A stretch of DNA of 63,798 nucleotides, the filler included, from Nemertoderma westbladi (taxonomy: Eukaryota > Animalia > Xenacoelomorpha): assembly GCA_032718475.1 (NCBI GenBank). It is 4 parts of 4 records of this genome, joined end to end, with 100 filler letters (N's around TTAATTAATTAA, not from the genome) between each part and the next. Parts side by side here need not be neighbours in the genome. Positions count along the whole stretch, not along the records: positions 38,789 to 58,967 come from JAUCBJ010001306.1; 3 more parts are not named here. One strand, 5' to 3'. The notes below the pieces were generated by a model that was not told where the DNA came from, did no database searches, and worked only from the letters and a program-made list of their open reading frames with translations. Each line of letters begins with the position of its first letter. Positions within the stretch are counted from its first letter, which is position 1. A program made the translations under genes and the position numbers. Positions 1-63,798 of this stretch are shown here, piece after piece.

Positions 1-3000
1 TTTGCTGGGTAACTATTTACTACAAATACAAATAGAAGTCAAAAATTGCTCAGTTGACGACAGTTGTCCACCCCCTTTCAGGGTGTCCGTCCACCCCCAT
101 TCTGGGTAGGGTAGTGCTCCCTAACTGAAGTCAGTACATCTATACATACACGCTTATTCACTTACTTATACAGATATGTATTCAATTTCTGATTCTCTAC
201 TGTAAGTGCTGAAGTGTGCATACTGCATAATAGCATATTAATGCATGATTGTTAACACTAATCGGTACAGACTTGTGGTCTTTACTAAATGGTACATGTG
301 TGCTACAATTTGTAGTCATGTATGTCAATTGCATTTACTAAGTAATTTCAATAGGCCTAGGCCTATCAGCCTAAATGGTTAATTTGAGCTGTAAAACTAA
401 ATTAAAACTAAATTAAATTTGCATTTATTTAACTGTCTAACCAGGCAGCCAGACTGCAGACTGTCATCCTGAACTGAACACAATGTTGTTTTCAGATCTG
501 CAGATCATGATCAGGGTGATTTATCACATATTTCTCCCAAATAGACTACTTTAAACATACAGAAGATATTAGAGATCCCCTAACAAAACTGGCACAGCCC
601 ATCCATATCGTTAGTTCCTGATATTTTAGGAGAAAGGAGCAGGTTACAGTGACTACCGGTAATTATTCTAACCAAAACAATAAATGACTGTTAATTCACA
701 ATTCTTGTAAGAATATTATCAAATCGTAGACAGCGAATTAGAAATTTGAATAGTTGAAAGCCAAGAGTAGCTTTAAAGAATGGTGGTCCATGAATCGGAT
801 GCCAGAGCTCTTGAATGTTTTGATGTGCACTTTTATATACTCCTGCCATTATCAGTACAGCCAGGCTCACTATCAAGTTCGGTTATTGGGTTTTGTAAAA
901 CTCTAGGTACAACTCTGACAATATCTATCCGTTCTGATTCAACATACTCATCACCAGAACGTGCTAAAATGATATTTTCATTTGTGCCTGGTAATGTGTA
1001 ATGTGGATATAGATTCTCCTGAATCAGACTCACTATCCTGCTATCACTACCACCACTACAGCTGCTCTCGATCTCAAGTTCAAAATCACTATCACTCAAT
1101 AAACCTGAAATATTATCAATGTTTGAATCACAGTCATTTTCACTTTCCTCAATAAGCCTAATATTTTCTTCCCCTTCACTTGCTTCATCAGATGAACCTT
1201 CACTGCCATCATGAACATCTTCACCAAATATTATATGATGTTCTAAACTACAGAACTACGCCAAACTCTGGACATTTACGGAAACCGGGTGGGTACGTAC
1301 ATATAGAAATAAAATAATAAAACGTACAACCTACACAATGATGTTGCAGACTTACTGACTGACATATGATTTCGTTTTGTCAAGTAATAATTCGTATTGC
1401 ATGTATTGTATTGTAATTTACAATGTAATAATGTAAAGACCCAATCAAAATTGACTTTGATTAAATTTATGGTTGGGAAAATCGCCAATAAGATAATTTT
1501 TCAGATGGGCAGGGGCCTCAGAATTAGCTATTGAGTGTTGTTGTGTAGCATGAATGTGTAGCTCTTACCTAAAACATCAATATTACTTTACTGACTGTAT
1601 ATAACCTGTTTCTGCATCATATTGAACACAACCCCTCACTCTAGAACAACAATTTTATATGTGATTATATGGAGAACTCAAGACTACATTTTGTAGTTGA
1701 CATGTACCTTTGGAGGTTTTCTATTCTCAGTGGTGTATAAATAGACATTTATGGTCATAGGAATGTTTAAGCATATAATTAATGCCTTAATCTAGGGATA
1801 GATGGCGCCTGGAGTATTAATTCCAAAATTTCTTTAACAAACTTGATGCTGAAACATTTCGGACTACAAAATGTAGCACACATGTACGTATTAGTGTTAA
1901 GCGATATAATAGGATTATACTGATATACGAAACCTGTGAAAGTGAATACAAAGCCTCGCTGGTAGTAAGACATGTAGGAGTTACATCACAGCTCTGTATA
2001 CTGGTATAGATAGACCTCTGGACCTACTGTAGGTAGATGCGGCCATCCTATTCATCAATCTGACTAAAGCCCAGTGGCCATTTGGGAGTCTTAGTCTGTT
2101 GCTTTGCTATTAGGTACGTGATACCTACGGCTTGGGGAAGTTTGTAGTTAGGCAATGGAGACTCAGAAAGATGTCACTCATATCCCAGAAGATGTCTAGC
2201 AGATCTCAAGTAGCAAGTCGGGCATCCTTTGATGTTCGGAGATCTCAAAGGCAACCCGATTTGGCTGCAATTGTGAGGAAATAGGCAGCGAGATTTGGTT
2301 TCACAAAGCAGCGAAATCTCGCTGAGAATACCCAACTGCGCTACGCCGGGCAATGAGCCGGAAGGGTCGGCGCAGAGATGTGCTACGCCGGCAGAGCACT
2401 GTCAATGGCTGAATGGTAGAGATGCTGCGCTCGGCGCAGCAGGCGTCGAAATATTCCCGGCGTCGACGCTGCAGAAATTGACCCGGCGGCGGCGCAGAAG
2501 CAGGAATCAGCCCAGCACACCCGGCGTACATATTTGCCTGGCGCAGCAATCCAGCAATCAGCCAAACCTAGCACCAGACAGACAGTGCTGCAGTGCTGCA
2601 GTGAGACTGAGACAGCAGACATGCGTTCATCAGACCAACAGCACAGCAACACAACAACAACTGGCCATGCAGGAGGCAGAAACTCACACTGTAGCACTGG
2701 CTGACTGCAAGCTGCAACTGGTCATTTATTTACGTATTTAACCTTATGCTGTTATGCAGTAGGCAGGTAGGCTATCAAAGTTCCAGCTATCAGCTGATCA
2801 GTCATTATTGCTATTGGTCATAGGCCTAGTCAGTTTATTTATTTACATAATATTGCAATGCAATATAATAATGCAATGCAGGCATGGGGTGTTGGCGTTG
2901 GGCCAGTAGTTCAATAAAACCTGAAATTAATTCATTGTTGGATGGATATTGTTTACCTGGTTTTGGTTACTGTTGCTGTTTAAAGGTATGGTGTAGTGTA

Positions 3001-3069
3001 GTTGCATTCTCATACTTTTAATATTTATACAGCTTAATTTTTTCATTACTCTTAGATTGGGATCAATTA

Positions 3070-4016
3070 TTTAAACGAAAGGCAACCCACTCACCACCAC
3101 AAATAACAAAGAAAACTAAACGTGATGAGGAGTCCTATTACTGTTTGGAGTGTCTCCGGAAAGGTCCAAATGGATCAAAGTCATTACAGTCGTGTTTGGT
3201 TGGGAGGAGTCGCGAACATAAGCGTCATAAGGATCGCCACCACAAGGATCTGCATTCCTCTAAAAGTACCGTACTCTAATATCGAAATATGATCCGAGTA
3301 CATCTGAACTTGTAAACAAATTCAAGGTCCCCCCCCCAGTAAAACTAGAGAATCACAAACAACAGAGGGACCATCCATCCCACGCCAGATTAGTGCTGAG
3401 ACACCATCCACCCAACACCAGGAGCAGGCTATTGTAGAACCATTGTCGTCAATAAGTACTGATATTGCAAGTGCTATAGGCCTACCGGTATCAGTTTTAT
3501 TACCCCTAAATATAACAGCTGCGGAGAGTGAGAATTGTGAAGAAGATTTAACCTCTTCTTCTCCCCCACCATTGACTTTATCCATTGGTCATGATATTGA
3601 TCGCCCAACATGACCATCTTCGTGGTTTTCTAATGCACCCTCTAGTACTTCCTCAATATCATCTGAATTAAAGTCCATGGAGAATAGGATATTGGATGCC
3701 TTAAAAGATTTGCAATTAAGTCCAGTTCCTAAGCCGCTACCACAACCAGAAGGTGCAGAGGATAGTTATATTGACTGGAACGCTATAAAAGCACTAGATG
3801 ATTTGCCAGAATGTATCTGTTCAACTGTGTCCACGGACAATGTAGTGCGTATTATATGTGATATATGTTCCAGATTTTACTAGGAAACAGGACGAAAGCT
3901 TGTTTCCCAATCTCTCGCTGCTGGATTAGTGTACAGGTGACAGGGGTGAAAAGGCAGTGCAAATAGTATCCGCTGAGGGAAATGCGTGGGTGAGATTGAA
4001 AAGCCTTGTAAAACAT
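3070..4016 (+). pseudogene. Degenerate N-terminal part of a hAT-like transposase (interrupted at 4016, resumes at 10408)
   Basis: Broken frames with Cys/His-rich segments (YYCLECL...KRHKDRHH; ICDICSRF). The last frame reads NAWVRLKSLVKH and joins HIGLMDGCAHMQAL at 10408 once the 4017-10396 insert is removed. Start coordinate approximate. Confidence 0.45.
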
Positions 4017-4101
4017 AGGATGGCTAAAACGTCTGTCCTTATCTGATCTGATCTGATCTGATCTGACGGTATCTGACACTTGTTCCACCTTGGTTCAGAG
4101 C

Positions 4102-4270
4102 GCACCTTGGTGTAGTGGTTATATTGAATTCACATATCTCGGAGGTTGTGGGTTCAACCCCGGCGTGGCGGCCAAGGTAGTTTTCGATTCGGCACGAATG
4201 TTTTGAAGGGTTTAGCGAGGCTGGACTTTCTGCCTATGTCAGCATGTGAAGTTTCCCCGGTATTCCACTT
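4102..4270 (+). mobile_element. tRNA-derived SINE (degenerate; same family as 27165 and 57890)
   Basis: A-box-like TGGTGTAGTGG, B-box-like GGTTCAACCC, then shared body GTTTTCG.TTCGGCACGAATG.TTTGAAGGG. Confidence 0.6.
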
Positions 4271-4855
4271 AAACTAAGGGGGGGATTCAATATAACACCT
4301 CCCGCTCTGAAACTAACGATAATAACTAAAAGACTAACTGAAACGAACTAAAAGGAATTCAAATAAAATAAGCTAGAAAACTTAAATTTGTCTTTAGCGG
4401 CTGGTGCCAAATTTTGGTGCCGGCCCATGTGAAGAATACCGCCCACACAAGGATTTCACTTTTCAGTCGACTTTTACTGGAATTTTATATATGAAGATTT
4501 TAATTATTTTTTAATTTATCTTTATTGAGTGTATTATAGAGCTTATTTATGTCTTATAACCTGAAAATATACTAATTCGTTTATTGTTTTGGTTATATTC
4601 AGCCGTTCTGTAACCTGTGTTTTGGTGAAAACCTGGTATTCTTTACATGGGGGTAACTGCAAAGTGAAATATAACGTCATAAAGTCTGGTATTCTTCGCC
4701 CATGTAAAGAATACCAGGATTTCACTTTTCGGTCGATTTTTTATTGGTCGATATTTTTTATTAAATTTATCTTTATTAAGTGTTTTATGCGCATGCGCGA
4801 TGTCCTTTATTTTTTGAGGCATCCCCCTCTCTATTATTTTTTGAGGGGATGATCT

Positions 4856-5072
4856 TATGGCGATTATTATTAGTAACAAATAAGTGTAGAGCCCAGAAAG
4901 TTAATTTAATATTACTACAATAATATTCAGTCAACAATAAATGAAACCATACCGATATATATAATACAATCACCTAATGTATTATAGGCAAACCAATAAT
5001 AATGATAATCAGCTGATTGCCAGCTGTGCATTCTTATCTGTTCTGGCTCAGGCCAATTACATGATCGCCATA
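4856..5072 (-). repeat. 3' LTR
   Basis: Identical to 9319-9535; termini TATGGCGAT...ATCGCCATA; preceded on the minus strand by the PPT. Confidence 0.95.
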
Positions 5073-5084
5073 GTACTCCCTCCC
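5073..5084 (-). other. Polypurine tract
   Basis: GGGAGGGAGTAC immediately before the 3' LTR on the minus strand. Confidence 0.8.
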
Positions 5085-5212
5085 AGCGACGCTTACTGGC
5101 CAGAGTTGGAAGGTGATACCAACACGGACCTGTATGCGGAGAGATACAATTATAGTTTATTTAACAATTTCCTTCACCATTAAGTATGACACACAATATG
5201 ATATTCTGAATA

Positions 5213-8200
5213 CTATGATATACTGTTCATAGTCCCTCGAACTTTACCGGGTGGTCTCACTGCCCTGCCCGACCTGGTGGCTGGCAACACCGCCGGCAGT
5301 GCCATCCCATACGCCACCTTCAATCTGTCTATAGAAACCACGTCCTTCTTCCCGTTGATGTTGAGGATGAAGGCCTTCTCCCCAACCTCTAGGACACGGA
5401 AAGGGCCTTTGTATGGCCTGGTGAGGGGTGTTGAGCGCGCGTCAACACGCACAAATACCCATCCTGTGTTGGCTAGGTCTTGTGACACGTGTGCCGGTGG
5501 TTTGTGATGGTGGATAGGTGGGGGTGGTTGTAGTTGTTGCATGACCCTGCGGAGTTCGTCGACGAAGGGTTGAGTCGGTTGTGAGGCCCTGTCTACTGTC
5601 TCCGACGACACAAAATCCCCGGGGAGCGTTAAAGCCGTGCCGTAGGTGAGGTCCGCCGCCGAACACTCTGGGTCTTCTCTCCACACGGTGCGCATGTGGA
5701 GGAGCGCAAAAGGCAAGTGCGTCATCCAGGTGGCCCCGGCGGCCTCGCACCTGGCCTCCAGCGTCGTCTTCAGCTGTCGGTGTATTCTCTCCACCATCCC
5801 ATTTGCTTGCGGGTGGTACGCGGTTGTGTTCGAGGCTGTTGTTCCCATGAGTTTGTTGAGCGCAATCCACAGTGTCGATGTGAATTGCGGTCCCCTGTCC
5901 GATGTAAGGTCCGTCGGAACCCCGAAACGGGCAATCCAGCCTCTTAGCAAGGCCGATGCGCACTCCTCAGCCGTTGCTCTCACCATGGGGATGGCTTCCG
6001 GCCACCGGGAGAACCGGTCTACGACCGTGAATAGGTAGTTGTATCCCTCAGACGTCGGCAGGGGGCCGACTATGTCAACGTGGAGTGATCCGAAACGGCG
6101 ATTTGGTGGTGGTCGCGTGACTAGAGGGGCCTTGTTGTGTCTTGCGACCTTGGATGCTTGGCACTGTAAGCATTCTTTACACCACCGTCTCACGTCTTTC
6201 TTCTGTCCATGCCACACAAACCTCATTGCCACGGCCTTTTGTGTCGGGCGAACTGCGGCGTGGCCCAAGCCGTGTACCATGTCGAAAGCCCTCTTGGTCC
6301 ACTCTTTTGGGAGGACAGGACGGTTCAGTCCGGTAGAATCGTCGCAGAGTATGGATAACCCATTATCAAATGGCACATCAATGAGATGGAGTCCTGAGAT
6401 GGCGGTTCGATACGCGGCGATCTCCTCGCTGAACGACTGATCTCGGGATAGCGATTTGTAATCCATTCCTCTTACCGGGTGAACTGTTGAGAGCAACGGA
6501 GGCGTTGGACTATCCGGAGTGGCGCGGGAGAGAGCGTCCGCTACTACGTTGGAATTCCCTGAGACGTGGCGGACGTCAGAGGTGAATTCCGCAATGAAAG
6601 CTAAGTGCCTTGTCTGGCGAGGTGAGCGCTCTACTGCAGAGGCCAATGCACCAGTTAGCGGGCGGTGATCTGTTAAGATGTGGAAACTCCGGCCCTCTAG
6701 GTGGTGTCGGAAAGCCTTGATGGACAGGTAGACGGCCAATAATTCTCTGTCGAACGCCGAGTATTTCATTTCCGCCGGTTTGAGTTTCTTCGAGTAGAAA
6801 GAGACTGGTGCCCACAACCCCGATGGCTGCAATTGAGACAACTCGGCACCTACTGCCAAGCCGGAGGCGTCCGTAGTAACGCGCGTTTGCGCACGAGAGT
6901 TTGGGTGTACTAAGAGGACCGCAGATGCGAGGGCATCTTTGGCAGCATTGAAAGCGGCCACGCACTCGACGGAGAAGAAGAAGTGGGATGGTTTCTTGAC
7001 CCTGACCGCCTCGTAGAGGGGACGGAGGACACCGGCTAGACCAGGAACGAATCGGTGGTAATAATTGATGACGCCCAGAAAGCGTTGTAGATCCGCCTTG
7101 GACTTTGGCGCCACGTACTCCTTGATCGCATTTACTCTTGTCGGCAATGGAGCAATACCTTCGCAGGTAACCCGGTGGCCCAAGTAGTTGAGTTCAGTGG
7201 CTCCGAGGACACTCTTGGTCTTGTTTATGACGAGGCCATTGTCTCTGAGAAGGCGTAGAACCGTGCGGAGATGTTCTTCATGTTCGTCGTTGCCATTGCT
7301 CGCGATCAGCACATCGTCTAGATATACGAAAACGAAGGGGAGTCCCTGGAGTACTCCGGACATTAGGCGTTGAAACGCTTGCGCTGCGTTCCTAAGTCCG
7401 AAAGGCATGCGGACAAACTCCCAGAGACCGAACGGTGTGATTATCGCAGTCTTGGGAATGTCCGCGGCCGCCATGGGGATCTGGTGGTAGCCTTTGATTA
7501 GGTCCAGTTTGGAAAAGACGGTGCATCCGGCGACGTTGACGTTAAAGTCTTGTACGTGTGGTAGGGGATAGCGGTCGTCTTCTGTGACTTCGTTTAGTCT
7601 CCGGTAGTCACCACACGGCCTCCACGACCCATCTGGTTTCAGTACCATGTGTAATGGGCTGGCCCAAGGCGAGGATGATGGGCGGATGATTCCGGCGGCT
7701 TCCATCTTCGCGAACTCCGCCTTGGCCGCCGCTAACTTGTCTGTGTTCAATCTTCGCGCCCTGGCAAACACAGGCGGCCCGTGGGTCGGTATATAATGTT
7801 CTACTCTGTGTTTGTTAGGGGCTCCCACCTCGAAGCGGGGGACGAGCACCTCGGGGTAGTCCGCCAAGATGGCGTCGAAGCGGGAGAGCCAGGAAACTCG
7901 GAGCCCGGCGAGGACGGTAGAGAGTGAGGCCGGTGTGCCGTACACCGAGTATCCGTGGTCGAGGTTAACGAGCCGGCGTCCTCTCATGTCGATTGCGAAA
8001 CCAAATGACGCGAAGAAATCGGCGCCGAGGATCGCCTCACCGACGTCAGCAACGATGAAATCATGTGTAAAGAGTTTGTCTCCCTCGGTGGAGGACCTGA
8101 GAGATATACCACAGTTAGACTCGCCCCATGCTCGTATCTTGGAGCCGTTTGCTGCGACCAGAGGGGAGGATTCGGGTTCACGGCGTTGACGTGGAGAGGC

Positions 8201-8272
8201 TGGGAGGACAGAGATGTCCGCTCCTGAGTCGATTAGGAAGGAGACGCCGGTGCGGCGGTCTACTATTCTCAT
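5213..8272 (-). CDS. pol: Gypsy Pol polyprotein (protease, RT, RNase H, integrase); true start is the frameshift site near 8326
   Basis: FLIDSGAD protease, RMPFGLRNA and YLDD RT motifs, TDAS...ELLA RNase H, HHCC zinc finger, D-D-E integrase core (LHVD, SDRG, ERIH), GPF C-terminal motif. Confidence 0.95.
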   Translation of the reverse strand: MRIVDRRTGVSFLIDSGADISVLPASPRQRREPESSPLVAANGSKIRAWGESNCGISLRSSTEGDKLFTHDFIVADVGEAILGADFFASFGFAIDMRGRRLVNLDHGYSVYGTPASLSTVLAGLRVSWLSRFDAILADYPEVLVPRFEVGAPNKHRVEHYIPTHGPPVFARARRLNTDKLAAAKAEFAKMEAAGIIRPSSSPWASPLHMVLKPDGSWRPCGDYRRLNEVTEDDRYPLPHVQDFNVNVAGCTVFSKLDLIKGYHQIPMAAADIPKTAIITPFGLWEFVRMPFGLRNAAQAFQRLMSGVLQGLPFVFVYLDDVLIASNGNDEHEEHLRTVLRLLRDNGLVINKTKSVLGATELNYLGHRVTCEGIAPLPTRVNAIKEYVAPKSKADLQRFLGVINYYHRFVPGLAGVLRPLYEAVRVKKPSHFFFSVECVAAFNAAKDALASAVLLVHPNSRAQTRVTTDASGLAVGAELSQLQPSGLWAPVSFYSKKLKPAEMKYSAFDRELLAVYLSIKAFRHHLEGRSFHILTDHRPLTGALASAVERSPRQTRHLAFIAEFTSDVRHVSGNSNVVADALSRATPDSPTPPLLSTVHPVRGMDYKSLSRDQSFSEEIAAYRTAISGLHLIDVPFDNGLSILCDDSTGLNRPVLPKEWTKRAFDMVHGLGHAAVRPTQKAVAMRFVWHGQKKDVRRWCKECLQCQASKVARHNKAPLVTRPPPNRRFGSLHVDIVGPLPTSEGYNYLFTVVDRFSRWPEAIPMVRATAEECASALLRGWIARFGVPTDLTSDRGPQFTSTLWIALNKLMGTTASNTTAYHPQANGMVERIHRQLKTTLEARCEAAGATWMTHLPFALLHMRTVWREDPECSAADLTYGTALTLPGDFVSSETVDRASQPTQPFVDELRRVMQQLQPPPPIHHHKPPAHVSQDLANTGWVFVRVDARSTPLTRPYKGPFRVLEVGEKAFILNINGKKDVVSIDRLKVAYGMALPAVLPATRSGRAVRPPGKVRGTMNSIS

Positions 8273-8290
8273 CGTATACCTCTTCTTTGT

Positions 8291-8332
8291 GCCGACCGCT
8301 CCGGTAATTAGCGGCCGGCCTAATCGTTTCCC
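8291..8332 (-). promoter_or_regulatory. -1 programmed ribosomal frameshift signal (gag to pol)
   Basis: Slippery heptamer G GGA AAC (8332-8326), 6-nt spacer, then a 9-bp stem GCCGGCCGC/GCGGTCGGC. The -1 frame is open and continuous with pol. Confidence 0.85.
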
Positions 8333-9249
8333 GGCAGTTCTGTTGCATCCATTGAGTTGTACGCTGGGGACCCCTCTTCGTATAGCACATTCACGTTACT
8401 GCGGAAACGGCAGCCGCCCCCTTTGCATCTGTTCGCTCTGCGTCCAAAGGTTTTGTGATAGTAACACAGCCCATTGGAGAGCTCCACTGTGTTGAAAGAG
8501 GAGGGGAAAGGGCGTCCCTGCTGTTGGCGACTGCCGCCGCTTGAGCCCGACTGCCCCGAGCTATACCTGTTCCCTCCAAAACCTCCATTGTTACCGCCTC
8601 GTCCTCCGCCGCGTCGCCCTCCGCCGGAACTGACGGCGTTTATGCCGGGCTGACCTTTGGCCTCTAATACCTTGTCGCACATCGCTGCAAAATCTTCGCC
8701 AGTGGTGGTGTCAGTGACCGTGGTTGAAACGATTGCAGCGATGTCCTTGGGCAGCTGGGAGACGAACAAAGCGCGCAGGAGGGTGTCGGCGTTCCCGTCA
8801 GAGAGCGACTGCAAGTACCTCCAGTAGGATGATGGTTTCCGGTCGCCGAGGCCGGTTAGGTTCAGCAATTCTTTGTCCTTGGAGGCCTGGGTCTGCGCGT
8901 AGGCGGAGATTAGCGCCTCCTTGAGGGTCTGGTACCTGGTGCCTGCAGCCGGGGGGTGCTCCAGGATGTGGCGTACCTCTGCCGCCGCGACACCATCGAG
9001 TGCGGTTATCAAATAGCCGTAGCGAGTTTCGTCCGAGGTGATTGGTGGCGCGCGCGTCGAGAATGCAGCCTCGGTCTGTATAAACCATAGTTTTGGTTCG
9101 TTCCTCCAGAAGGAGGCCAGTTTTAGAGATACAGCATTGAGGGACTCCGTGGCTGTGACGGCCGTGGTCCGCTCTTGTTTCAGCCAGTCCAACTCGACCT
9201 GCAGTTCTTCCATCGTCATTGTCATCTTGGGGGGTTGACTAACGGCCAT
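8320..9249 (-). CDS. gag: Gypsy Gag
   Basis: KLASFWRNEPKLWFIQTEAAF N-terminal motif, LGDRKPS, C-terminal CYYHKTFGRRANRCKGGGC knuckle; lies between PBS and pol. Confidence 0.9.
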   Translation of the reverse strand: MAVSQPPKMTMTMEELQVELDWLKQERTTAVTATESLNAVSLKLASFWRNEPKLWFIQTEAAFSTRAPPITSDETRYGYLITALDGVAAAEVRHILEHPPAAGTRYQTLKEALISAYAQTQASKDKELLNLTGLGDRKPSSYWRYLQSLSDGNADTLLRALFVSQLPKDIAAIVSTTVTDTTTGEDFAAMCDKVLEAKGQPGINAVSSGGGRRGGGRGGNNGGFGGNRYSSGQSGSSGGSRQQQGRPFPSSFNTVELSNGLCYYHKTFGRRANRCKGGGCRFRSNVNVLYEEGSPAYNSMDATELPGND

Positions 9250-9299
9250 TTAGGTAATTAATTAATTTAAATTAATAAATAAAATAAATTTAAAATTAA

Positions 9300-9317
9300 A
9301 TCTCGTCCGGGTCACCA
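9300..9317 (-). other. Primer binding site, tRNA-Trp-like
   Basis: TGGTGACCCGGACGAGAT one nt after the 5' LTR; 16/18 match to the known tRNA-Trp PBS TGGTGACCCCGACGTGAT. Confidence 0.8.
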
Positions 9318-9318
9318 A

Positions 9319-9535
9319 TATGGCGATTATTATTAGTAACAAATAAGTGTAGAGCCCAGAAAGTTAATTTAATATTACTACAATAATATTCAGTCAACAA
9401 TAAATGAAACCATACCGATATATATAATACAATCACCTAATGTATTATAGGCAAACCAATAATAATGATAATCAGCTGATTGCCAGCTGTGCATTCTTAT
9501 CTGTTCTGGCTCAGGCCAATTACATGATCGCCATA
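9319..9535 (-). repeat. 5' LTR
   Basis: Identical to 4856-5072. Confidence 0.95.
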
Positions 9536-10407
9536 GTCTATTGATCAGTCAGTCGGACAGACGGTTAGTAAGAAGGTGGGTGTAAACAAGCCGCCGCGGT
9601 AACATATTCTCCTTTCCCTCAATTGCAGAATTGGTAGGTAACAAAATCCTTTATTGTTTTGGTTAGAAAACCCTGTCTCGGTAACCTGCTCCTTTCCCTC
9701 AATTTGTAGGTAAAAAGTCGTTTATTGTTTTGGTTAGAAATTACAGCCGCTGTAACCTGCTCTTTTCCTTCAATTGGAAGGTAACAACAGCGTTTATTAA
9801 TTCCTACATTCCCATCCACCTTCCCATATTCCTTCCTTCATCGTCTAAGTATAAACTCCATTGTATCAGCTGGCAATGCAATATGGGGCATGTTAATTGT
9901 TTCGTCATATACACACTACACAGTAGGCCTAGAGAGATACCCCTTCCTGCCTTCCCTTTAGTTGTTTAGCGTAACAAACAAACAATAAATATTTTAAATG
10001 TAATGTATTAATAAATATCATTACTTAATTAATAATATTAATTATAATTAATATTATTAACTTTAACTATTAATAATGATAACTATTAACAAGAAAGATT
10101 TACGAAAACACAACTTTCATACCCGCCATCCTTCATCCTATATCGCATTTTTAATATATAATAATATGCCTTTTTGCATTAGATGCATACCGGTATGCCT
10201 GTACTGCAACGTCAAATGATGATACTGATACAGTACATTAAACAGGCAATGTGAAACATGATCCCCTATTCAGCTATTGGCTATTTACCTAACAGACAGT
10301 TAGGTAAATATTATATCTCTTTCTCCTGATTGGTTATAGGATCAGATGCTGTCAGATCAGATCAGATCAGATAAGGACAGACGTTTTATTCTACCTCTGT
10401 AAAACAT

Positions 10408-11200
10408 CATATAGGTTTAATGGATGGATGCGCCCACATGCAGGCTCTGTAGTCTGTACTATAACAACAAATGTCGCACATATGAGAAACGTAGCCAATT
10501 AGTTATGTTTAATTTGGTTACAGCTTGTTTGACTGTGGTAAAGGAGAAAGCAGCTGCACAGCATTACGAAACACAAATAGCTTGCTTGAAGTTAACTGGA
10601 GCAGATGTTGGAAACCTGGGCCATAGCAGGGAGAACGTGCCCCAAATACTAGATGCTGCAGCTACTGTAATAGATTTGACATTTGAAAAGTATCTGAAGA
10701 CGCCCTTAGAGTCAACTGGGTTAAGCCCACATTTCTGGACAACAGTGGATAAAAGTACGCCAGGCCGTACCACAAATCAGGCTATATTAATCTGCCCTGT
10801 TATCAATGGCAAACGGGAGGCTGTGTTTGTCAATTCCCCAAAAGTATATGATATATTAGTCGATGAATTGACTGGTGGCAGTTTAACCGAGCTGTCAAAG
10901 GAGACAATAACGCAAATTAAGACTACATATAATTTGGTCCCTGAAGATTTATCTCGTTTGGTTGGGGTAAGCGCCGATGGTGCCTACAGGTCAGCCTCCT
11001 TTAAGGACGTTTTAGCTGCGGAGTGTGGAGGGAATGTCGTTCCAGATTTTACTGTCTTGTGGGATGGGGCACACTTGATTGGACCTGGTTGTCACCGACA
11101 TAAAGTCAAGTAAGATTGGATCTTCTGCTAAATATTTGAATAGAGTTATACGCCGAACAAATATATTTAGAACTGATCTTAAGCATGGTAAGAAATTCGA
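10408..11200 (+). pseudogene. hAT-like DDE transposase, central fragment (frameshifted, truncated)
   Basis: TTVDKST (first D), GVSADGAY (second D), WDGAHL/DL at the CxxH position; frameshift near 11080; ends in a tandem duplication of about 62 bp (11211-11350). Confidence 0.65.
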
Positions 11201-12673
11201 GCAGATGATATACATTACATACAGATATGGGTGTAACGACATAGGTAAAGATATGTATCCAAAAATCGAGTTACATTACATACAGATATGGGTGTAACGA
11301 CATAGGTAAAGATATGTATCCAAAAATCGAGTTACATTACATACAGATATGGGGGCGGGGGGACATTCCATGCAATCAAAATCCATCCCTCACCAGGGCA
11401 AATAACGCAAATAACAACCGATTACTCCCAAAATTAAAACCTTAACCTGTTGACTTTCGTTTATTGTTTTGGTAAGAATGACGTGTCACTGTAACGACTT
11501 TCCCTTAATTGAAAATTTAACATTGAGTGAGACAAATTTCGCTTTTGCCTTTAAATTTTTTTATAACCAGTTTAAAAAAGTTTATTTTGCGAAATGGCAA
11601 CTTTCGTATCGTTGGAATACTTGCGTTACAAGGATTCCAAACATGTAACAATGTCTGAGTTTCGTTGAGAGACAGCTGAGATATAGGCGTTCAAAGATTG
11701 CAAGAAATATCGTCCGTATCATCAGAAAATGATACTATATTTCGGGTCAGGGGTCTTTTTGTTTGCGACATTTAAATGGTAAAATATTAGGATGCGGAAC
11801 ATACACGCATCCTAACACGCATACACACTTGTGGATTCGTTATTTTCCGATGAAAGATAAACAGATTCTTTCAGATTGGATAGAAATTTATGTTAATTTA
11901 ATTTTAAAAAACTTCTGGGAGATATTATAATAAAAATATATTCACTCCTTACGTTTACCAACTCAAAAGTTAGGTTTTTATGTCAAACTAACGGAAAAAT
12001 CAACAAAATATGTTAGTATGTAGGCTCTAAACCATACCTGTCTTGCTATTTTTCGAGGTTGAAAAATAGAAATTTGCATATTGAAAATCATTTTTTGTAT
12101 AAAAATATGTAATAATATATTTCGCTCGCGTGTTATCTAAATGACCGGTAGGTGGTACTGCAGTTGGGTTAGTATGTAATAATCGTGAGAAATTACATCA
12201 TGCCCCGGAATAGTGGGATGGTCACCTCTTCTAAGTTATCTTTAAATATTAATGAGATTGCATGGAATGTTGAATTGGATTTGAACATTAAGTTGAAACA
12301 GTTAGACTCTCCTCCACTTCCTTATTGGGTGAGTCAGAATTGTTTATTTTATCTTTCAATCTTTAGCTACATGCGTTTAAAAAAGGTGTCTAAACAAAAC
12401 ACCTTTTAGCACTAGTCGTGCTGCAGTTATTCATCAACCTTATATAGTTATTTGTCTGTACTGATTGAAAGCTGTCCTTGCAAGGATATCAAATAAATAT
12501 GTAACACAATCTGAATTTCTTCGAAAAATTGCTTGAGATATGGGCGTTCAAAAGTTTCATCATTTTTCATCTTCTAATAAATCAATTAATAAATACCAAC
12601 ATTGGTAAAATGGAACATTTTATTAATATATCAATATATGTATGCATTACTATGTATTACGATATGAGGTATG

Positions 12674-13773
12674 ATGATAGATCGACACCTTTTCTTACTG
12701 GTGGCCTGGCCGGATTTTTAATTTATGAGCTATTTCGATACAACAAGCCGTTAAAAATCGTCTATTTCGCAATATTTAGCCACCTCCGTCGGCTTTATTT
12801 TTCGTCTTTGGAATGAAATCTAGATATCATTAGAATCGCCTTCATCTGCAGATTCAGAATCTGAAACCCATTGTAACAACGGAGAATATCTTCCGGAGAT
12901 TTTATCAAAATACTAAAGGTGTAAATTTTTGTGACGTAAATCGCTATAATTCTAATGTTTTTTTGACTCAATTCTAGAATATTAATTATGGGTAATGAAA
13001 AAACAAGATGGAGAGTTTTAAACGCTCAGGCAAATTTTTTTTTTTTTTTTTATGTAACCAAACCTTTATATTATAACTAATAAATGCATAATATTTAATT
13101 ACAAATTTAACAGTGTAATAAATCTACAAGTTTTCTATATATAAATTAGGCACAGATTTTATAAAATTAATTAATTCATTAGGTTAGGAAAAGAGTTCAG
13201 GGTCCATCGAATAGGTCACCCGGAGAGGGACCGCCCGTCGCCATAACAGACGCCGCGTTGCCCACTAGAATGGCCACCTGAATCCGCTGTAGGAGGAAGC
13301 GGAGTGAGCGGGGTTCGTGGGTGAACGCGTGCATTCGGGAGCCAACCTCCCGGAGGAAGGCCGCAGTCTCCGGGCCGGGGCGGCTGAGGGTCTCAAAGGC
13401 CACAGGATGGAAAATGTGGAGGCCCCGCTAAATACTCAGCTAAAAACTCAGCTAAATAATAATTAATATTCTAGAATAAAGACAACAAAACATCAGAATT
13501 ATAGCGATTTACGTCTCTGAATTTACACATAAGTATTTTGATAATATCTTTACCACTTTTTGGTTAAATTTAAAACGGTTTTCAGATTCGGAATCTACAG
13601 GCGAAGGCGCTTCGAATGATATCTAGATCACATTTCAAAGACGTAAAATAAAGTCTACGGAGGTGGTTAAACATTGCTAAATAGACATTTTTTAAGGGAT
13701 TCTTGTATGGAAATAACTGAGAAATTGAAAAATCCGGCCAGGTCACCAGTAAGAAAAGGTGTCGATCTATCAT
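12674..13773. mobile_element. Foldback/MITE with long inverted arms, carrying a CRE-type LINE fragment in its centre
   Basis: ATGATAGATCGACACCTTTTCTTACTGGTG...AATCTGAAAC at 12674-12868 mirrored at 13578-13773; an uninterrupted relative lies at about 31124-31700. Confidence 0.7.
13034..13425 (-). mobile_element. 5'-truncated CRE-clade (restriction-like endonuclease) non-LTR retrotransposon with poly(A) tail
   Basis: FHPVAFETLSRPGPETAAFLREVG...FLLQRIQVAILVGNAASV is the C-terminal RLE signature; AT-rich 3' UTR and poly(A) (T-run at about 13034-13050 on +). Confidence 0.7.
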
Positions 13774-14696
13774 AATAATTTTGTAGCATTTTATTGAAAT
13801 TTGAAAAAAATTAGGGGGGGGGGGGCTCCGACCCCCTAAAAATGGTTGTTGTATTAAGGGTTATGGTGTATATATGTATGCATTACTATGTATTACCTAG
13901 CTATTCATTCATACATAAACAAAATGTTCTAGAATATGGTGTAGTAATGTAATAGAGTAAGTACATCGCCTGCTCGAGCAAATAAATGCAACTTTTGAAT
14001 GCCCATATCTCAACTATTCCTCAAGGAAATTAAACTTTCATTACATATTTATTTAGAATCCTTGCAACGTTATCTTCCCATCGGCATCAACGAATCGCTA
14101 TTATAAAGTTGAGGAATAACTTCTGTACGATTGGTGTAACATCGACGGGGAGACTTTTTCAAACGCTTGTAGCTAAAGAATATTAGCAAAAATAAGAATT
14201 CTGGCTCACCCACTAAGGAGGGTGTAGGTGAAACTATCTAAGTTTCAAATTGCATGCAATCTCATCAAGATTTATATAAAAAGTAGGGAGGGAGGGGGGG
14301 GGGGGGGGGGGGTCCTGTCACTCAATTACGGCACTATCCGGGCATGATGTAATCTTAATATCTACTTAGTTATCGTAACTATTTAGCACAAATATAAATA
14401 TTAAAATAAAAATAGTATTTGAAGAAGTACAAAAATGTATCTATATTATTTCTCAAATAATAATATATTCTTGTTTCTCAATAAATATTTTACTAACTAA
14501 GAAATAATTCATGAAAACTCCTGTGGGGAGTTGTTTCCTTGGTAACCGTAGTAACTACATAGCGAAAAGCTGGCCCAGATGATGAATCTCTAATGAAATC
14601 AATGACTGAGTTAATATGCAGCCTTGGCATATTATAATCTACGACCAACCAACCGTCATGGCTTTTATTCACTAACTTTGAATTTTATAAAATAGT

Positions 14697-15188
14697 CACC
14701 AAAAAACAAAACAACATACACCAAAAAAAAAACATACACCAAAAAACAAAACAACATACACCAAAAAAATAAACATTCACCAAAAAACAAAACAACATAC
14801 ACCAAAAAACAAAACAACATACACCAAAAAAAAAACATTCACCAAAAAACAAAACAACATACACCAAAAAACAAAACAACATACACCAAAAAAAATCATT
14901 CACCAAAAAACAAAACAACATACACCAAAAAACAAAACAACATACACCAAAAAGAACAAAACAACATACACAAAAAAACAAAACAACATACACCAAAAAA
15001 CAAAACAACATACACCAACAAACAAAACAACATACACCAAAAAACAAAACAACATACACCAAAAAACAAAACAACATACACCAAAAAACATACACCAAAA
15101 AAAAACACACCAAAAAACAAAACAACATACACCAACAAAAAAACACACCAAAAAACAAAACAACATACACCAAAAAAAAACAAAAAAG
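14697..15188. repeat. Minisatellite of about 22 bp (CACCAAAAAACAAAACAACATA)n
   Basis: Direct tandem repetition with variable A-runs. Confidence 0.95.
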
Positions 15189-15552
15189 TTAGAAAACTCA
15201 AAAATCACTATTTTCATACCATGTGGTATCTCTATTTGTTTTCTAAACATTGCTATATTACTATAGAGACGGGCCTAGCGGCCCGTTAAGCGAGTCGTAA
15301 CGGGGCGAGTAAAAGCTTTTTGTTCTGTCTGATAATAAATTAGTGTGAGGGAAGTCCCGGTGGTGTACGAGAAATTTTCTAGACAACTTCAAACTAGAAT
15401 TATTATGTTGTAATCATCTAATGAATTATAAAAGCTGTTGTGATTATAGAAGATAGAGAGCAGTTAGCGAAATGATTATTTTGTTCTATCGGATAGAGTA
15501 GTCGGAGTCTCAGAGAAGAGTTGAGGTGTCATAGATTAATAATAATAGCTGT

Positions 15553-16496
15553 TAGTGCTGCGAACTGAAAGAAAATTTGACTTGTTTCGGTTTCAGTTCC
15601 AGTTTTAATTTTAATAAACACATTCATTTCAGTTCAAGTTTCAGTTCCAGTTCCCAAAAAATAATAATTCAATTTAAGTTCTTGTTTCAGTTCTAATAAA
15701 CCCTATTTATCTCAGTTCCAGTTCCCAAAAATATATAGTTTCAGTTATATTTTCAGAAAGTTTTGCAAGTGTCTTGTTTACATACCGGTACATAACAAGC
15801 TGCCGTGGCCAATCGTGTGGTACCCACCGATGGATCCGACTGCCATTTATTAAATTTTTAATGAAAATAACTGGAATTTTTAGCTGTAAAAAGGCAATTG
15901 TTATGTTTACAATTAGGTATTACTTGAAAATAAAATATATATTTATAATTCAATTCCGAAAGGTGCTAAAATGGGTGCCTGGAACACCCCATCTCGAAAA
16001 CTACTGGAGCTAATACAATTTTTATTTGCATCATCTGAAAGTGGACCTAATTAAGTTAGGGCCAAGTACTTTCGACGATCTAGACCTATTGTTTTATAGA
16101 TTCTAACTAAGATAGGCCTATTTAACTGGCCCACTAGATTTATGAACTTTGCAGCCGCAGCGATTTGGCTATTCGTATCTATAGTAGTAGGTCTTGCAAC
16201 ACAATAAAGCAAATTACATTTGTTTATTAAAGATTGAAATAGTATTTATGAACACTAAAAACGCGAATTTTAAATTTGTTCTTATTCCCAATTTATATAT
16301 TATACTTTCAGTTTTAAATTTCTGGCAATTCAGTTCTAGTTCCAGTATTCCAAGATAACAAGATTCAGTTCTAGTTTCAGTTTCAGTTTAAAAAAATTGA
16401 ATGTTTCAGTTCTAAGTTCAGTTCCAGTTCATAAAAATTGCCAAAAACAATTTCAGTTCGATTTCAGTTCCAGTTCAATTTCAGTTCGCAGCACTA
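15553..16496. mobile_element. hAT-type MITE
   Basis: TIR TAGTGCTGCGAACTGAAA / TTTCAGTTCGCAGCACTA, many subterminal TTCAGTT motifs, flanked by an approximately 8-bp duplication (T/A)AGCTGTT. Confidence 0.75.
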
Positions 16497-18291
16497 AAGC
16501 TGTTGTCATGAATTCAATATAATCGAGCCAAAGAAGTAATAAGGCGAATTCGTTCTTATTTTTGTAAATAATAACTACATATACACCATAACCCTTTATA
16601 CAACAACCATTTTTAGGGGGTCGGAGCCCCCACCCCCCCCCCCCCCCCCCCCACCCCCCCTAAATTTTTTACATTTTAGCATTCATTACATGACCCTTTC
16701 TATCATTTTTTTCATGAGCACACCAGCTGGTGTTTCTATTATTGGTCTATGGCAATTTTCGTGTTATGGGGCTATTTTTCATGATTCCAAGATCATTAGT
16801 TGAGATGTTTCAATTATTTTAACCGCGATTTCACAAGTACCCATAGAAATATATTTTCATGGTTCATGCAAAATTTCATTAAAATCGTTAGAGCCGCTTT
16901 TGTTCTAGGTCAGTAGTCAGTAGATAGTAGTGAGAAGTCAGTAATCAGTAGGTAGTAGTCAGTAGCTTTTATTTCTTACAGTAATAATCAAGTCTTACGA
17001 ATTGCTAATTATTTAATGGGCTGGGCAGGAAAAGTTTAACATGGTATAAATTGTCGGCATTAATTTTGACAAATATGATAAAAACTAACATTTACACGAA
17101 TTCTAGGTTTTCCTGACATAATAATCTTAAGTTAATTGTGGTGGGGAATGTTTTTGCATGTGGGATTAAAATCTATCGGCATTTTGCCGTTAACGTAGTT
17201 CTACTGTAAAGGGGCATCGGTATTACGCGTTACATTAATATCTAATATAATATACATAGTAAACGGACTTGTATGTGGGGTGGACGACTACTATATTAAT
17301 TCATTTGAATGATTGTATTTACATGTAATGGCCCATATACCGAAATAACCATAAACACTAAATATACTAGTGTGGTACCGGTACCAAATTAAACAATTTT
17401 ACCTGCAAAAATAATAAATTCATAAACAAAATATTAGATATCCAACAAAATATTTATTTTATGCGACCAAAAATAATAATAATACATTTTCAACCAGACT
17501 GAATCAATCGCCAAAAATACTCATAACCAAACCAACACACAAGGCTAAAACCTAAAACAATATCAATAACCATAAAAAATATCCATATACGATCGACATC
17601 AGCTTAATAAATCACCAGTGATTAATTAATTTGTGAGAACAATGAATCAATTTGGTGAGGGGTTCAGTGTTTCAAATTCATTATTTTTATTGCCGAATTA
17701 ATTATTTTTTTGGAGGCAAAAAATGATATTTGTTATTTTACATTTGGTAAAGGTAAATAAAGTTGATGATATAAATGTCAATTTTTGAATGCTCTTAGTT
17801 TTGAAACTGAATACTAAAGCACATGGCACTGAATAATATTGTAATATATTTTTTGTTGAACCAATAACTTCAAGATAAATGAAGACATATGGTAAATGAA
17901 CTTCCTCATCTCTAAATAATTAGTTTGCAACTAATTGTTAACATTCGAACGGAGAAATATTTCATGTTTGTTTTTCTGTTTTACACACCATTTCGCATGT
18001 GTTATAACAGACACACTTACATAGAGATATTTAATATTTATCATTATGAATGAAAATGAGTCTTCATCGTGTTTTTTTACGGATTTTTCTGAGTCATTTA
18101 ATAAATATACCCAGATCACCATCACGATGTGCTGCACAAATGTCCACTGCACTTCCAGATCCCCACAGCTTATATAGTAAATTAATATTATGACATGTCA
18201 GCACAATTCGCAACCCAGCAATAAAGTTTAGACACTGTTTGTTTAGGTTACATTAAACAAAAATGTTCATTATTATACATTATTTGGTGTA

Positions 18292-21200
18292 TCATGTTTC
18301 CACTGATGCGAGACAACTTTGTAATGCCTGACCAGTTTCCGGCGACATCGAGCCTAAATTCTTATCGAACGCGACTGGATAACGAGATGTGAGAAAGACC
18401 AGGAATTCCCTGTTACTGAGATCCTCAGTCAAGTTGGGATTAATTATATGTTTAGCAGTGATCTCCAACATGGTGGGGAAATAGGTTTCGGCTATCTGTG
18501 GCTGGTGTTCCAATAGATAGGTGAAACACTTGTAGATTGTGACCAACTCCTCTCTGTCTTCACGCAATGGGAGACAGATTAATAATGGTGGGATAACGTC
18601 ACGAAGGGGCAGACGGTGCCCTCCAGAGTAGATCATGCGACTAACAGCAGCACAGAGATTGTCCAAACAGTGCTCATTGACTTCGCCCATAGCTAGGAGA
18701 TCGGAAAGTTTTTTCATGATATTTGGGTAGACAGGGTACAAATCCTCACCGCATCCTTCTGCTAGTACCCCAATACCGAAGCATGCATTACTGCGCACCT
18801 CATCACTATCCGTATCATGCATGTTTCTCATGAAAGACTCAAAGAAAGTATCTTTAAAAGGAACTACATGTTTCCCCATGTTCTTTACAATTTCAGCCAT
18901 AGTAGCTGTACCAAATGAACGACTTGCTTCACTCTTAGTGTGTTTAGCTTTGGTGACCAAAATTGGCAGATACCATGGCAGATAAGTTACAAACTTCTCT
19001 GCACCAATGATCTTTACAATGTCTGGAAGTAAATCTCCCGCATTCTCAACTATTACAACATCATATTCAGATTGCTCAGCTACTATGTCATTTTCTGTGC
19101 TGTCATCTTCATAGTTTTGGCATGGTAGTCGTTGCTCTAATGTTATTTTAACAAGTTCCAACAAGCCATTGCTGTAATTAATGTAGAAGTTCTTGTTGGT
19201 ATCTTTTATAAGCTCTGCCAGTGATTCCAGTACTGATAGAATCACCATTCGATCCTTTTCTTCTTTGCAAACTTGCAGCATGGCAGGAACAGACCTTCGG
19301 ACCATTTCCTGCGAATCATGTTCATTTTTGGATGCAAGTATGATATTAGGGATATTGCGTATGGCTGCTCGTTTAACATCGCTATGAAAATGTGCCACCA
19401 TTTCCAATAGAGTATCAAAAAATTTCCCTTCACTTAATGTTGTGAATGCCAGTGGGCAATGAGTTGCTATTAAACCTATTGTATCCATAGCATCTTCTTT
19501 GGCATCAACATATGCATTATCAGCAGTGATTGATGATGCCGGTTTTTCCTCCTTTTCATCGTCACCAAAGAAACTAAACCCCACCTCATCATCATCATCA
19601 TCAAGATCTGGTCCGAGAATCAGGCCCTCAGAGGAAACTATTGTCCCATGGATATGTTTACACACAGTTGGTAGGTAATCAGCAAACCCCTCTTTCATAA
19701 CCCCAGATATACTTGCAAACATTTTAAACACAGCCCTTGCAAGATCTGGATCCGGATCTTCCTGTTGTAAGAGATTAAATCCCAATGACATACAGTCCCC
19801 AATGAGGGGTGATATGGTTTCTATGTTTACACTTCTAACAAATATAGCCAAAGTGTCCACTGCCTGAATCTGCATTTCAGCAGTCTCTTTTGCAATGGGG
19901 GAGACCAGCAGAGGCTTGATAAGCTCTAAGCAAGTCTCAAAATAAGGTTTAAAATTACATTTGGCAGCATCAGCCATGGATCCAAATGCACTGATACATA
20001 ACTCAATTAATCTATCAGATTTTCTTGACTGGAACAAAGTAATGAGACATGTCATGATGTCTTTTAGATATGGTTGTATATTTTCCCCAAGGTGTTGGCA
20101 AAATGTTTCTAATGCAAAAAATGTTTTTCCAATAGCATTTGTGCTGTCCTGTCCATCATGTTTGGCCACATGCATCAGATACTGGATCATCAGTGGGATC
20201 ACTTGTCCGTGGAAATGATTCACATTCGGTTGTAGGAATTCAGCATATTGACCCAGAGCAAATAATGCAGCATTACGTACCATTAGTGCATCATCCCTCA
20301 GATAGTGGCAGATTGTGTTCATAATTTGAACGAGATGTTTGCTTCGTATATATTCGGAGCAGCCCTCAGCAACCACTGCTGTGGCCAGTAGAGCTGCTCG
20401 TTTATGCTGGTTATCATTTGTACCAAAACTATCCACAATGTACTTTGAAACCTCATCAAATACCAACTTTGGTGGCATGTGAAGTGCCAACGTGTCGATT
20501 ACTTGACCAGCTGCAGAAGCAATTGTATTGTTATCATCTGCCTCATCACCAAATGTATCACCCCCTGTTAAAAGAAGTCTATAAGCTACCTGAGTAATTT
20601 CAGGCAGGAGACGAAGCCGTTGTACAACTTTATTTTTTGTTGATACTAATGTGTTAAGGAATGTTAGTGATTTAATTCGTGTGGTGTCAAGGTATGATAC
20701 ATCACAAGCTACAGTCATCCAGAATTCGCAGAGTTCTTTCACAAATGGAGCAACAATACCCACCTCTGATTCAAAGAATTCCTCGAAAATATCCATACAT
20801 TCGCAGGCCCGCTCTTCTTCAACTTTGAGATATTTCTTGATAACTTCAATAATATTTGGTATGAGTGGCCTGCATAGTGGTAGCTCATCATCACCCAAAA
20901 GAAACACAACGTTAGAAATACATTTGATTGTATAAAAAGGGATGAAAATAGAGGGTTCCTGAAGTAAAACTAGGAATCTTGGGAACAATTCAGCAAAATA
21001 AGGAACCAAGTCTTCTGCAGCATTCTCAGTGATACCCATTGCCAGGATTAGAATAGACACCTCCTTCTGTTTAACCCCAACACCATGACCTGGTAACAGA
21101 GAATTACTCAGAGTGGAAATCATTTCACACCATTCATCTGTTTTTAGTTCGTGGGAACAGATCATTCCAATTAATTGAGCTGAATTACGTAAAACAATAG

Positions 21201-21495
21201 GATTTGTTTCGCACCCCATTGCTATTTGCATCATAGTTGCCTTAATATGATCTCGAACATCTATACTAGATTCAGTCCAATTTTTAGCCACACCTCTCGC
21301 CATCACTACCACAGCAAGTTGGCGTATTCCTGGATCACTACCATCCAACAGCACACGACACAGTGCTGAAACGGTTGCTTCAGGTGAACATCTCAACAAC
21401 TCATGAATTTCAGCTGTGGCCAAATTACGTTGGTCATTATCTGTCTGAAGTATCTGTGATAATAAATTATGCATGTTCGTTGCCATAAGATCCAT
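18292..21495 (-). CDS. IPO4: Importin-4 (karyopherin-beta, HEAT repeats), single-exon CDS
   Basis: 1067-aa ORF; IBN_N-like start (IRQLAVVVM), AVVAEGCSEYIR, VRNAALFALGQYAEFLQP, EVRSNACFGIG, DNLCAAVSRMI, LPLREDREE. Confidence 0.88.
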   Translation of the reverse strand: MDLMATNMHNLLSQILQTDNDQRNLATAEIHELLRCSPEATVSALCRVLLDGSDPGIRQLAVVVMARGVAKNWTESSIDVRDHIKATMMQIAMGCETNPIVLRNSAQLIGMICSHELKTDEWCEMISTLSNSLLPGHGVGVKQKEVSILILAMGITENAAEDLVPYFAELFPRFLVLLQEPSIFIPFYTIKCISNVVFLLGDDELPLCRPLIPNIIEVIKKYLKVEEERACECMDIFEEFFESEVGIVAPFVKELCEFWMTVACDVSYLDTTRIKSLTFLNTLVSTKNKVVQRLRLLPEITQVAYRLLLTGGDTFGDEADDNNTIASAAGQVIDTLALHMPPKLVFDEVSKYIVDSFGTNDNQHKRAALLATAVVAEGCSEYIRSKHLVQIMNTICHYLRDDALMVRNAALFALGQYAEFLQPNVNHFHGQVIPLMIQYLMHVAKHDGQDSTNAIGKTFFALETFCQHLGENIQPYLKDIMTCLITLFQSRKSDRLIELCISAFGSMADAAKCNFKPYFETCLELIKPLLVSPIAKETAEMQIQAVDTLAIFVRSVNIETISPLIGDCMSLGFNLLQQEDPDPDLARAVFKMFASISGVMKEGFADYLPTVCKHIHGTIVSSEGLILGPDLDDDDDEVGFSFFGDDEKEEKPASSITADNAYVDAKEDAMDTIGLIATHCPLAFTTLSEGKFFDTLLEMVAHFHSDVKRAAIRNIPNIILASKNEHDSQEMVRRSVPAMLQVCKEEKDRMVILSVLESLAELIKDTNKNFYINYSNGLLELVKITLEQRLPCQNYEDDSTENDIVAEQSEYDVVIVENAGDLLPDIVKIIGAEKFVTYLPWYLPILVTKAKHTKSEASRSFGTATMAEIVKNMGKHVVPFKDTFFESFMRNMHDTDSDEVRSNACFGIGVLAEGCGEDLYPVYPNIMKKLSDLLAMGEVNEHCLDNLCAAVSRMIYSGGHRLPLRDVIPPLLICLPLREDREELVTIYKCFTYLLEHQPQIAETYFPTMLEITAKHIINPNLTEDLSNREFLVFLTSRYPVAFDKNLGSMSPETGQALQSCLASVET

Positions 21496-22267
21496 ATTAA
21501 CAATAAACTGGCCAATGCAAAAATGAAACTATAGTATTACCAATTTACCAAGTACAATACCTATACAATTTAACCTGTCTTATACCGGTATCTATTATAT
21601 GCCGGCCTAGGGATGATGCGGTAATTCAAAGGGCCCAAGTCAAAGCAATACTCTACAATCGGGACCTTCAGCTCAGGGCTTATTCCTCCGGTACCACTAG
21701 TGGGTGCCATTGGTTTTCTATATTTAAATACATTATTATTATAAATATGATTTAATTCATAAATGTTGTTGAATGTTTTCTACCTATTTCGGATATGACA
21801 GATCAAATGGACACAATTTAGAAACTTATTATTTTAAGAGAACATTATTTTTCGACCATTGAAATATCCGTTGCATAAACAAAAAATAAACAATAAAAAT
21901 GGCTAGTTAGGCCTAGTAGCCTAGTTGTGCCAATAATGATGTTTTATCAGTTTATTGGAGTTAAAGAGTCTCTCAATTGTGGCATTTTTATAACACATTA
22001 CAAAAATAATAAATTTAATTTCGTCACATTTACAAGTAATATAGTTAGACTGTTCGAATTAAATATGTAAATTTAAGAAATCTATACTGTAGGTCCTATT
22101 CGGAAAGGAAATGTTGAGTTTGTGGAGAATTATCCACTAGTAGTAAATTGAGAAATCAAATGCTGTTTATAGGCCTATCTGCCTATTTAAAAGTAAGGGA
22201 TAGTAGTACATCTTCATAACTGACATCGCGGATTTAATGGACTATTATTTGTATCTAATTGACTTAT

Positions 22268-22367
22268 NNNNNNNNNNNNNNNNNNNNNNNNNNNNNNNNN
22301 NNNNNNNNNNNTTAATTAATTAANNNNNNNNNNNNNNNNNNNNNNNNNNNNNNNNNNNNNNNNNNNN
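22268..22367. other. Assembly gap with artificial TTAATTAATTAA linker (also 38689-38788 and 58968-59067)
   Basis: N-run, six-frame stop linker, N-run; same layout at all three sites. Confidence 0.97.
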
Positions 22368-23839
22368 TTGTATCTAGTAGACTGTCTGACAGGTTCTGCT
22401 TTGCGTCAGACATGCTTATGTGTACAGTTGAATGTCTACTGCTGTATTACAGTCTGAGCAAGTCTAGTAACTCAGTATTAACTGCTAGCCTAGTAATTAA
22501 TTACCGGTACTGCTACTCAGTGTAGCGTGATATATATATAATATATTAGAATACCGGTATGCTTATAGTATATATAAGTATTATTACAGACTAGGTTTAT
22601 CTCAGAATACCGGTATAATTTTAGCACAAATATATATAAATATATAACAGGCCTATCGGAATACCGGTATACAGCTCACAGTTTGTAGCATATATAATTC
22701 TGGACTAGAATTAATTACAAGTACCGGTATAATTTCAGCCTAAATTTATAGAAATAAAGATAATAGGCCTATCGTAAATACCGGTATGCAGTTTACACTT
22801 ATAGTGTATATATATAAGTATAATTACAAACTAGAATTAATTACAGAATACCGGTATGATTTCAACCTAAAATTTATAGAAATAAATATAATAAGCCTAC
22901 TGTAAATACCGGTATATCAATTATTTTAAATAACTGAATTTCTGAATTTCAAGGGTTACTTGTTACTTTACTTACTTTATTACCGTTATTTGAACAGTAG
23001 TCCAACTGATATTGAGACCTAATGGTTTTATGGTAGGCCTACTATTTATAAATCGTTAGATTTGATTTATAATATATATATACCCGTTTTAATGGGCTTT
23101 GTCAATATTTGAAATAAATGTTATTATTTCTGGGGAGTAATCACTACACAAAGCGGTGCGCTTTCAGTGAAGTGTTACGTATAGGACACTAAAACAAATA
23201 ATTCTAATTTACCTAAGTTACTTAATACTACAAATTACGTACAATTCGGGTTGAGATTACAATCTCTAAATAAACACAAAAATTTACAAAAACACCAATA
23301 CGAATTTTTAGGGTAATTTTACAAGAAGTCTACAAACCAGCCTAACAAAGGGTTAGATAACCGGTTATTACAACGGACAGGGTACTACGGTATTTGAAAT
23401 AATAAGTAGTAGTAAATACACTGCGTTGTCTAGATAGGAAAATACCACCGCCTGACGACCTATAGCCGTATCGCTATAGGTTCTACGTTATGTATCACGG
23501 AGTGTTCCTACCTAGAAGTTAATAGAGCTAATCGAATGTGCCTATCAACCACTTTACAACACAAATATAATGCCTACAATAATTACTTCGGAAAGTACTG
23601 TACACTAAACCCTAAATTAGGTACGAGTACTTGTATAACAAATAATCAGTAGTTAAATATACTTGAACAGCTAAAAGAACCACGGCATCTGCTGGAGTGA
23701 CCGATGCACAAAATCACCAGTCTTGACCTACGCCGAGCAGCCCGTATAGTACCGGGTTAATTTAACTATAGCGGTATGTATAACAAACACAATTACTGTA
23801 GGAACAAACTTGGGGAATTGAATGTTGCGAATAATTGCA

Positions 23840-24420
23840 TAAACTCTGAATAATAAATATTACGCTACGCGTACAAACTACTCAAACAAAATACAGACCG
23901 AACACTGACAGACTACTATCAAGCCTAAACAAACTACGGTATATGCAGACTCCGAAATGATTAGGGAGTATGCGCTCTAACCCAGTAGTGCGACTTATTC
24001 TTTAGTTGGGGGTTTACCTTACAGCGTTGCTGCCCCTACTGCCTAATCGTACTTAATCGGACAGATGATCTACACACGCGGCAATCCGTTCAGACCTAAT
24101 AACAGCCAGACAACTATCCAGCCTACAAATTATTTAAATAAAATTATACGCTACCCGTACAGACTTACACAAACAAAGTACAGACTAAACGATGGCAGAC
24201 TACTCTCAAGCCTAAATAAACTACAGGACATGCAGACTCCGAAATGATTAGGGAGTATGCGCTCTAACCCAGTAGTGCGACTTATTCTTTAGCTGGGGGA
24301 TTACCTTACCGCATTGGCTGCCCCTACTTCCTAACCGTACTTAATCGGACAAGTGCTCTACACACACTGCAATTCGTTCGGACTTAACAGCAATCAGACA
24401 ACAGCTCAGCCTACAAATTG
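23840..24420. repeat. Diverged tandem duplication of an approximately 288-bp non-coding unit
   Basis: ATGCAGACTCCGAAATGATTAGGGAGTATGCGCTCTAACCCAGTAGTGCGACTTATTCTTTAG occurs at about 23943 and 24230. Confidence 0.85.
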
Positions 24421-24715
24421 TCTGTACAATCTGATCAGGTTTACACGCCTTCTGTTCAATACTGGCCTACAAATAAATAAAACTTGACAGAAATAAGTAA
24501 ACCATATAAAGGTATAAGGGGTGATCAATCCCTAATCCCTTAAACAGCCTACCGGTATACAACAATCAAATCGAATAATACTAGTGTACTTATACTGAAG
24601 TACCGGTTAGAACAGTTAGGCCTACTGACCTACAGAATGTACCGGTTCAGGTTTACCGGTTGACCGGTACTTTCAACTTTATTGCTTACTGCAACAAAGA
24701 AGCTATATCCTTTAA

Positions 24716-25015
24716 TGTTCGCGCTTTCAGACCTTTGGCAGTTTAACCCACCAAATTAAGATGTCTTCTAGATATTAAATCAGTTTTTAGTCTATGACAA
24801 GTATTTGATTCACTACACTAGTCGAAACCAATCCGTGCGCGACCATTCACCCGCTGGAGATTCCCGGGAGATTGGGTTCGACGGTTTAATTTTATTGCTA
24901 TGTAAGCCTAATGTATTATTCGACTGACAGTATTATATAATCTCTGACAATATTATTCACCTTCGGGAATATTAACAGTTCCTTTAGGACGTGGCGCTTT
25001 ATCTATATAAACAGA
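24716..25015 (-). repeat. Dispersed non-coding repeat; diverged inverted copy at about 59120-59455
   Basis: Shared blocks AATATTAACAGTTCCTTTAGGACGTGGCGCTTTATCTA, GTTCGCGCTTT...AGACCTTT.GCAGTTTAACC and TGTCTTCTAG. Confidence 0.75.
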
Positions 25016-25925
25016 GTTATGACTTAAACCACTCACAACGATATGGCTTAATTATAATTCACATATATGGCGCATTCTTTAGGAATGCTTCTTTAACAGA
25101 CTCACTCATACACAATGCTGCACAATACTGCACACTAATCTGCCGATCTTCACTGATTTTAGTCACATATATAAGGAACACAGACTGGCTCATGTAGGGT
25201 CTATCAAATAACATTAGATTCACTTCAAACCACTTTAACATAAGTCACAATCGTTTATCTGTAACCCTTCTCTCTTACCTTCGGTATATCAAGAACATTG
25301 GGTTTCGGGGTTGTTTATCGTTATTCCAAATATAATTATTCATCAACCATATTATGAAGAACTGACGGTAAATAGCAGTATAACAATATAAAGGTATGCA
25401 CAATGTTACACAGTATGCAGTGTATGCAGTACTGCAGTATGCAGACATCAGTCATCAGTATGCAGTGATTCCATGAGTCAGGTAGGTGCGTTAAAGGATA
25501 TATGCCCTTTATAATTAAACCTACTAGTGTAAGACTAAAAACTAAAACACGGAGGTGCCAAAGCCGGTTCTTAGGCTCTGGACAAAAACATAACACTGAA
25601 CTACTGAGTTTCTGTATATACCTCCAACACAGAGATCACAAACGCTCTGATTGGTCAACATGAACAACGAGAGAACAGAGAAACAAAGAAACGTCGACGT
25701 GGCAATATCAGCTGCTAGCCGTCGTCATGGTAGCGACACTGTTTTCAAGAGTATCGAGCTTTTACGTCACGGAATTACGGATTATGTCCTCTAAAGTACA
25801 AATACAGAAGAAATAGCTTTTATGTCCGCTAAAACACCAGTACAGCAAGGACACGGCCTTTTTATGCCTGGTAAACCAACTACAGAGTACTTTACGGGAA
25901 AAATAAGGAAAAATAACCGGACAAT

Positions 25926-26170
25926 TCAGTAAAAGCTTTTACAGAAACGGATCAAAATGGGGCGCTTCCTTGAGTTATCACCTTGGTCTGAAGGGGATTT
26001 TTGCCTGATACGATGAAATACATCAACTAAATGGAAGGGTATTCCGAGTTTACCAACTAAGTCTTCGATTGTAACTCGTGCTTCGTTGTGCGATGACTCC
26101 ATCTGGTACACCATGTATCAGAATGTTCGTACGTCTGATGTACTGTTCTAAATTGTCGTTTTGTCTTTTT
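25926..26170 (-). pseudogene. LINE ORF1p fragment (CR1/L2/L1-type RRM-like region)
   Basis: DNLEQYIRRTNILIHGVPD, then after a frameshift VFHRI...KRPILIRF. Confidence 0.65.
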
Positions 26171-27164
26171 AAGGCCGCATTTTCTTTGTGTAGCTCGGCA
26201 ACATCCGCTACGACAGTACAAGACTAGGGATGCACTCGGTGTTGTCGAGTTTCGCAGTTGTGTCTGTATATCATCTAGCAGGTGTCTAGGCAATCCAGCT
26301 TGTCGAGAATGTCTTGATTGTTCACAGGCATGATTTTAAGTTTTGCTTTGTCGTATTAATTTATCCTGATTTACTAAGTCTGGATGTGCGTAAAAAAAAA
26401 TAGTAGATGGGGCCTACGGCAGTAGCCTAATTCAGTAACACTAGCAGTTCATAGTTCACAGTTCCAGATATCAGTTCTATATGATATGCCTCACCCCACA
26501 TGCGTTTTGAGTCTGCCAATTCGATGGCGCTATGTCCAAACAAGTTGGTTTCAATAAGTTTGGTCTAAGTTTGAGGGAGTGGCGTTTTTAGTGAAATTTT
26601 TAATTCCACCGCCAGCCACTAGGGGGAGGCAATAAATATTCCAATTTTTGTAGAGGCCATTTTATTGGTCTTCAATGGAGTGGTTGTCCTGTAAAAAAAT
26701 TGGTTATAGTAGTAACCTCTAAGCTCTAACCCTAATTGACAGGCATTTTAAAAAATGATTCCCCCTCTCAAAGGAAAGGAGCAGGTTACATTATTGGAGG
26801 TCGGCGGTGTTTTCGAACAAAAACAATAAACGAAACTTTATTTTACTTGCGGTCAATTTGCACTGGAGATCATTTTGCGGTTAATTAGCACCACTATCTG
26901 CTTTTTATTAACATTAGGCACAATGTATGACTAATCCCATCACATGCGTCCTTTTTTGACCGGGCAGTGTCCTAATGTACATATTTTTGGTAATTTTAAT
27001 GAAATTAAATTATTCGAGGTTAAAGCCTCGAATAGTTCCTATAATAAATGAATAAAGACACATTTAATAACAAGTTTGAAAAACTTACTTACTTAAAATC
27101 TCACACAGAAACCTCATAACTAATTAGAATATGTGACCCCTTATGCCGCTATAAATATTTGCAT

Positions 27165-27410
27165 TGAATGTGGTTGCATTGAATTCACATCTCCCGTAGG
27201 TCGTGGGTTCGATCCTCACAAGGGCCAGGGCAGTTTTCGTTTCGGCACGAATGCTTTAAAGGGACCAGCCAGGGCGCATCTCTGCCTTGCATCCTTAAGT
27301 GGTAGCTAAATAAGTACTGGAGTTTCCTCTGGGGAGTAAAGTTCTGGGGGGACCGCACTGGAAATAAGTCGTTAGACTTTGTGCGTAATCCCTGGCCTAA
27401 CGGCCGAAGA
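27165..27410 (+). mobile_element. tRNA-derived SINE
   Basis: B-box GGTTCGATCC; core CCTTGCATCCTTAAGTGGTAGCTAAATAAGTAC; closely similar to 57890-58095. Confidence 0.7.
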
Positions 27411-27652
27411 AAATTTACTTTTTTTATTTAAATTAATGTGTTAATTTCAATGAATCTTTTCAATGTTATTATTATTGACAATGTTTCTGCGTTGCCCCGA
27501 CTAATTATAATGCTGATAATGTCCGAAATGACGTAAGGTAATTAATTAATTTTAATTAGGTAATTTAAATTTTACATGCTGTTGTATTGCAGACACCTTC
27601 ACTCGTTGAGTCCCTGTAGAATTTCCAATTTCGTCACGTAAACCATAACTTG

Positions 27653-30265
27653 TTAGTAGCGAATCTCCGACAGATATCGCTTAATGTCGTCAACATTTCC
27701 GGATAACCATCGAGAGCGAATACCGATAGATTCGATAACCTGGTTGACTACGCGTTGCACCACTGGAGTGGGGTGCGACTTGAAGAAATTCTTCAAGGTC
27801 AAACATTTCTCGTTGGATGAGAAACTACCAAAAGCTACCTTAATGATACCACCCATTAAGAAACCCTGACCAAAACGACTGAATATATCATCCCATCTGT
27901 CCATAACAAATCGACTAAGGGCATCCTGGTGTCGTTCGCTGCCCTTGGAACAGCCCGCCAGCCCAGAAGGAACGTCTTGATTACGAACATCGGGACTAAG
28001 CATATAACTCAATACATCAGCAAATAGATCCAAATCATCAGCGGCTCCAACACTAAGTAAAGCCCTAATCTTCTCCTCGGCACTTTCTACCTCTTTATAT
28101 AAAGATATACAGTCGTCTATTTCCTTTTTACCTCCGTGTTTAACGGCGGTCCGCATTATAGCTGACTGCAGACCAACATCAATAGACGCCTCCTTCTTAC
28201 AATGCTGAATAAAGGCAACCTTCGCTTTTTCAACCACATCTGGATGGCCGCATCCTCCCAACACAGAGATAACATCAGCTCGCAGCATTGCAGTCTCCAA
28301 AGATTCCCCTTCGGTAGCAGTGAAACCGACTTTACTATATATTTTACTCAAGACGGTTAATTTAAATTTATTAAAACTTTGAATTAAAGCGGAATCGCCG
28401 CAGAACTTTAGGACAGAAGATAATTCCCCGACGTTGGCGAGAAGATCCGTCCACACGTGGGTGTTGTCCTGGTCGTCGTAAGCTGTCATCAACTCTAGGA
28501 ATCGGGAAGTCGGTATTCGGCCGGCCTTAGCCAATGCGAAAATGTCGTTCTGGATGTTCATACGATCGGCCACCGACAACCCCGAGTCGGGAGAACGAAC
28601 GGCCGCAAGAAGCGACTCAAAGTCAGTCGCATTCTCGTACATAACGCGGTAGAAACCGACACAGTCGACATTTAATTTAATCCAGGAAACATCCGACGGT
28701 ATCGGGACACTGAATTCGCTTGTCTTCATAAGCTTCTTAAGTATTTCTCCGTTGCTGCAACGTATTGATAAAGGAATATTCCAAACTGTAGATTCTTCTT
28801 CATCTTTAGTATTTTGGTTTAAGGAAAATCGTTGTTGTTTTAAATTGACTTGGTTTTTCTCCCTATCAATTCCGACAGTAACCACAGGGTATCCCTTTAT
28901 TGTAGTCCAACAATCCATTACCTCTTTAACTGACGTTCCACAATCTTTATCTAAGCTCTTCCAAAGATCGTCAGTAATCGCATTCGAGTATTGATGTTTC
29001 TTTATGTAGGACTGCAATCCATTTTTGAAATCCGTTTCTCCTAAGTATTCGTTCAACATACGAATAACCACAGCGCCTTTATTGTAAGTTATCGCATCGA
29101 ATATTTCATCAATTTCGTCCGGGTGGTTTATAGGAACCTGGATGGGATGACTGTTAGCCAGAGAATCCAGAGTAAGTCCGAGCGATAGCTTGTCTGTTTG
29201 GAACATACTCCAGGGGCTATACTCCGGGTAGAAGTGGTTGCCAGCAAGGAAACCGATCCAGGTAGCGAAACCTTCGTTCAGCCACAAGTCGGACCACCAC
29301 TCCATGGTGACCAGGTTCCCAAACCACTGGTGCGCCAATTCGTGCGCTACTATGTAAGCCGCATAGCTCTTCACTGGAATAGACGACTTCAGTGGGTCTA
29401 TCAGCAATCGAATCTCGCGATATGTTATGAGGCCCCAATTCTCCATCGCCCCGCAGGCAAAATCTGGGATCGCGATCAGATCCAACTTACTCAATGGGTA
29501 TTTCGATCCGAAATAATCCGCGTAGAATGGAAGGAACTGACACGCTGCGTTCAACGCAAACTCACCCTGTTCGCTGCGCCCAGGCTGGGTATAAACTCTA
29601 ATCTCCACACCATTTGAGTCATTTCGAGATATAAACTCGAAGTCACCGACAATAAACGCGACCAGATAAGTGGACATTATGGGAGTGCGATGGAATGTTA
29701 GCACTCGTCTATCGTCATAGCTATGCTCCGCCTTTACAGGCATGTTGGATAACGCCACGTCATCCTTGGGTACATCGAGGGTGATATCGAAAGTTGCCTT
29801 GGCAGCGGGGTCGTCCCAACATGGGAACGCTCTCCGGGCATCGATTGGTTCGAACTGAGTGACTGCGATGTACCGACTCTCCTTGCCATGGGATCCCTCG
29901 CATTTACTTCGATAAAATCCTTTCAATAAGTCGTTTAGAATTCCTGAAAATTCGATGGTTATTGAACCAAGACCGGCAGGAAGATAATCCGCGAAACATA
30001 ATGTAACTATTTGCTTATTAGTATCGAAAGAAGGATCGCTACTAAGGGAAATCGTGGTATCGCCTTGGCCAAACCAGCACTTTAATATATTGAGGTCGAG
30101 GCTGTTAAGAATGATTTTATTGGTGGCGTTAATGACATTGACTTCAATACAAACATTTCCAGTGAATGTGCAGTTAATGAGATCCGGTTTGAGTTCAAGC
30201 CGATAGTTGATAGGTTTGACATCGATAGGTAAATGTCTATATGACGATGGAGATTCCCCCGCCAT
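27653..30265 (-). CDS. NPEPPS: Puromycin-sensitive aminopeptidase (M1 family), single-exon CDS
   Basis: 870 aa; TQFEPIDARRAFPCWD, GAMENWGL, HELAHQWFGNLVTMEWWSDLWLNEGF (HEXXH-x18-E), FDAITYNKG; no N-terminal TM anchor, so cytosolic type. Confidence 0.9.
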   Translation of the reverse strand: MAGESPSSYRHLPIDVKPINYRLELKPDLINCTFTGNVCIEVNVINATNKIILNSLDLNILKCWFGQGDTTISLSSDPSFDTNKQIVTLCFADYLPAGLGSITIEFSGILNDLLKGFYRSKCEGSHGKESRYIAVTQFEPIDARRAFPCWDDPAAKATFDITLDVPKDDVALSNMPVKAEHSYDDRRVLTFHRTPIMSTYLVAFIVGDFEFISRNDSNGVEIRVYTQPGRSEQGEFALNAACQFLPFYADYFGSKYPLSKLDLIAIPDFACGAMENWGLITYREIRLLIDPLKSSIPVKSYAAYIVAHELAHQWFGNLVTMEWWSDLWLNEGFATWIGFLAGNHFYPEYSPWSMFQTDKLSLGLTLDSLANSHPIQVPINHPDEIDEIFDAITYNKGAVVIRMLNEYLGETDFKNGLQSYIKKHQYSNAITDDLWKSLDKDCGTSVKEVMDCWTTIKGYPVVTVGIDREKNQVNLKQQRFSLNQNTKDEEESTVWNIPLSIRCSNGEILKKLMKTSEFSVPIPSDVSWIKLNVDCVGFYRVMYENATDFESLLAAVRSPDSGLSVADRMNIQNDIFALAKAGRIPTSRFLELMTAYDDQDNTHVWTDLLANVGELSSVLKFCGDSALIQSFNKFKLTVLSKIYSKVGFTATEGESLETAMLRADVISVLGGCGHPDVVEKAKVAFIQHCKKEASIDVGLQSAIMRTAVKHGGKKEIDDCISLYKEVESAEEKIRALLSVGAADDLDLFADVLSYMLSPDVRNQDVPSGLAGCSKGSERHQDALSRFVMDRWDDIFSRFGQGFLMGGIIKVAFGSFSSNEKCLTLKNFFKSHPTPVVQRVVNQVIESIGIRSRWLSGNVDDIKRYLSEIRY

Positions 30266-30573
30266 AATCGAATCGTTAGTCAGTTCTTATTATAAGTTTT
30301 CGTTCCGATATAGGCTGATAGGTCGGATATTAACGGTAGGCCTAATCAAAAAATAATAACTAAACTACAAACCAAACCATGAGTCCTTAAAAACACATTA
30401 TATTGATCTTTGAAGAATTTAAATTTCCCGCTTTAATGTAGGGTTGTCAACGACAACGAGCAGCTCAGTTTTTTAACGATCCTGGCGCAACTATACCAAA
30501 ATTGTTATAACAGGTCAGCTTTATTTGGTGCTTGGGGTGGTTTAGTAACTCTAGCAGAGCGTCGGTATTTAAT

Positions 30574-30950
30574 TACACCATGTCCCGTAATATAGTGTCA
30601 TTTTCTGATAACACGGACGGACCCCCCCCCCCCCAAAATTTTTCTATAAATCTTTATCATATTGCTTGAAATTTGAAACACAACTAGTTCCACTCACCGT
30701 CGATGACCCCATGAAGCCGGAATTTTCGATTATGCCTTTAATTTTTTTATAAGCGTTTTAAAAAAGTGTCTTTTGCGAAATTGCACCCTCCGTACCGTGG
30801 CCATTCTTCACATTAGTCGTAATTTTTTCATATCATTAGAAAGCTTGTCTTGCAAGGAAGGATTCCAAATATGTAACAATATCTGAATTTCGTTGAGAAA
30901 CAACTGAGATATAGGCGTTCAAAGATTGCAAGAATTATCGTTCGCTGCAG
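30574..30950 (+). mobile_element. Terminal segment of a MITE family (inverted copy at about 40910-41252; related ends near 11560-11750, 13800-13870, 16578-16660)
   Basis: TACACCATG...GTAATATAGTGTCATTTTCTGAT...ACGGACCCCC...GACCCCATGAAGCCGGAATTTTCGAT recurs on the opposite strand at about 41030-41252. Confidence 0.6.
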
Positions 30951-31123
30951 GCCATTTATTATACTGTATATATATGCCAATCCAATATTGTTGACAATAG
31001 TTACTACAACTGTACCCTTAATGCAACAGCCATTTTTAGCAAGTCGGAGCCACCTCCCCTTAATTTTTTTCAAATTTATAATCATATGCTACTAAATTTG
31101 GTAGTATGAAAATTCGATTAATT

Positions 31124-31700
31124 TTCTTACTGCTGGCAGAGCCGGATTTTTAAATTTCGATGTAACAAACCGTTAAAAATCGTCTATTTCGCAATATTTA
31201 GCCACCTCCATCGGTTTAATTTTTCGTCTGTGGAATGTAATCCAGATATTATTAGAACCGCCTTCATCTGCAGATTCCGAATCGGAAAACCGTTTTAAAT
31301 TTCATCTAAAATTGGTAAAATATTAATTATCAAAGTAATAAAGGTGTAAATTTTGAGACGTAAATCGGTGCATTTCTAATGATTTTTTTTATTAAATTCT
31401 AGAATATTAATTACGTGTAATGAAGAAACGAGATGGAGAGTATTAAAAGCTTAAATAAATAATAATTAATATTCCAAAATAAAGACAAATCACAAAAAAA
31501 ACATCAGAATTATAGCGATTTATGTCTCAAAATGTACGTACACCTTAGTATTTTGATTATTATTTGGCCAATTTTTGGTGAAATATAAAACGTTTTTAGA
31601 TTCGGAATCTGCAGATAAAGGCGGTTCTAATGATATCTGGATTACATTCCAAATACGAAAAATAAAGCCGACGGTGGTGGTTAAATATTGCTAAAAATGC
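31124..31700. mobile_element. Foldback/MITE, same family as 12674-13773
   Basis: Inverted arms AATATTTAGCCACC...AGAACCGCCTTCATCTGCAGATTCCGAATC and GATTCGGAATCTGCAGATAAAGGCGGTTCTAA...GGTGGTTAAATATTG. Confidence 0.65.
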
Positions 31701-31754
31701 ACTTTTTATCATATATATATTATTACCCATATTACCATAGTTATATATTACCAT

Positions 31755-34503
31755 GGTCATTTACCATAGTCCACTTTCCAATAAAGCTACAGTCTTCTAA
31801 CCTTGATCTGCCCCCCATATATCAGCATCAGCGATTCCATTGACGTCATTTGTAAACCCCGGTTGCCATGGCAACTGGTTCCAAAACGAGGTTCAAACGC
31901 CGATTTTAAGTAAATATCCGAAAAATATAAAACCATTGATTAATAATTGTTCCCAATTTTGAAAAATCATCTAACATTATAAATACATTATCCCTGAGAC
32001 CCTCTTGATTTCTAGAAGTGGACCAATTTAAATAGACTTGTGGTAGTCCTGTAACCATGGTCACAAGCCACTAAATATATTCTGCCAAATTTAATATAGT
32101 TCCGAACTATCCAAAAAAATTCAATTTTGGATCTAGTGTCTTAGATGTTGCCAAGTCCAGACAATTACTTTCCGACCATTCAAGTTTGTCTCTGTTGCCA
32201 TGGTAACCGATAACATTCGTAATGTGGAAAAATATTGAAAAAAAATATGTTCAGTTTACTTCAACTTTGATCATATGCAAATATCTTACTTCCTCATTAC
32301 ACAGTAGATGTCTATGACCACTAGCGCAGTTAATATAGTTACCATAGCAACGGGTATGTCTCATATTTATGCACTTCCGCTTTCTTATTTTTTAATATTT
32401 TCATATTTTGAAGACAATAATTTTTTTGATATGAAAAATATATATCTGGGGTCTATCATAGCTATTTTTTAATGTAAATAATTACTCATGACCATAGCAA
32501 CGGGAGATTTCCCTCTTATACACTAATTGCTAGGTGGAATTTCTCCAAATTTTGTGAAATATGAACACTGAAGTATATAGAAACATATTATGGACAAAAA
32601 TTTCAAAATTAATTTATGTTAACTTACTATACTTGCATAGCAACATAGGTTTTCCATAGCAACACATAAAGTTTTTCATGGTATTCTAAGCAAAACCAAG
32701 TTTCCTGCATGAGTATGAGATGACCCATTGGTCAATCTTATCGCTGGTACACCATATTCCTGCCTGGTAGGCAGCAGTAGGCAGGCTTTTATGTTGCATC
32801 AGTGCATCCTGGGTTGGAGGTACAGTCTCTAATGTTCTATTCTTTTGGCAAAAGTGGACCTTCCTTAATTCGTTCACATGTTGTAATTCACTGGTCTTTA
32901 AATTACCACCGTGATCCTTTCCAATACTTGACTAATATGGACCTAAGTTTTCAAACGCACTATTGATGTTATAATAGTTGAAGTGCTTGCCTGTGTCAAA
33001 TGCTACCCAAAGATGAACTCTTCGATCCAAATCTGCCAGGTGATGAAACTTCCCGATTAAAAGAACCAGTACATCAGTATCTACAGTTCGAACCAAACAA
33101 TTTGTATGACCATTGGTAATAGCATCCTGTAAATGGATAACAAGCCTGGTGTCAGCTTCCTCATGGTCACAGCTTGGCATTGAATGGGTGGATCCCGAAT
33201 AACAGTTGCTTCACCAGATGTGATGACAATTTCTTTAACTTCGGGAGGGATGCAAAATTCCTCGTAGCTATGCAAAAATCGCTGATGCTAAGGATGAATT
33301 GCCTCCCATATGCAACACTCTAATAAAAAAACTGTTATTTCTGTCAAAAACGCTCCGTTTCTAAGATATGTTCCAGGTTACTATGGTAAATTCGTCGTTG
33401 CTATGTAAAACTTACCGTTGCTATGCAAAACCCGTCGTTGCTATGGAAACCATTATACTGATGCAGGAAACATGTTTTTGCTTAGAATACCATGAAAAAG
33501 TTAATTGTTGCTATGGAAAACTTATGTTGCTATGCAAGTATAGTTAGTAAACATAAATTAATTTTGAAATTTTTGTCCATAATATGTTTCTATTTACTTC
33601 AGTGTTCATATTATACAAAATTTGGAGAAATTCCACCTAGCAATTAGTGTAAAATAGGGAAATCTTCCGTTGCTATGGTCATGAGTAATTATTTACATTT
33701 AAAAAATAGCTATGATAGACCCCAGATATATATTTTTCAAATCAAGAAAATTATTACCTTCTAAATATTATAATAAGAAAAAATAAGAAAGCGGAAGTAC
33801 ATAAATAATGAAACATACCCGTTGCTATGGTACTGTAATTATATTGACTGTGCTACAGGTCATAGACCTCTACTATGTAATGAGGAACTAAGGTATGTGC
33901 ATATGATCTAAGTTGAAGTAAACTGAATATGTTATTATCAATATTTCTTCCACATTCCAAATGTTATCGGTTACCATGGCAACAGAGGCAAACTTGAAAG
34001 GTCGGAAAGTAATTGTCTGGACTTGGCAACATCTAAGACACTAGATCCAAAATTGAATTTTTTTTAGATAGTTCGGAACTATATTAAATTTGGCAGAATA
34101 TATTTAGTGACTTGTGACCATGGTTACAGGACTACCAAAGGTCCATTTAAATTGGTCCACTTCTAGAAATCAACAGGGTCTCAGGGATAATATATTTATA
34201 ATGTTAGATGATTTTTCCAAATGTGTAACAATTATTAATCAATGGTTTTATATTTTTTCGGATATTTACTGAAAATCGGCGTTTGAAACTCATTTTTGAA
34301 ACGGTTGCCATGGCAACTGTTTCAAAAACGAGTTTCAAACGCCGATTTTCACGCGGGTTTTACAAATGACGTCAACGGAATCTCTGCTGCTGATATGTGG
34401 GGGGTAGGCAAGGTGTACTAAATAAGTTATTTAGTACACCTTGGGGGTCGGTCAAGGTTAGAAAACTGTAGCTTTATTGGAAAGCGGACTTTTGTAAATG
34501 ACC
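31755..34503. mobile_element. Internally deleted DNA element with TIRs of about 950 bp and a nuclease-gene remnant
   Basis: 31755-32700 is mirrored by 33475-34503 (GGTCATTTAC.A.AGTCC.CTTTCCAATAAAGCTACAG ends); the core holds broken minus-strand ORFs. Confidence 0.85.
32686..33270 (-). pseudogene. Fragment of a transposon-borne XPG/FEN1-like (PIN-fold) protein
   Basis: CDHEEADTRLVIH...VRTVDTDVLVLL...LWVAF and NELR...F...VPPTQDALMQH...AAYQAGIW, motifs typical of a widespread metazoan TE protein family; frameshifts and deletion present. Confidence 0.6.
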
Positions 34504-36304
34504 TCCTGTTGTCATGATAATATGGGACCGATTCCTTAAAAAATTAAAGGTATGGTATTTATCTACTCCTGTGCCAATTATGGGAAGTTTGTCCAGAACG
34601 TCCACATTAACTTGTTAAGCGACCTAGGTAACTTGTTAATGCTAATCCGAAAAATTACGCAGATTGAAAATTAGGGAAGGGCTATGCCATACGCCGTATG
34701 CCTTGCCTAATTTGTATAACCCAAGGCGTTGGTACAGTATAACCTTTTAGAGTAATAAGTGGTACTGTACCGGTACGAGAGTTCTATTGAGACTAGGAGT
34801 AGCTCAATATCCCGCGTCTAAATAACCCCCCCCCCCCCCCCCCCCCCCTAAATTTGGCCCCATACTACCAATACCACATAACTGTAAATAAACAAGGCCA
34901 ACATGTTCAAACAGAAATGTATCAAAGTACAACAATACATCCATCAGCATATCATCTTATTGGCTGATTCAAAACAATTCATTGGCCTAAAAACTGCTGA
35001 TGATACTGCAAGATGATCCACATTCGTTATCTATTCCTAATGTTTGCAAGACTTAATTACATGCTACTGTACGATTGTCTTATCACACGTATAACAACAC
35101 CATGTCATGGAATTGTGTATTTATCTTGGTACATGGACCCCCCCCCCCCCCCCCCCCCCCCCCTCCAAAAAAATGACATTGCATGGAATTTGAAATATAG
35201 ATAGATTTTCCTAACTCCTGCGTGGGAGAGTTAACATATTTATTTTTGCTCTCGTATTTAGTTCATTTTTCTGTTTTATTCATAAAACGTATAGGGATTC
35301 TTTGGTACTGATGGAAAGCGCTATGGCCATGCAAGGATTCCAAATTTGAATTTCGTCGTAATATAGCTGAGATACGGGCTTTCAAAAGTACCATGGTTTT
35401 GCACCTCCGCGAGACTATTTTACTCTATTTAATAAATACATTATATTCTGGAACATATTGATAGTATGATTAAAGAGGTATTGCATATATGCCTAGTATG
35501 GGATAAACAAAATGTTCCAGAATAATATGTTGTATTTATTAAATAGAATAAATAGCCTCGCGCAGTGCAAAACCTATGCAACTTCTGAACGCTTATATCT
35601 CAGCTATTCTATGACGAAATTTAGATTGTGTTACACATTTGGAATCCTTACATGACCAGCGTTTAGGTATAACTGCTGCACAACTGGTGCAATATCGACA
35701 GAGACACCTTTTTTTAAACGATCGTAGATAAAATTGAGTCCAAAAATTTCATTCCATGTACCAGTACCAGAATAACGACATTGTATTCCTGGACATGGCT
35801 ACGGTACTCTACAGCAGCATCACCACCCCTAACTACGGTGGCTGATTGAGGCCATACTTACTAACTGTATTTCTACGGTAATACCTCCGCCTATATTTTT
35901 CGTTTTTCGAATATACTGTAATTTAGAAACGAAATTGCACCATTATTAGCATAGTCAATGCAAACATTTGGTAAGGCCTACTTTGGTAATTACAGTATTA
36001 TAGGCCATTATTGATACTTTATTGTCTTGGTTTAATCTGGTTAGTTCGTTTTTTTCTGCACGTTATCAATACTGGAAATTAACATATTATCAAGGGGTGA
36101 GGGAAGGAGTGCGACTAATAAGGATATTAATTTGCTAACATTATACTACGCTGAATACCCATAGATACTGCCTCGCCAACTCGCTGAATACCAAAGGGGC
36201 GAAATAATTTCGTATTTCTAGAGAAGGAATTCGGGATGTTACTCCGCGACTCTACAGTTGAAATAAATTATTAATTGTTTTCTAAATGACTGTTCCAACT
36301 TTAT

Positions 36305-37699
36305 ATGTTAAAATATAAATTATGTTTATCTCCATTACTATTGTACAGTCTTTGTAAATTGGAAATGGCGCGGGTCGACGTTCAAGGTTTAACAGAAACT
36401 GCCAGTTGCTCGTGTAAGTCGTCGCAGAGAACGCGCGGTATGTATTACCTGTACCTCATCATTGGATCACTCATCAGCTTATTGATGCTACTTCCATCAA
36501 TCCAGACATCTCTAATAAACATTTCTATCCCCGGCTTCAATAAAGTCTGTAAATACATAGGAGATCAATCGAACTGCCCCCTTATCCTCAGTTATACAGC
36601 CATCTATAGAGTCTTCTTCGCCATGACTGTCTTCTTCTCTTTAATGGCGTTTCTAATGGTCGGAGTGAAATCGAATGAAAATATCCGAGGAAAGGTAAAC
36701 AACGGCTTTTGGGTTTTCAAGCTCATTGCTCTTATAGTAATTAGTGTTGTTGCTTTTTATCTCCCAAACTTCGACGTTTTCGTCAACATTTGGTTTTATT
36801 TCGGTCTCATCGGTGGTTTCTTCTTTATCCTTGTGCAGCTCATTATATTACTCAATGTAGGACACGTCTGGAAAAAGTTGCTCTTTATAAATAACGACCC
36901 AGGTGAATTTGGTCTTGAATATTGCTGTTGTGTTGTATGTTTTTATAGCTCCTCCATCATCATAATGTTTTACGTTATCGCAGTGACGCTATTCGTAAGT
37001 ATTTTAATTTATTACGCTAATGAAACCCATTGCCTCAAAAACAAGATAATTGCTGTACTTAACTTACTTCTATGCATGGTTATCAGTGTTATTTCTGTCC
37101 TGCCGCCATTAAGAAATTATAATCCTCGCGTTAGTATCATACACTCCTCCATTGTATCTCTATATGTAATGTACTTCACATGGTCTGCTTTCTCCAGTGA
37201 ACCTCCCACTGAAGATGGTCTCTACTGCGGACCCATCGACGGCATCATTAGGATCAACAACGATGAGATTGTTGTAATGGTTGTTGGGCTCATTATCACC
37301 TTTATCGCCACCAATGTGTTCGCCCGGGGCACCAAGAAGGATCCCGAGGCCTTTGATTGTTCCTGCTCATGCTTCGAGTGCTGCTGGTGTTGTAGAAGTA
37401 CAGATATAGAAGAGGACAGCGAGGATTGTAGCTATAATTACTCCATTTACCATGGAATTCTTATGTTGGCTAGCCTCTATCTCATGATGACCATCACAGG
37501 ATGGTCCTACCTAAGCTCGAAATCTTCGACTAGCGGTCGCTGTTGGGCTGCTTTTTGGGTGAAATTAGTCTCATCTTGGTGTTGCATTGCTATCTACATG
37601 TGGACGATAATTGCTCCAATGATAAGAAAAGAGAAAACTAAAAGTGATATTAACACAAAGAAGAGACACTGTAATCTATGCTATACCTATGTATTATGA
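36305..37699 (+). CDS. SERINC: Serine incorporator (SERINC/TDE/TMS1 family) multi-pass membrane protein, single-exon CDS; start may be ATG 36365
   Basis: YRVFFAM, VNNGFWVFK, GGFFFILVQLIIL, SIVSLYVMYFTWSAFSSEP, YNYSIYH...LASLYLMMTITGW, WVKLVSSWCCIAIYMWTIIAP. Confidence 0.9.
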   Translation: MLKYKLCLSPLLLYSLCKLEMARVDVQGLTETASCSCKSSQRTRGMYYLYLIIGSLISLLMLLPSIQTSLINISIPGFNKVCKYIGDQSNCPLILSYTAIYRVFFAMTVFFSLMAFLMVGVKSNENIRGKVNNGFWVFKLIALIVISVVAFYLPNFDVFVNIWFYFGLIGGFFFILVQLIILLNVGHVWKKLLFINNDPGEFGLEYCCCVVCFYSSSIIIMFYVIAVTLFVSILIYYANETHCLKNKIIAVLNLLLCMVISVISVLPPLRNYNPRVSIIHSSIVSLYVMYFTWSAFSSEPPTEDGLYCGPIDGIIRINNDEIVVMVVGLIITFIATNVFARGTKKDPEAFDCSCSCFECCWCCRSTDIEEDSEDCSYNYSIYHGILMLASLYLMMTITGWSYLSSKSSTSGRCWAAFWVKLVSSWCCIAIYMWTIIAPMIRKEKTKSDINTKKRHCNLCYTYVL

Positions 37700-38788
37700 T
37701 TAATCAGAATAAACACATCCCTTAATTAAAGAAAAAGTATTTAATTTAAAACAATTAATAAATTTAAGAAAGAATATTTAAGTATGAGATAATAAAAAGG
37801 CATTATTTCTTGAAAAAGAAATATTAAACAATATCATCACACTACTGAGTAGAATATTGCAATAGAGTGTATTGTTAGCATTATATATAGATATACCTAT
37901 TGTTATTAATTAATTGATATATGTGGACTAATAATTGTTGTAAAGGTGTAACATAAAAACCCAAAAAACTATCTCATTTGCCAAAATGTGGCTCCCGTCT
38001 CTTAATTTTAAGGTACACCTAGCGAAACCTTTAGTATTCACTCCTTTGTTGTTGGTGTTGTTGTTGTTGTTCGTGTTGTTGATGTTGTTGTTGTTAATTT
38101 CTAGTTGAGTTTTAGTTTTATAAGGCTTCATACGGCGCAGGCGCAGTGGGGAAGTTGGTAGAGCGTTAGACTTGGAATCTCTATCAATCCCACGTTCCGG
38201 TTAATTTTTTGGTAGTAAGATTGGTAGTAAGGCATTCAAGTAATTCACAGTACATGCATTAGTAGACGCGGACACATACGCGCTTGTTTGCACAGAAGTC
38301 TGGGAATACACAATGCGCTATTTTAAAATAGGGGCTGGCCATCAGAATATAATATTTTAATGAAAAAACTACTTTTTTGTGATTTTTCATAGAGGCAGAA
38401 CAACATATGAAAATTAAAATTTCATCTGATGGTTTTGTTTTGCCTCATTTGCCCTTAGAACAAAATCCAGGACTTGGGTTTGGGTTGTTTTTACCTCTGA
38501 CATTTTACAACTTTAATGTTGTGTGGGTTGTTCTGATTCTACTGAATTGACCAATGTACGGGTTTAGGATTTTAACATGATGATGCATCATGCATTAACA
38601 CCATCTTCCGTCTTTGGTGAACAAATTTTTTGAAAAATTGTAGTACATCACATGTATGTGTTGTTCTGGCTCTCCTCTATTGTCACAANNNNNNNNNNNN
38701 NNNNNNNNNNNNNNNNNNNNNNNNNNNNNNNNTTAATTAATTAANNNNNNNNNNNNNNNNNNNNNNNNNNNNNNNNNNNNNNNNNNNN

Positions 38789-39545
38789 TTCCCAATAATG
38801 TTTTGGGTGCGGGTGTTCCCAATAATGTTTTGGGTGCGGGTGTTCCCACCAATAATGTTTTGGGTGCGGGTGTTCCCAATAATGTTTTGGGTGCGGGTGT
38901 TCCCACCAATAATGTTTTGGGTGCGGGTGTTCCCAATAATGTTTTGGGTGCGGGTGTTCCCACCAATAATGTTTTGGGTGCGGGTGTTCCCACCAATAAT
39001 GTTTTGGGTGCGGGTGTTCCCAATAATGTTTTGGGTGCGGGTGTTCCCAATAATGTTTTGGGTGCGGGTGTTCCCACCAATAATGTTTTGGGTGCGGGTG
39101 TTCCCAATAATGTTTTGGGTGCGGGTGTTCCCCAATAATGTTTTGGGTGCGGGTGTTCCCAATAATGTTTTGGGTGCGGGTGTTCCCAATAATGTTTTGG
39201 GTGCGGGTGTTCCCAATAATGTTTTGGGTGCGGGTGTTCCCAATAATGTTTTGGGTGCGGGTGTTCCCAATAATGTTTTGGGTGCGGGTGTTCCCAATAA
39301 TGTTTTGGGTGCGGGTGTTCCCAATAATGTTTTGGGTGCGGGTGTTCCAATAATGTTTTGGGTGCGGGTGTTCCCAATAATGTTTTGGGTGCGGGTGTTC
39401 CCAATAATGTTTTGGGTGCGGGTGTTCCCAATAATGTTTTGGGTGCGGGTGTTCCCAATAATGTTTTGGGTGCGGGTGTTCCCACCAATAATGTTTTGGG
39501 TGCGGGTGTTCCCAATAATGTTTTGGGTGCGGTTTTGGTTCCCAC
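38789..39545. repeat. 30/33-bp minisatellite (CCAATAATGTTTTGGGTGCGGGTGTTC[CCA]), abutting a gap
   Basis: About 25 near-identical tandem copies. Confidence 0.97.
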
Positions 39546-41350
39546 CAAATAGGCCTAATGGAGTGGCTAAGCGAAAGAAATTGTGACAAATAAAGATGTT
39601 CCAAATAATTTAATTAATTGTTTAATGTGATTCTGTTAGATGTAATTGATTTTAACGTATAAACCACAATAGTTTATCATAGCGCGTACCTTTTTTTTTA
39701 TCAAGGGCGGGATTACAAACATATTAGACAATTTATCTTACTAACCTTCCAATGTTAACCAGCCAAATAAAAAATATAACTGATTAAATGATTAACAAAT
39801 TTAACGTTGCTCTGGAAACTAAATTGGTAACTACTGTATGTAAAAGTATATCGTTCAATCATGGTACAATTGCACTCAAGTTTGTTAACAAAATTTGGGA
39901 AAAATCTCACCAATAATAGTTAGTTTTGTTGCTATGTGTAAAATCCATATTGCCAAGGAAATAAATATGAAATTAAAAAAGTTAATATGATCTGATTTTT
40001 TGGAGCATCGGATTTTAGTCTATATACTGATATACCCACTAGGGTTAATCAGTAAATTAAAAATAATGTTTCGATCAATATGTAGGAAATATCAATCAAT
40101 AAGCGATAGCTTTGATATTTTACAAAAAAATAATTTTTTATTTTTTTTTCATTTCATAATTTGGTTGCCCCTTTTATTTATCTTTCTTGTTGTATCGGAT
40201 CTGTTAGTCTTCCTCGAGGCTTGTCTTATATGTAGGCCTAATTGTAGAGCGAGGATTCCATACATACTACAGTATTTCAGTAGTTACAGCATGACTGAAA
40301 ATATTTTTGGTCATATTTGACCGAAATGGTACTGCGCGGGTTAAACTAAGTACTAGGATGAAAAAAGCTGGAATCCTCAAAAATACAACTATTATCGTTA
40401 TTATTGTAATCCCATAGCCACTAGCAATTTAGTTTTCAGATTGGATAATTAGTTTTTTTTATATTTGATACTATAATCCGGCAGATATTGCATTATACCT
40501 TGCATGGAAGTATATAGTAAATGTTTGAACTGATTCGGGTTGGTAAAATTGTTGTCATCAATGATCTGACTAATGCCCAACTGGCAGCGCCCCCTTGAGG
40601 GTTTTCCTAAAATTGCCAAATTCTAAACCTGATCATGACTTTGCGAAAGCTACGATTTTCAATCCCCAGGGGTTTGTTCCAGAACGTTTTTACTCACTAT
40701 TATTATTCCAATGGGAACAGCCCCGGTTTCAAGTTATAAAGTGTGCTATTTCGTAACGATAATGAAGTTTTGTACAGTAATTCAATGATATACCTTTGCA
40801 TTATAACATAAATCTTAAATTTCTGGTTGTATCTGGTGGCGAACAAGACTTAACAATAACAATCTTTGAAGAATCTGGTGGCGAACAAGACTTATAATCT
40901 ATGAACCTGAACGCGTAATATCTCAGCTGTTTCTCAACGAAATTCAGATAGTGTTACATATTTCGAAACCTTGTAACGCCAGCTTTCTAATGATATGCTA
41001 AATTATTCACTAATGTGAAGAATGGCCACGATACGGAGGGTGCGATTTCGCAAAAGACACTTTTTTAAAACGCTTATAAAAAAATTTTAAAGGCAACATC
41101 GAAAATTCCGGCTTCATGGGGTCAACCACGGTGAGTTGAACTTGTGTTTCAAATTTCAAACAATATGATAAAGATTTGTAGAAAAATCTGGAGGGGGTTG
41201 GGGGGTCCGTATCATCAGAAAATGACACTATATTACGAGTCATGGTGTATACTCCCATGCAAGGTTCAGCACGGCATATATCTGCCGGACTACTAAGACT
41301 ACCAGAAGAATAGCATTATTACTGAGTTATTGAAGATATCTATTTCAATA

Positions 41351-44300
41351 ATGGGAACTGTTTTCAACATAGCTGATAGCCTAGTCGTCTTGGTTAAGCA
41401 TATTGAAAATGCAACAACCCCTCCTAATGTTCAAGAAGCGATGGATGAATTAATTTCAACTGTTGAATCAATTTCGGCGTATGATGAAACAAGCTTTGAA
41501 GGCTGGAAAATTATTCATAAATTAGACGAAATTGGCATTTCCTTATGGAATGCTGTTGTGAACAAAAAGTCCCTAACTCCGCAACACATAACGAACATGC
41601 AAGTAGCAAAATTGAGACATCTTGCAGTAGATTTATGCCAAAGGCAGAAAAATGACACACCACTGAATTTAAAAAGAATGTTGGTGATGCGGATGAAGAC
41701 GGTTACGTCTTGGCTTGATGCTGAGACACCATCAATGTGTCGCCTTTTATTTCCAGATATTGCGAACACTGTTGAGAATCTTAGGAAGTCAGCACAGCTG
41801 CCGAATACTGATAGACAAGCTCAGCATAACTCACAGCAGCAATTTCACAGAGATTTATCAAAGTTGAGATGTTTACAAGCGGAGGTAGCAGTTGCGGAAA
41901 ACGATTACAATACCGCTGTTATCTTGATAGAAAAGGCAAAATCAGTTGTTGGAGATCTCCTTCCACATGATGCATCAAGCCTGGCACAGTTGTGCTACCA
42001 GCTAGCTTTGACTTGCTTTAAGAGCGGTGCTTTCCAGCAGTGCATTACATTACTCAATGACAGCTATGATGCGGGAAAAGGCCATTTGGCTAAAGAGTTT
42101 CAAGCCCGTAGTTTAAGGTTAATAACATATGCATATCTTCAATGGGACTCTATTGCTTACAATTCAGTCGCTCTCAGTAAGATTCAGGATTCGATCGCAG
42201 AGGATCCTCACCCTGCTGGTCTCCTATTGCTGCTCAGAATCCGTTTAGAGGGAACTAGTGTTGCTGGAGAAATAGTACAAGAAGCCCTGGATTCTTGTTT
42301 ATGTCATACTACATTTAGCGTCGATGATGCATTATCTGTAATTAACCAACTTGCGCAACATAACAGAACTGATTTGCTAGAAAGCTGCCTGGAAATTTGT
42401 AATGGAAAGTTCCCTAATGAAATAAAGTTTATTCTAATGAGAGTGAAATTGCTCATAGAAGCAGATAAGGTTGTCACTGCATATCAGATCCTTACAAGCA
42501 CAATAGAAAACATTGTCAATGGAAATTCCATAATCGATAATATTACCAAGAACCAGTTGCATTCTATTATATGGGACACTGCAGGTAAACACTTTACAGA
42601 GAGTTTATATGACGAAGCATCATCTTGGTATGATCTATCATATACCCTTTATGAAGTTTCCAAATGTGCCACCGATCTCAGTGATTATGAAAAACTTATT
42701 CGCAACAAAGTTGTGTGTCTCATAGCTTTGGGTCAATTTAACAAAGCGGTTGATTGTCTTTCTAAAAGTGAATCCACGGATTCCCACACAAAATATCTTG
42801 CGTTTAAAGTAGCTGTTCTCCAAGGAGATGACACTAAGGCAGTTGTTTACTTGGAAGATCTAAGCAAAATGGATGATAGTGATAGTTTAGTATCTCTTGC
42901 ATGTCAGCTAGCCATAGAGAATTCCAGTAAATCTGTATCAACAACAGCGCTGTCCTATTTGAGCAAGAACTCAAAAAACATCAATCTTATTCTAACATCT
43001 CTTCGTTGCCTCATACATTACCAATTGCAAACTGAATTACCAGAGCCAACAAAGATATTAGAATATCTAGAAGCTGCAGCTCCTGTAATTAATGAATGTA
43101 CCGACCCCGCTGAAATAGCTTGGTTTGTACGAATGTCCTGGAATATTGGCATTGACTTTTCATCGAACATACCAATTATGAAGGAAATTTTCAAAATATG
43201 CTCGATTTTCTGCAAGGCCCAGGGGGTTGATGGAACAGCAAGGAGTAACAGCTGTTTGCTGATGGTTGCTGCAGCATGTCTAGAATTATCTCGCAAAGAA
43301 AGTGACGATTCCAAGAAGTTATTGTACGCGGAAACGCTGTCAGTTCTTAGCACCTTAAGCGATGCGGATGTTAGCCGCATGGATTCGGCTTCATCTAGGA
43401 TGTTTGTCCTCTATAGATGGGAATGTTACTTGGGACTGAATGATGCAAACTCTTGCAAAGAGTTATTATCCACACACAGTTTAGACATTAAATCGCTACA
43501 GATTATGGCGAATGGCGCTAAGGATTGTGATTGGTCTAGAGAATTAGCATTAGATTGTCTCAATAAAGTGTTGTCAATAATCGACTTTGGCAGTGATGAT
43601 GTAGATCTGATCAGCGCCACTGTCCACGAACTAGTTATTTTATCTTTGGATGAGATGATAACTGGTCGAGTTCAAGAAAGTGCTTTAGAGAACTTCCAGA
43701 AGGCAATAGTAGCCATAGATAATTGCCAAGCTAATTATCCCCAAGTTGAAATCCTCTGGTTGGCTACGGCCGCCTGGAACACTGGTACCCGTCTCCATCT
43801 AAATGGCCAATCAGGAGATGAATGGTGTCGCCTGGCCTTGGCAACTATCAATAGAATGGAGGATTGCGATGTGAAATCGGGTTATTCCAGTAAGATGATA
43901 GAAATCCCAGCGAAAAACACAATCCCGATCCCGAAAAACCGGGATCCCAGCGAAAAATACAACCCCGATCCCGAAAAACCGGGATCCCAGCAAAAAATAC
44001 AATCCCGATCACGATCCAAAAAAACCGGAATCCCAGCGAAAAACACAATCCCGATCCCGAAAAACCGGGATCCCAGCGAAAAATACAACCCCGATCCCGA
44101 AAAACCGGGATCCCAGCAAAAAATACAATCCCGATCACGATCCAAAAAAACCGGAATCCCAGCGAAAAACACAATCCCGATCCCGAAAAACCGGGATCCC
44201 AGCAAAAAATACAATCCCGATCACGATCCAAAAAAACCGGAATCCCAGCGAAAAACACAATCCCGATCCCGAAAAACCGGGATCCCAGCGAAAAATACAA

Positions 44301-44488
44301 CCCCGATCCCGAAAAACCGGGATCCCAGCAAAAAATACAATCCCGATCACGATCCAAAAAAACCGGAATCCCAGCGAAAAACACAATCCCGATCCCGATC
44401 CCGAAAAACCGGGATCTCCAGCGAAAAATGCAACCCGGTCCGATCCCGACTTTTTTGGACCGGGATCCCAAAGTATATATATAGTTAA
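41351..44488 (+). CDS. TEX11: TEX11/SPO22/ZIP4-like meiotic TPR protein, single-exon CDS; last ~195 codons are repeat-derived
   Basis: All-helical protein of about 850 aa with GISLWNAVV, QARSLRLI..AYL.WD, LHSIIWD, A.SWYDLS, AWFVRMSWNIG and YPQVEILWLATAAWNTG...EWCRLAL, characteristic of this family. First ATG at 41351. Confidence 0.78.
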   Translation: MGTVFNIADSLVVLVKHIENATTPPNVQEAMDELISTVESISAYDETSFEGWKIIHKLDEIGISLWNAVVNKKSLTPQHITNMQVAKLRHLAVDLCQRQKNDTPLNLKRMLVMRMKTVTSWLDAETPSMCRLLFPDIANTVENLRKSAQLPNTDRQAQHNSQQQFHRDLSKLRCLQAEVAVAENDYNTAVILIEKAKSVVGDLLPHDASSLAQLCYQLALTCFKSGAFQQCITLLNDSYDAGKGHLAKEFQARSLRLITYAYLQWDSIAYNSVALSKIQDSIAEDPHPAGLLLLLRIRLEGTSVAGEIVQEALDSCLCHTTFSVDDALSVINQLAQHNRTDLLESCLEICNGKFPNEIKFILMRVKLLIEADKVVTAYQILTSTIENIVNGNSIIDNITKNQLHSIIWDTAGKHFTESLYDEASSWYDLSYTLYEVSKCATDLSDYEKLIRNKVVCLIALGQFNKAVDCLSKSESTDSHTKYLAFKVAVLQGDDTKAVVYLEDLSKMDDSDSLVSLACQLAIENSSKSVSTTALSYLSKNSKNINLILTSLRCLIHYQLQTELPEPTKILEYLEAAAPVINECTDPAEIAWFVRMSWNIGIDFSSNIPIMKEIFKICSIFCKAQGVDGTARSNSCLLMVAAACLELSRKESDDSKKLLYAETLSVLSTLSDADVSRMDSASSRMFVLYRWECYLGLNDANSCKELLSTHSLDIKSLQIMANGAKDCDWSRELALDCLNKVLSIIDFGSDDVDLISATVHELVILSLDEMITGRVQESALENFQKAIVAIDNCQANYPQVEILWLATAAWNTGTRLHLNGQSGDEWCRLALATINRMEDCDVKSGYSSKMIEIPAKNTIPIPKNRDPSEKYNPDPEKPGSQQKIQSRSRSKKTGIPAKNTIPIPKNRDPSEKYNPDPEKPGSQQKIQSRSRSKKTGIPAKNTIPIPKNRDPSKKYNPDHDPKKPESQRKTQSRSRKTGIPAKNTTPIPKNRDPSKKYNPDHDPKKPESQRKTQSRSRSRKTGISSEKCNPVRSRLFWTGIPKYIYS

Positions 44489-44755
44489 GTAAATTTGTTG
44501 AATATCTGATAAATAGTTCCAGCAGAACGGAAATTCTGATTATATAGAATTTTTATGTCAGTAAACCATCCAGTAATCAATTGCAAAATAATTTTAATAT
44601 AACTTTATCTTACTAATATTTCAGAAGTGTAAGATAAAGTGAGTAAAACCCACCACATAGGCCTATACTAATTACCTTAAGGAAATTTAATACAAAATTG
44701 CAATCCCGATCCCGAAAAACGGGATCCCGAGAGTGATTGATAATCCCGATCCCGC
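43901..44755. repeat. Repeat-rich insert: GATCCCGAAAAACCGGGATCCCAG minisatellite (43901-44470, higher-order period about 120 bp) plus related motifs at 44703-44755
   Basis: Direct tandem repeats; the same ATCCCGATCCCG motif recurs at the far end. Confidence 0.85.
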
Positions 44756-44822
44756 TTAAACACAATACACAGTCAAAAATAAATTAAGCAACGTAGCAAC
44801 GCAAAAGTAGCTCAGTACACTC

Positions 44823-44866
44823 ACCCGGCTGATGATAACCAGAAGTTTGAAACCTAGGTACCGGGT
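44823..44866 (+). ncRNA. Type-I hammerhead ribozyme, copy 1
   Basis: ACCCGG-CTGATGA-TAAC(CAGAA)GTTT-GAA-ACCTAGGT-A-CCGGGT; predicted cleavage after GUA at 44860. Confidence 0.8.
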
Positions 44867-45192
44867 TCGAGCCCCAATAGGGCCGGTTGATATTTTTCGC
44901 TATGGAGAGCATTATCATATTGTCCTATTTACATTATATATTTAATTCACCGCGTCACTCACCCCACAACAATTCACTTGTTATTATTAATTAACAGCCT
45001 GGGCCAGGCATACGGGGTTACTAGTGGTTTCTACACCACTGTATAATAGTTATTCTTTGAGGCATGGTTGCCATTTCTGGCAGAGCACGGGAATAACGAA
45101 GCTTGTACTTTCCTTTGAGTGATTAGTTGGCCTAAATATGATCTCCCACTCCATAGCGAAATATTCATCCGGTCTGGTAGCTCAGTACACTC

Positions 45193-45236
45193 ACCCGGCT
45201 GATGATAACCAGAAGTTTGAAACCTAGGTACCGGGT
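45193..45236 (+). ncRNA. Type-I hammerhead ribozyme, copy 2
   Basis: Identical motif; predicted cleavage after 45230. Confidence 0.8.
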
Positions 45237-45560
45237 TCGAGCCCCAATAGGGCCGGTTGATATTTTTCGCTATGGAGAGCATTATCATATTGTCTTATTT
45301 ACATTGTATATTTAATTCACCGCGTCACTCACCCCACAACAATTCACTTATTATTATTAATTAACAGCCTGGGCCAGGCATACGGGGTTACAGTGGTTTC
45401 TACAACACTGTATAATAGTTATTCTTTGAGGCATGGTTGCCATTTCTGGCAGAGCACGGGAATAACGAACTTGTACTTTCCTTTGAGTGATTAGTTGGCC
45501 TAAATATGATCTCCCACTCCATAGCGAAATATTCATCCGGTCTGGTAGCTCAGTACACTC

Positions 45561-45604
45561 ACCCGGCTGATGATAACCAGAAGTTTGAAACCTAGGTACC
45601 GGGT
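45561..45604 (+). ncRNA. Type-I hammerhead ribozyme, copy 3
   Basis: Identical motif; predicted cleavage after 45598. Confidence 0.8.
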
Positions 45605-45928
45605 TCGAGCCCCAATAGGGCCGGTTGATATTTTTCGCTATGGAGAGCATTATCATATTGTCTTATTTACATTGTATATTTAATTCACCGCGTCACTCAC
45701 CCCACAACAATTCACTTATTATTATTAATTAACAGCCTGGGCCAGGCATACGGGGTTACAGTGGTTTCTACAACACTGTATAATAGTTATTCTTTGAGGC
45801 ATGGTTGCCATTTCTGGCAGAGCACGGGAATAACGAACTTGTACTTTCCTTTGAGTGATTAGTTGGCCTAAATATGATCTCCCACTCCATAGCGAAATAT
45901 TCATCCGGTCTGGTAGCTCAGTACACTC

Positions 45929-45972
45929 ACCCGGCTGATGATAACCAGAAGTTTGAAACCTAGGTACCGGGT
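45929..45972 (+). ncRNA. Type-I hammerhead ribozyme, copy 4
   Basis: Identical motif; predicted cleavage after 45966. Confidence 0.8.
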
Positions 45973-46084
45973 TCGAGCCCCAATAGGGCCGGTTGATATT
46001 TTTCGCTATGGAGAGCATTATCATATTGTCTTATTTACATTGTATATTAAATTAAGCAACGCTTATGTAGTGATTACAACAAAT

Positions 46085-46210
46085 AGGCTGGAAATCCTAA
46101 GAGCTTATGGAATACCAGAAGTAATTGTCGCTGGCATTGGATTGTTATATTGTGAGACAGAAGCTCAGGTAGACAAGTACTCTCACCAAATGGTGAAACT
46201 GATCTATTCA
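46085..46210 (+). pseudogene. Old non-LTR RT fragment (RTE-like)
   Basis: LEILRAYGIPEVIVAGIGLLY resembles MFSILSLYGIPDEIIAAIRSVY of the RTE at 60439. Confidence 0.55.
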
Positions 46211-46607
46211 TAAGATTAACTGATTTCTATGAATAATAATAGTATGGGATTACGCAATGAGGACGGCCACAAAGGAAGATGATTTGGGATTCGCACTAGA
46301 AGAAGTAGAATCTTCGTTCTCATTGGTTACATTAACTCACCACCTCCCATGCACTGCAGTCCATACACCATAATGGGCCGGAATCCCCAGCGTACCATTT
46401 GGAAATGAGAACCCCATCGTAATTCCACAAACAAACGGTACCGTCCTAAATGGGAAAAATAATAGTTAGTGGACCTGGAGAAGAGAAAAGATGGATAAAC
46501 AAAAGTTATAATTAATATATATAAATAATTATAATTAAGTTATATATATTGTATCTTTATTTTTCCCTCGAGCTGTCTGAGTTGGACAAATAACTGCATA
46601 TGTAGGG

Positions 46608-47140
46608 CTACTACTAGGATCGGCATGCTGCATTGCAGCTGCATTTTTAAGAATGCTGTGCCGGCTTGTCAACAAAATTGCACCGCCACAACTCCCTATC
46701 ACCCATGACATTTGCTAGATCATCCGCATCTTCAAGGCCAGTGTCCTTTAAGATGCGTCTCAAGAAAGTCATGGGCTGTCCACCATGCTTATTCACTCCA
46801 TGAGGCTGCCAAAGTACAAGATTATGCACTGGCTGGTCCTCACGGCGAAAGCAATGTCCTGCAAAGCGGAGGCGATTTTATTCTAGTGTCAAGCTTGGGG
46901 GAACCAATGAGACACCTCCAATGTTATATAGTGTCTGGTTGGAGATGTGTGCATTGTACTTGACACAATGAATTCGGCGTAGCATTCTTGTGAATGTGCC
47001 ATCCAGAGATTTGGTGTCCTCAGCAGTTAGAGCCCAGCATGGACTCCCGTAGAGGAGTACTGGAACTACTGCTGCTCTAAATAATCGGACCTTAAGTTTC
47101 CGATTAATTCTCGGTGACTTCCAAATCCTGGAAAGCCTAT
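46608..47140 (-). mobile_element. 5'-truncated RTE LINE copy
   Basis: Near-identical reverse complement of about 61145-61680, with (TAG)n tail. Confidence 0.9.
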
Positions 47141-47457
47141 CCCTAAACGTAGCATAATAACGTAATAGTAATTCGCTCGTATAACAACATTATTAAATTA
47201 AAATAAAGAATGGTGTGAGTTGCTAATTGCGAGAAAAGGTCAGCCAACGCTAATATGTCGTCCTTAGATAAACTAATTATAGAACTTAATAGAACAACGT
47301 ACCGGTATTATATTGTATATTTTGTAACTTTATCTCACACCTGTAACTCGTTTCAATATTTTAATTTCCTCCCGTTTGTAAATATTCGCCTTAGGAACAG
47401 ACGTCAGATAAAGTCCTACTTTATACACATTATAATATATTGATCTATATTACTTAC

Positions 47458-47667
47458 TTCCCCACAACTTAGAATTTCATCGCGAGAGATTATTCCAGCA
47501 CTCCAGATGCGCGAACAATGACCGAATAATCGGCGAACTGGATTAATTTTAAGATCATGATCTCCAAGATCAGAAAACGACAGGTCCCACAGACCAACAC
47601 TGCGATCGTCTGAAGCTGACACCATCAAGTTGAGATCGGATTGGTACGCCATGCTAAATATAACTCC
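47458..47667 (-). CDS. WDR6: WDR6-like WD40 protein, internal exon
   Basis: TATAG acceptor, GTAAGT donor, 210 bp, phase 0; GVIFSMAY...SASDDRSVGLWD...LFGHCSRIW...SCGE. Confidence 0.8.
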
Positions 47668-48139
47668 CTATAACAATTAAAGGCGCTGGTTCAACCCCCG
47701 GTGATGCGCTTTCTCATTTTTTCAATTTCTGAACAAACCATAATATTACGCCTTTAATTACAGTTGCATTGACAGCTCAACTCCAATTCATTTATAACAA
47801 TTAATACCGGATGCTAAATAATGATATCACCCTTTATTTAAAAAGTCTAGTCTAGTCTAACCACGCAGCTGTCAACCTAATCTATGTTTGTATATCGCAA
47901 TATTTTACAGCCTTACCATCTACCTCCGGACTTTTTCTCCACTTTCTAGTTTTTCACTTTCGAATTGACAACATACCAAACCAATTAAAATACATTTAAA
48001 AATTATGAGAATCTTTATGGCTTATTAAACCGGGACCTGATATTATACCCGTTCACCCACCACCATGGGTGATCTCTTCCGCAGTAAACCTTTCCATTCA
48101 GTTTCCCCCACACCCCAAGTTAACTTGCTTCCCATATTT

Positions 48140-48278
48140 ATAGACATGTCAAGGATGAAAGCCAGGCTTGGGTAAGGCTGCATCATTTATAAAGCTGTGC
48201 CCAAACAGTGCTGCCCCATACAGGGATCGAACCAGGGCCTCCTGATTGGATGCAAAGGAATTTCATTACTACACGGTT
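48140..48278 (-). mobile_element. tRNA-derived SINE (intronic)
   Basis: Minus strand GTGTAGTAATG...GGTTCGATCCC...GGCTTTCATCCTT core. Confidence 0.55.
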
Positions 48279-48432
48279 GCCACTCTAATTCAGTTTCAAT
48301 CTTCGCGGACTTTTCCCTGACAATTTGAAAAACTTTCCCTGACTGCAGGTACACCACATTTTTATCGAATATAGAATATTGGCCGCTTGATTATATTCAA
48401 AATAAAGTTACGAGTTAAGGGACTCAACTTAC

Positions 48433-48669
48433 ATCGTGGCCGACTAAACGAGCGATCACAGAACCACCGAGGGCCGGTCTCCACGCGAGGATCTCTCCGA
48501 ATACGGTGCCACTGGCGACAACCAGACCGGGGTCCCATCGGAGGCCGTAGACCCCGGCCGAATAGAGAATACAACGCTGGGAACAAGGTGTCTCGCGCAG
48601 TACGTCGCCGCTAGAGGGATCCACTAGTATAACAGAGTTGCTGCTCGTTACCAAGACAACTAGTAGATC
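48433..48669 (-). CDS. WDR6: WDR6-like WD40 protein, internal exon
   Basis: TTTTTAG acceptor, GTAAGT donor, 237 bp, phase 0; RCILYSA...VVASGTVFGEILAW...LVGHD splices in frame to GVIFS. Confidence 0.8.
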
Positions 48670-49111
48670 CTAAAAACAAAGTTAATATTTGATCTAAAAT
48701 ATATAAAATAAATTACTTTTAGAGTAGTTGTACGACTATGTTCATTGTTATGATTCTTGTCACGGATTTTTAGGACTTTTTACCACCGCAAAAATGCGGT
48801 AAAAACTCGGCAAAAAAAAGTAAATATATACATAATATGTATGTAATGTATGTAATAATATATATGCCTTTATAAGAGGGAAACTCTCGAATTTTCACCG
48901 CAATAGTTACATTCTAGAAACCATATATTTAATAAAAGAGCTTGATGTACTTTACTGTATTATAGTAATAGTCGCCGACCTCATGCCGTACCTACTAACT
49001 AATACTAGCTAGAATTGACATGTATAATGAAAATATTGTAACTGTGATTAAAAAAAGTGAATAAAGGTAAGAAAACAAGTTTATCTACGAATAGTTATTA
49101 ATGTGTGAATA

Positions 49112-49300
49112 ATGGAGAAAGTAGTTGTGGAAGATAAAGATAAACCCCACGAGAGTGATCAGCCGCCTGCGGTTAAAAACCAAAACGACGAAAAGGATGG
49201 ACAAACAACAGAAGATCCAAATAGAATAGGGACATTCTTAAAGACAATATCAAAAGTAGCAAAACTAGAGATAGACCAGGACAAAGTAACAGACATTCAG
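49112..49300 (+). CDS. Ferlin, first visible coding exon
   Basis: ATG...TDIQ ending CAG|GTGATG; splices in phase 0 to 49554, giving DIQVKIKIFEARHL, a typical ferlin C2 start. Confidence 0.7.
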
Positions 49301-49553
49301 GTGATGTTACTTACTTACCGGTACCGGTTAGTTAGGCCTATCTACTGAGATAAATATTAGTTTCAGTTTCATTGTAAAGTAATCTAACAATATTATATCA
49401 ACACTTTTTCGAGATAAGAAAGTGGACACAAATAAGAAGGAAACATAGTTTGTTGTTTTGGGTAAAAACGACAGTGAAAAAATAAACCAAATTACTAATA
49501 CACAATAATAAAATATAGAAATAGTACTTAATAATTTTAAATAAATATTTCAG

Positions 49554-52500
49554 GTCAAAATAAAAATCTTTGAAGCTCGACACCTTCCGAGCGGCGACAC
49601 GGATCCGGTAGTGCGAATGAAGGTCGGGTCGACGATAAAGAAATCCTCTATACGATGGGACACGAGCAAACCGATATGGAACGAGTCGTATTTCTTCAAC
49701 CTGCGAGGACCGCCGCGGGAACTGTTCCAGGAGACCATCGAGATCGAGTTGTACAACGCGCGCAAACTCCGAGCGGACGCGTTCATCGGGGCCTATCAGT
49801 TGGACCTCGGGACGGTGTACGAGTCGGCGAGACACGCGGTCCTCCGCCGGTGGTTGCTGCTGAGCGACCCAGGGGACCCGATGGGAGGCCGACAGAGCTA
49901 CATAAAGGTGAGCTGCGTGGTCCTAGCGCCGGGGGATAGATCGCCAACGGACGCGGAAGCGAAAGGTTACGAAGACGACATAGAAGAAAACCTGTTGAGT
50001 TTACCTGGAACTCAACTGCAGCCCGCGACCTTCTGGTTGCGAGTTTATAAAGGGGAAGATCTTCCACAGATGGAGTCGCAACCGTTGAATGTAATGAAAA
50101 AGGCAGTGGGAGTTTATCCGAGGGAATCCTCGGATTTAATCGACGGGTTTGTGAGTTTCCAGTTCGCAGGGAAAGAGGTGACTACGAGACGGATAAAAGG
50201 GACTTACAATCCGGTGTGGAACTCGGAACTGCGACTCGGGGTCCGCTTCCCATCGATGTGCGATCGCATTACCGTAAGGGTGTTCGATCACAACGCTGTA
50301 ACCAGGAACTCAGCAATAGCGACTGGACACATCTACATGTCCGAGATATCAGTGAAGGGAACACGGCATGGATTCGCGCCCACATACGGACCAGCTTTTC
50401 TCCCTTTGTACGGAAATATTCGGGATTTTTCTATATTTACCTACAAGTTGGATTCCTTGAATGAGGGAACAGGGACTGGTTGCTGTTACCGGGGCAGATT
50501 GTTTCTAGAATTCGGGTGTATCCTGGGAAAATTGCCCGCAAAAGACGCCCAAGTACAATATCTAGGGGGAACAAACCCGGATTTAGGTGCAGTTGAGATG
50601 TTCATGAAAAAGAAACAATTTTGCGCGTACATCACGCTCCTAGAAGCGTCCATGTTCCAAAAACATGACGACATAGTAGAATTTGAAGCCTCTATAGGTA
50701 ACCACGGTAACCGAGATGAACCTAGATACACACTGCAATCATCACTTAGCAACCCGATGCAACCAGTGTACGACGGCACCAAATATTATTACATTCCTTG
50801 GGGGGCAGATAAACCGACGCTTAGGATATATTGTGATATGGAGGACATCACATTTCGTCTGCAGGCCCTCAATCTTATTATATACATCGTAGACGCCTTC
50901 GATAAGCGAATGTCGTCAATAAAAGATGCGATAAGAAATGGCGAACCTGACGAATTAATCTCGTCGGAATTAACGAAACTATCGGAAGAACTCAACATCG
51001 ACTGCACACTCGCACTTCCTGAGTTGAATGCAAAATTACACTCAGTTACTCAACTCGACCTCCAGCTAAGCAAACACAGGATCTATGCAAAGAACGAAAC
51101 CGGTAGGCGAGCCTCCAAGTTGTGCGACACTCCCAAGGATATTCTCACAATGATCTCCGAGTTGGAGGCGATGGCAAATGAGTTGCGCCATCTGGCGTCC
51201 GAGCCGCAGAACAGTGTGCCAGACCTGATTATTTGGATGATATACGGCGGGGTTCGTACGGCTTACTACCGCGTCCCCGTTTACGACATCCTGTTTACTA
51301 ACGGCTCCTACGATGGAATCCATTGTGGAAAGAGTCAAACAGTCTTCCTAAATAATAGATGCTTGCCGGGGAAGTCGACCGACGACATTCCTTGCATGTT
51401 GCGATTTACAGGATGGTTTGGTCCTCAGCAGCTCGAAGCTGAGTGGATTAAGGGTATGGAAGGATTTACGATCGCCATGTATGCCGAGGTGTTTGAGTAT
51501 CGAACGCCATTAGGGCGTAAATTATATGATGCATCGGGGATGGTTAGGTGCGAAAAACCATTGTTTAAGCTCCCCATCGGTTGGGAGTGGAACGATGATG
51601 ATTGGGTGCCGGGCCCAGCGCCCAGTAGCAACACCCTCCATCAAAGAGCGGAATACGAAGTCTGTGAGGCGTACGAGTATCAGGAACGGCCCGCTAAATC
51701 TCAGAGATGGACAGATAAATGGGACACCGAGAACACCGTTTGGATCGACAAGGATAATGCTATAGAGGGGCCAAAGGATGATAAGGTGTGCCCTCCTGGT
51801 CGGGTATGGATGGGGGATTGGGAATCCGAGATAGCGGATGGTGTGGACTCAGAGGGGTGGGAATATTGTATAGACCCAAGTATAGGAGGGTGGACTGGCA
51901 CAGTTCAATCTTACCATATTAGTCGCCGAAAACGCTGGGTTAGAAAACACATGCAAGACACACCCTTACCTGAGCCTGAAGTAGAGCATACAGAAGGCTG
52001 GGAATATGCAAAACCATGGGGTAATCGCTACAAACACGATGCACAATCCATGCTAGATTTCATATCCCGTCGCCACTGGAAACGAAAAATATCTAAAAAT
52101 GAAACTAAAGGTGTTAAGGGTGTTAATCTATTTATATTTGACATGTCTGGAGTTTTTGATCCCGAACAAAGTAATAGGGTGAATAGGTCGAATAGGAAGC
52201 AGGTGGCTCCCAACATTTATGTCGAGTACAATACAGCTAATTCGTATCAACTCAGAAGTTATATCTACATGGCAAGATCACTTCTAGCAGCGGATTCAGA
52301 TAGCTTCTCCGATCCCTATGTGCAGATCATGTTCATGAACAGATCAGTACGCAGTCAAATAATTCGAAAAACCGTCTGTCCAATATGGGACCAGTGCTTG
52401 ATTATATCAGACATTGTTTTACATGACAGTATAACAAATCTTATTAGGAATCCACCATCGCTCGTCCTAGAGATATATGACCACGATGATTATGGCAAAG

Positions 52501-54977
52501 ATGACTTCCTAGGGAGAGCCTGTATTATACCAATAATTCGCATAAAGGCAGATGGATATGCAGCACCTGTTCTAGAATGGTTCACACTGAACAAGATAAC
52601 TGGTAACTGCCGTGGCGATGTTTTGGCCTGTTTCGAGTTGTTTCTGATGACGGGGGATCTCCCATTTTTGCCTCCTGAAAAAGGGATTGATATAAGTGGG
52701 AGTGATGGAATTGCAAAATCTCTCTATTCCATACCTAGAGGTATTAAACCTATAACTACCAGCATGTGTTTGATGATCTTGTGCTGGGGTTTAAGGAACC
52801 TATCTTCTTACCAAGGACTGTCTGTAACCCAACCAACAGTAGAATTTGTTTGTGCTGGGAAGATTGTGAAATCAGAAATGCTCAACAATGTAGCAAGAAA
52901 TCCTAACTTTCACAACCCTGTCTTAACAATGGAAGTAGACTTACCTGTACGCCATGTATATCTACCACCGATTCACATTAAAGTTAGAGATAACAGATCC
53001 TTTGGAAGGAAACCTATAGTGGGTGTCTACACAATAAATTCTTTAGCTGAATACAAGGAAAATGTAAACAAAACACAAAAGAAGACAATTGAAGATGAAC
53101 CTTTCAAAAAACTGTCTGATCCAAAACCTGTAAAGTCTAAGCAAGCCGATGTGAATGAAGATTTCGATTGGTGGAGTAAATACTACGCATCGATAGGAGA
53201 TGCCTCAAAGGCATCTTTGTATGTTGAAAAGGGTTATGAACTTCTGAAAGTATATGATAAGGAACTTGAATTAAGTGAAAATTACGAACGTTTTCAAGAC
53301 TTTGTAAAAACCTTTGATTTGGTGAGAGGCAGAACTGATGATAAAGTTGAAACAGTTGGCCAACTGAAGGCCTCCTTTGCATTGTACAATAACATCAATG
53401 AGATAAAGCCTAGACACCATTGGCCAGGGGGAGCTAATGTCACCATACGAATCTACATACTGAGAGGTTTGGATCTGACCCCGATGGATGGTAGTGGCAC
53501 GTCGGATCCTTACATAAAGATTAGCCTCGGTACTAAAGTCATCGATGATGTCAACAACTACATCCCCAACAGCATCAACCCGATATTCGGAAAAAGCTAC
53601 GAAATTCAGCAACAAATGCCATTGTTTAAAGATTTAAAAATAACCGTGATGGACCACGATTTCGTGAGTGGCGACGATGTCATTGGTGAGACAGTGATCG
53701 ACATTGAGGACAGATATATCTCAAAATTCCGGGCTACTTGCGGAATAAATGCCCAGTATTACTTGGCCGGTGTCAACTGCTGGAGGGATTCACAGAAACC
53801 CAGCGACATTCTAGAATGGTACTGTCGTCATAACGACTTAGATAAACCAATGTTCGAAGGTAATAGACAGGTTCGCGTGGGTGGAAAGGTTTACTTGTTG
53901 GATAAACTCGAGTCCGGACCACCACACCCCGACTGGGGTCCCTCCCAGGAGCGTCTGGCTCTTCACGTACTACGTCAACTCCCATTGGTTCGCGAGCACG
54001 TGGAGCAAAGGACTCTGTACAACAGCGAGCTTCAACCGGGGATCTCGCAAGGGAAACTCGAGATGTGGGTGGACATATTCTCTATGAGTAGTGGTAGACC
54101 ACCACCCCCGGTCAACGTGAAAGCGCGAGAGGCGAAGCACTACGAGTTGCGAGTGGTGATATGGGACGCGAAAGACGTTGTATTGGAAGAGGAGGGGACA
54201 TTGACGGGACAGAAAATGAGTGACATTTATGTGAAAGGTTGGTTGGACGGTAGTGACGACATACAAGCAACAGATGTTCATTATCGTTCGTTGTCTGGCG
54301 AGGGAAACTTTAACTGGCGGTTTGTCTTTGATTTGCACTACATTGATCAGGAGCATATAATGGTAATTAAATCGAAGAGGCATTTTTGGAGTTGGGATGG
54401 GATAGAAGAGAAATTACCCCCGAGGTTTTTCGTGCAAATTTGGGACAACGACTTGATATCGCAGGATGACTATATCGGGCAAATTATATTCAATCTAGAT
54501 AAAATGTACGAACCAACGAAATCGTCTGGGAGCTGCTCATTGTCCGTGTTTAAGGACAAGAAGGGGAAGAGACGTGACAGTCTGATAAAGAGAAGAAGGA
54601 TGAGAGGTTGGTGGCCGACAACGGAAGAAAAGGGAAAGAAGTTGACTGGGAAGTTAGACATGGAGTTTGAGATTATTAGCAAAGAGGATGCAAAGCACAA
54701 GCCAGTAGGTCGGGGGAGATCTGATCCGAACATGTACCCGCATCTTGAGGTGCCGAATAGGCCAGGTAGCTCGTTCCTATGGTATAAGGCGCCATGGCGG
54801 GCACTCAAATACATAATTTGGCAGAATTATAAGTGGAAATTTCTAATAGCTTTAATATTCTTTATAGTACTGCACTTTTTCTATAGTTACCTATATTCAC
54901 TTCCAGTCTACGCTGCCAAGGCAACTGTCGAGGAATTAATTAGTGGGTCAAAAAGTAAACCAGAAAATGGAGTTTAA
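49554..54977 (+). CDS. Type-I (DysF-containing, dysferlin/myoferlin-like) ferlin, 5.4-kb exon
   Basis: TTTCAG acceptor; multiple C2 domains (SDPYVQI, SDPYIKI, SDIYVKGW, TDVHYRSLSGEGNFNWRF), FerI (DDIEENLL), DysF (GWEW, GWEY, RRKRW, RRHW), FDWWSKYYAS, C-terminal TM helix. Confidence 0.93.
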   Translation, partial: VKIKIFEARHLPSGDTDPVVRMKVGSTIKKSSIRWDTSKPIWNESYFFNLRGPPRELFQETIEIELYNARKLRADAFIGAYQLDLGTVYESARHAVLRRWLLLSDPGDPMGGRQSYIKVSCVVLAPGDRSPTDAEAKGYEDDIEENLLSLPGTQLQPATFWLRVYKGEDLPQMESQPLNVMKKAVGVYPRESSDLIDGFVSFQFAGKEVTTRRIKGTYNPVWNSELRLGVRFPSMCDRITVRVFDHNAVTRNSAIATGHIYMSEISVKGTRHGFAPTYGPAFLPLYGNIRDFSIFTYKLDSLNEGTGTGCCYRGRLFLEFGCILGKLPAKDAQVQYLGGTNPDLGAVEMFMKKKQFCAYITLLEASMFQKHDDIVEFEASIGNHGNRDEPRYTLQSSLSNPMQPVYDGTKYYYIPWGADKPTLRIYCDMEDITFRLQALNLIIYIVDAFDKRMSSIKDAIRNGEPDELISSELTKLSEELNIDCTLALPELNAKLHSVTQLDLQLSKHRIYAKNETGRRASKLCDTPKDILTMISELEAMANELRHLASEPQNSVPDLIIWMIYGGVRTAYYRVPVYDILFTNGSYDGIHCGKSQTVFLNNRCLPGKSTDDIPCMLRFTGWFGPQQLEAEWIKGMEGFTIAMYAEVFEYRTPLGRKLYDASGMVRCEKPLFKLPIGWEWNDDDWVPGPAPSSNTLHQRAEYEVCEAYEYQERPAKSQRWTDKWDTENTVWIDKDNAIEGPKDDKVCPPGRVWMGDWESEIADGVDSEGWEYCIDPSIGGWTGTVQSYHISRRKRWVRKHMQDTPLPEPEVEHTEGWEYAKPWGNRYKHDAQSMLDFISRRHWKRKISKNETKGVKGVNLFIFDMSGVFDPEQSNRVNRSNRKQVAPNIYVEYNTANSYQLRSYIYMARSLLAADSDSFSDPYVQIMFMNRSVRSQIIRKTVCPIWDQCLIISDIVLHDSITNLIRNPPSLVLEIYDHDDYGKDDFLGRACIIPIIRIKADGYAAPVLEWFTLNKITGNCRGDVLACFELFLMTGDLPFLPPEKGIDISGSDGIAKSLYSIPRGIKPITTSMCLMILCWGLRNLSSYQGLSVTQPTVEFVCAGKIVKSEMLNNVARNPNFHNPVLTMEVDLPVRHVYLPPIHIKVRDNRSFGRKPIVGVYTINSLAEYKENVNKTQKKTIEDEPFKKLSDPKPVKSKQADVNEDFDWWSKYYASIGDASKASLYVEKGYELLKVYDKELELSENYERFQDFVKTFDLVRGRTDDKVETVGQLKASFALYNNINEIKPRHHWPGGANVTIRIYILRGLDLTPMDGSGTSDPYIKISLGTKVIDDVNNYIPNSINPIFGKSYEIQQQMPLFKDLKITVMDHDFVSGDDVIGETVIDIEDRYISKFRATCGINAQYYLAGVNCWRDSQKPSDILEWYCRHNDLDKPMFEGNRQVRVGGKVYLLDKLESGPPHPDWGPSQERLALHVLRQLPLVREHVEQRTLYNSELQPGISQGKLEMWVDIFSMSSGRPPPPVNVKAREAKHYELRVVIWDAKDVVLEEEGTLTGQKMSDIYVKGWLDGSDDIQATDVHYRSLSGEGNFNWRFVFDLHYIDQEHIMVIKSKRHFWSWDGIEEKLPPRFFVQIWDNDLISQDDYIGQIIFNLDKMYEPTKSSGSCSLSVFKDKKGKRRDSLIKRRRMRGWWPTTEEKGKKLTGKLDMEFEIISKEDAKHKPVGRGRSDPNMYPHLEVPNRPGSSFLWYKAPWRALKYIIWQNYKWKFLIALIFFIVLHFFYSYLYSLPVYAAKATVEELISGSKSKPENGV

Positions 54978-56131
54978 TAAAGATATGATGTAGATCAAAG
55001 TAAATGTTAAGTTATAAATATAAATATATATAGGATAAGAAATTAATTATAATGTTATATACTTATTACAAAACATTGTATAGAGGTATTCATCGTTATT
55101 AATAATTTATTACAAATTGTTAATTATTAATTCATAATGCCATGGTAGAAATTAATTGATTTAATAAAGAATACAAAGTTATAAAATATCAAACATATGT
55201 CCCACAAATGGGAAGATGTAAAAATAGTATATAACTATAAATACATAAATAATAATTGTACGTTAAATAATGTTGACAAATTTAATTTACACAGCAAATT
55301 TATTGCACACTGAAAATAACAATTTTGTGCACTTAATTTTAATAGATGAAGTATTTTAATTCTGTATACAACCGAATATAATCACATTCCCCAAAAATAA
55401 TGTAAAATTTTGTTCACTTTCCACTAACAATATTTGCTACATTCATTATTGATTAGCTTACTCATTCATTATAGTAATTAGAGTTACAGTATGATTTACT
55501 TGGCCCGGATAACATGATCAAGAGTAACGATATGGAGTTTATTGTTTTAGTTAGAAAGCCCAACCCGTAACCGACATTTACCGTGAACAAAAATAATTTA
55601 ATGTAACAAAGTAAAAGGCAGACAAAGTAGTTTTTTAGTTGTTGTAATTTTGTAGAAAATTCGTTAAAAAAAGTCTTTTTTTAACAGATATTTTTTCTGA
55701 TAAAAAATTTATAACTAATTTTTTTAACTTATTTTTTTCAAATAAAGCAATATATTCGATATAAAAACGTAACGGAAAACACTATTTTCCACTCATTTTC
55801 TTTAGCAAAATTCAGATATTCTGCATTTGGCATGTTAACACTCGCTTCGCTCGTGCTAAAAACCTGCCAACTCTTGTAAAACTTAACCACTCGGACAGAA
55901 TAGTTGAATTTCGCTAAATTGAAAATGAGTGAAAAAAAGCGGTGCTTTCCGCTTACTTTTTTTTATCGAATAATATTCCTTTATTATATGGAATTGAATA
56001 AAATACGTAATCTTTTGTATTTATCTTACTACTGTTGCTCATTTATAAGTTTGTTTTTTAATTTTCTTCCTAATGATTTTTTCGATGTATTTTGTTTAAT
56101 ATCAGTATCTAATCTAACGCATTCCAGACAA

Positions 56132-56405
56132 CTACTACTACTACTACTAGGATCGGCATGCTGCATTGCAGCTGCATTTTTAAGAATGCTGTGCCGGCTT
56201 GTCAACAAAATTGCACCGCCACAACTCCCTATCACCCATGACATTTGCTAGATCATCCGCATCTTTAAGGCCAGTGTCCTTTAAGATGCGTCTCAAGAAA
56301 GTCATGGGCTGTCCACCATGCTTATTCACTCCATGAGGCTGCCAAAGTACAAGATTATGCACTGGCTGGTCCTCACGGCGAAAGCAATGTCCTGCAAAGC
56401 GGAGG
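56132..56405 (-). mobile_element. Short 5'-truncated RTE copy with 11-bp TSD
   Basis: Matches the 3' end of the 60410 RTE; (TAG)n tail; ATTCCAGACAA at 56121-56131 and 56406-56416. Confidence 0.92.
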
Positions 56406-56451
56406 ATTCCAGACAAAGGCACCGTTATACCATTACATGCCCCGGAATCAA

Positions 56452-56686
56452 GCAAGCAAACAGTCGGCCGAAGCCGGAGGCGACCCGAAGGCTTCGTAGC
56501 TCTTTCGATAGCTGTTACCCGAGGGTAGGGGTGGGCGCTACTCCTATTCCTAGTTTGCTCACAGTAATTTAACTGGTACTCATTTTATCAACCCCAGGAT
56601 GAAATGCTGAGTGGATCGTGGCAGGGCTCGAACCCACAATCAATACATTGTAGGACCGGCGCTCAAGTAACTGAGCTACCCCGCCT
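56452..56686 (-). mobile_element. Apparently complete tRNA-derived SINE
   Basis: Minus strand GGCGGGGTAGCTCAGT...GGTTCGAGCCC, core CAGCATTTCATCC...GATAAAATGAGTACCAG, GC-rich 3' hairpin and (GCTT)n tail. Confidence 0.75.
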
Positions 56687-56939
56687 TTAGGCCCCGAAAT
56701 ATAGTGTCGCAAATCAGAGATCCCCCCCCCCCCCCACCAAAAAAAATCTACAAATCTGAAGAAGTTTGCATGGAATTTGAAAGAGAGAGAGTTTCATCCC
56801 CCCCCCCCCCCCCCTCCTTAGTGGGTGAGCCAGAATTTTTATTTTTGCGTTCGTTCTTTAGCTACAAGCCTTTGCGGCCTCTCATGTGTCAGGAACCTCG
56901 GCAGACTCCCGCGCCACTCAATGTTAAATTATATTGTTC

Positions 56940-57286
56940 GCCCGGCGCTCGCGAGCTGTGGCGTATCCGCTGCGGCCAGCCACCTCGCCCAGACGGCTGC
57001 AAAGGACGCGGAAGCTCTAAAGATCCACAAGTACCAGGAACTCATGGACCGGGGCTACCTCTTCCACCCGGTAACCTACGAGACCATGGGCCACCCCGGT
57101 CCCGAAACATCCGAGTTCCTGAAGGAGATCGCGGCAAGACTCCACTCTGTTACCCAGGAACCCCGATCTCACAGCTTCCTCCTGCAGAGACTGGCTGTTG
57201 CCATCCTGGTCGGCAATGCGGCCTCCATTATTGGGACCGTGAACCCCTCACTCACTAACAAAGAGGGACTCTATGAGGTGGTCTAG
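56940..57286 (+). mobile_element. 5'-truncated CRE-clade non-LTR retrotransposon (RLE C-terminus)
   Basis: AEALKIHKY...FHPVTYETMGHPGPET...FLLQRLAVAILVGNAASII; protein-level relative of 13197-13425. Confidence 0.7.
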
Positions 57287-57889
57287 GTCTATGGTCCCTA
57301 TCCCTAGTACCCCCCACCACCACGTACTTTCTTGCGCCTTAAATGTATTGTTTTAGTTTTATTATGTTTGCATTTATTTACATTTGTAATATGTACTATT
57401 TTGTTTAAGCATAGCTTTAGGAGTTTAATTAGCATAATAATGTATAATAATTCATATTTACTTAAAATAAGTGTTTTACAAAAATTTATGTTATATTGCA
57501 TCAGTAGAAATTCAGTTATTCTTCAATCTTATACTAATATGTTGGTACAGTTAGAAAGCTGGCCATGCCTGGGCTGACCCAGTAAGGAAGTGGGAGGTGA
57601 ATTTATAAATTCCTGAATTTAAAGACCTTCACTCACTTCGTTATTCGTTATCCATTGGGCGTCAATTATCCAATGGGGGAGTCTGATGTGCAAGCGACTG
57701 GTATAGTCCGAGGTAACTAGGCAACCGGATAGAGAAATATGAAAAGAAGCCAAACAGCGACCTCCGTAGACCAACACGCGCGGGTCGCATAAATCCTCGT
57801 CGTAAACTCTTAAAACGTACGAAAAATAATGAGCAAATGAAGATGCTTAGTAAAAATAAATAGATACGGTAGTGTGCGGTGGTCAGGTC

Positions 57890-58095
57890 AGTCCGGTTTA
57901 GTGGTTGTATTGGATTCGCCTCTCTTCGAAGGTCGTGGGTTCGATCCCCCACGAGGCCAATGAAGTTTTCGTTTCGGCGCGAATGCTTTGAAGGGACTAG
58001 CCAGGGCGTAACCCTCCATGCCTTGCATCCTTAAATGGTAGCTAAATGAGTACTGTCGGAGTTTCCTCTGGGGAGTAAAGTTCCGGGGGGACCAA
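57890..58095 (+). mobile_element. tRNA-derived SINE
   Basis: A-box-like CGGTTTAGTGG, B-box GGTTCGATCCC, core CCTTGCATCCTTAAATGGTAGCTAAATGAGTAC. Confidence 0.75.
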
Positions 58096-58484
58096 TGTGT
58101 CCATATGTAACCAACCTGATACCGTGTATAACACGTCTGATATCTAAAACTTCTATTTCCAACGGAGAACAACACAATAAACGAGATTCCGATTCCAAGT
58201 GGTTTACTTCAAACGCCGAACCGCGACCTTTAAATAAAATCATAATAATTAGAAGAATAAGATGATCTCCATACTGTTGTTTAAAAATATAATTAAATTT
58301 TGTTTGGAAAAATACATTTCTTTTCAGGTAATTGGGTTGGCGATGGCGCTTTTGAGTATTTACAAATTTTGAGAAAAAACATACGTTGAAAGCTATCTAG
58401 GTATAACATAGATCGACTCACACTGCTGGGGTGCATGGCTACATAGGGTTATTCACACTGCACCATGTACGTACAGCGCACGGG

Positions 58485-58967
58485 CCGATCTGTGGCAGTG
58501 GCCAGGCCAGTAGAACCGATCTGTGGGAGTGGCCAGTAGAAGCAAAATGTGGCAGTGGCCAGGAGAACCGATCTGTGGCCAGGCCAGTAGAACCGATCTG
58601 TGGGATTGGCTAGTAGAACCGATCTGTGGCAGTGGCCAGTAGAAGCAATCTGTGGCAGTGGCCAGGAGAACTGATCTGTGGCCAGGCCAGTAGAACCGAT
58701 CTGTGGGATTGGCTAGTAGAACAGATCTGTGGCCAGGAGAACCTATCTGTGGCAGTGGCCAGTAGAACCGATCTGTGGGGTCAGTATAAGCAATCTGTGG
58801 CAGTGGCCAGGAGAACCGATCTGTGGCAGTGGTCAGTAGAAACGATCTGTGGCAGTGGCCAGGATAACCGATCAGTGGGCCCAGTAGAAGCAATCTGTGG
58901 CAGTGGCCAGGAGAACCGATCTGTGGCAGTGGCCAGTAGAAACGATCTGTGGCAGTGGCCAGTAGAC
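58485..58967. repeat. Variable minisatellite of about 30 bp (GATCTGTGGCAGTGGCCAG[TG]AGAACC)
   Basis: Tandem variants running into a gap. Confidence 0.93.
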
Positions 58968-60409
58968 NNNNNNNNNNNNNNNNNNNNNNNNNNNNNNNNN
59001 NNNNNNNNNNNTTAATTAATTAANNNNNNNNNNNNNNNNNNNNNNNNNNNNNNNNNNNNNNNNNNNNTACGCTTTATACTTTAATCATAAGCAGTATCGT
59101 TGCGTTTTAGTATAAGTCTTAGTTCTGTTTAAATAGATAAAGCGCCACGTCCTAAAGGAACTGTTAATATTTCCCGAAAGCCAATAATATCTGTCAGAGA
59201 TTAATTATTAACGATCTATCGAATAATATAGTAGGTATACACTGCAACCTTACACTGTAATAATACAATTCAAGCATCCGAATTCAGTCTCCCGGGTGTA
59301 GATCCATCGGGTGAATGATCGCGCATGGGCTGACTTCGGCTAATGTTTTGCGTATTAGCATAAAATATTGTCGTATGCTAAAGTGGTTTTAATTAACTAG
59401 AAGACATATAAATTTTGGCAGGTTAAACTGCTAAAGGTCTTCAAAAGCGCGAACACTTACCATTGGCATAACCATATTGGAATCAGAAGACATTATTTAA
59501 TTTATTTTATTGTAAATCAAACAAACAAAGTAAAAACTTTTAAACTAAAACCATTAAAATGATTAATTGCGATTAAAGCAAGAGATTATATATAAGATAT
59601 TTTCAAAAATAATACAGGTCTTAAACTGGGAAATAGCCTAAATTCGGTTTATTGATTGGTTGATTAGCCGGTGGGTAACTACTGTACAGTACAGTACAAT
59701 TAAATAAAAAATTACGGTCAAGGTTGAGTAACTATGGAAATGTTCGTATACGTGTAGCTGGAAACGTGGCGGAATTTCAACACGTATCCTACTGCAGGAC
59801 TGGTAGGCTGCTTGGTTGGTTGGATTGGTGACAGCCGTGATGGAGTTGGCAATCAATATAATATCTGCTGTAGTTGGTGGCCACGTTGTCAGCATATACA
59901 GTATACAGTGGTTGGTTGCGTGAATAGGAAATAACTATGGAAATGTTCGTATACGTGTAGCCGGAAACGTGGTGGATTGGTAGGTTGCTTGGTTGAATGG
60001 ATTGGTGACAGCCGTGGTGAGTTGGCGATCGATTCGATATAATAGGGTAGTGTGGGGCTAGCCACGCGATGAGAGGTTTGGGTACGCGAAGATGAATATG
60101 CTATGGTTGGTTGATGCAACGACGCGAACCAATACTGACGGGAGGTAACAGCTGTAGGAGTAAGGAGGGCATCGCGAGGTTAGGCTACGCGTAGGTGATA
60201 CGCAGCGATTGGCTGAAGGCAACGACGCGAATCAATATTGATGGTGACAGATGGTCATTAAACACCACGATTTAGCACCGGAATTTGGCATTTTTAATAG
60301 CCCTCTGAGATGTGGCCCGTAGCCCAGGCTAGGGAGGAGTTAGCCGAGAACTATGCTTCTCCTACTACTGGTATACAGGGATCCCATTGAGAGACTGCTC
60401 CGTGGAAAT

Positions 60410-61680
60410 CAGAATGGTTCCGTAAAGGTCGTGGGACCATGGAGCCCATTTTGGCACTTAAAAGGATAATTGAAGAGTTATCAAAAAAGAAAGACAGGCA
60501 TCTGGCTGTTATCTTTGTTGACTTCTTCAAGGCCTTTGATTCAGTCTCTCGCTCACGTATGTTCAGCATACTTTCATTATATGGGATTCCTGATGAAATT
60601 ATTGCAGCAATCAGATCAGTATACGATGGTTCGACAACATTTGTGTCTTCTGTTGACGGTGACACAGAACCATTTGAAGTGTTATTGGGCGTCCTCCAGG
60701 GAGACACACTTGCACCATTCTTGTTTATAATTGTTGTTGACTATGTTCTACGCATGTCCTTAGATCATCATAATGATGATGGGGTGATGATAACTCCACC
60801 TACTGGCTCCAGAAGTAGAGGAAATCCTGCCAAGTACCTAACTGATCTAGACTTTGCTGATGACTTAGGAGTACTCTCAGAATCACTAGAGGGAGCCCAA
60901 CGGCTCCTCAGCTCATTAGAACATGCTGCTTCTAGTGTTGGTCTTTTTATTAACTCCAGAAAGACCAAAATTTTGACAGTTAACTTTGAAAGTCCTCAGC
61001 AAGTCTCTGATCGGATGAGCATAAGCTCAAAAGATGGTATGCTTGAGCATGTGGATGACTTCTGTTACTTGGGATCATGGATCCGGAAGTCAGATGAGGA
61101 CCTTCGAATACGTAAGGGAAAGGCATGGGCACGGGCAGCCTTGAATAGGCTTTCCAGGATTTGGAAGTCACCGAGAATTAATCGGAAACTTAAGGTCCAA
61201 TTATTTAGAGCAGTAGTAGTTCCAGTACTCCTCTATGGGAGTCCATGCTGGGCTCTAACTGCTGAGGACACCAAATCTCTGGATGGCACATTCACAAGAA
61301 TGCTACGCCGGGTTCACTGTGTCAAGTACAATGCACACATCTCCAACGAGACACTATATAACATTGGAGGTGTCTCATTGGTTCCCCCAAGCTTGACACT
61401 AGAACACAATCGCCTCCGCTTTGCAGGACATTGGTTTCGCCGGGAGGACCAGCCAGTGCATGATCTTGTACTTTGGCATCCTCGTTGAGTGAATAAGCAT
61501 GGTGGACAGCCCATGACTTTCTTGAGACGCATCTTAAAGGACACTGGCCTTGAAGATGCGGATGATCTAGCAAATGTCATGGGTGATAGGGAGTTGTGGC
61601 GGTGCAATTTTGTCGATAAGCCGGCACAGCATTCTTAAAAATGCAGCTGCAATGCAGCATGCCGATCCTAGTAGTAGTAG
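60410..61680 (+). mobile_element. 5'-truncated RTE-clade LINE (RT ORF 60439-61488 with premature stop)
   Basis: FVDFFKAFDSV, GVLQGDTLAPFLF, DFADD, FCYLGS, VLLYGSPCW, RLRFAGH; short 3' UTR ending in (TAG)n. Confidence 0.93.
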
Positions 61681-61900
61681 TCTCTTTGAAAGGCGTTTCT
61701 TAATTTGTTTGAGATAAAGCCACCCAGCGGGAGCAGAAAATATTACATCTCCGATAATAGCTAAATTATTTATTCCTCCCGGTGGCATAAATAGAATATC
61801 TTCTTGGTGTTAATTATTTATTTTGCAGGACAAATACGTAGTTAACGCACTCTTATAATTGCAACATACTATTTGTGCATAGATTACATTACCTTGACAT

Positions 61901-63631
61901 CATGTCTGAGTCAGATATTAACACTGAACCTTTTATTCACCACCCACCGGTTACAGCTGCCCCCCATACTAACATTCCCCGTTCCATTGACCAGGTTGCA
62001 CCACCTGTTCCCAGCAAGAAATCTTGGGACAGGTCCTGCATTAGAACTAGACAATTTACCGGAGGGATTGTAGATGACTTAAATGTAGATCCACCCATAG
62101 TTAGTGTTGTACAAACTGGAGTGTGCTCACCATCACTACTAGTAATGGACACATCCCCCATTATGTTCACCCCCTCACCCAACAGCAATGAGGAATTACA
62201 CCCCTGATTGATAACATCCTTTCGCAGTACATTGCAGATGAAACAATTCCTGTTCCCCAGCAAGCAAGATTAGCTTACTTGCTGGAGGAGATTGACAGTT
62301 ACCGGGAAAGGGTGGAAACTGTAGCTTCAGAACAAGAAGTTTATGGGGAAGAATTACACTACCTAATAAACTTATATCATGCCCACCTGGAACTTCACAA
62401 GTTCTTCAGGTTTAATGATATGGCATGGGCAGATCTATACAAACTCAAAGTTCCACAGGTTCCATGCAGCACAGAGGAACTATCCGCCTTAGTTTATGGC
62501 CATGTAGCTGAGTTCAATCGGCATATAGCGACCCTTACGCATGAGCTACAGACCGTGCAGCCTTACCCCAGGACAAACCCAGCTGCATATTTCAAGGTTA
62601 AGGAAATAGTTTGCAGAATCAGGCTAGTTTTATCCGCCTTTCGGGAAGTAGCTAGAAGATACCAGGACGCAGAGCTTGCTTCCATAGTCATCAGACAGTT
62701 AGCAGAAGTAGCGGTAACTGTGGGGAAGGCACTTGCACTCGAAAGGCTGCATGGGCCAACCATTCCCAAAGGTGCAGACATAAACTGTTCGGGCACCATA
62801 GTGCAGGGCAACCTTGACACCGACTCAGAAGATTCCGGAGAAGGTGAGGATATGGATGCAATATCACGGCACCTACAGCCTTACATAGCTGTGGTATGAG
62901 AGGCTGAACTGTGTAGGAGGTTAAAGGGTTTGGCCCCCTCCAGCCCTGAATCAATGGCAGTTCTCGACGAGATAGACGCTGAGCGTGATAGACGGGCACA
63001 AGTGGAGGAGCATGTGGCTGATAAGGAAATCTTAGAAATGGAGTTGCAATTAAGCGCAAACCAGCGGCGTGATGAAGTCAGTAAACGCGCCGATGCAATG
63101 CAATTAGAAGCTGCTAAGGAAACAACTAAGTTGCAATTAGAAGCTGCTAAGGAAACAACTAAGTTGCAATTAGAAGCTGCTAAGGAAACAACTAAGTTAC
63201 AGATGGAAGCCGAACAGCGGAAAAACGAGCACTTGGAAGCTGATATAACTCTACGAAACAAAATAGTGCTAAAAAGATTAAGTGAAAATCAGCGTAAGGA
63301 AAGGGTAGGTTCAAACAGAGGACGAGATATGCCGCATAAAGGGACTTATGCTTCGTCGGATGAAGGAAACTCCACCGACGCTAGTGAAAGTACTAGCCAC
63401 TCTCGAAGCAGACAAAAGAGAGCTGTTAGAGTGGCGTTGCCGGACCTGCCTCCATACAATAGAGATAGGATACCCTCAAAGCAGATGGATTTAGATCATC
63501 CGAGGCCGCTGGATTTGCGGCCCCCCCTGGGTAGGTTACAGGAGAAAGACGAGCCGATCGACCCAGTAGTAGCTCCACACTTACCATGTGAGCAACCCCA
63601 TTGCGTAATAGAGATGTTGTACCACCAGTAG
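61901..63631 (+). pseudogene. Unidentified, probably TE-derived gag-like coding region broken into three ORFs (61901-62207, 62279-62899, 62930-63631)
   Basis: Consecutive same-strand ORFs with coding-like composition, a coiled-coil stretch with a 33-bp in-frame triplication (QLEAAKETTKL), upstream TTTTGCAG acceptor near 61828; no recognisable motif. Confidence 0.35.
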
Positions 63632-63798
63632 GTGTACTAATCGTAGCTAAAGAAATACACAGTGAAGTCCCGAACTTCCACAATACCTCTCGTAAAGCTT
63701 ATCTAGAATGCCCCAGACCTAACTATCTGTCTAGTACCTTAGCCAGGACAAGGGACGACAGAATGTCATTGGCACTGGAATATCCACAATCACCAGCT

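Follow-up and report, generated by a model that had tools for sequence, protein, structure and literature searches.

A predicted tandem hammerhead ribozyme array, probably of the non-LTR retrozyme type, with the ribozyme set in a tRNA-like head, in the genome of Nemertoderma westbladi

Animal non-LTR retrozymes, in the available text of Cervera and de la Pena 2020 (PMC7229834) and of the preprint by Li, Clavereau and Pollet 2026 (10.64898/2026.07.22.740005), have non-coding units of 150-450 bp with one type I hammerhead each, GC below 50%, a TSD of more than 4 bp, a self-paired monomer and a weak palindromic helix III. The array reported here resembles them in each of these features. Elements of such size and GC, with long TSDs, circles and a multimer-cDNA model, are described in PMC7229834 and PMC7761336, which give demonstrated circles for coral, mussel and axolotl retrozymes. 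The preprint derives non-LTR retrozymes from the pLTRs of Penelope-like elements (PLEs). Expression, cleavage and circles have been demonstrated for the class and are putative for the array. Retrozyme circles are mostly predicted with the ribozyme free, whereas that of the array is predicted to be blocked. Unlike the array, non-LTR retrozymes are given no tRNA-like promoter in the available text.

The SINE-like Schistosoma repeats Sm-alpha and Sj-alpha (PMC6765202, PMC2770079) share with the array a tRNA-related Pol III promoter and a hammerhead in tandem units, and in both cases cleavage would part the monomer from a usable promoter, so that tandems are needed. In the layout given by the review text, the Sm-alpha promoter is followed by the hammerhead, whereas that of the array is placed between the A and B boxes, overlapping the tRNA arms. 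Sm-alpha heads are still called as tRNA-Gln by tRNAscan, whereas the head of the array is uncalled by ARAGORN at its default.

PLEs and their pLTR hammerheads resemble the array in having a type I, likely dimer-acting ribozyme, partial tandems and AT-rich targets (PMC4209133, PMC11167929, PMC8557442). A fixed internal RT start and inverted pieces in relatives are further likenesses to the family of the array (PMC11167929, PMC8557442). Unlike PLEs, the array has no ORF and no autonomous partner was found for it among the ORFs scanned, and its canonical 6-bp stem I and 4-position stem II differ from the minimal PLE motif (PMC4209133). Finally, Helenus (PMC10886601) has, like the array, a tRNA-derived A/B-box promoter inside a non-SINE non-autonomous retroelement repeat. 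It differs in its LTRs, PBS, PPT and short TSDs, and the available text describes no ribozyme in it.

The locus lies in a window of 63,798 nucleotides, the whole stretch of DNA that was analysed (Table 1). We regard it as very probably a tandem hammerhead element of the non-LTR retrozyme type; by every tested feature it is a member of the known class. The units measure 368-370 bp with a GC of 42%, the hammerhead is of type I with a full core in all four copies, the TSD exceeds 4 bp and there is no LTR layout. The element is non-coding and multicopy, with a monomer predicted to be self-paired. This agrees with the preliminary description, which had proposed a type I hammerhead tandem of the retrozyme kind with a TSD; many genomic copies were found. 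In terms of likeness to Sm-alpha, tRNA-derived A and B boxes, as matched by consensus patterns, are present in each unit. Their arrangement differs from Sm-alpha, the promoter not being wholly upstream of the hammerhead.

Table 1. Positions of the array, its target site and its internal motifs along the window
Feature	Position	Strand	Remarks
Left TSD copy	44780..44793	+	14 bp, AT-rich
5' junction insert	44794..44806	+	13 nt; 44795-44802 repeats target
Unit 1	44807..45176	+	variant A, 370 bp; starts at tRNA-like head position 7
Unit 2	45177..45544	+	variant B, 368 bp
Unit 3	45545..45912	+	variant B, 368 bp, same sequence as unit 2
Unit 4, partial	45913..46047	+	variant B, 135 bp; end is 81 nt past predicted cut
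Type I hammerhead 1	44823..44866	+	core starts at 44829; predicted cut after 44860
Type I hammerhead 2	45193..45236	+	core starts at 45199; predicted cut after 45230
Type I hammerhead 3	45561..45604	+	core starts at 45567; predicted cut after 45598
Type I hammerhead 4	45929..45972	+	core starts at 45935; predicted cut after 45966
tRNA-like head	45171..45256	+	acceptor-like stem, A box, B box, hammerhead inside; also 45539-45624, 45907-45992; 5'-clipped at 44807
Pol III A-box-like core	45178..45185	+	without closing GG; also 44808, 45546, 45914
Pol III B-box-like motif	45234..45244	+	4 nt past cut, overlaps stem I 3' strand; also 44864, 45602, 45970
Five-T run	45263..45267	+	sole run of at least 4 T in unit; potential Pol III stop, +93
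Imperfect inverted repeat	45253-45291 / 45503-45540 (stretch 45253..45540)	+	79%; closes predicted monomer rod
Right TSD copy	46048..46061	+	14 bp; first 6 letters match unit's continuation at 5/6

The units are joined head-to-tail without an internal region. Tandem Repeats Finder reports 44807-46053 with a period of 368, 3.4 copies and 99% matches, and the core positions give the 370/368/368 spacing of the four motifs; both this spacing and the non-integer copy number of about 3.4 were correctly described before. A pattern of the core plus its downstream part matched four times, against 0 matches in each of 100 shuffles. Each hammerhead has a stem I of 6 Watson-Crick pairs and a stem II of three pairs above a U-U, and the helix III palindrome is predicted to pair with another copy of itself over 8 bp (-11.4 kcal/mol). 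An Infernal-type check, as had been suggested, does recover all four copies with Rfam HH9, at 19.7 bits against a gathering score of 52. Its E value depends on the search space (0.23 on 4 kb, 0.011 on 181 bases), and HH9 is absent from the whole-window matches at E<=5, which are 8 in number and all under the gathering threshold. As for coding capacity, the unit holds a single 101-aa stop-to-stop frame, on the minus strand and with no Pfam family, and a protein-coding role was rejected. A plant-type LTR retrozyme was rejected too, given the type I ribozyme and the lack of an LTR layout.

The U-U at the base of stem II, raised as a caveat before, is present and is less serious than feared. Axolotl HHR_Amex2 has the same U-U and cleaves, 22% as a monomer and more as a dimer (PMC7229834), and a U-U at stem II is tolerated (PMC3088659). 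In one contig of the present family, which holds 49% of the depth of its run (X4, below), position 10.1 is changed from U to A, giving an A-U pair. Ribozyme activity cannot be assumed, because only 1 of 9 predicted Xenopus retrozyme dimers cleaved in vitro and 8 did not (preprint 10.64898/2026.07.22.740005).

In folding predictions, linear monomers are more stable than shuffles (z -3.5 and -2.8), and the circle reaches -96.8 kcal/mol (z -3.1), with 1 of 100 shuffles as low. The predicted minimum fold has the catalytic core paired to the A-box strand, and stem I there has a probability near 0; when only 71 nt are folded locally it is about 0.6. The active fold is predicted to lie 6.8 kcal/mol above the blocked minimum in the circle. 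In a dimer, one forced ribozyme would cost 15.0 kcal/mol and a double hammerhead 11.6. From these models, cutting is likely to be slow and favoured in the dimer.

The preliminary description missed the tRNA-like Pol III promoter around the ribozyme. An A and B box pair 56 nt apart, on either strand, was held by 31 of 20000 shuffled units, and the predicted cut lies between the two boxes in each unit. The acceptor-like stem pairs 45171-45177 with 45249-45255 at 6 of 7 positions. The stem I 5' strand occupies the anticodon-stem position of the head, the hammerhead core that of the anticodon loop, and the stem I 3' strand coincides with the T stem's 5' strand. Just before the cut stand five letters that resemble a class I variable loop, with GUH there in 9 of 16 compared tRNA-Ile genes; at the variable-loop position, AGGTC is found in two further SINE heads of the window. 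The 5' end of the insertion falls 6 nt inside the first base of the head, for which we estimate a chance of about 2-4%. The T5 run at +93 is found in every unit and would halt Pol III far short of one unit.

Variation among family copies touches this head in several ways. Copies with a longer D-loop stretch and a full A box including GG were found in 13 and 9 contigs, at a low consensus agreement (0.53 and 0.62). Unphased changes at 45908 (G>A, 15% and 19% of depth) and 45989 (C>T, 14% and 15%) would jointly preserve an acceptor pair, and 45909 T>C strengthens the next one. On the other side, 45989 C>G (26% and 27%) breaks the acceptor pair and the common 45890 T>C (54% and 35%) breaks a predicted pair, with no partner change listed for either. 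Another common change, 45947 A>G (41%, 50% and 21%), makes the old tRNA-arm partner of the stem I 5' strand fully complementary.

A functional tRNA gene was rejected; ARAGORN at its default threshold finds no scorable cloverleaf and 0 tRNA genes. Relaxed ARAGORN gives a tRNA-Ile(gat) with a score of 81, at a threshold where 288 of 1000 shuffles are also called, which is not significant. Ile(GAU) is the best match among 41 tRNAs (60.5 vs 52.0). The isotype is not established by this, because the pattern used to choose 16 of the 18 Ile genes works in their favour, and a eukaryotic origin is known for none. Phe is a rival isotype, its anticodon loop itself fitting the hammerhead core, as loops among the compared tRNA genes show and as holds in eukaryotes. 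We also observed four tRNA genes (L001:669-757, L111:269-357, L055:667-755 and L109:290-378) in which body and anticodon are oddly matched, since they have a long variable arm together with an anticodon called as Ile(gat) or Phe(gaa).

The position-by-position overlap raises the possibility, which we hold to be doubtful, that a tRNA scaffold gave rise to the hammerhead de novo, with no more than two short insertions needed. On this route, taken as a whole with the same doubt, the 5' strand of the anticodon stem would have become stem I and the anticodon loop the CUGAUGA core. The variable loop would have provided the cleavage triplet, with the T-stem 5' strand closing stem I. Blastn of the tRNA-like head against phages gave no match. 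A scan for the core plus B box returned at least 120 metagenome loci and 9 viral loci; among the 129 listed, 0 have a 6-bp stem I, 2 have 5 bp and lack stems II and III, and none resembles the unit. In the literature searched, with few subscription papers in scope, no tRNA-derived repeat was found to carry a natural hammerhead between its A and B boxes.

As for the junctions, the 14-bp TSD claimed before is an exact match. Among 6010 control pairs of 30-nt windows placed 1241 apart, 0 share 12 letters or more. The short 5' junction described as scrambled does hold an insert, which reads as target-templated and not scrambled, as 8 of its 13 letters repeat the target: 44795-44802 equals 46055-46062, made up of the last letters of the right TSD and one target base beyond it. 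From its letters, the insert may be a product of target-templated repair. Target-primed insertion is well supported, because of the TSD, the AT-rich target and the 5-of-6 match between the TSD start and the template; a match of this kind occurs at 5 places in 368. An empty-site joint is not among the 15 of 73 joints listed, and runs X1 and X4 have no cover at 46058-46086, neither of which informs on insertion polymorphism.

Six runs from four studies contain part of the stretch. X1, X3 and X4 are runs of three DNA studies, and one run guessed to be RNA, with 4 partial pieces, was left out. Aligned to one duplicate-free unit were 1817 contigs in X1, 999 in X3 and 115 in X4, ranging from below 90 to above 99% alike; their depth is not a copy number. 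In X1, 2 contigs show head-to-tail joints of 368, and wraps of variants are present in X1, X3 and X4. The other genomic copies that had been expected do exist. Among 19 variable positions listed at 6%, 3 fall within the 44-nt hammerhead (N7, 10.1 and loop 2, all tolerant) and none in the invariant core, stem I or stem III. This conservation seems to lend modest support to the ribozyme, and only modest because the alignment favours conserved parts.

These contigs also bear on a rival reading, which we consider very improbable, that assembly of a high-copy repeat created the array or its copy number as an artefact. None of the listed contigs spans the array, and X runs near 38740 and 58460, read as N gaps, stand at other tandem arrays. 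Against an artefact speak the exact TSD at both edges, the distinct unit 1, the joints going back 368 in the 2 X1 contigs, the wraps of variants in X3 and X4, and one X3 contig, with a depth of 26.7, that covers the right TSD and its flank; the number of B units is provisional.

Family 3' ends cluster at one AT-rich site, at or just before the 3' end of the present copy. Among the 18 of 383 rows listed, long and mutually unlike AT-rich loose ends follow 46048 in 8 X1 and 10 X3 contigs, 46046 in 3 X4 contigs, and 46029 in 24 and 25 contigs. They come from a pool of 358, 328 and 42 partly aligned contigs, with ends just past 46047 pooled at 46048. As regards the 3' end, the earlier expectation that other arrays would show different start phases therefore seems mistaken. 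All three runs contain opposite-strand joints, and one such joint (45874/46012) coincides with the unit's own inverted repeat. Looking at the same phase in an earlier unit (45680-45735), the 50 nt past the array's end are AC-rich and finish in a second AT run, and 3 X4 contigs break off behind 45727 and 45734. Like the Penelope 'tail', this run may act as a further site of priming.

The units had been called near-identical, which holds at 99%, with a structure inside this figure: units 2, 3 and 4 are identical over 871 bp, and unit 1 differs from them at six places (44925, 44936, 44980, 45022, 45036 and 45101; 4 substitutions and 2 one-base insertions). The probability that even ageing puts all six differences in unit 1 is 7e-4. 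Compared by eye, an X4 contig with a depth of 413 carries both unit-1 letters together at unit positions 119 and 130, an X3 contig has the unit-1 letter at 130, and 3 X1 contigs and 1 X3 contig have the variant-B letter there. In all, 2 of the 6 differences are present in other family copies, 45838 C>G is an ambiguous case, and the other 3 are absent from the list at 6%. Judged by these letters, unit 1 is probably another family variant. The switch from A to B lies within 45102-45294, and a single template would then cover at most 753-946 nt. The earlier proposal, in which a single RT event went round one circle more than three times, is not supported in that form, as a single template explains 2.0-2.6 turns only. 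The mixed units likely originate from more than one RNA variant and not from one circle.

Our preferred reading, held at a probability of roughly 0.45, is TPRT of an uncut, mixed multi-unit RNA that ended at the tRNA-like start. A source array of the form A-B-B-B would have been transcribed from its tRNA-like head, reading through the T run. Pairing of the A-box strand with the catalytic core is predicted to slow the cut, so that multimers would persist. A cleaved monomer is predicted to have the B box at its 5' end and the A box at its 3' end; with the boxes at opposite ends, only a circle or a tandem copy would rebuild the promoter, in parallel to Sm-alpha. A helper RT/endonuclease, most likely of Penelope type, would nick AT-rich DNA, and copying would start at a fixed AU-rich site, 81 nt past the cut, and run to within 6 nt of the tRNA-like start. 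Repair would then add the target-templated 13-nt insert and the TSD.

Several observations were counted in favour of the uncut multimer: the six differences of unit 1 against the identical units 2-4, the 5' end near the start of the head, the clustered AT-rich loose ends, as in Penelope-type internal priming, and the opposite-strand joints in all three runs, as in inverted PLE copies. Such inverted copies are described in the available text of PMC8557442. The Penelope-like RT of the anole begins copying at fixed positions within its RNA, nicks AT-rich DNA and primes without homology, and its main substrate is RNA that has not been processed (PMC11167929). The 5-of-6 match of TSD and template fits LINE-like homology priming and was counted against a Penelope-type helper. 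Within the window, no GIY-YIG family was found among 8 ORFs scanned, and no Penelope-like element among 13 ORFs scanned against Pfam. The unit and the window's RT element share no sequence, tail included. The A box without its closing GG and the T5 at +93 count against Pol III as the source of multimers, and with this T run read-through or Pol II must be assumed.

The identical B units also count against the multimer, as they are exactly the product expected from a circle. Rolling-circle copying of a 368-nt variant-B circle over 2.0-2.6 turns, followed by a jump to a variant-A RNA or by later gene conversion of unit 1, is a close rival and a serious, if tentative, possibility, keeping the core idea of the preliminary description in reduced form. 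There the circle was offered as an own inference; it is an already published hypothesis for the class (PMC7229834, PMC7761336), and circles are demonstrated for coral, mussel and axolotl retrozymes. The identity of units 2-4 over 871 bp, a switch interval that includes the cut at 45230, and a stable predicted fold (z -3.1) whose blocked ribozyme would protect the circle all agree with this route. It needs a second event for unit 1, a circle alone leaves the 5' end at the tRNA-like start unexplained, and in the present family the circle is predicted only.

An unlikely further route is that a shorter A-B insert was retroposed and its B unit then duplicated in DNA, by slippage or unequal crossing-over. 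The perfect identity of the B units and the other tandem arrays in the window fit it, and the 2026 preprint (10.64898/2026.07.22.740005) proposes local tandem amplification for retrozyme arrays. It still requires a mixed A-B template, and no evidence here requires it.

Regarding possible transcription of the array, an intronless ORF of the ZIP4/SPO22 family (TEX11-like) lies at 41297-44488 (+), open into a tandem repeat at 43903-44449 that adds about 195 repetitive residues. On the same strand, the array begins 319 nt past the stop of this ORF, and the left TSD is overlapped by an AATAAA at 44778. Given this position and strand, read-through from the meiotic ZIP4/SPO22-family gene could transcribe the array.

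Other mobile elements were found in the window. A SINE-like composite at 56141-56690 (-) joins a tRNA-like head to the 3' piece of the window's RT element, with a short triplet repeat at its end. This head (56678-56624, -) has A and B boxes that are letter for letter those of the hammerhead unit, and the stretch past its B box may resemble the MetaSINE central domain. Its RT-derived piece is 97-99.6% alike to 46608-46872 and 61413-61681. A non-LTR RT ORF (RVT_1) lies at 60391-61681 (+), and a young 5'-truncated copy of the RT element, 97% alike, at 46608-47189 (-), which is 560 bp to the right of the array. Another repeat has a tRNA-like head and a B box; its three copies (4109-4235, 27170-27354 and 57895-58093, +) are 76-85% alike. 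A Gypsy-like LTR retrotransposon at 5213-9249 (-) has open gag-like and pol frames (RT, RNase H, integrase). A 154-residue frame at 56822-57286 (+) has no Pfam match, and we take its end to resemble the restriction-like endonuclease tail of some non-LTR elements.

In terms of host genes, an importin-like protein (18292-21528), an aminopeptidase (27653-30286), a Serinc (36290-37699) and a ferlin of 1810 residues (49545-54977) are each a single open frame. The aminopeptidase is 41-50% identical to those of many animals, with no close relative among its best 120 matches. The host is a divergent, unusually intron-poor animal.

The retrozyme class, its long TSDs and the circle hypothesis are already in print, which makes the array a good example and not a discovery; a ribozyme inside tRNA-like promoter boxes is its one design feature unreported in the literature searched. 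With intact junctions, two unit variants and clustered ends, the template of a retrozyme (circle or uncut multimer) and its helper can be tested in one genome. The position-by-position overlap of ribozyme and tRNA-like head suggests a promoter for an animal retrozyme, an explanation for monomers being unable to spread and, possibly, a short evolutionary route by which a tRNA could turn into a hammerhead. If the doubtful de novo origin were true, a SINE would have become a ribozyme that cuts its own promoter and spreads only as circles or tandems, and retrozymes would have an origin independent of Penelope pLTRs.

Follow-up and report, generated by a model that had tools for sequence, protein, structure and literature searches.

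A predicted hammerhead ribozyme nested in a tRNA-like frame in a retrozyme-type repeat of Nemertoderma westbladi

We describe a tandem repeat of the xenacoelomorph Nemertoderma westbladi (assembly GCA_032718475.1, record JAUCBJ010001306.1) that is probably of the non-LTR retrozyme type, with a hammerhead ribozyme lying inside a tRNA-like frame, likely in place of the anticodon arm that a former tRNA or SINE head had there, and with a likely internal Pol III promoter. We hold this composite reading with moderate confidence, on the evidence of motifs, predicted folds and family variants. The repeat was found in a stretch of 63,798 nucleotides (hereafter the window), which joins four parts of four records of this genome with filler between them. 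A first-pass annotation of the window had suggested a possible SINE-retrozyme hybrid, and this remains the best description of the repeat.

Organization and insertion site of the array

The repeat occupies 44807..46048 on the plus strand, in 3.4 units of 368-370 bp with about 99% identity. Successive predicted cleavage sites are 370, 368 and 368 nt apart, with a GC content of 0.42-0.43. The array starts at the equivalent of tRNA position 7, and its end lies at an AT-rich site some 20 nt past the last hairpin; it is enclosed by a target-site duplication (TSD), the left copy of which is separated from it by 13 additional bases (44794-44806; Table 1). Such near-identical tandem units within one TSD fit rolling-circle copying.

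Non-LTR retrozymes are described as having units of 150-450 bp, a GC content below 50% and a TSD longer than 4 bp (PMC7229834). The present unit is non-coding, with 368 bp repeated 3.4 times at a GC content of 0.42, and its TSD of 14 bp comes without an LTR structure. The type I hammerhead, expected in at least two consecutive units, is found in all four, at a score below the Rfam gathering score, and genomic copies are many. The marks of a classical SINE are absent: the locus is a tandem array with no A-rich or simple-repeat tail at its end, and neither an A tail nor a LINE-derived end was seen in the 368-bp repeat. The Sm-alpha arrangement, in which the hammerhead lies downstream of a complete tRNA-like head, is not found either, the hammerhead being located between the boxes. 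As far as these criteria can be tested on the sequence, the array is a non-LTR retrozyme of a large family, SINE-like by the ancestry of its promoter.

Among the eight ORFs scanned of the 95 in the window are members of the importin-like HEAT repeat, peptidase M1, Serinc, SPO22/ZIP4 and ferlin families, a gene content that points to a eukaryote and probably to an animal. Several appear to be single unbroken ORFs of up to 1,810 aa, which is unusual in an animal (importin-like, 18292-21528; peptidase M1, 27653-30286; Serinc, 36290-37699; ferlin, 49545-54977). The SPO22/ZIP4 (TEX11-like) ORF (41297-44488, plus strand) stays open into a palindromic tandem repeat of 40/46 bp (43903-44446), which encodes its last ~190 codons, and a related repeat (44694-44754) lies immediately left of the retrozyme insertion. 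The window also contains an apparently intact Gypsy-type LTR retrotransposon (5213-9249, minus strand) with gag- and pol-like ORFs and identical 219-bp direct repeats (4856-5074 and 9319-9537), a second reverse-transcriptase ORF, and a large inverted-repeat element (31862-34317), the ~800-bp arms of which are 88-93% complementary and flank what is left of a short transposase-like ORF.

Table 1. Features of the repeat and of a separate tRNA-derived head, in window coordinates
Feature	Position	Strand	Remarks
TSD, left copy, 14 bp	44780..44793	+	14-mer present twice in the window
Outer hairpin, 5' arm (8-bp and 13-bp helices)	45135..45161	+	predicted fold; upstream of predicted Pol III start
Acceptor-stem relic, 5' strand (tRNA positions -2 to 7)	45169..45177	+	1:72 register
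A box	45178..45188	+	9/11 fit to TRGYnnARBGG; final GG absent
Type I hammerhead (motif)	45193..45236	+	stem I 6 bp; core CUGAUGA 45199-45205; GAAA 45219-45222
Predicted 368-nt monomer RNA	45231..45598	+	between two predicted cleavage sites; B box at 5' end, A box near 3' end
B box	45234..45244	+	11/11 fit to GGTTCRAnYCY; overlaps stem I 3' strand
Acceptor-stem relic, 3' strand (tRNA positions 66-74)	45248..45256	+	1:72 register
T5, Pol III terminator-like	45263..45267	+	8 nt past tRNA position 73
Outer hairpin, 3' arm	45265..45291	+	predicted fold
TSD, right copy, 14 bp	46048..46061	+	same 14-mer
SINE-like tRNA-derived head, outside the array	56612..56685	-	same A-box 9-mer and B-box 11-mer, 44-nt spacing; complete D arm

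The hammerhead ribozyme

The window contains four occurrences of the hammerhead core pattern, one in each unit, where 0.02 would be expected. Stem II consists of a U.U and 3 bp, stem III of 2 bp with a palindromic loop, and the cut is predicted after A45230, its triplet GUA falling on tRNA positions 46-48. Rfam gave a weak HH9 match only (19.7 bits, E 0.082, gathering score 52) and none at the gathering score; a whole-window Rfam search by E-value returned unrelated weak matches only. Among family members, none of the 13 core positions varies at 3% or more in runs X1 and X3, and both ribozyme-helix variants among those listed keep or repair a pair, the others being at free position 7 and in loop II.

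The same U.U and 2-bp stem III are reported for the axolotl HHR_Amex2, the monomer of which is 22% cut in an hour and the dimer much better (PMC7229834), and a palindromic stem III with dimer cleavage is general among animal hammerheads (PMC4209133). A double hammerhead across two units of the present repeat is predicted to be 9.1 kcal/mol better than two single ones; the active fold still lies 15 kcal/mol above the ensemble in the dimer, and 5-9 kcal/mol above it in the monomer, in an energy model that leaves tertiary contacts outside. U1.7 (45237) is unpaired in the hammerhead, and the last base of loop II is an A. These are the two bases of a described Hoogsteen contact (PMC11875169), and by analogy this contact may form here. 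A bulge had been assigned to the loop I-loop II contact; the likely partner is instead U1.7 in the B-box strand and not the 5' bulge. Two viral contigs (L125 and L126) contain a motif resembling a hammerhead, which shares the palindromic stem III and has a 6-bp stem II and a weak stem I, without a tRNA frame.

A tRNA-like frame around the ribozyme

The first-pass annotation had placed an A-box-like and a B-box sequence around the ribozyme, with a T5 run after them. All are in place (TAGCTCAGT at 45178, GGTTCGAGCCC at 45234, TTTTT at 45263), as is the further string AGTACACTC at 45184. The boxes are tRNA-derived; against a published consensus (PMC10137851) the B box fits at 11 of 11 positions and the A box at 9 of 11, and T5 is the sole run of at least four T in the unit. 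The ribozyme was said to sit where an anticodon arm would be, with which both the coordinates and a tRNA numbering anchored on the boxes (T8 = 45178, T54 = 45236) agree. The claimed helix between CCGGTCT (45169) and GGGCCGG (45250) is also present, and what had been overlooked is that it is an acceptor stem in exact 1:72 register, with six of seven pairs, the best of 17 shifts, of which three others reach five. The T stem keeps three of its five pairs. Its 5' strand is the 3' strand of stem I, so the T-arm and ribozyme folds are mutually exclusive, and the GCTC of the A box is able to extend stem I. The spacer between the boxes is 45 bp, compared with 32-43 in human tRNA genes and 52 in 7SL (PMC10137851). 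From position 16 to the start of the core there are 12 nt, where the best-matching tRNA has 15, which puts the core near, not exactly at, the anticodon loop.

When the flanks were shuffled 400,000 times with the hammerhead held fixed, the A box arose 3,991 times, the B box 57 times, both once, and both with the acceptor stem never. The product estimate for all three is 2e-8; because the motifs were chosen post hoc and the B box is partly, perhaps, constrained by the ribozyme, the true figure is less extreme. A tRNA profile was built from 120 viral loci in which both boxes of the repeat occur, each with an ARAGORN tRNA call; they comprise 70 distinct sequences. When scoring is confined to the 23 positions that were not part of the box search, the repeat reaches 0.9 bits, the null mean being -21.7 (P 0.002; 0.005 when the repeat's own letters are shuffled, 0.01 without positions 44-50, seven that are ribozyme-constrained). 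This is far under the tRNA median of 18, as for a decayed relic. The best single tRNA match agrees at 38 of 46 letters, and NGGTC stands at positions 44-48, the last three of which the cleavage triplet occupies, in 49 of the 70 viral tRNAs. The isotype is unassignable, six amino acids being represented among the top 12 matches. ARAGORN at default settings called no tRNA in the window (the 72 calls at a lowered threshold are noise), and Rfam none at the repeat. The comparisons of sequence indicate that the boxes are not due to chance and derive from a tRNA. The acceptor register, the triplet at 46-48 and a longer D arm in related contigs together suggest a head of tRNA or SINE origin in which the anticodon arm gave way to the ribozyme.

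Could ribozyme constraints alone have produced the boxes, stem I, the U1.7 contact and the core being tRNA-like anyway? The Sm-alpha loop I strand is similar to the B-box core, U1.7 lies within the B box, and real tRNA genes match the core pattern, 85 of the 120 metagenome matches listed overlapping an ARAGORN tRNA call. The CUGAYGA motif is itself anticodon-loop-like (10.1101/2022.01.19.477025). Such constraints account for neither the A box nor the last two bases (CC) of the B box, nor for the acceptor register, the position of T5 or the longer D arm of relatives, and we consider a coincidence most improbable.

Folding of the repeat RNA

The two outer helices claimed earlier, of 8 bp (45135-42/45284-91) and 13 bp (45149-61/45265-77), are exact reverse complements. 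The 157-nt stretch 45135-45291, chosen for its pairing, folds at -57.9 kcal/mol (z -5.3, 0/200 shuffles as good). Pair probabilities in these two helices are 0.54-1.0, with at least 0.9 for 18 of the 21 pairs, and those of CCGG/CCGG are 0.99-1.0. The "long viroid-like rod" of the first-pass annotation holds for this 157-nt arm only: the circular 368-nt monomer is branched and 57% paired (z -1.9 against 60 shuffles; -3.4 for the minus strand), and we therefore see one long hairpin arm and reject a viroid-like rod RNA.

The strings of the proposed GCTC/GAGC pairing are present, but its probability is about 0 in the free ensemble and it appears only when the hammerhead is forced. Hammerhead stems I-III, too, are all but missing from this ensemble (probability about 0), in which the core of the ribozyme is paired to the A-box strand instead. 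To impose the hammerhead helices costs 8.2 kcal/mol in the 157-nt context, the structure drawn in the annotation then being the best fold, and 5.4-8.7 kcal/mol over nine sequence contexts.

Covariation did not bear out the rod. In variant tables that are unlinked, nine of the ten outer-helix family variants each break a pair alone and one keeps it; T45154C (53% and 35%) occurs without a listed partner. Truncated copies without one arm could explain these pair-breaking variants. Both GCTC/GAGC variants, likewise unlinked, break the pair, one of them retaining the B-box consensus.

Family members and relatives

One unit was compared, at 80% identity, with the contigs of three DNA runs that come from three studies of organism A; the best of these runs may be the window's own sample. 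Matching contigs numbered 1,913, 1,087 and 137, which is not a copy number, and their summed depth peaks at 45212-45290. At 45293, two bases beyond the hairpin, 33 contigs in X1 and 32 in X3 exit the repeat into AT-rich DNA, which suggests a preferred 3' end and many 5'-truncated copies. At 45187, 19 contigs in X1 and 14 in X3 join the repeat from a flank of other sequence, which has an A box and a D arm extended by 9 nt. The consensus of this flank (agreement about 0.5), the nine additional bases of which end D-stem-like, resembles the SINE head at 56678; this loose-end consensus, unlinked to the 3' variants, would give five of seven acceptor pairs.

Forty of 44 variants were listed, 27 of these within 45135-45291, all of them unlinked. 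Conservation of the boxes falls short of significance: none of 20 box positions varies at 3% or more in X1 and X3, and the comparison with 15 of 124 positions elsewhere gives a Fisher P of 0.09. Three of five acceptor variants keep or improve a pair and two have a plausible partner, as unlinked variants. G45172A (15-18% in X1 and X3, 0 in X4) matches C45253T (15-19%), and C45253G (16-27%) would pair with the relatives' pyrimidine at position 2, both again unlinked.

These observations bear on a rather unlikely, still serious, alternative, in which the tRNA frame is the fossil of a SINE head that carried a hammerhead. Pol II read-through would then be the sole present source of circles, and the boxes would be kept for their second role as strands of the ribozyme and of helices. 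The modest P value, an A box without GG, a D arm 9 nt shorter in the window's subfamily, the few T-stem pairs left and the block that T5 sets to Pol III multimers are in keeping with such a fossil, and newt satellite 2 is said to be transcribed by Pol II. A dead frame accounts less well for a full B box, the sole listed variant of which, G45239A, retains the consensus yet breaks GCTC/GAGC, for an A box kept in relatives with diverged flanks, and for a unit whose sole T run lies where a tRNA terminator belongs. Moreover, 4.5SH RNA is functional without the A-box GG (PMC10137851).

The SINE-like head at 56612-56685, with a D arm that is without the usual GG, possibly represents the donor family of the retrozyme boxes, judging by its motifs. 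Five B-box matches lie outside the array where 0.7 would be expected, which suggests that tRNA-derived SINEs abound in this genome; apart from that in the SINE-like head, four are in decayed tRNA-like heads at 4151, 47688, 48223-48233 (minus strand) and 57938. Segments 45080-45100 and 45325-45397 of the repeat also occur in contigs with other flanks, including some from organism B, and may thus be common to a second repeat family. A putatively RNA run of organism B (X5) had two contigs on the unit.

No relatives outside organism A were found in viral, prokaryote and metagenome pattern searches or by blastn of the repeat against phages. The pattern of hammerhead core plus B box was absent from viral contigs, and other viral pattern searches gave seven and five loci, none with a tRNA frame. 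The one match in a prokaryote genome was rejected for having no hammerhead helices, as were the metagenome matches, at least 120, since stem I and stem II occurred together in none of the 120 listed; such tRNA loci are false positives for hammerhead pattern searches. Many of these loci (L001-L120) are intron-bearing tRNA genes, mostly tRNA-Phe (52 of the 120 listed have an intron), in which the anticodon loop, intron ends and variable loop spell the hammerhead core. They show how close tRNA and hammerhead sequences are.

A proposed replication cycle

The published retrozyme cycle consists of cleavage, ligation by RtcB (80%, versus 3% self-ligation) and copying of the circle by a Penelope or LINE enzyme. 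For the present repeat we propose that Pol III would start near 45167-45171 and that most transcripts would end at T5. When TTTT is extended by a further T, termination in mammalian cells reaches near 100% (PMC8466645). T5 would thus give a transcript of ~95-100 nt that is without the 5' arm of the outer rod and ends before the common 3' end, able to cut itself into ~60 and 35 nt. The first-pass annotation had overlooked that T5 would end the Pol III transcript before rod closure and before the next unit. Unless the host is leakier, T5 makes Pol III a poor source of multimers, and circles need leakage or outside transcription.

Two units would be spanned by a minority of read-through RNAs or by read-through transcripts from outside, in which the palindromic stem III and the U.U-weakened stem II would favour double-hammerhead cutting and release the 368-nt monomer. 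Its ends could be held by the acceptor relic and the outer hairpin while tRNA ligase (RtcB) closes the circle, and the alternative fold would keep the ribozyme mostly off in the circle. A Penelope-type reverse transcriptase might then start just 3' of the hairpin base, prime at AT-rich DNA and run round the circle, yielding 5'-truncated solo copies and short arrays such as 44807..46048. A Penelope enzyme is described as nicking AT-rich DNA and starting within its template (PMC11167929); no Penelope element was present among the eight long ORFs scanned, of 95, in the window. Passage over the ligated junction would restore the A-ribozyme-B cassette within ~125 nt. It had been suggested that cleavage parts A from B and that only a tandem or circular form restores their order. 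This is true for cDNA of a cleaved linear monomer, but all four DNA copies have A then B; as the promoter acts as DNA, the claim is limited to that cDNA.

The repeat might instead spread as linear, uncleaved SINE-like RNA, with the ribozyme idle or merely trimming, no circle, and arrays made by template jumping or unequal crossover. An array that begins near the Pol III start, the common 3' end at 45293 with the coverage peak just 5' of it, and the disfavoured active fold would suit this account, and an Anolis Penelope inserted in vitro without need for hammerhead cleavage (PMC11167929). We consider it distinctly unlikely, given an invariant core with helix-keeping variants, a T5-terminated transcript that would not include 45293, tandem units so nearly identical within one TSD, and the circles shown for similar repeats of coral, mussel and axolotl (PMC7229834).

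Within the retrozyme cycle proposed above, a stronger version is conceivable, which we find rather doubtful. A tRNA-derived Pol III gene would have turned ribozyme in place, with the core at the anticodon arm, the variable loop as cleavage site and stem I supplied by the T arm. A single stretch of 95 bases would then act as promoter in the DNA, as self-cleaving RNA and as a look-alike of a cut tRNA for tRNA ligase, and T5 read-through would set the number of circles. If true, the repeat would be a retrozyme that drives its own transcription, and an example from nature of a hammerhead that arose on a tRNA scaffold.

How animal retrozymes come to be transcribed at a high level could be tested by two point mutations in a family that would carry a Pol III promoter of its own. 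The nesting also provides a natural test of whether hammerheads borrow tRNA ligase through likeness to an anticodon arm, and shows that tRNA and hammerhead are only a few changes apart. Should the boxes be dead, the repeat is a retrozyme of odd ancestry.

Comparison with known systems

Like the present repeat, the metazoan non-LTR retrozymes of coral, mussel and axolotl are tandem non-coding units with one type I hammerhead each (PMC7229834; 10.64898/2026.07.22.740005), and axolotl HHR_Amex2 has the U.U at the base of stem II and the 2-bp stem III, with a tetraloop (PMC7229834). Their main texts, as far as available, mention no Pol III promoter or tRNA-derived part, whereas the ribozyme here lies within a tRNA frame (PMC7229834; 10.64898/2026.07.22.740005). 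For most animal retrozyme circles, predictions give a freely folding ribozyme; in the 368-nt circle it is predicted to be blocked.

Penelope-like pseudo-LTRs share with the repeat a type I hammerhead, a palindromic stem III, tandem and 5'-truncated copies and AT-rich targets (PMC4209133, PMC8557442, PMC11167929). Unlike Penelope-like elements, the repeat is without an ORF, and would depend on a helper enzyme. The tRNA-derived SINEs and Helenus are also non-autonomous retroelements with tRNA-derived type 2 promoter boxes (PMC10886601, PMC10137851); in the parts available no ribozyme is described for them, while the repeat is tandem and, by its motif, self-cleaving. For avsunviroid hammerheads, the CUGAYGA U-turn has been proposed to mimic the anticodon loop and recruit tRNA ligase (10.1101/2022.01.19.477025). 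That case is one of mimicry without tRNA ancestry; the core of the repeat is flanked by tRNA-derived acceptor, D and T sequences.

A search of the open literature brought up no hammerhead enclosed by an A and a B box. The nearest parallels are Schistosoma Sm-alpha and Sj-alpha, tRNA-related tandem repeats with a type I hammerhead that are apparently transcribed by Pol III (PMC6765202, PMC2770079). The argument that cleavage misplaces the promoter in the monomer, so that tandems are needed, has already been published for Sm-alpha (PMC6765202). Its hammerhead was rightly said to lie downstream, the order being described as promoter, then hammerhead (PMC6765202). Unlike in Sm-alpha, the predicted cut of the repeat falls between A and B, and the ribozyme overlaps the variable loop and T arm, with T5 following. 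Repeats that combine a promoter with a hammerhead are thus known from Schistosoma Sm-alpha, and what is new here, subject to a possible prior description, is the nesting of the hammerhead in the tRNA frame.
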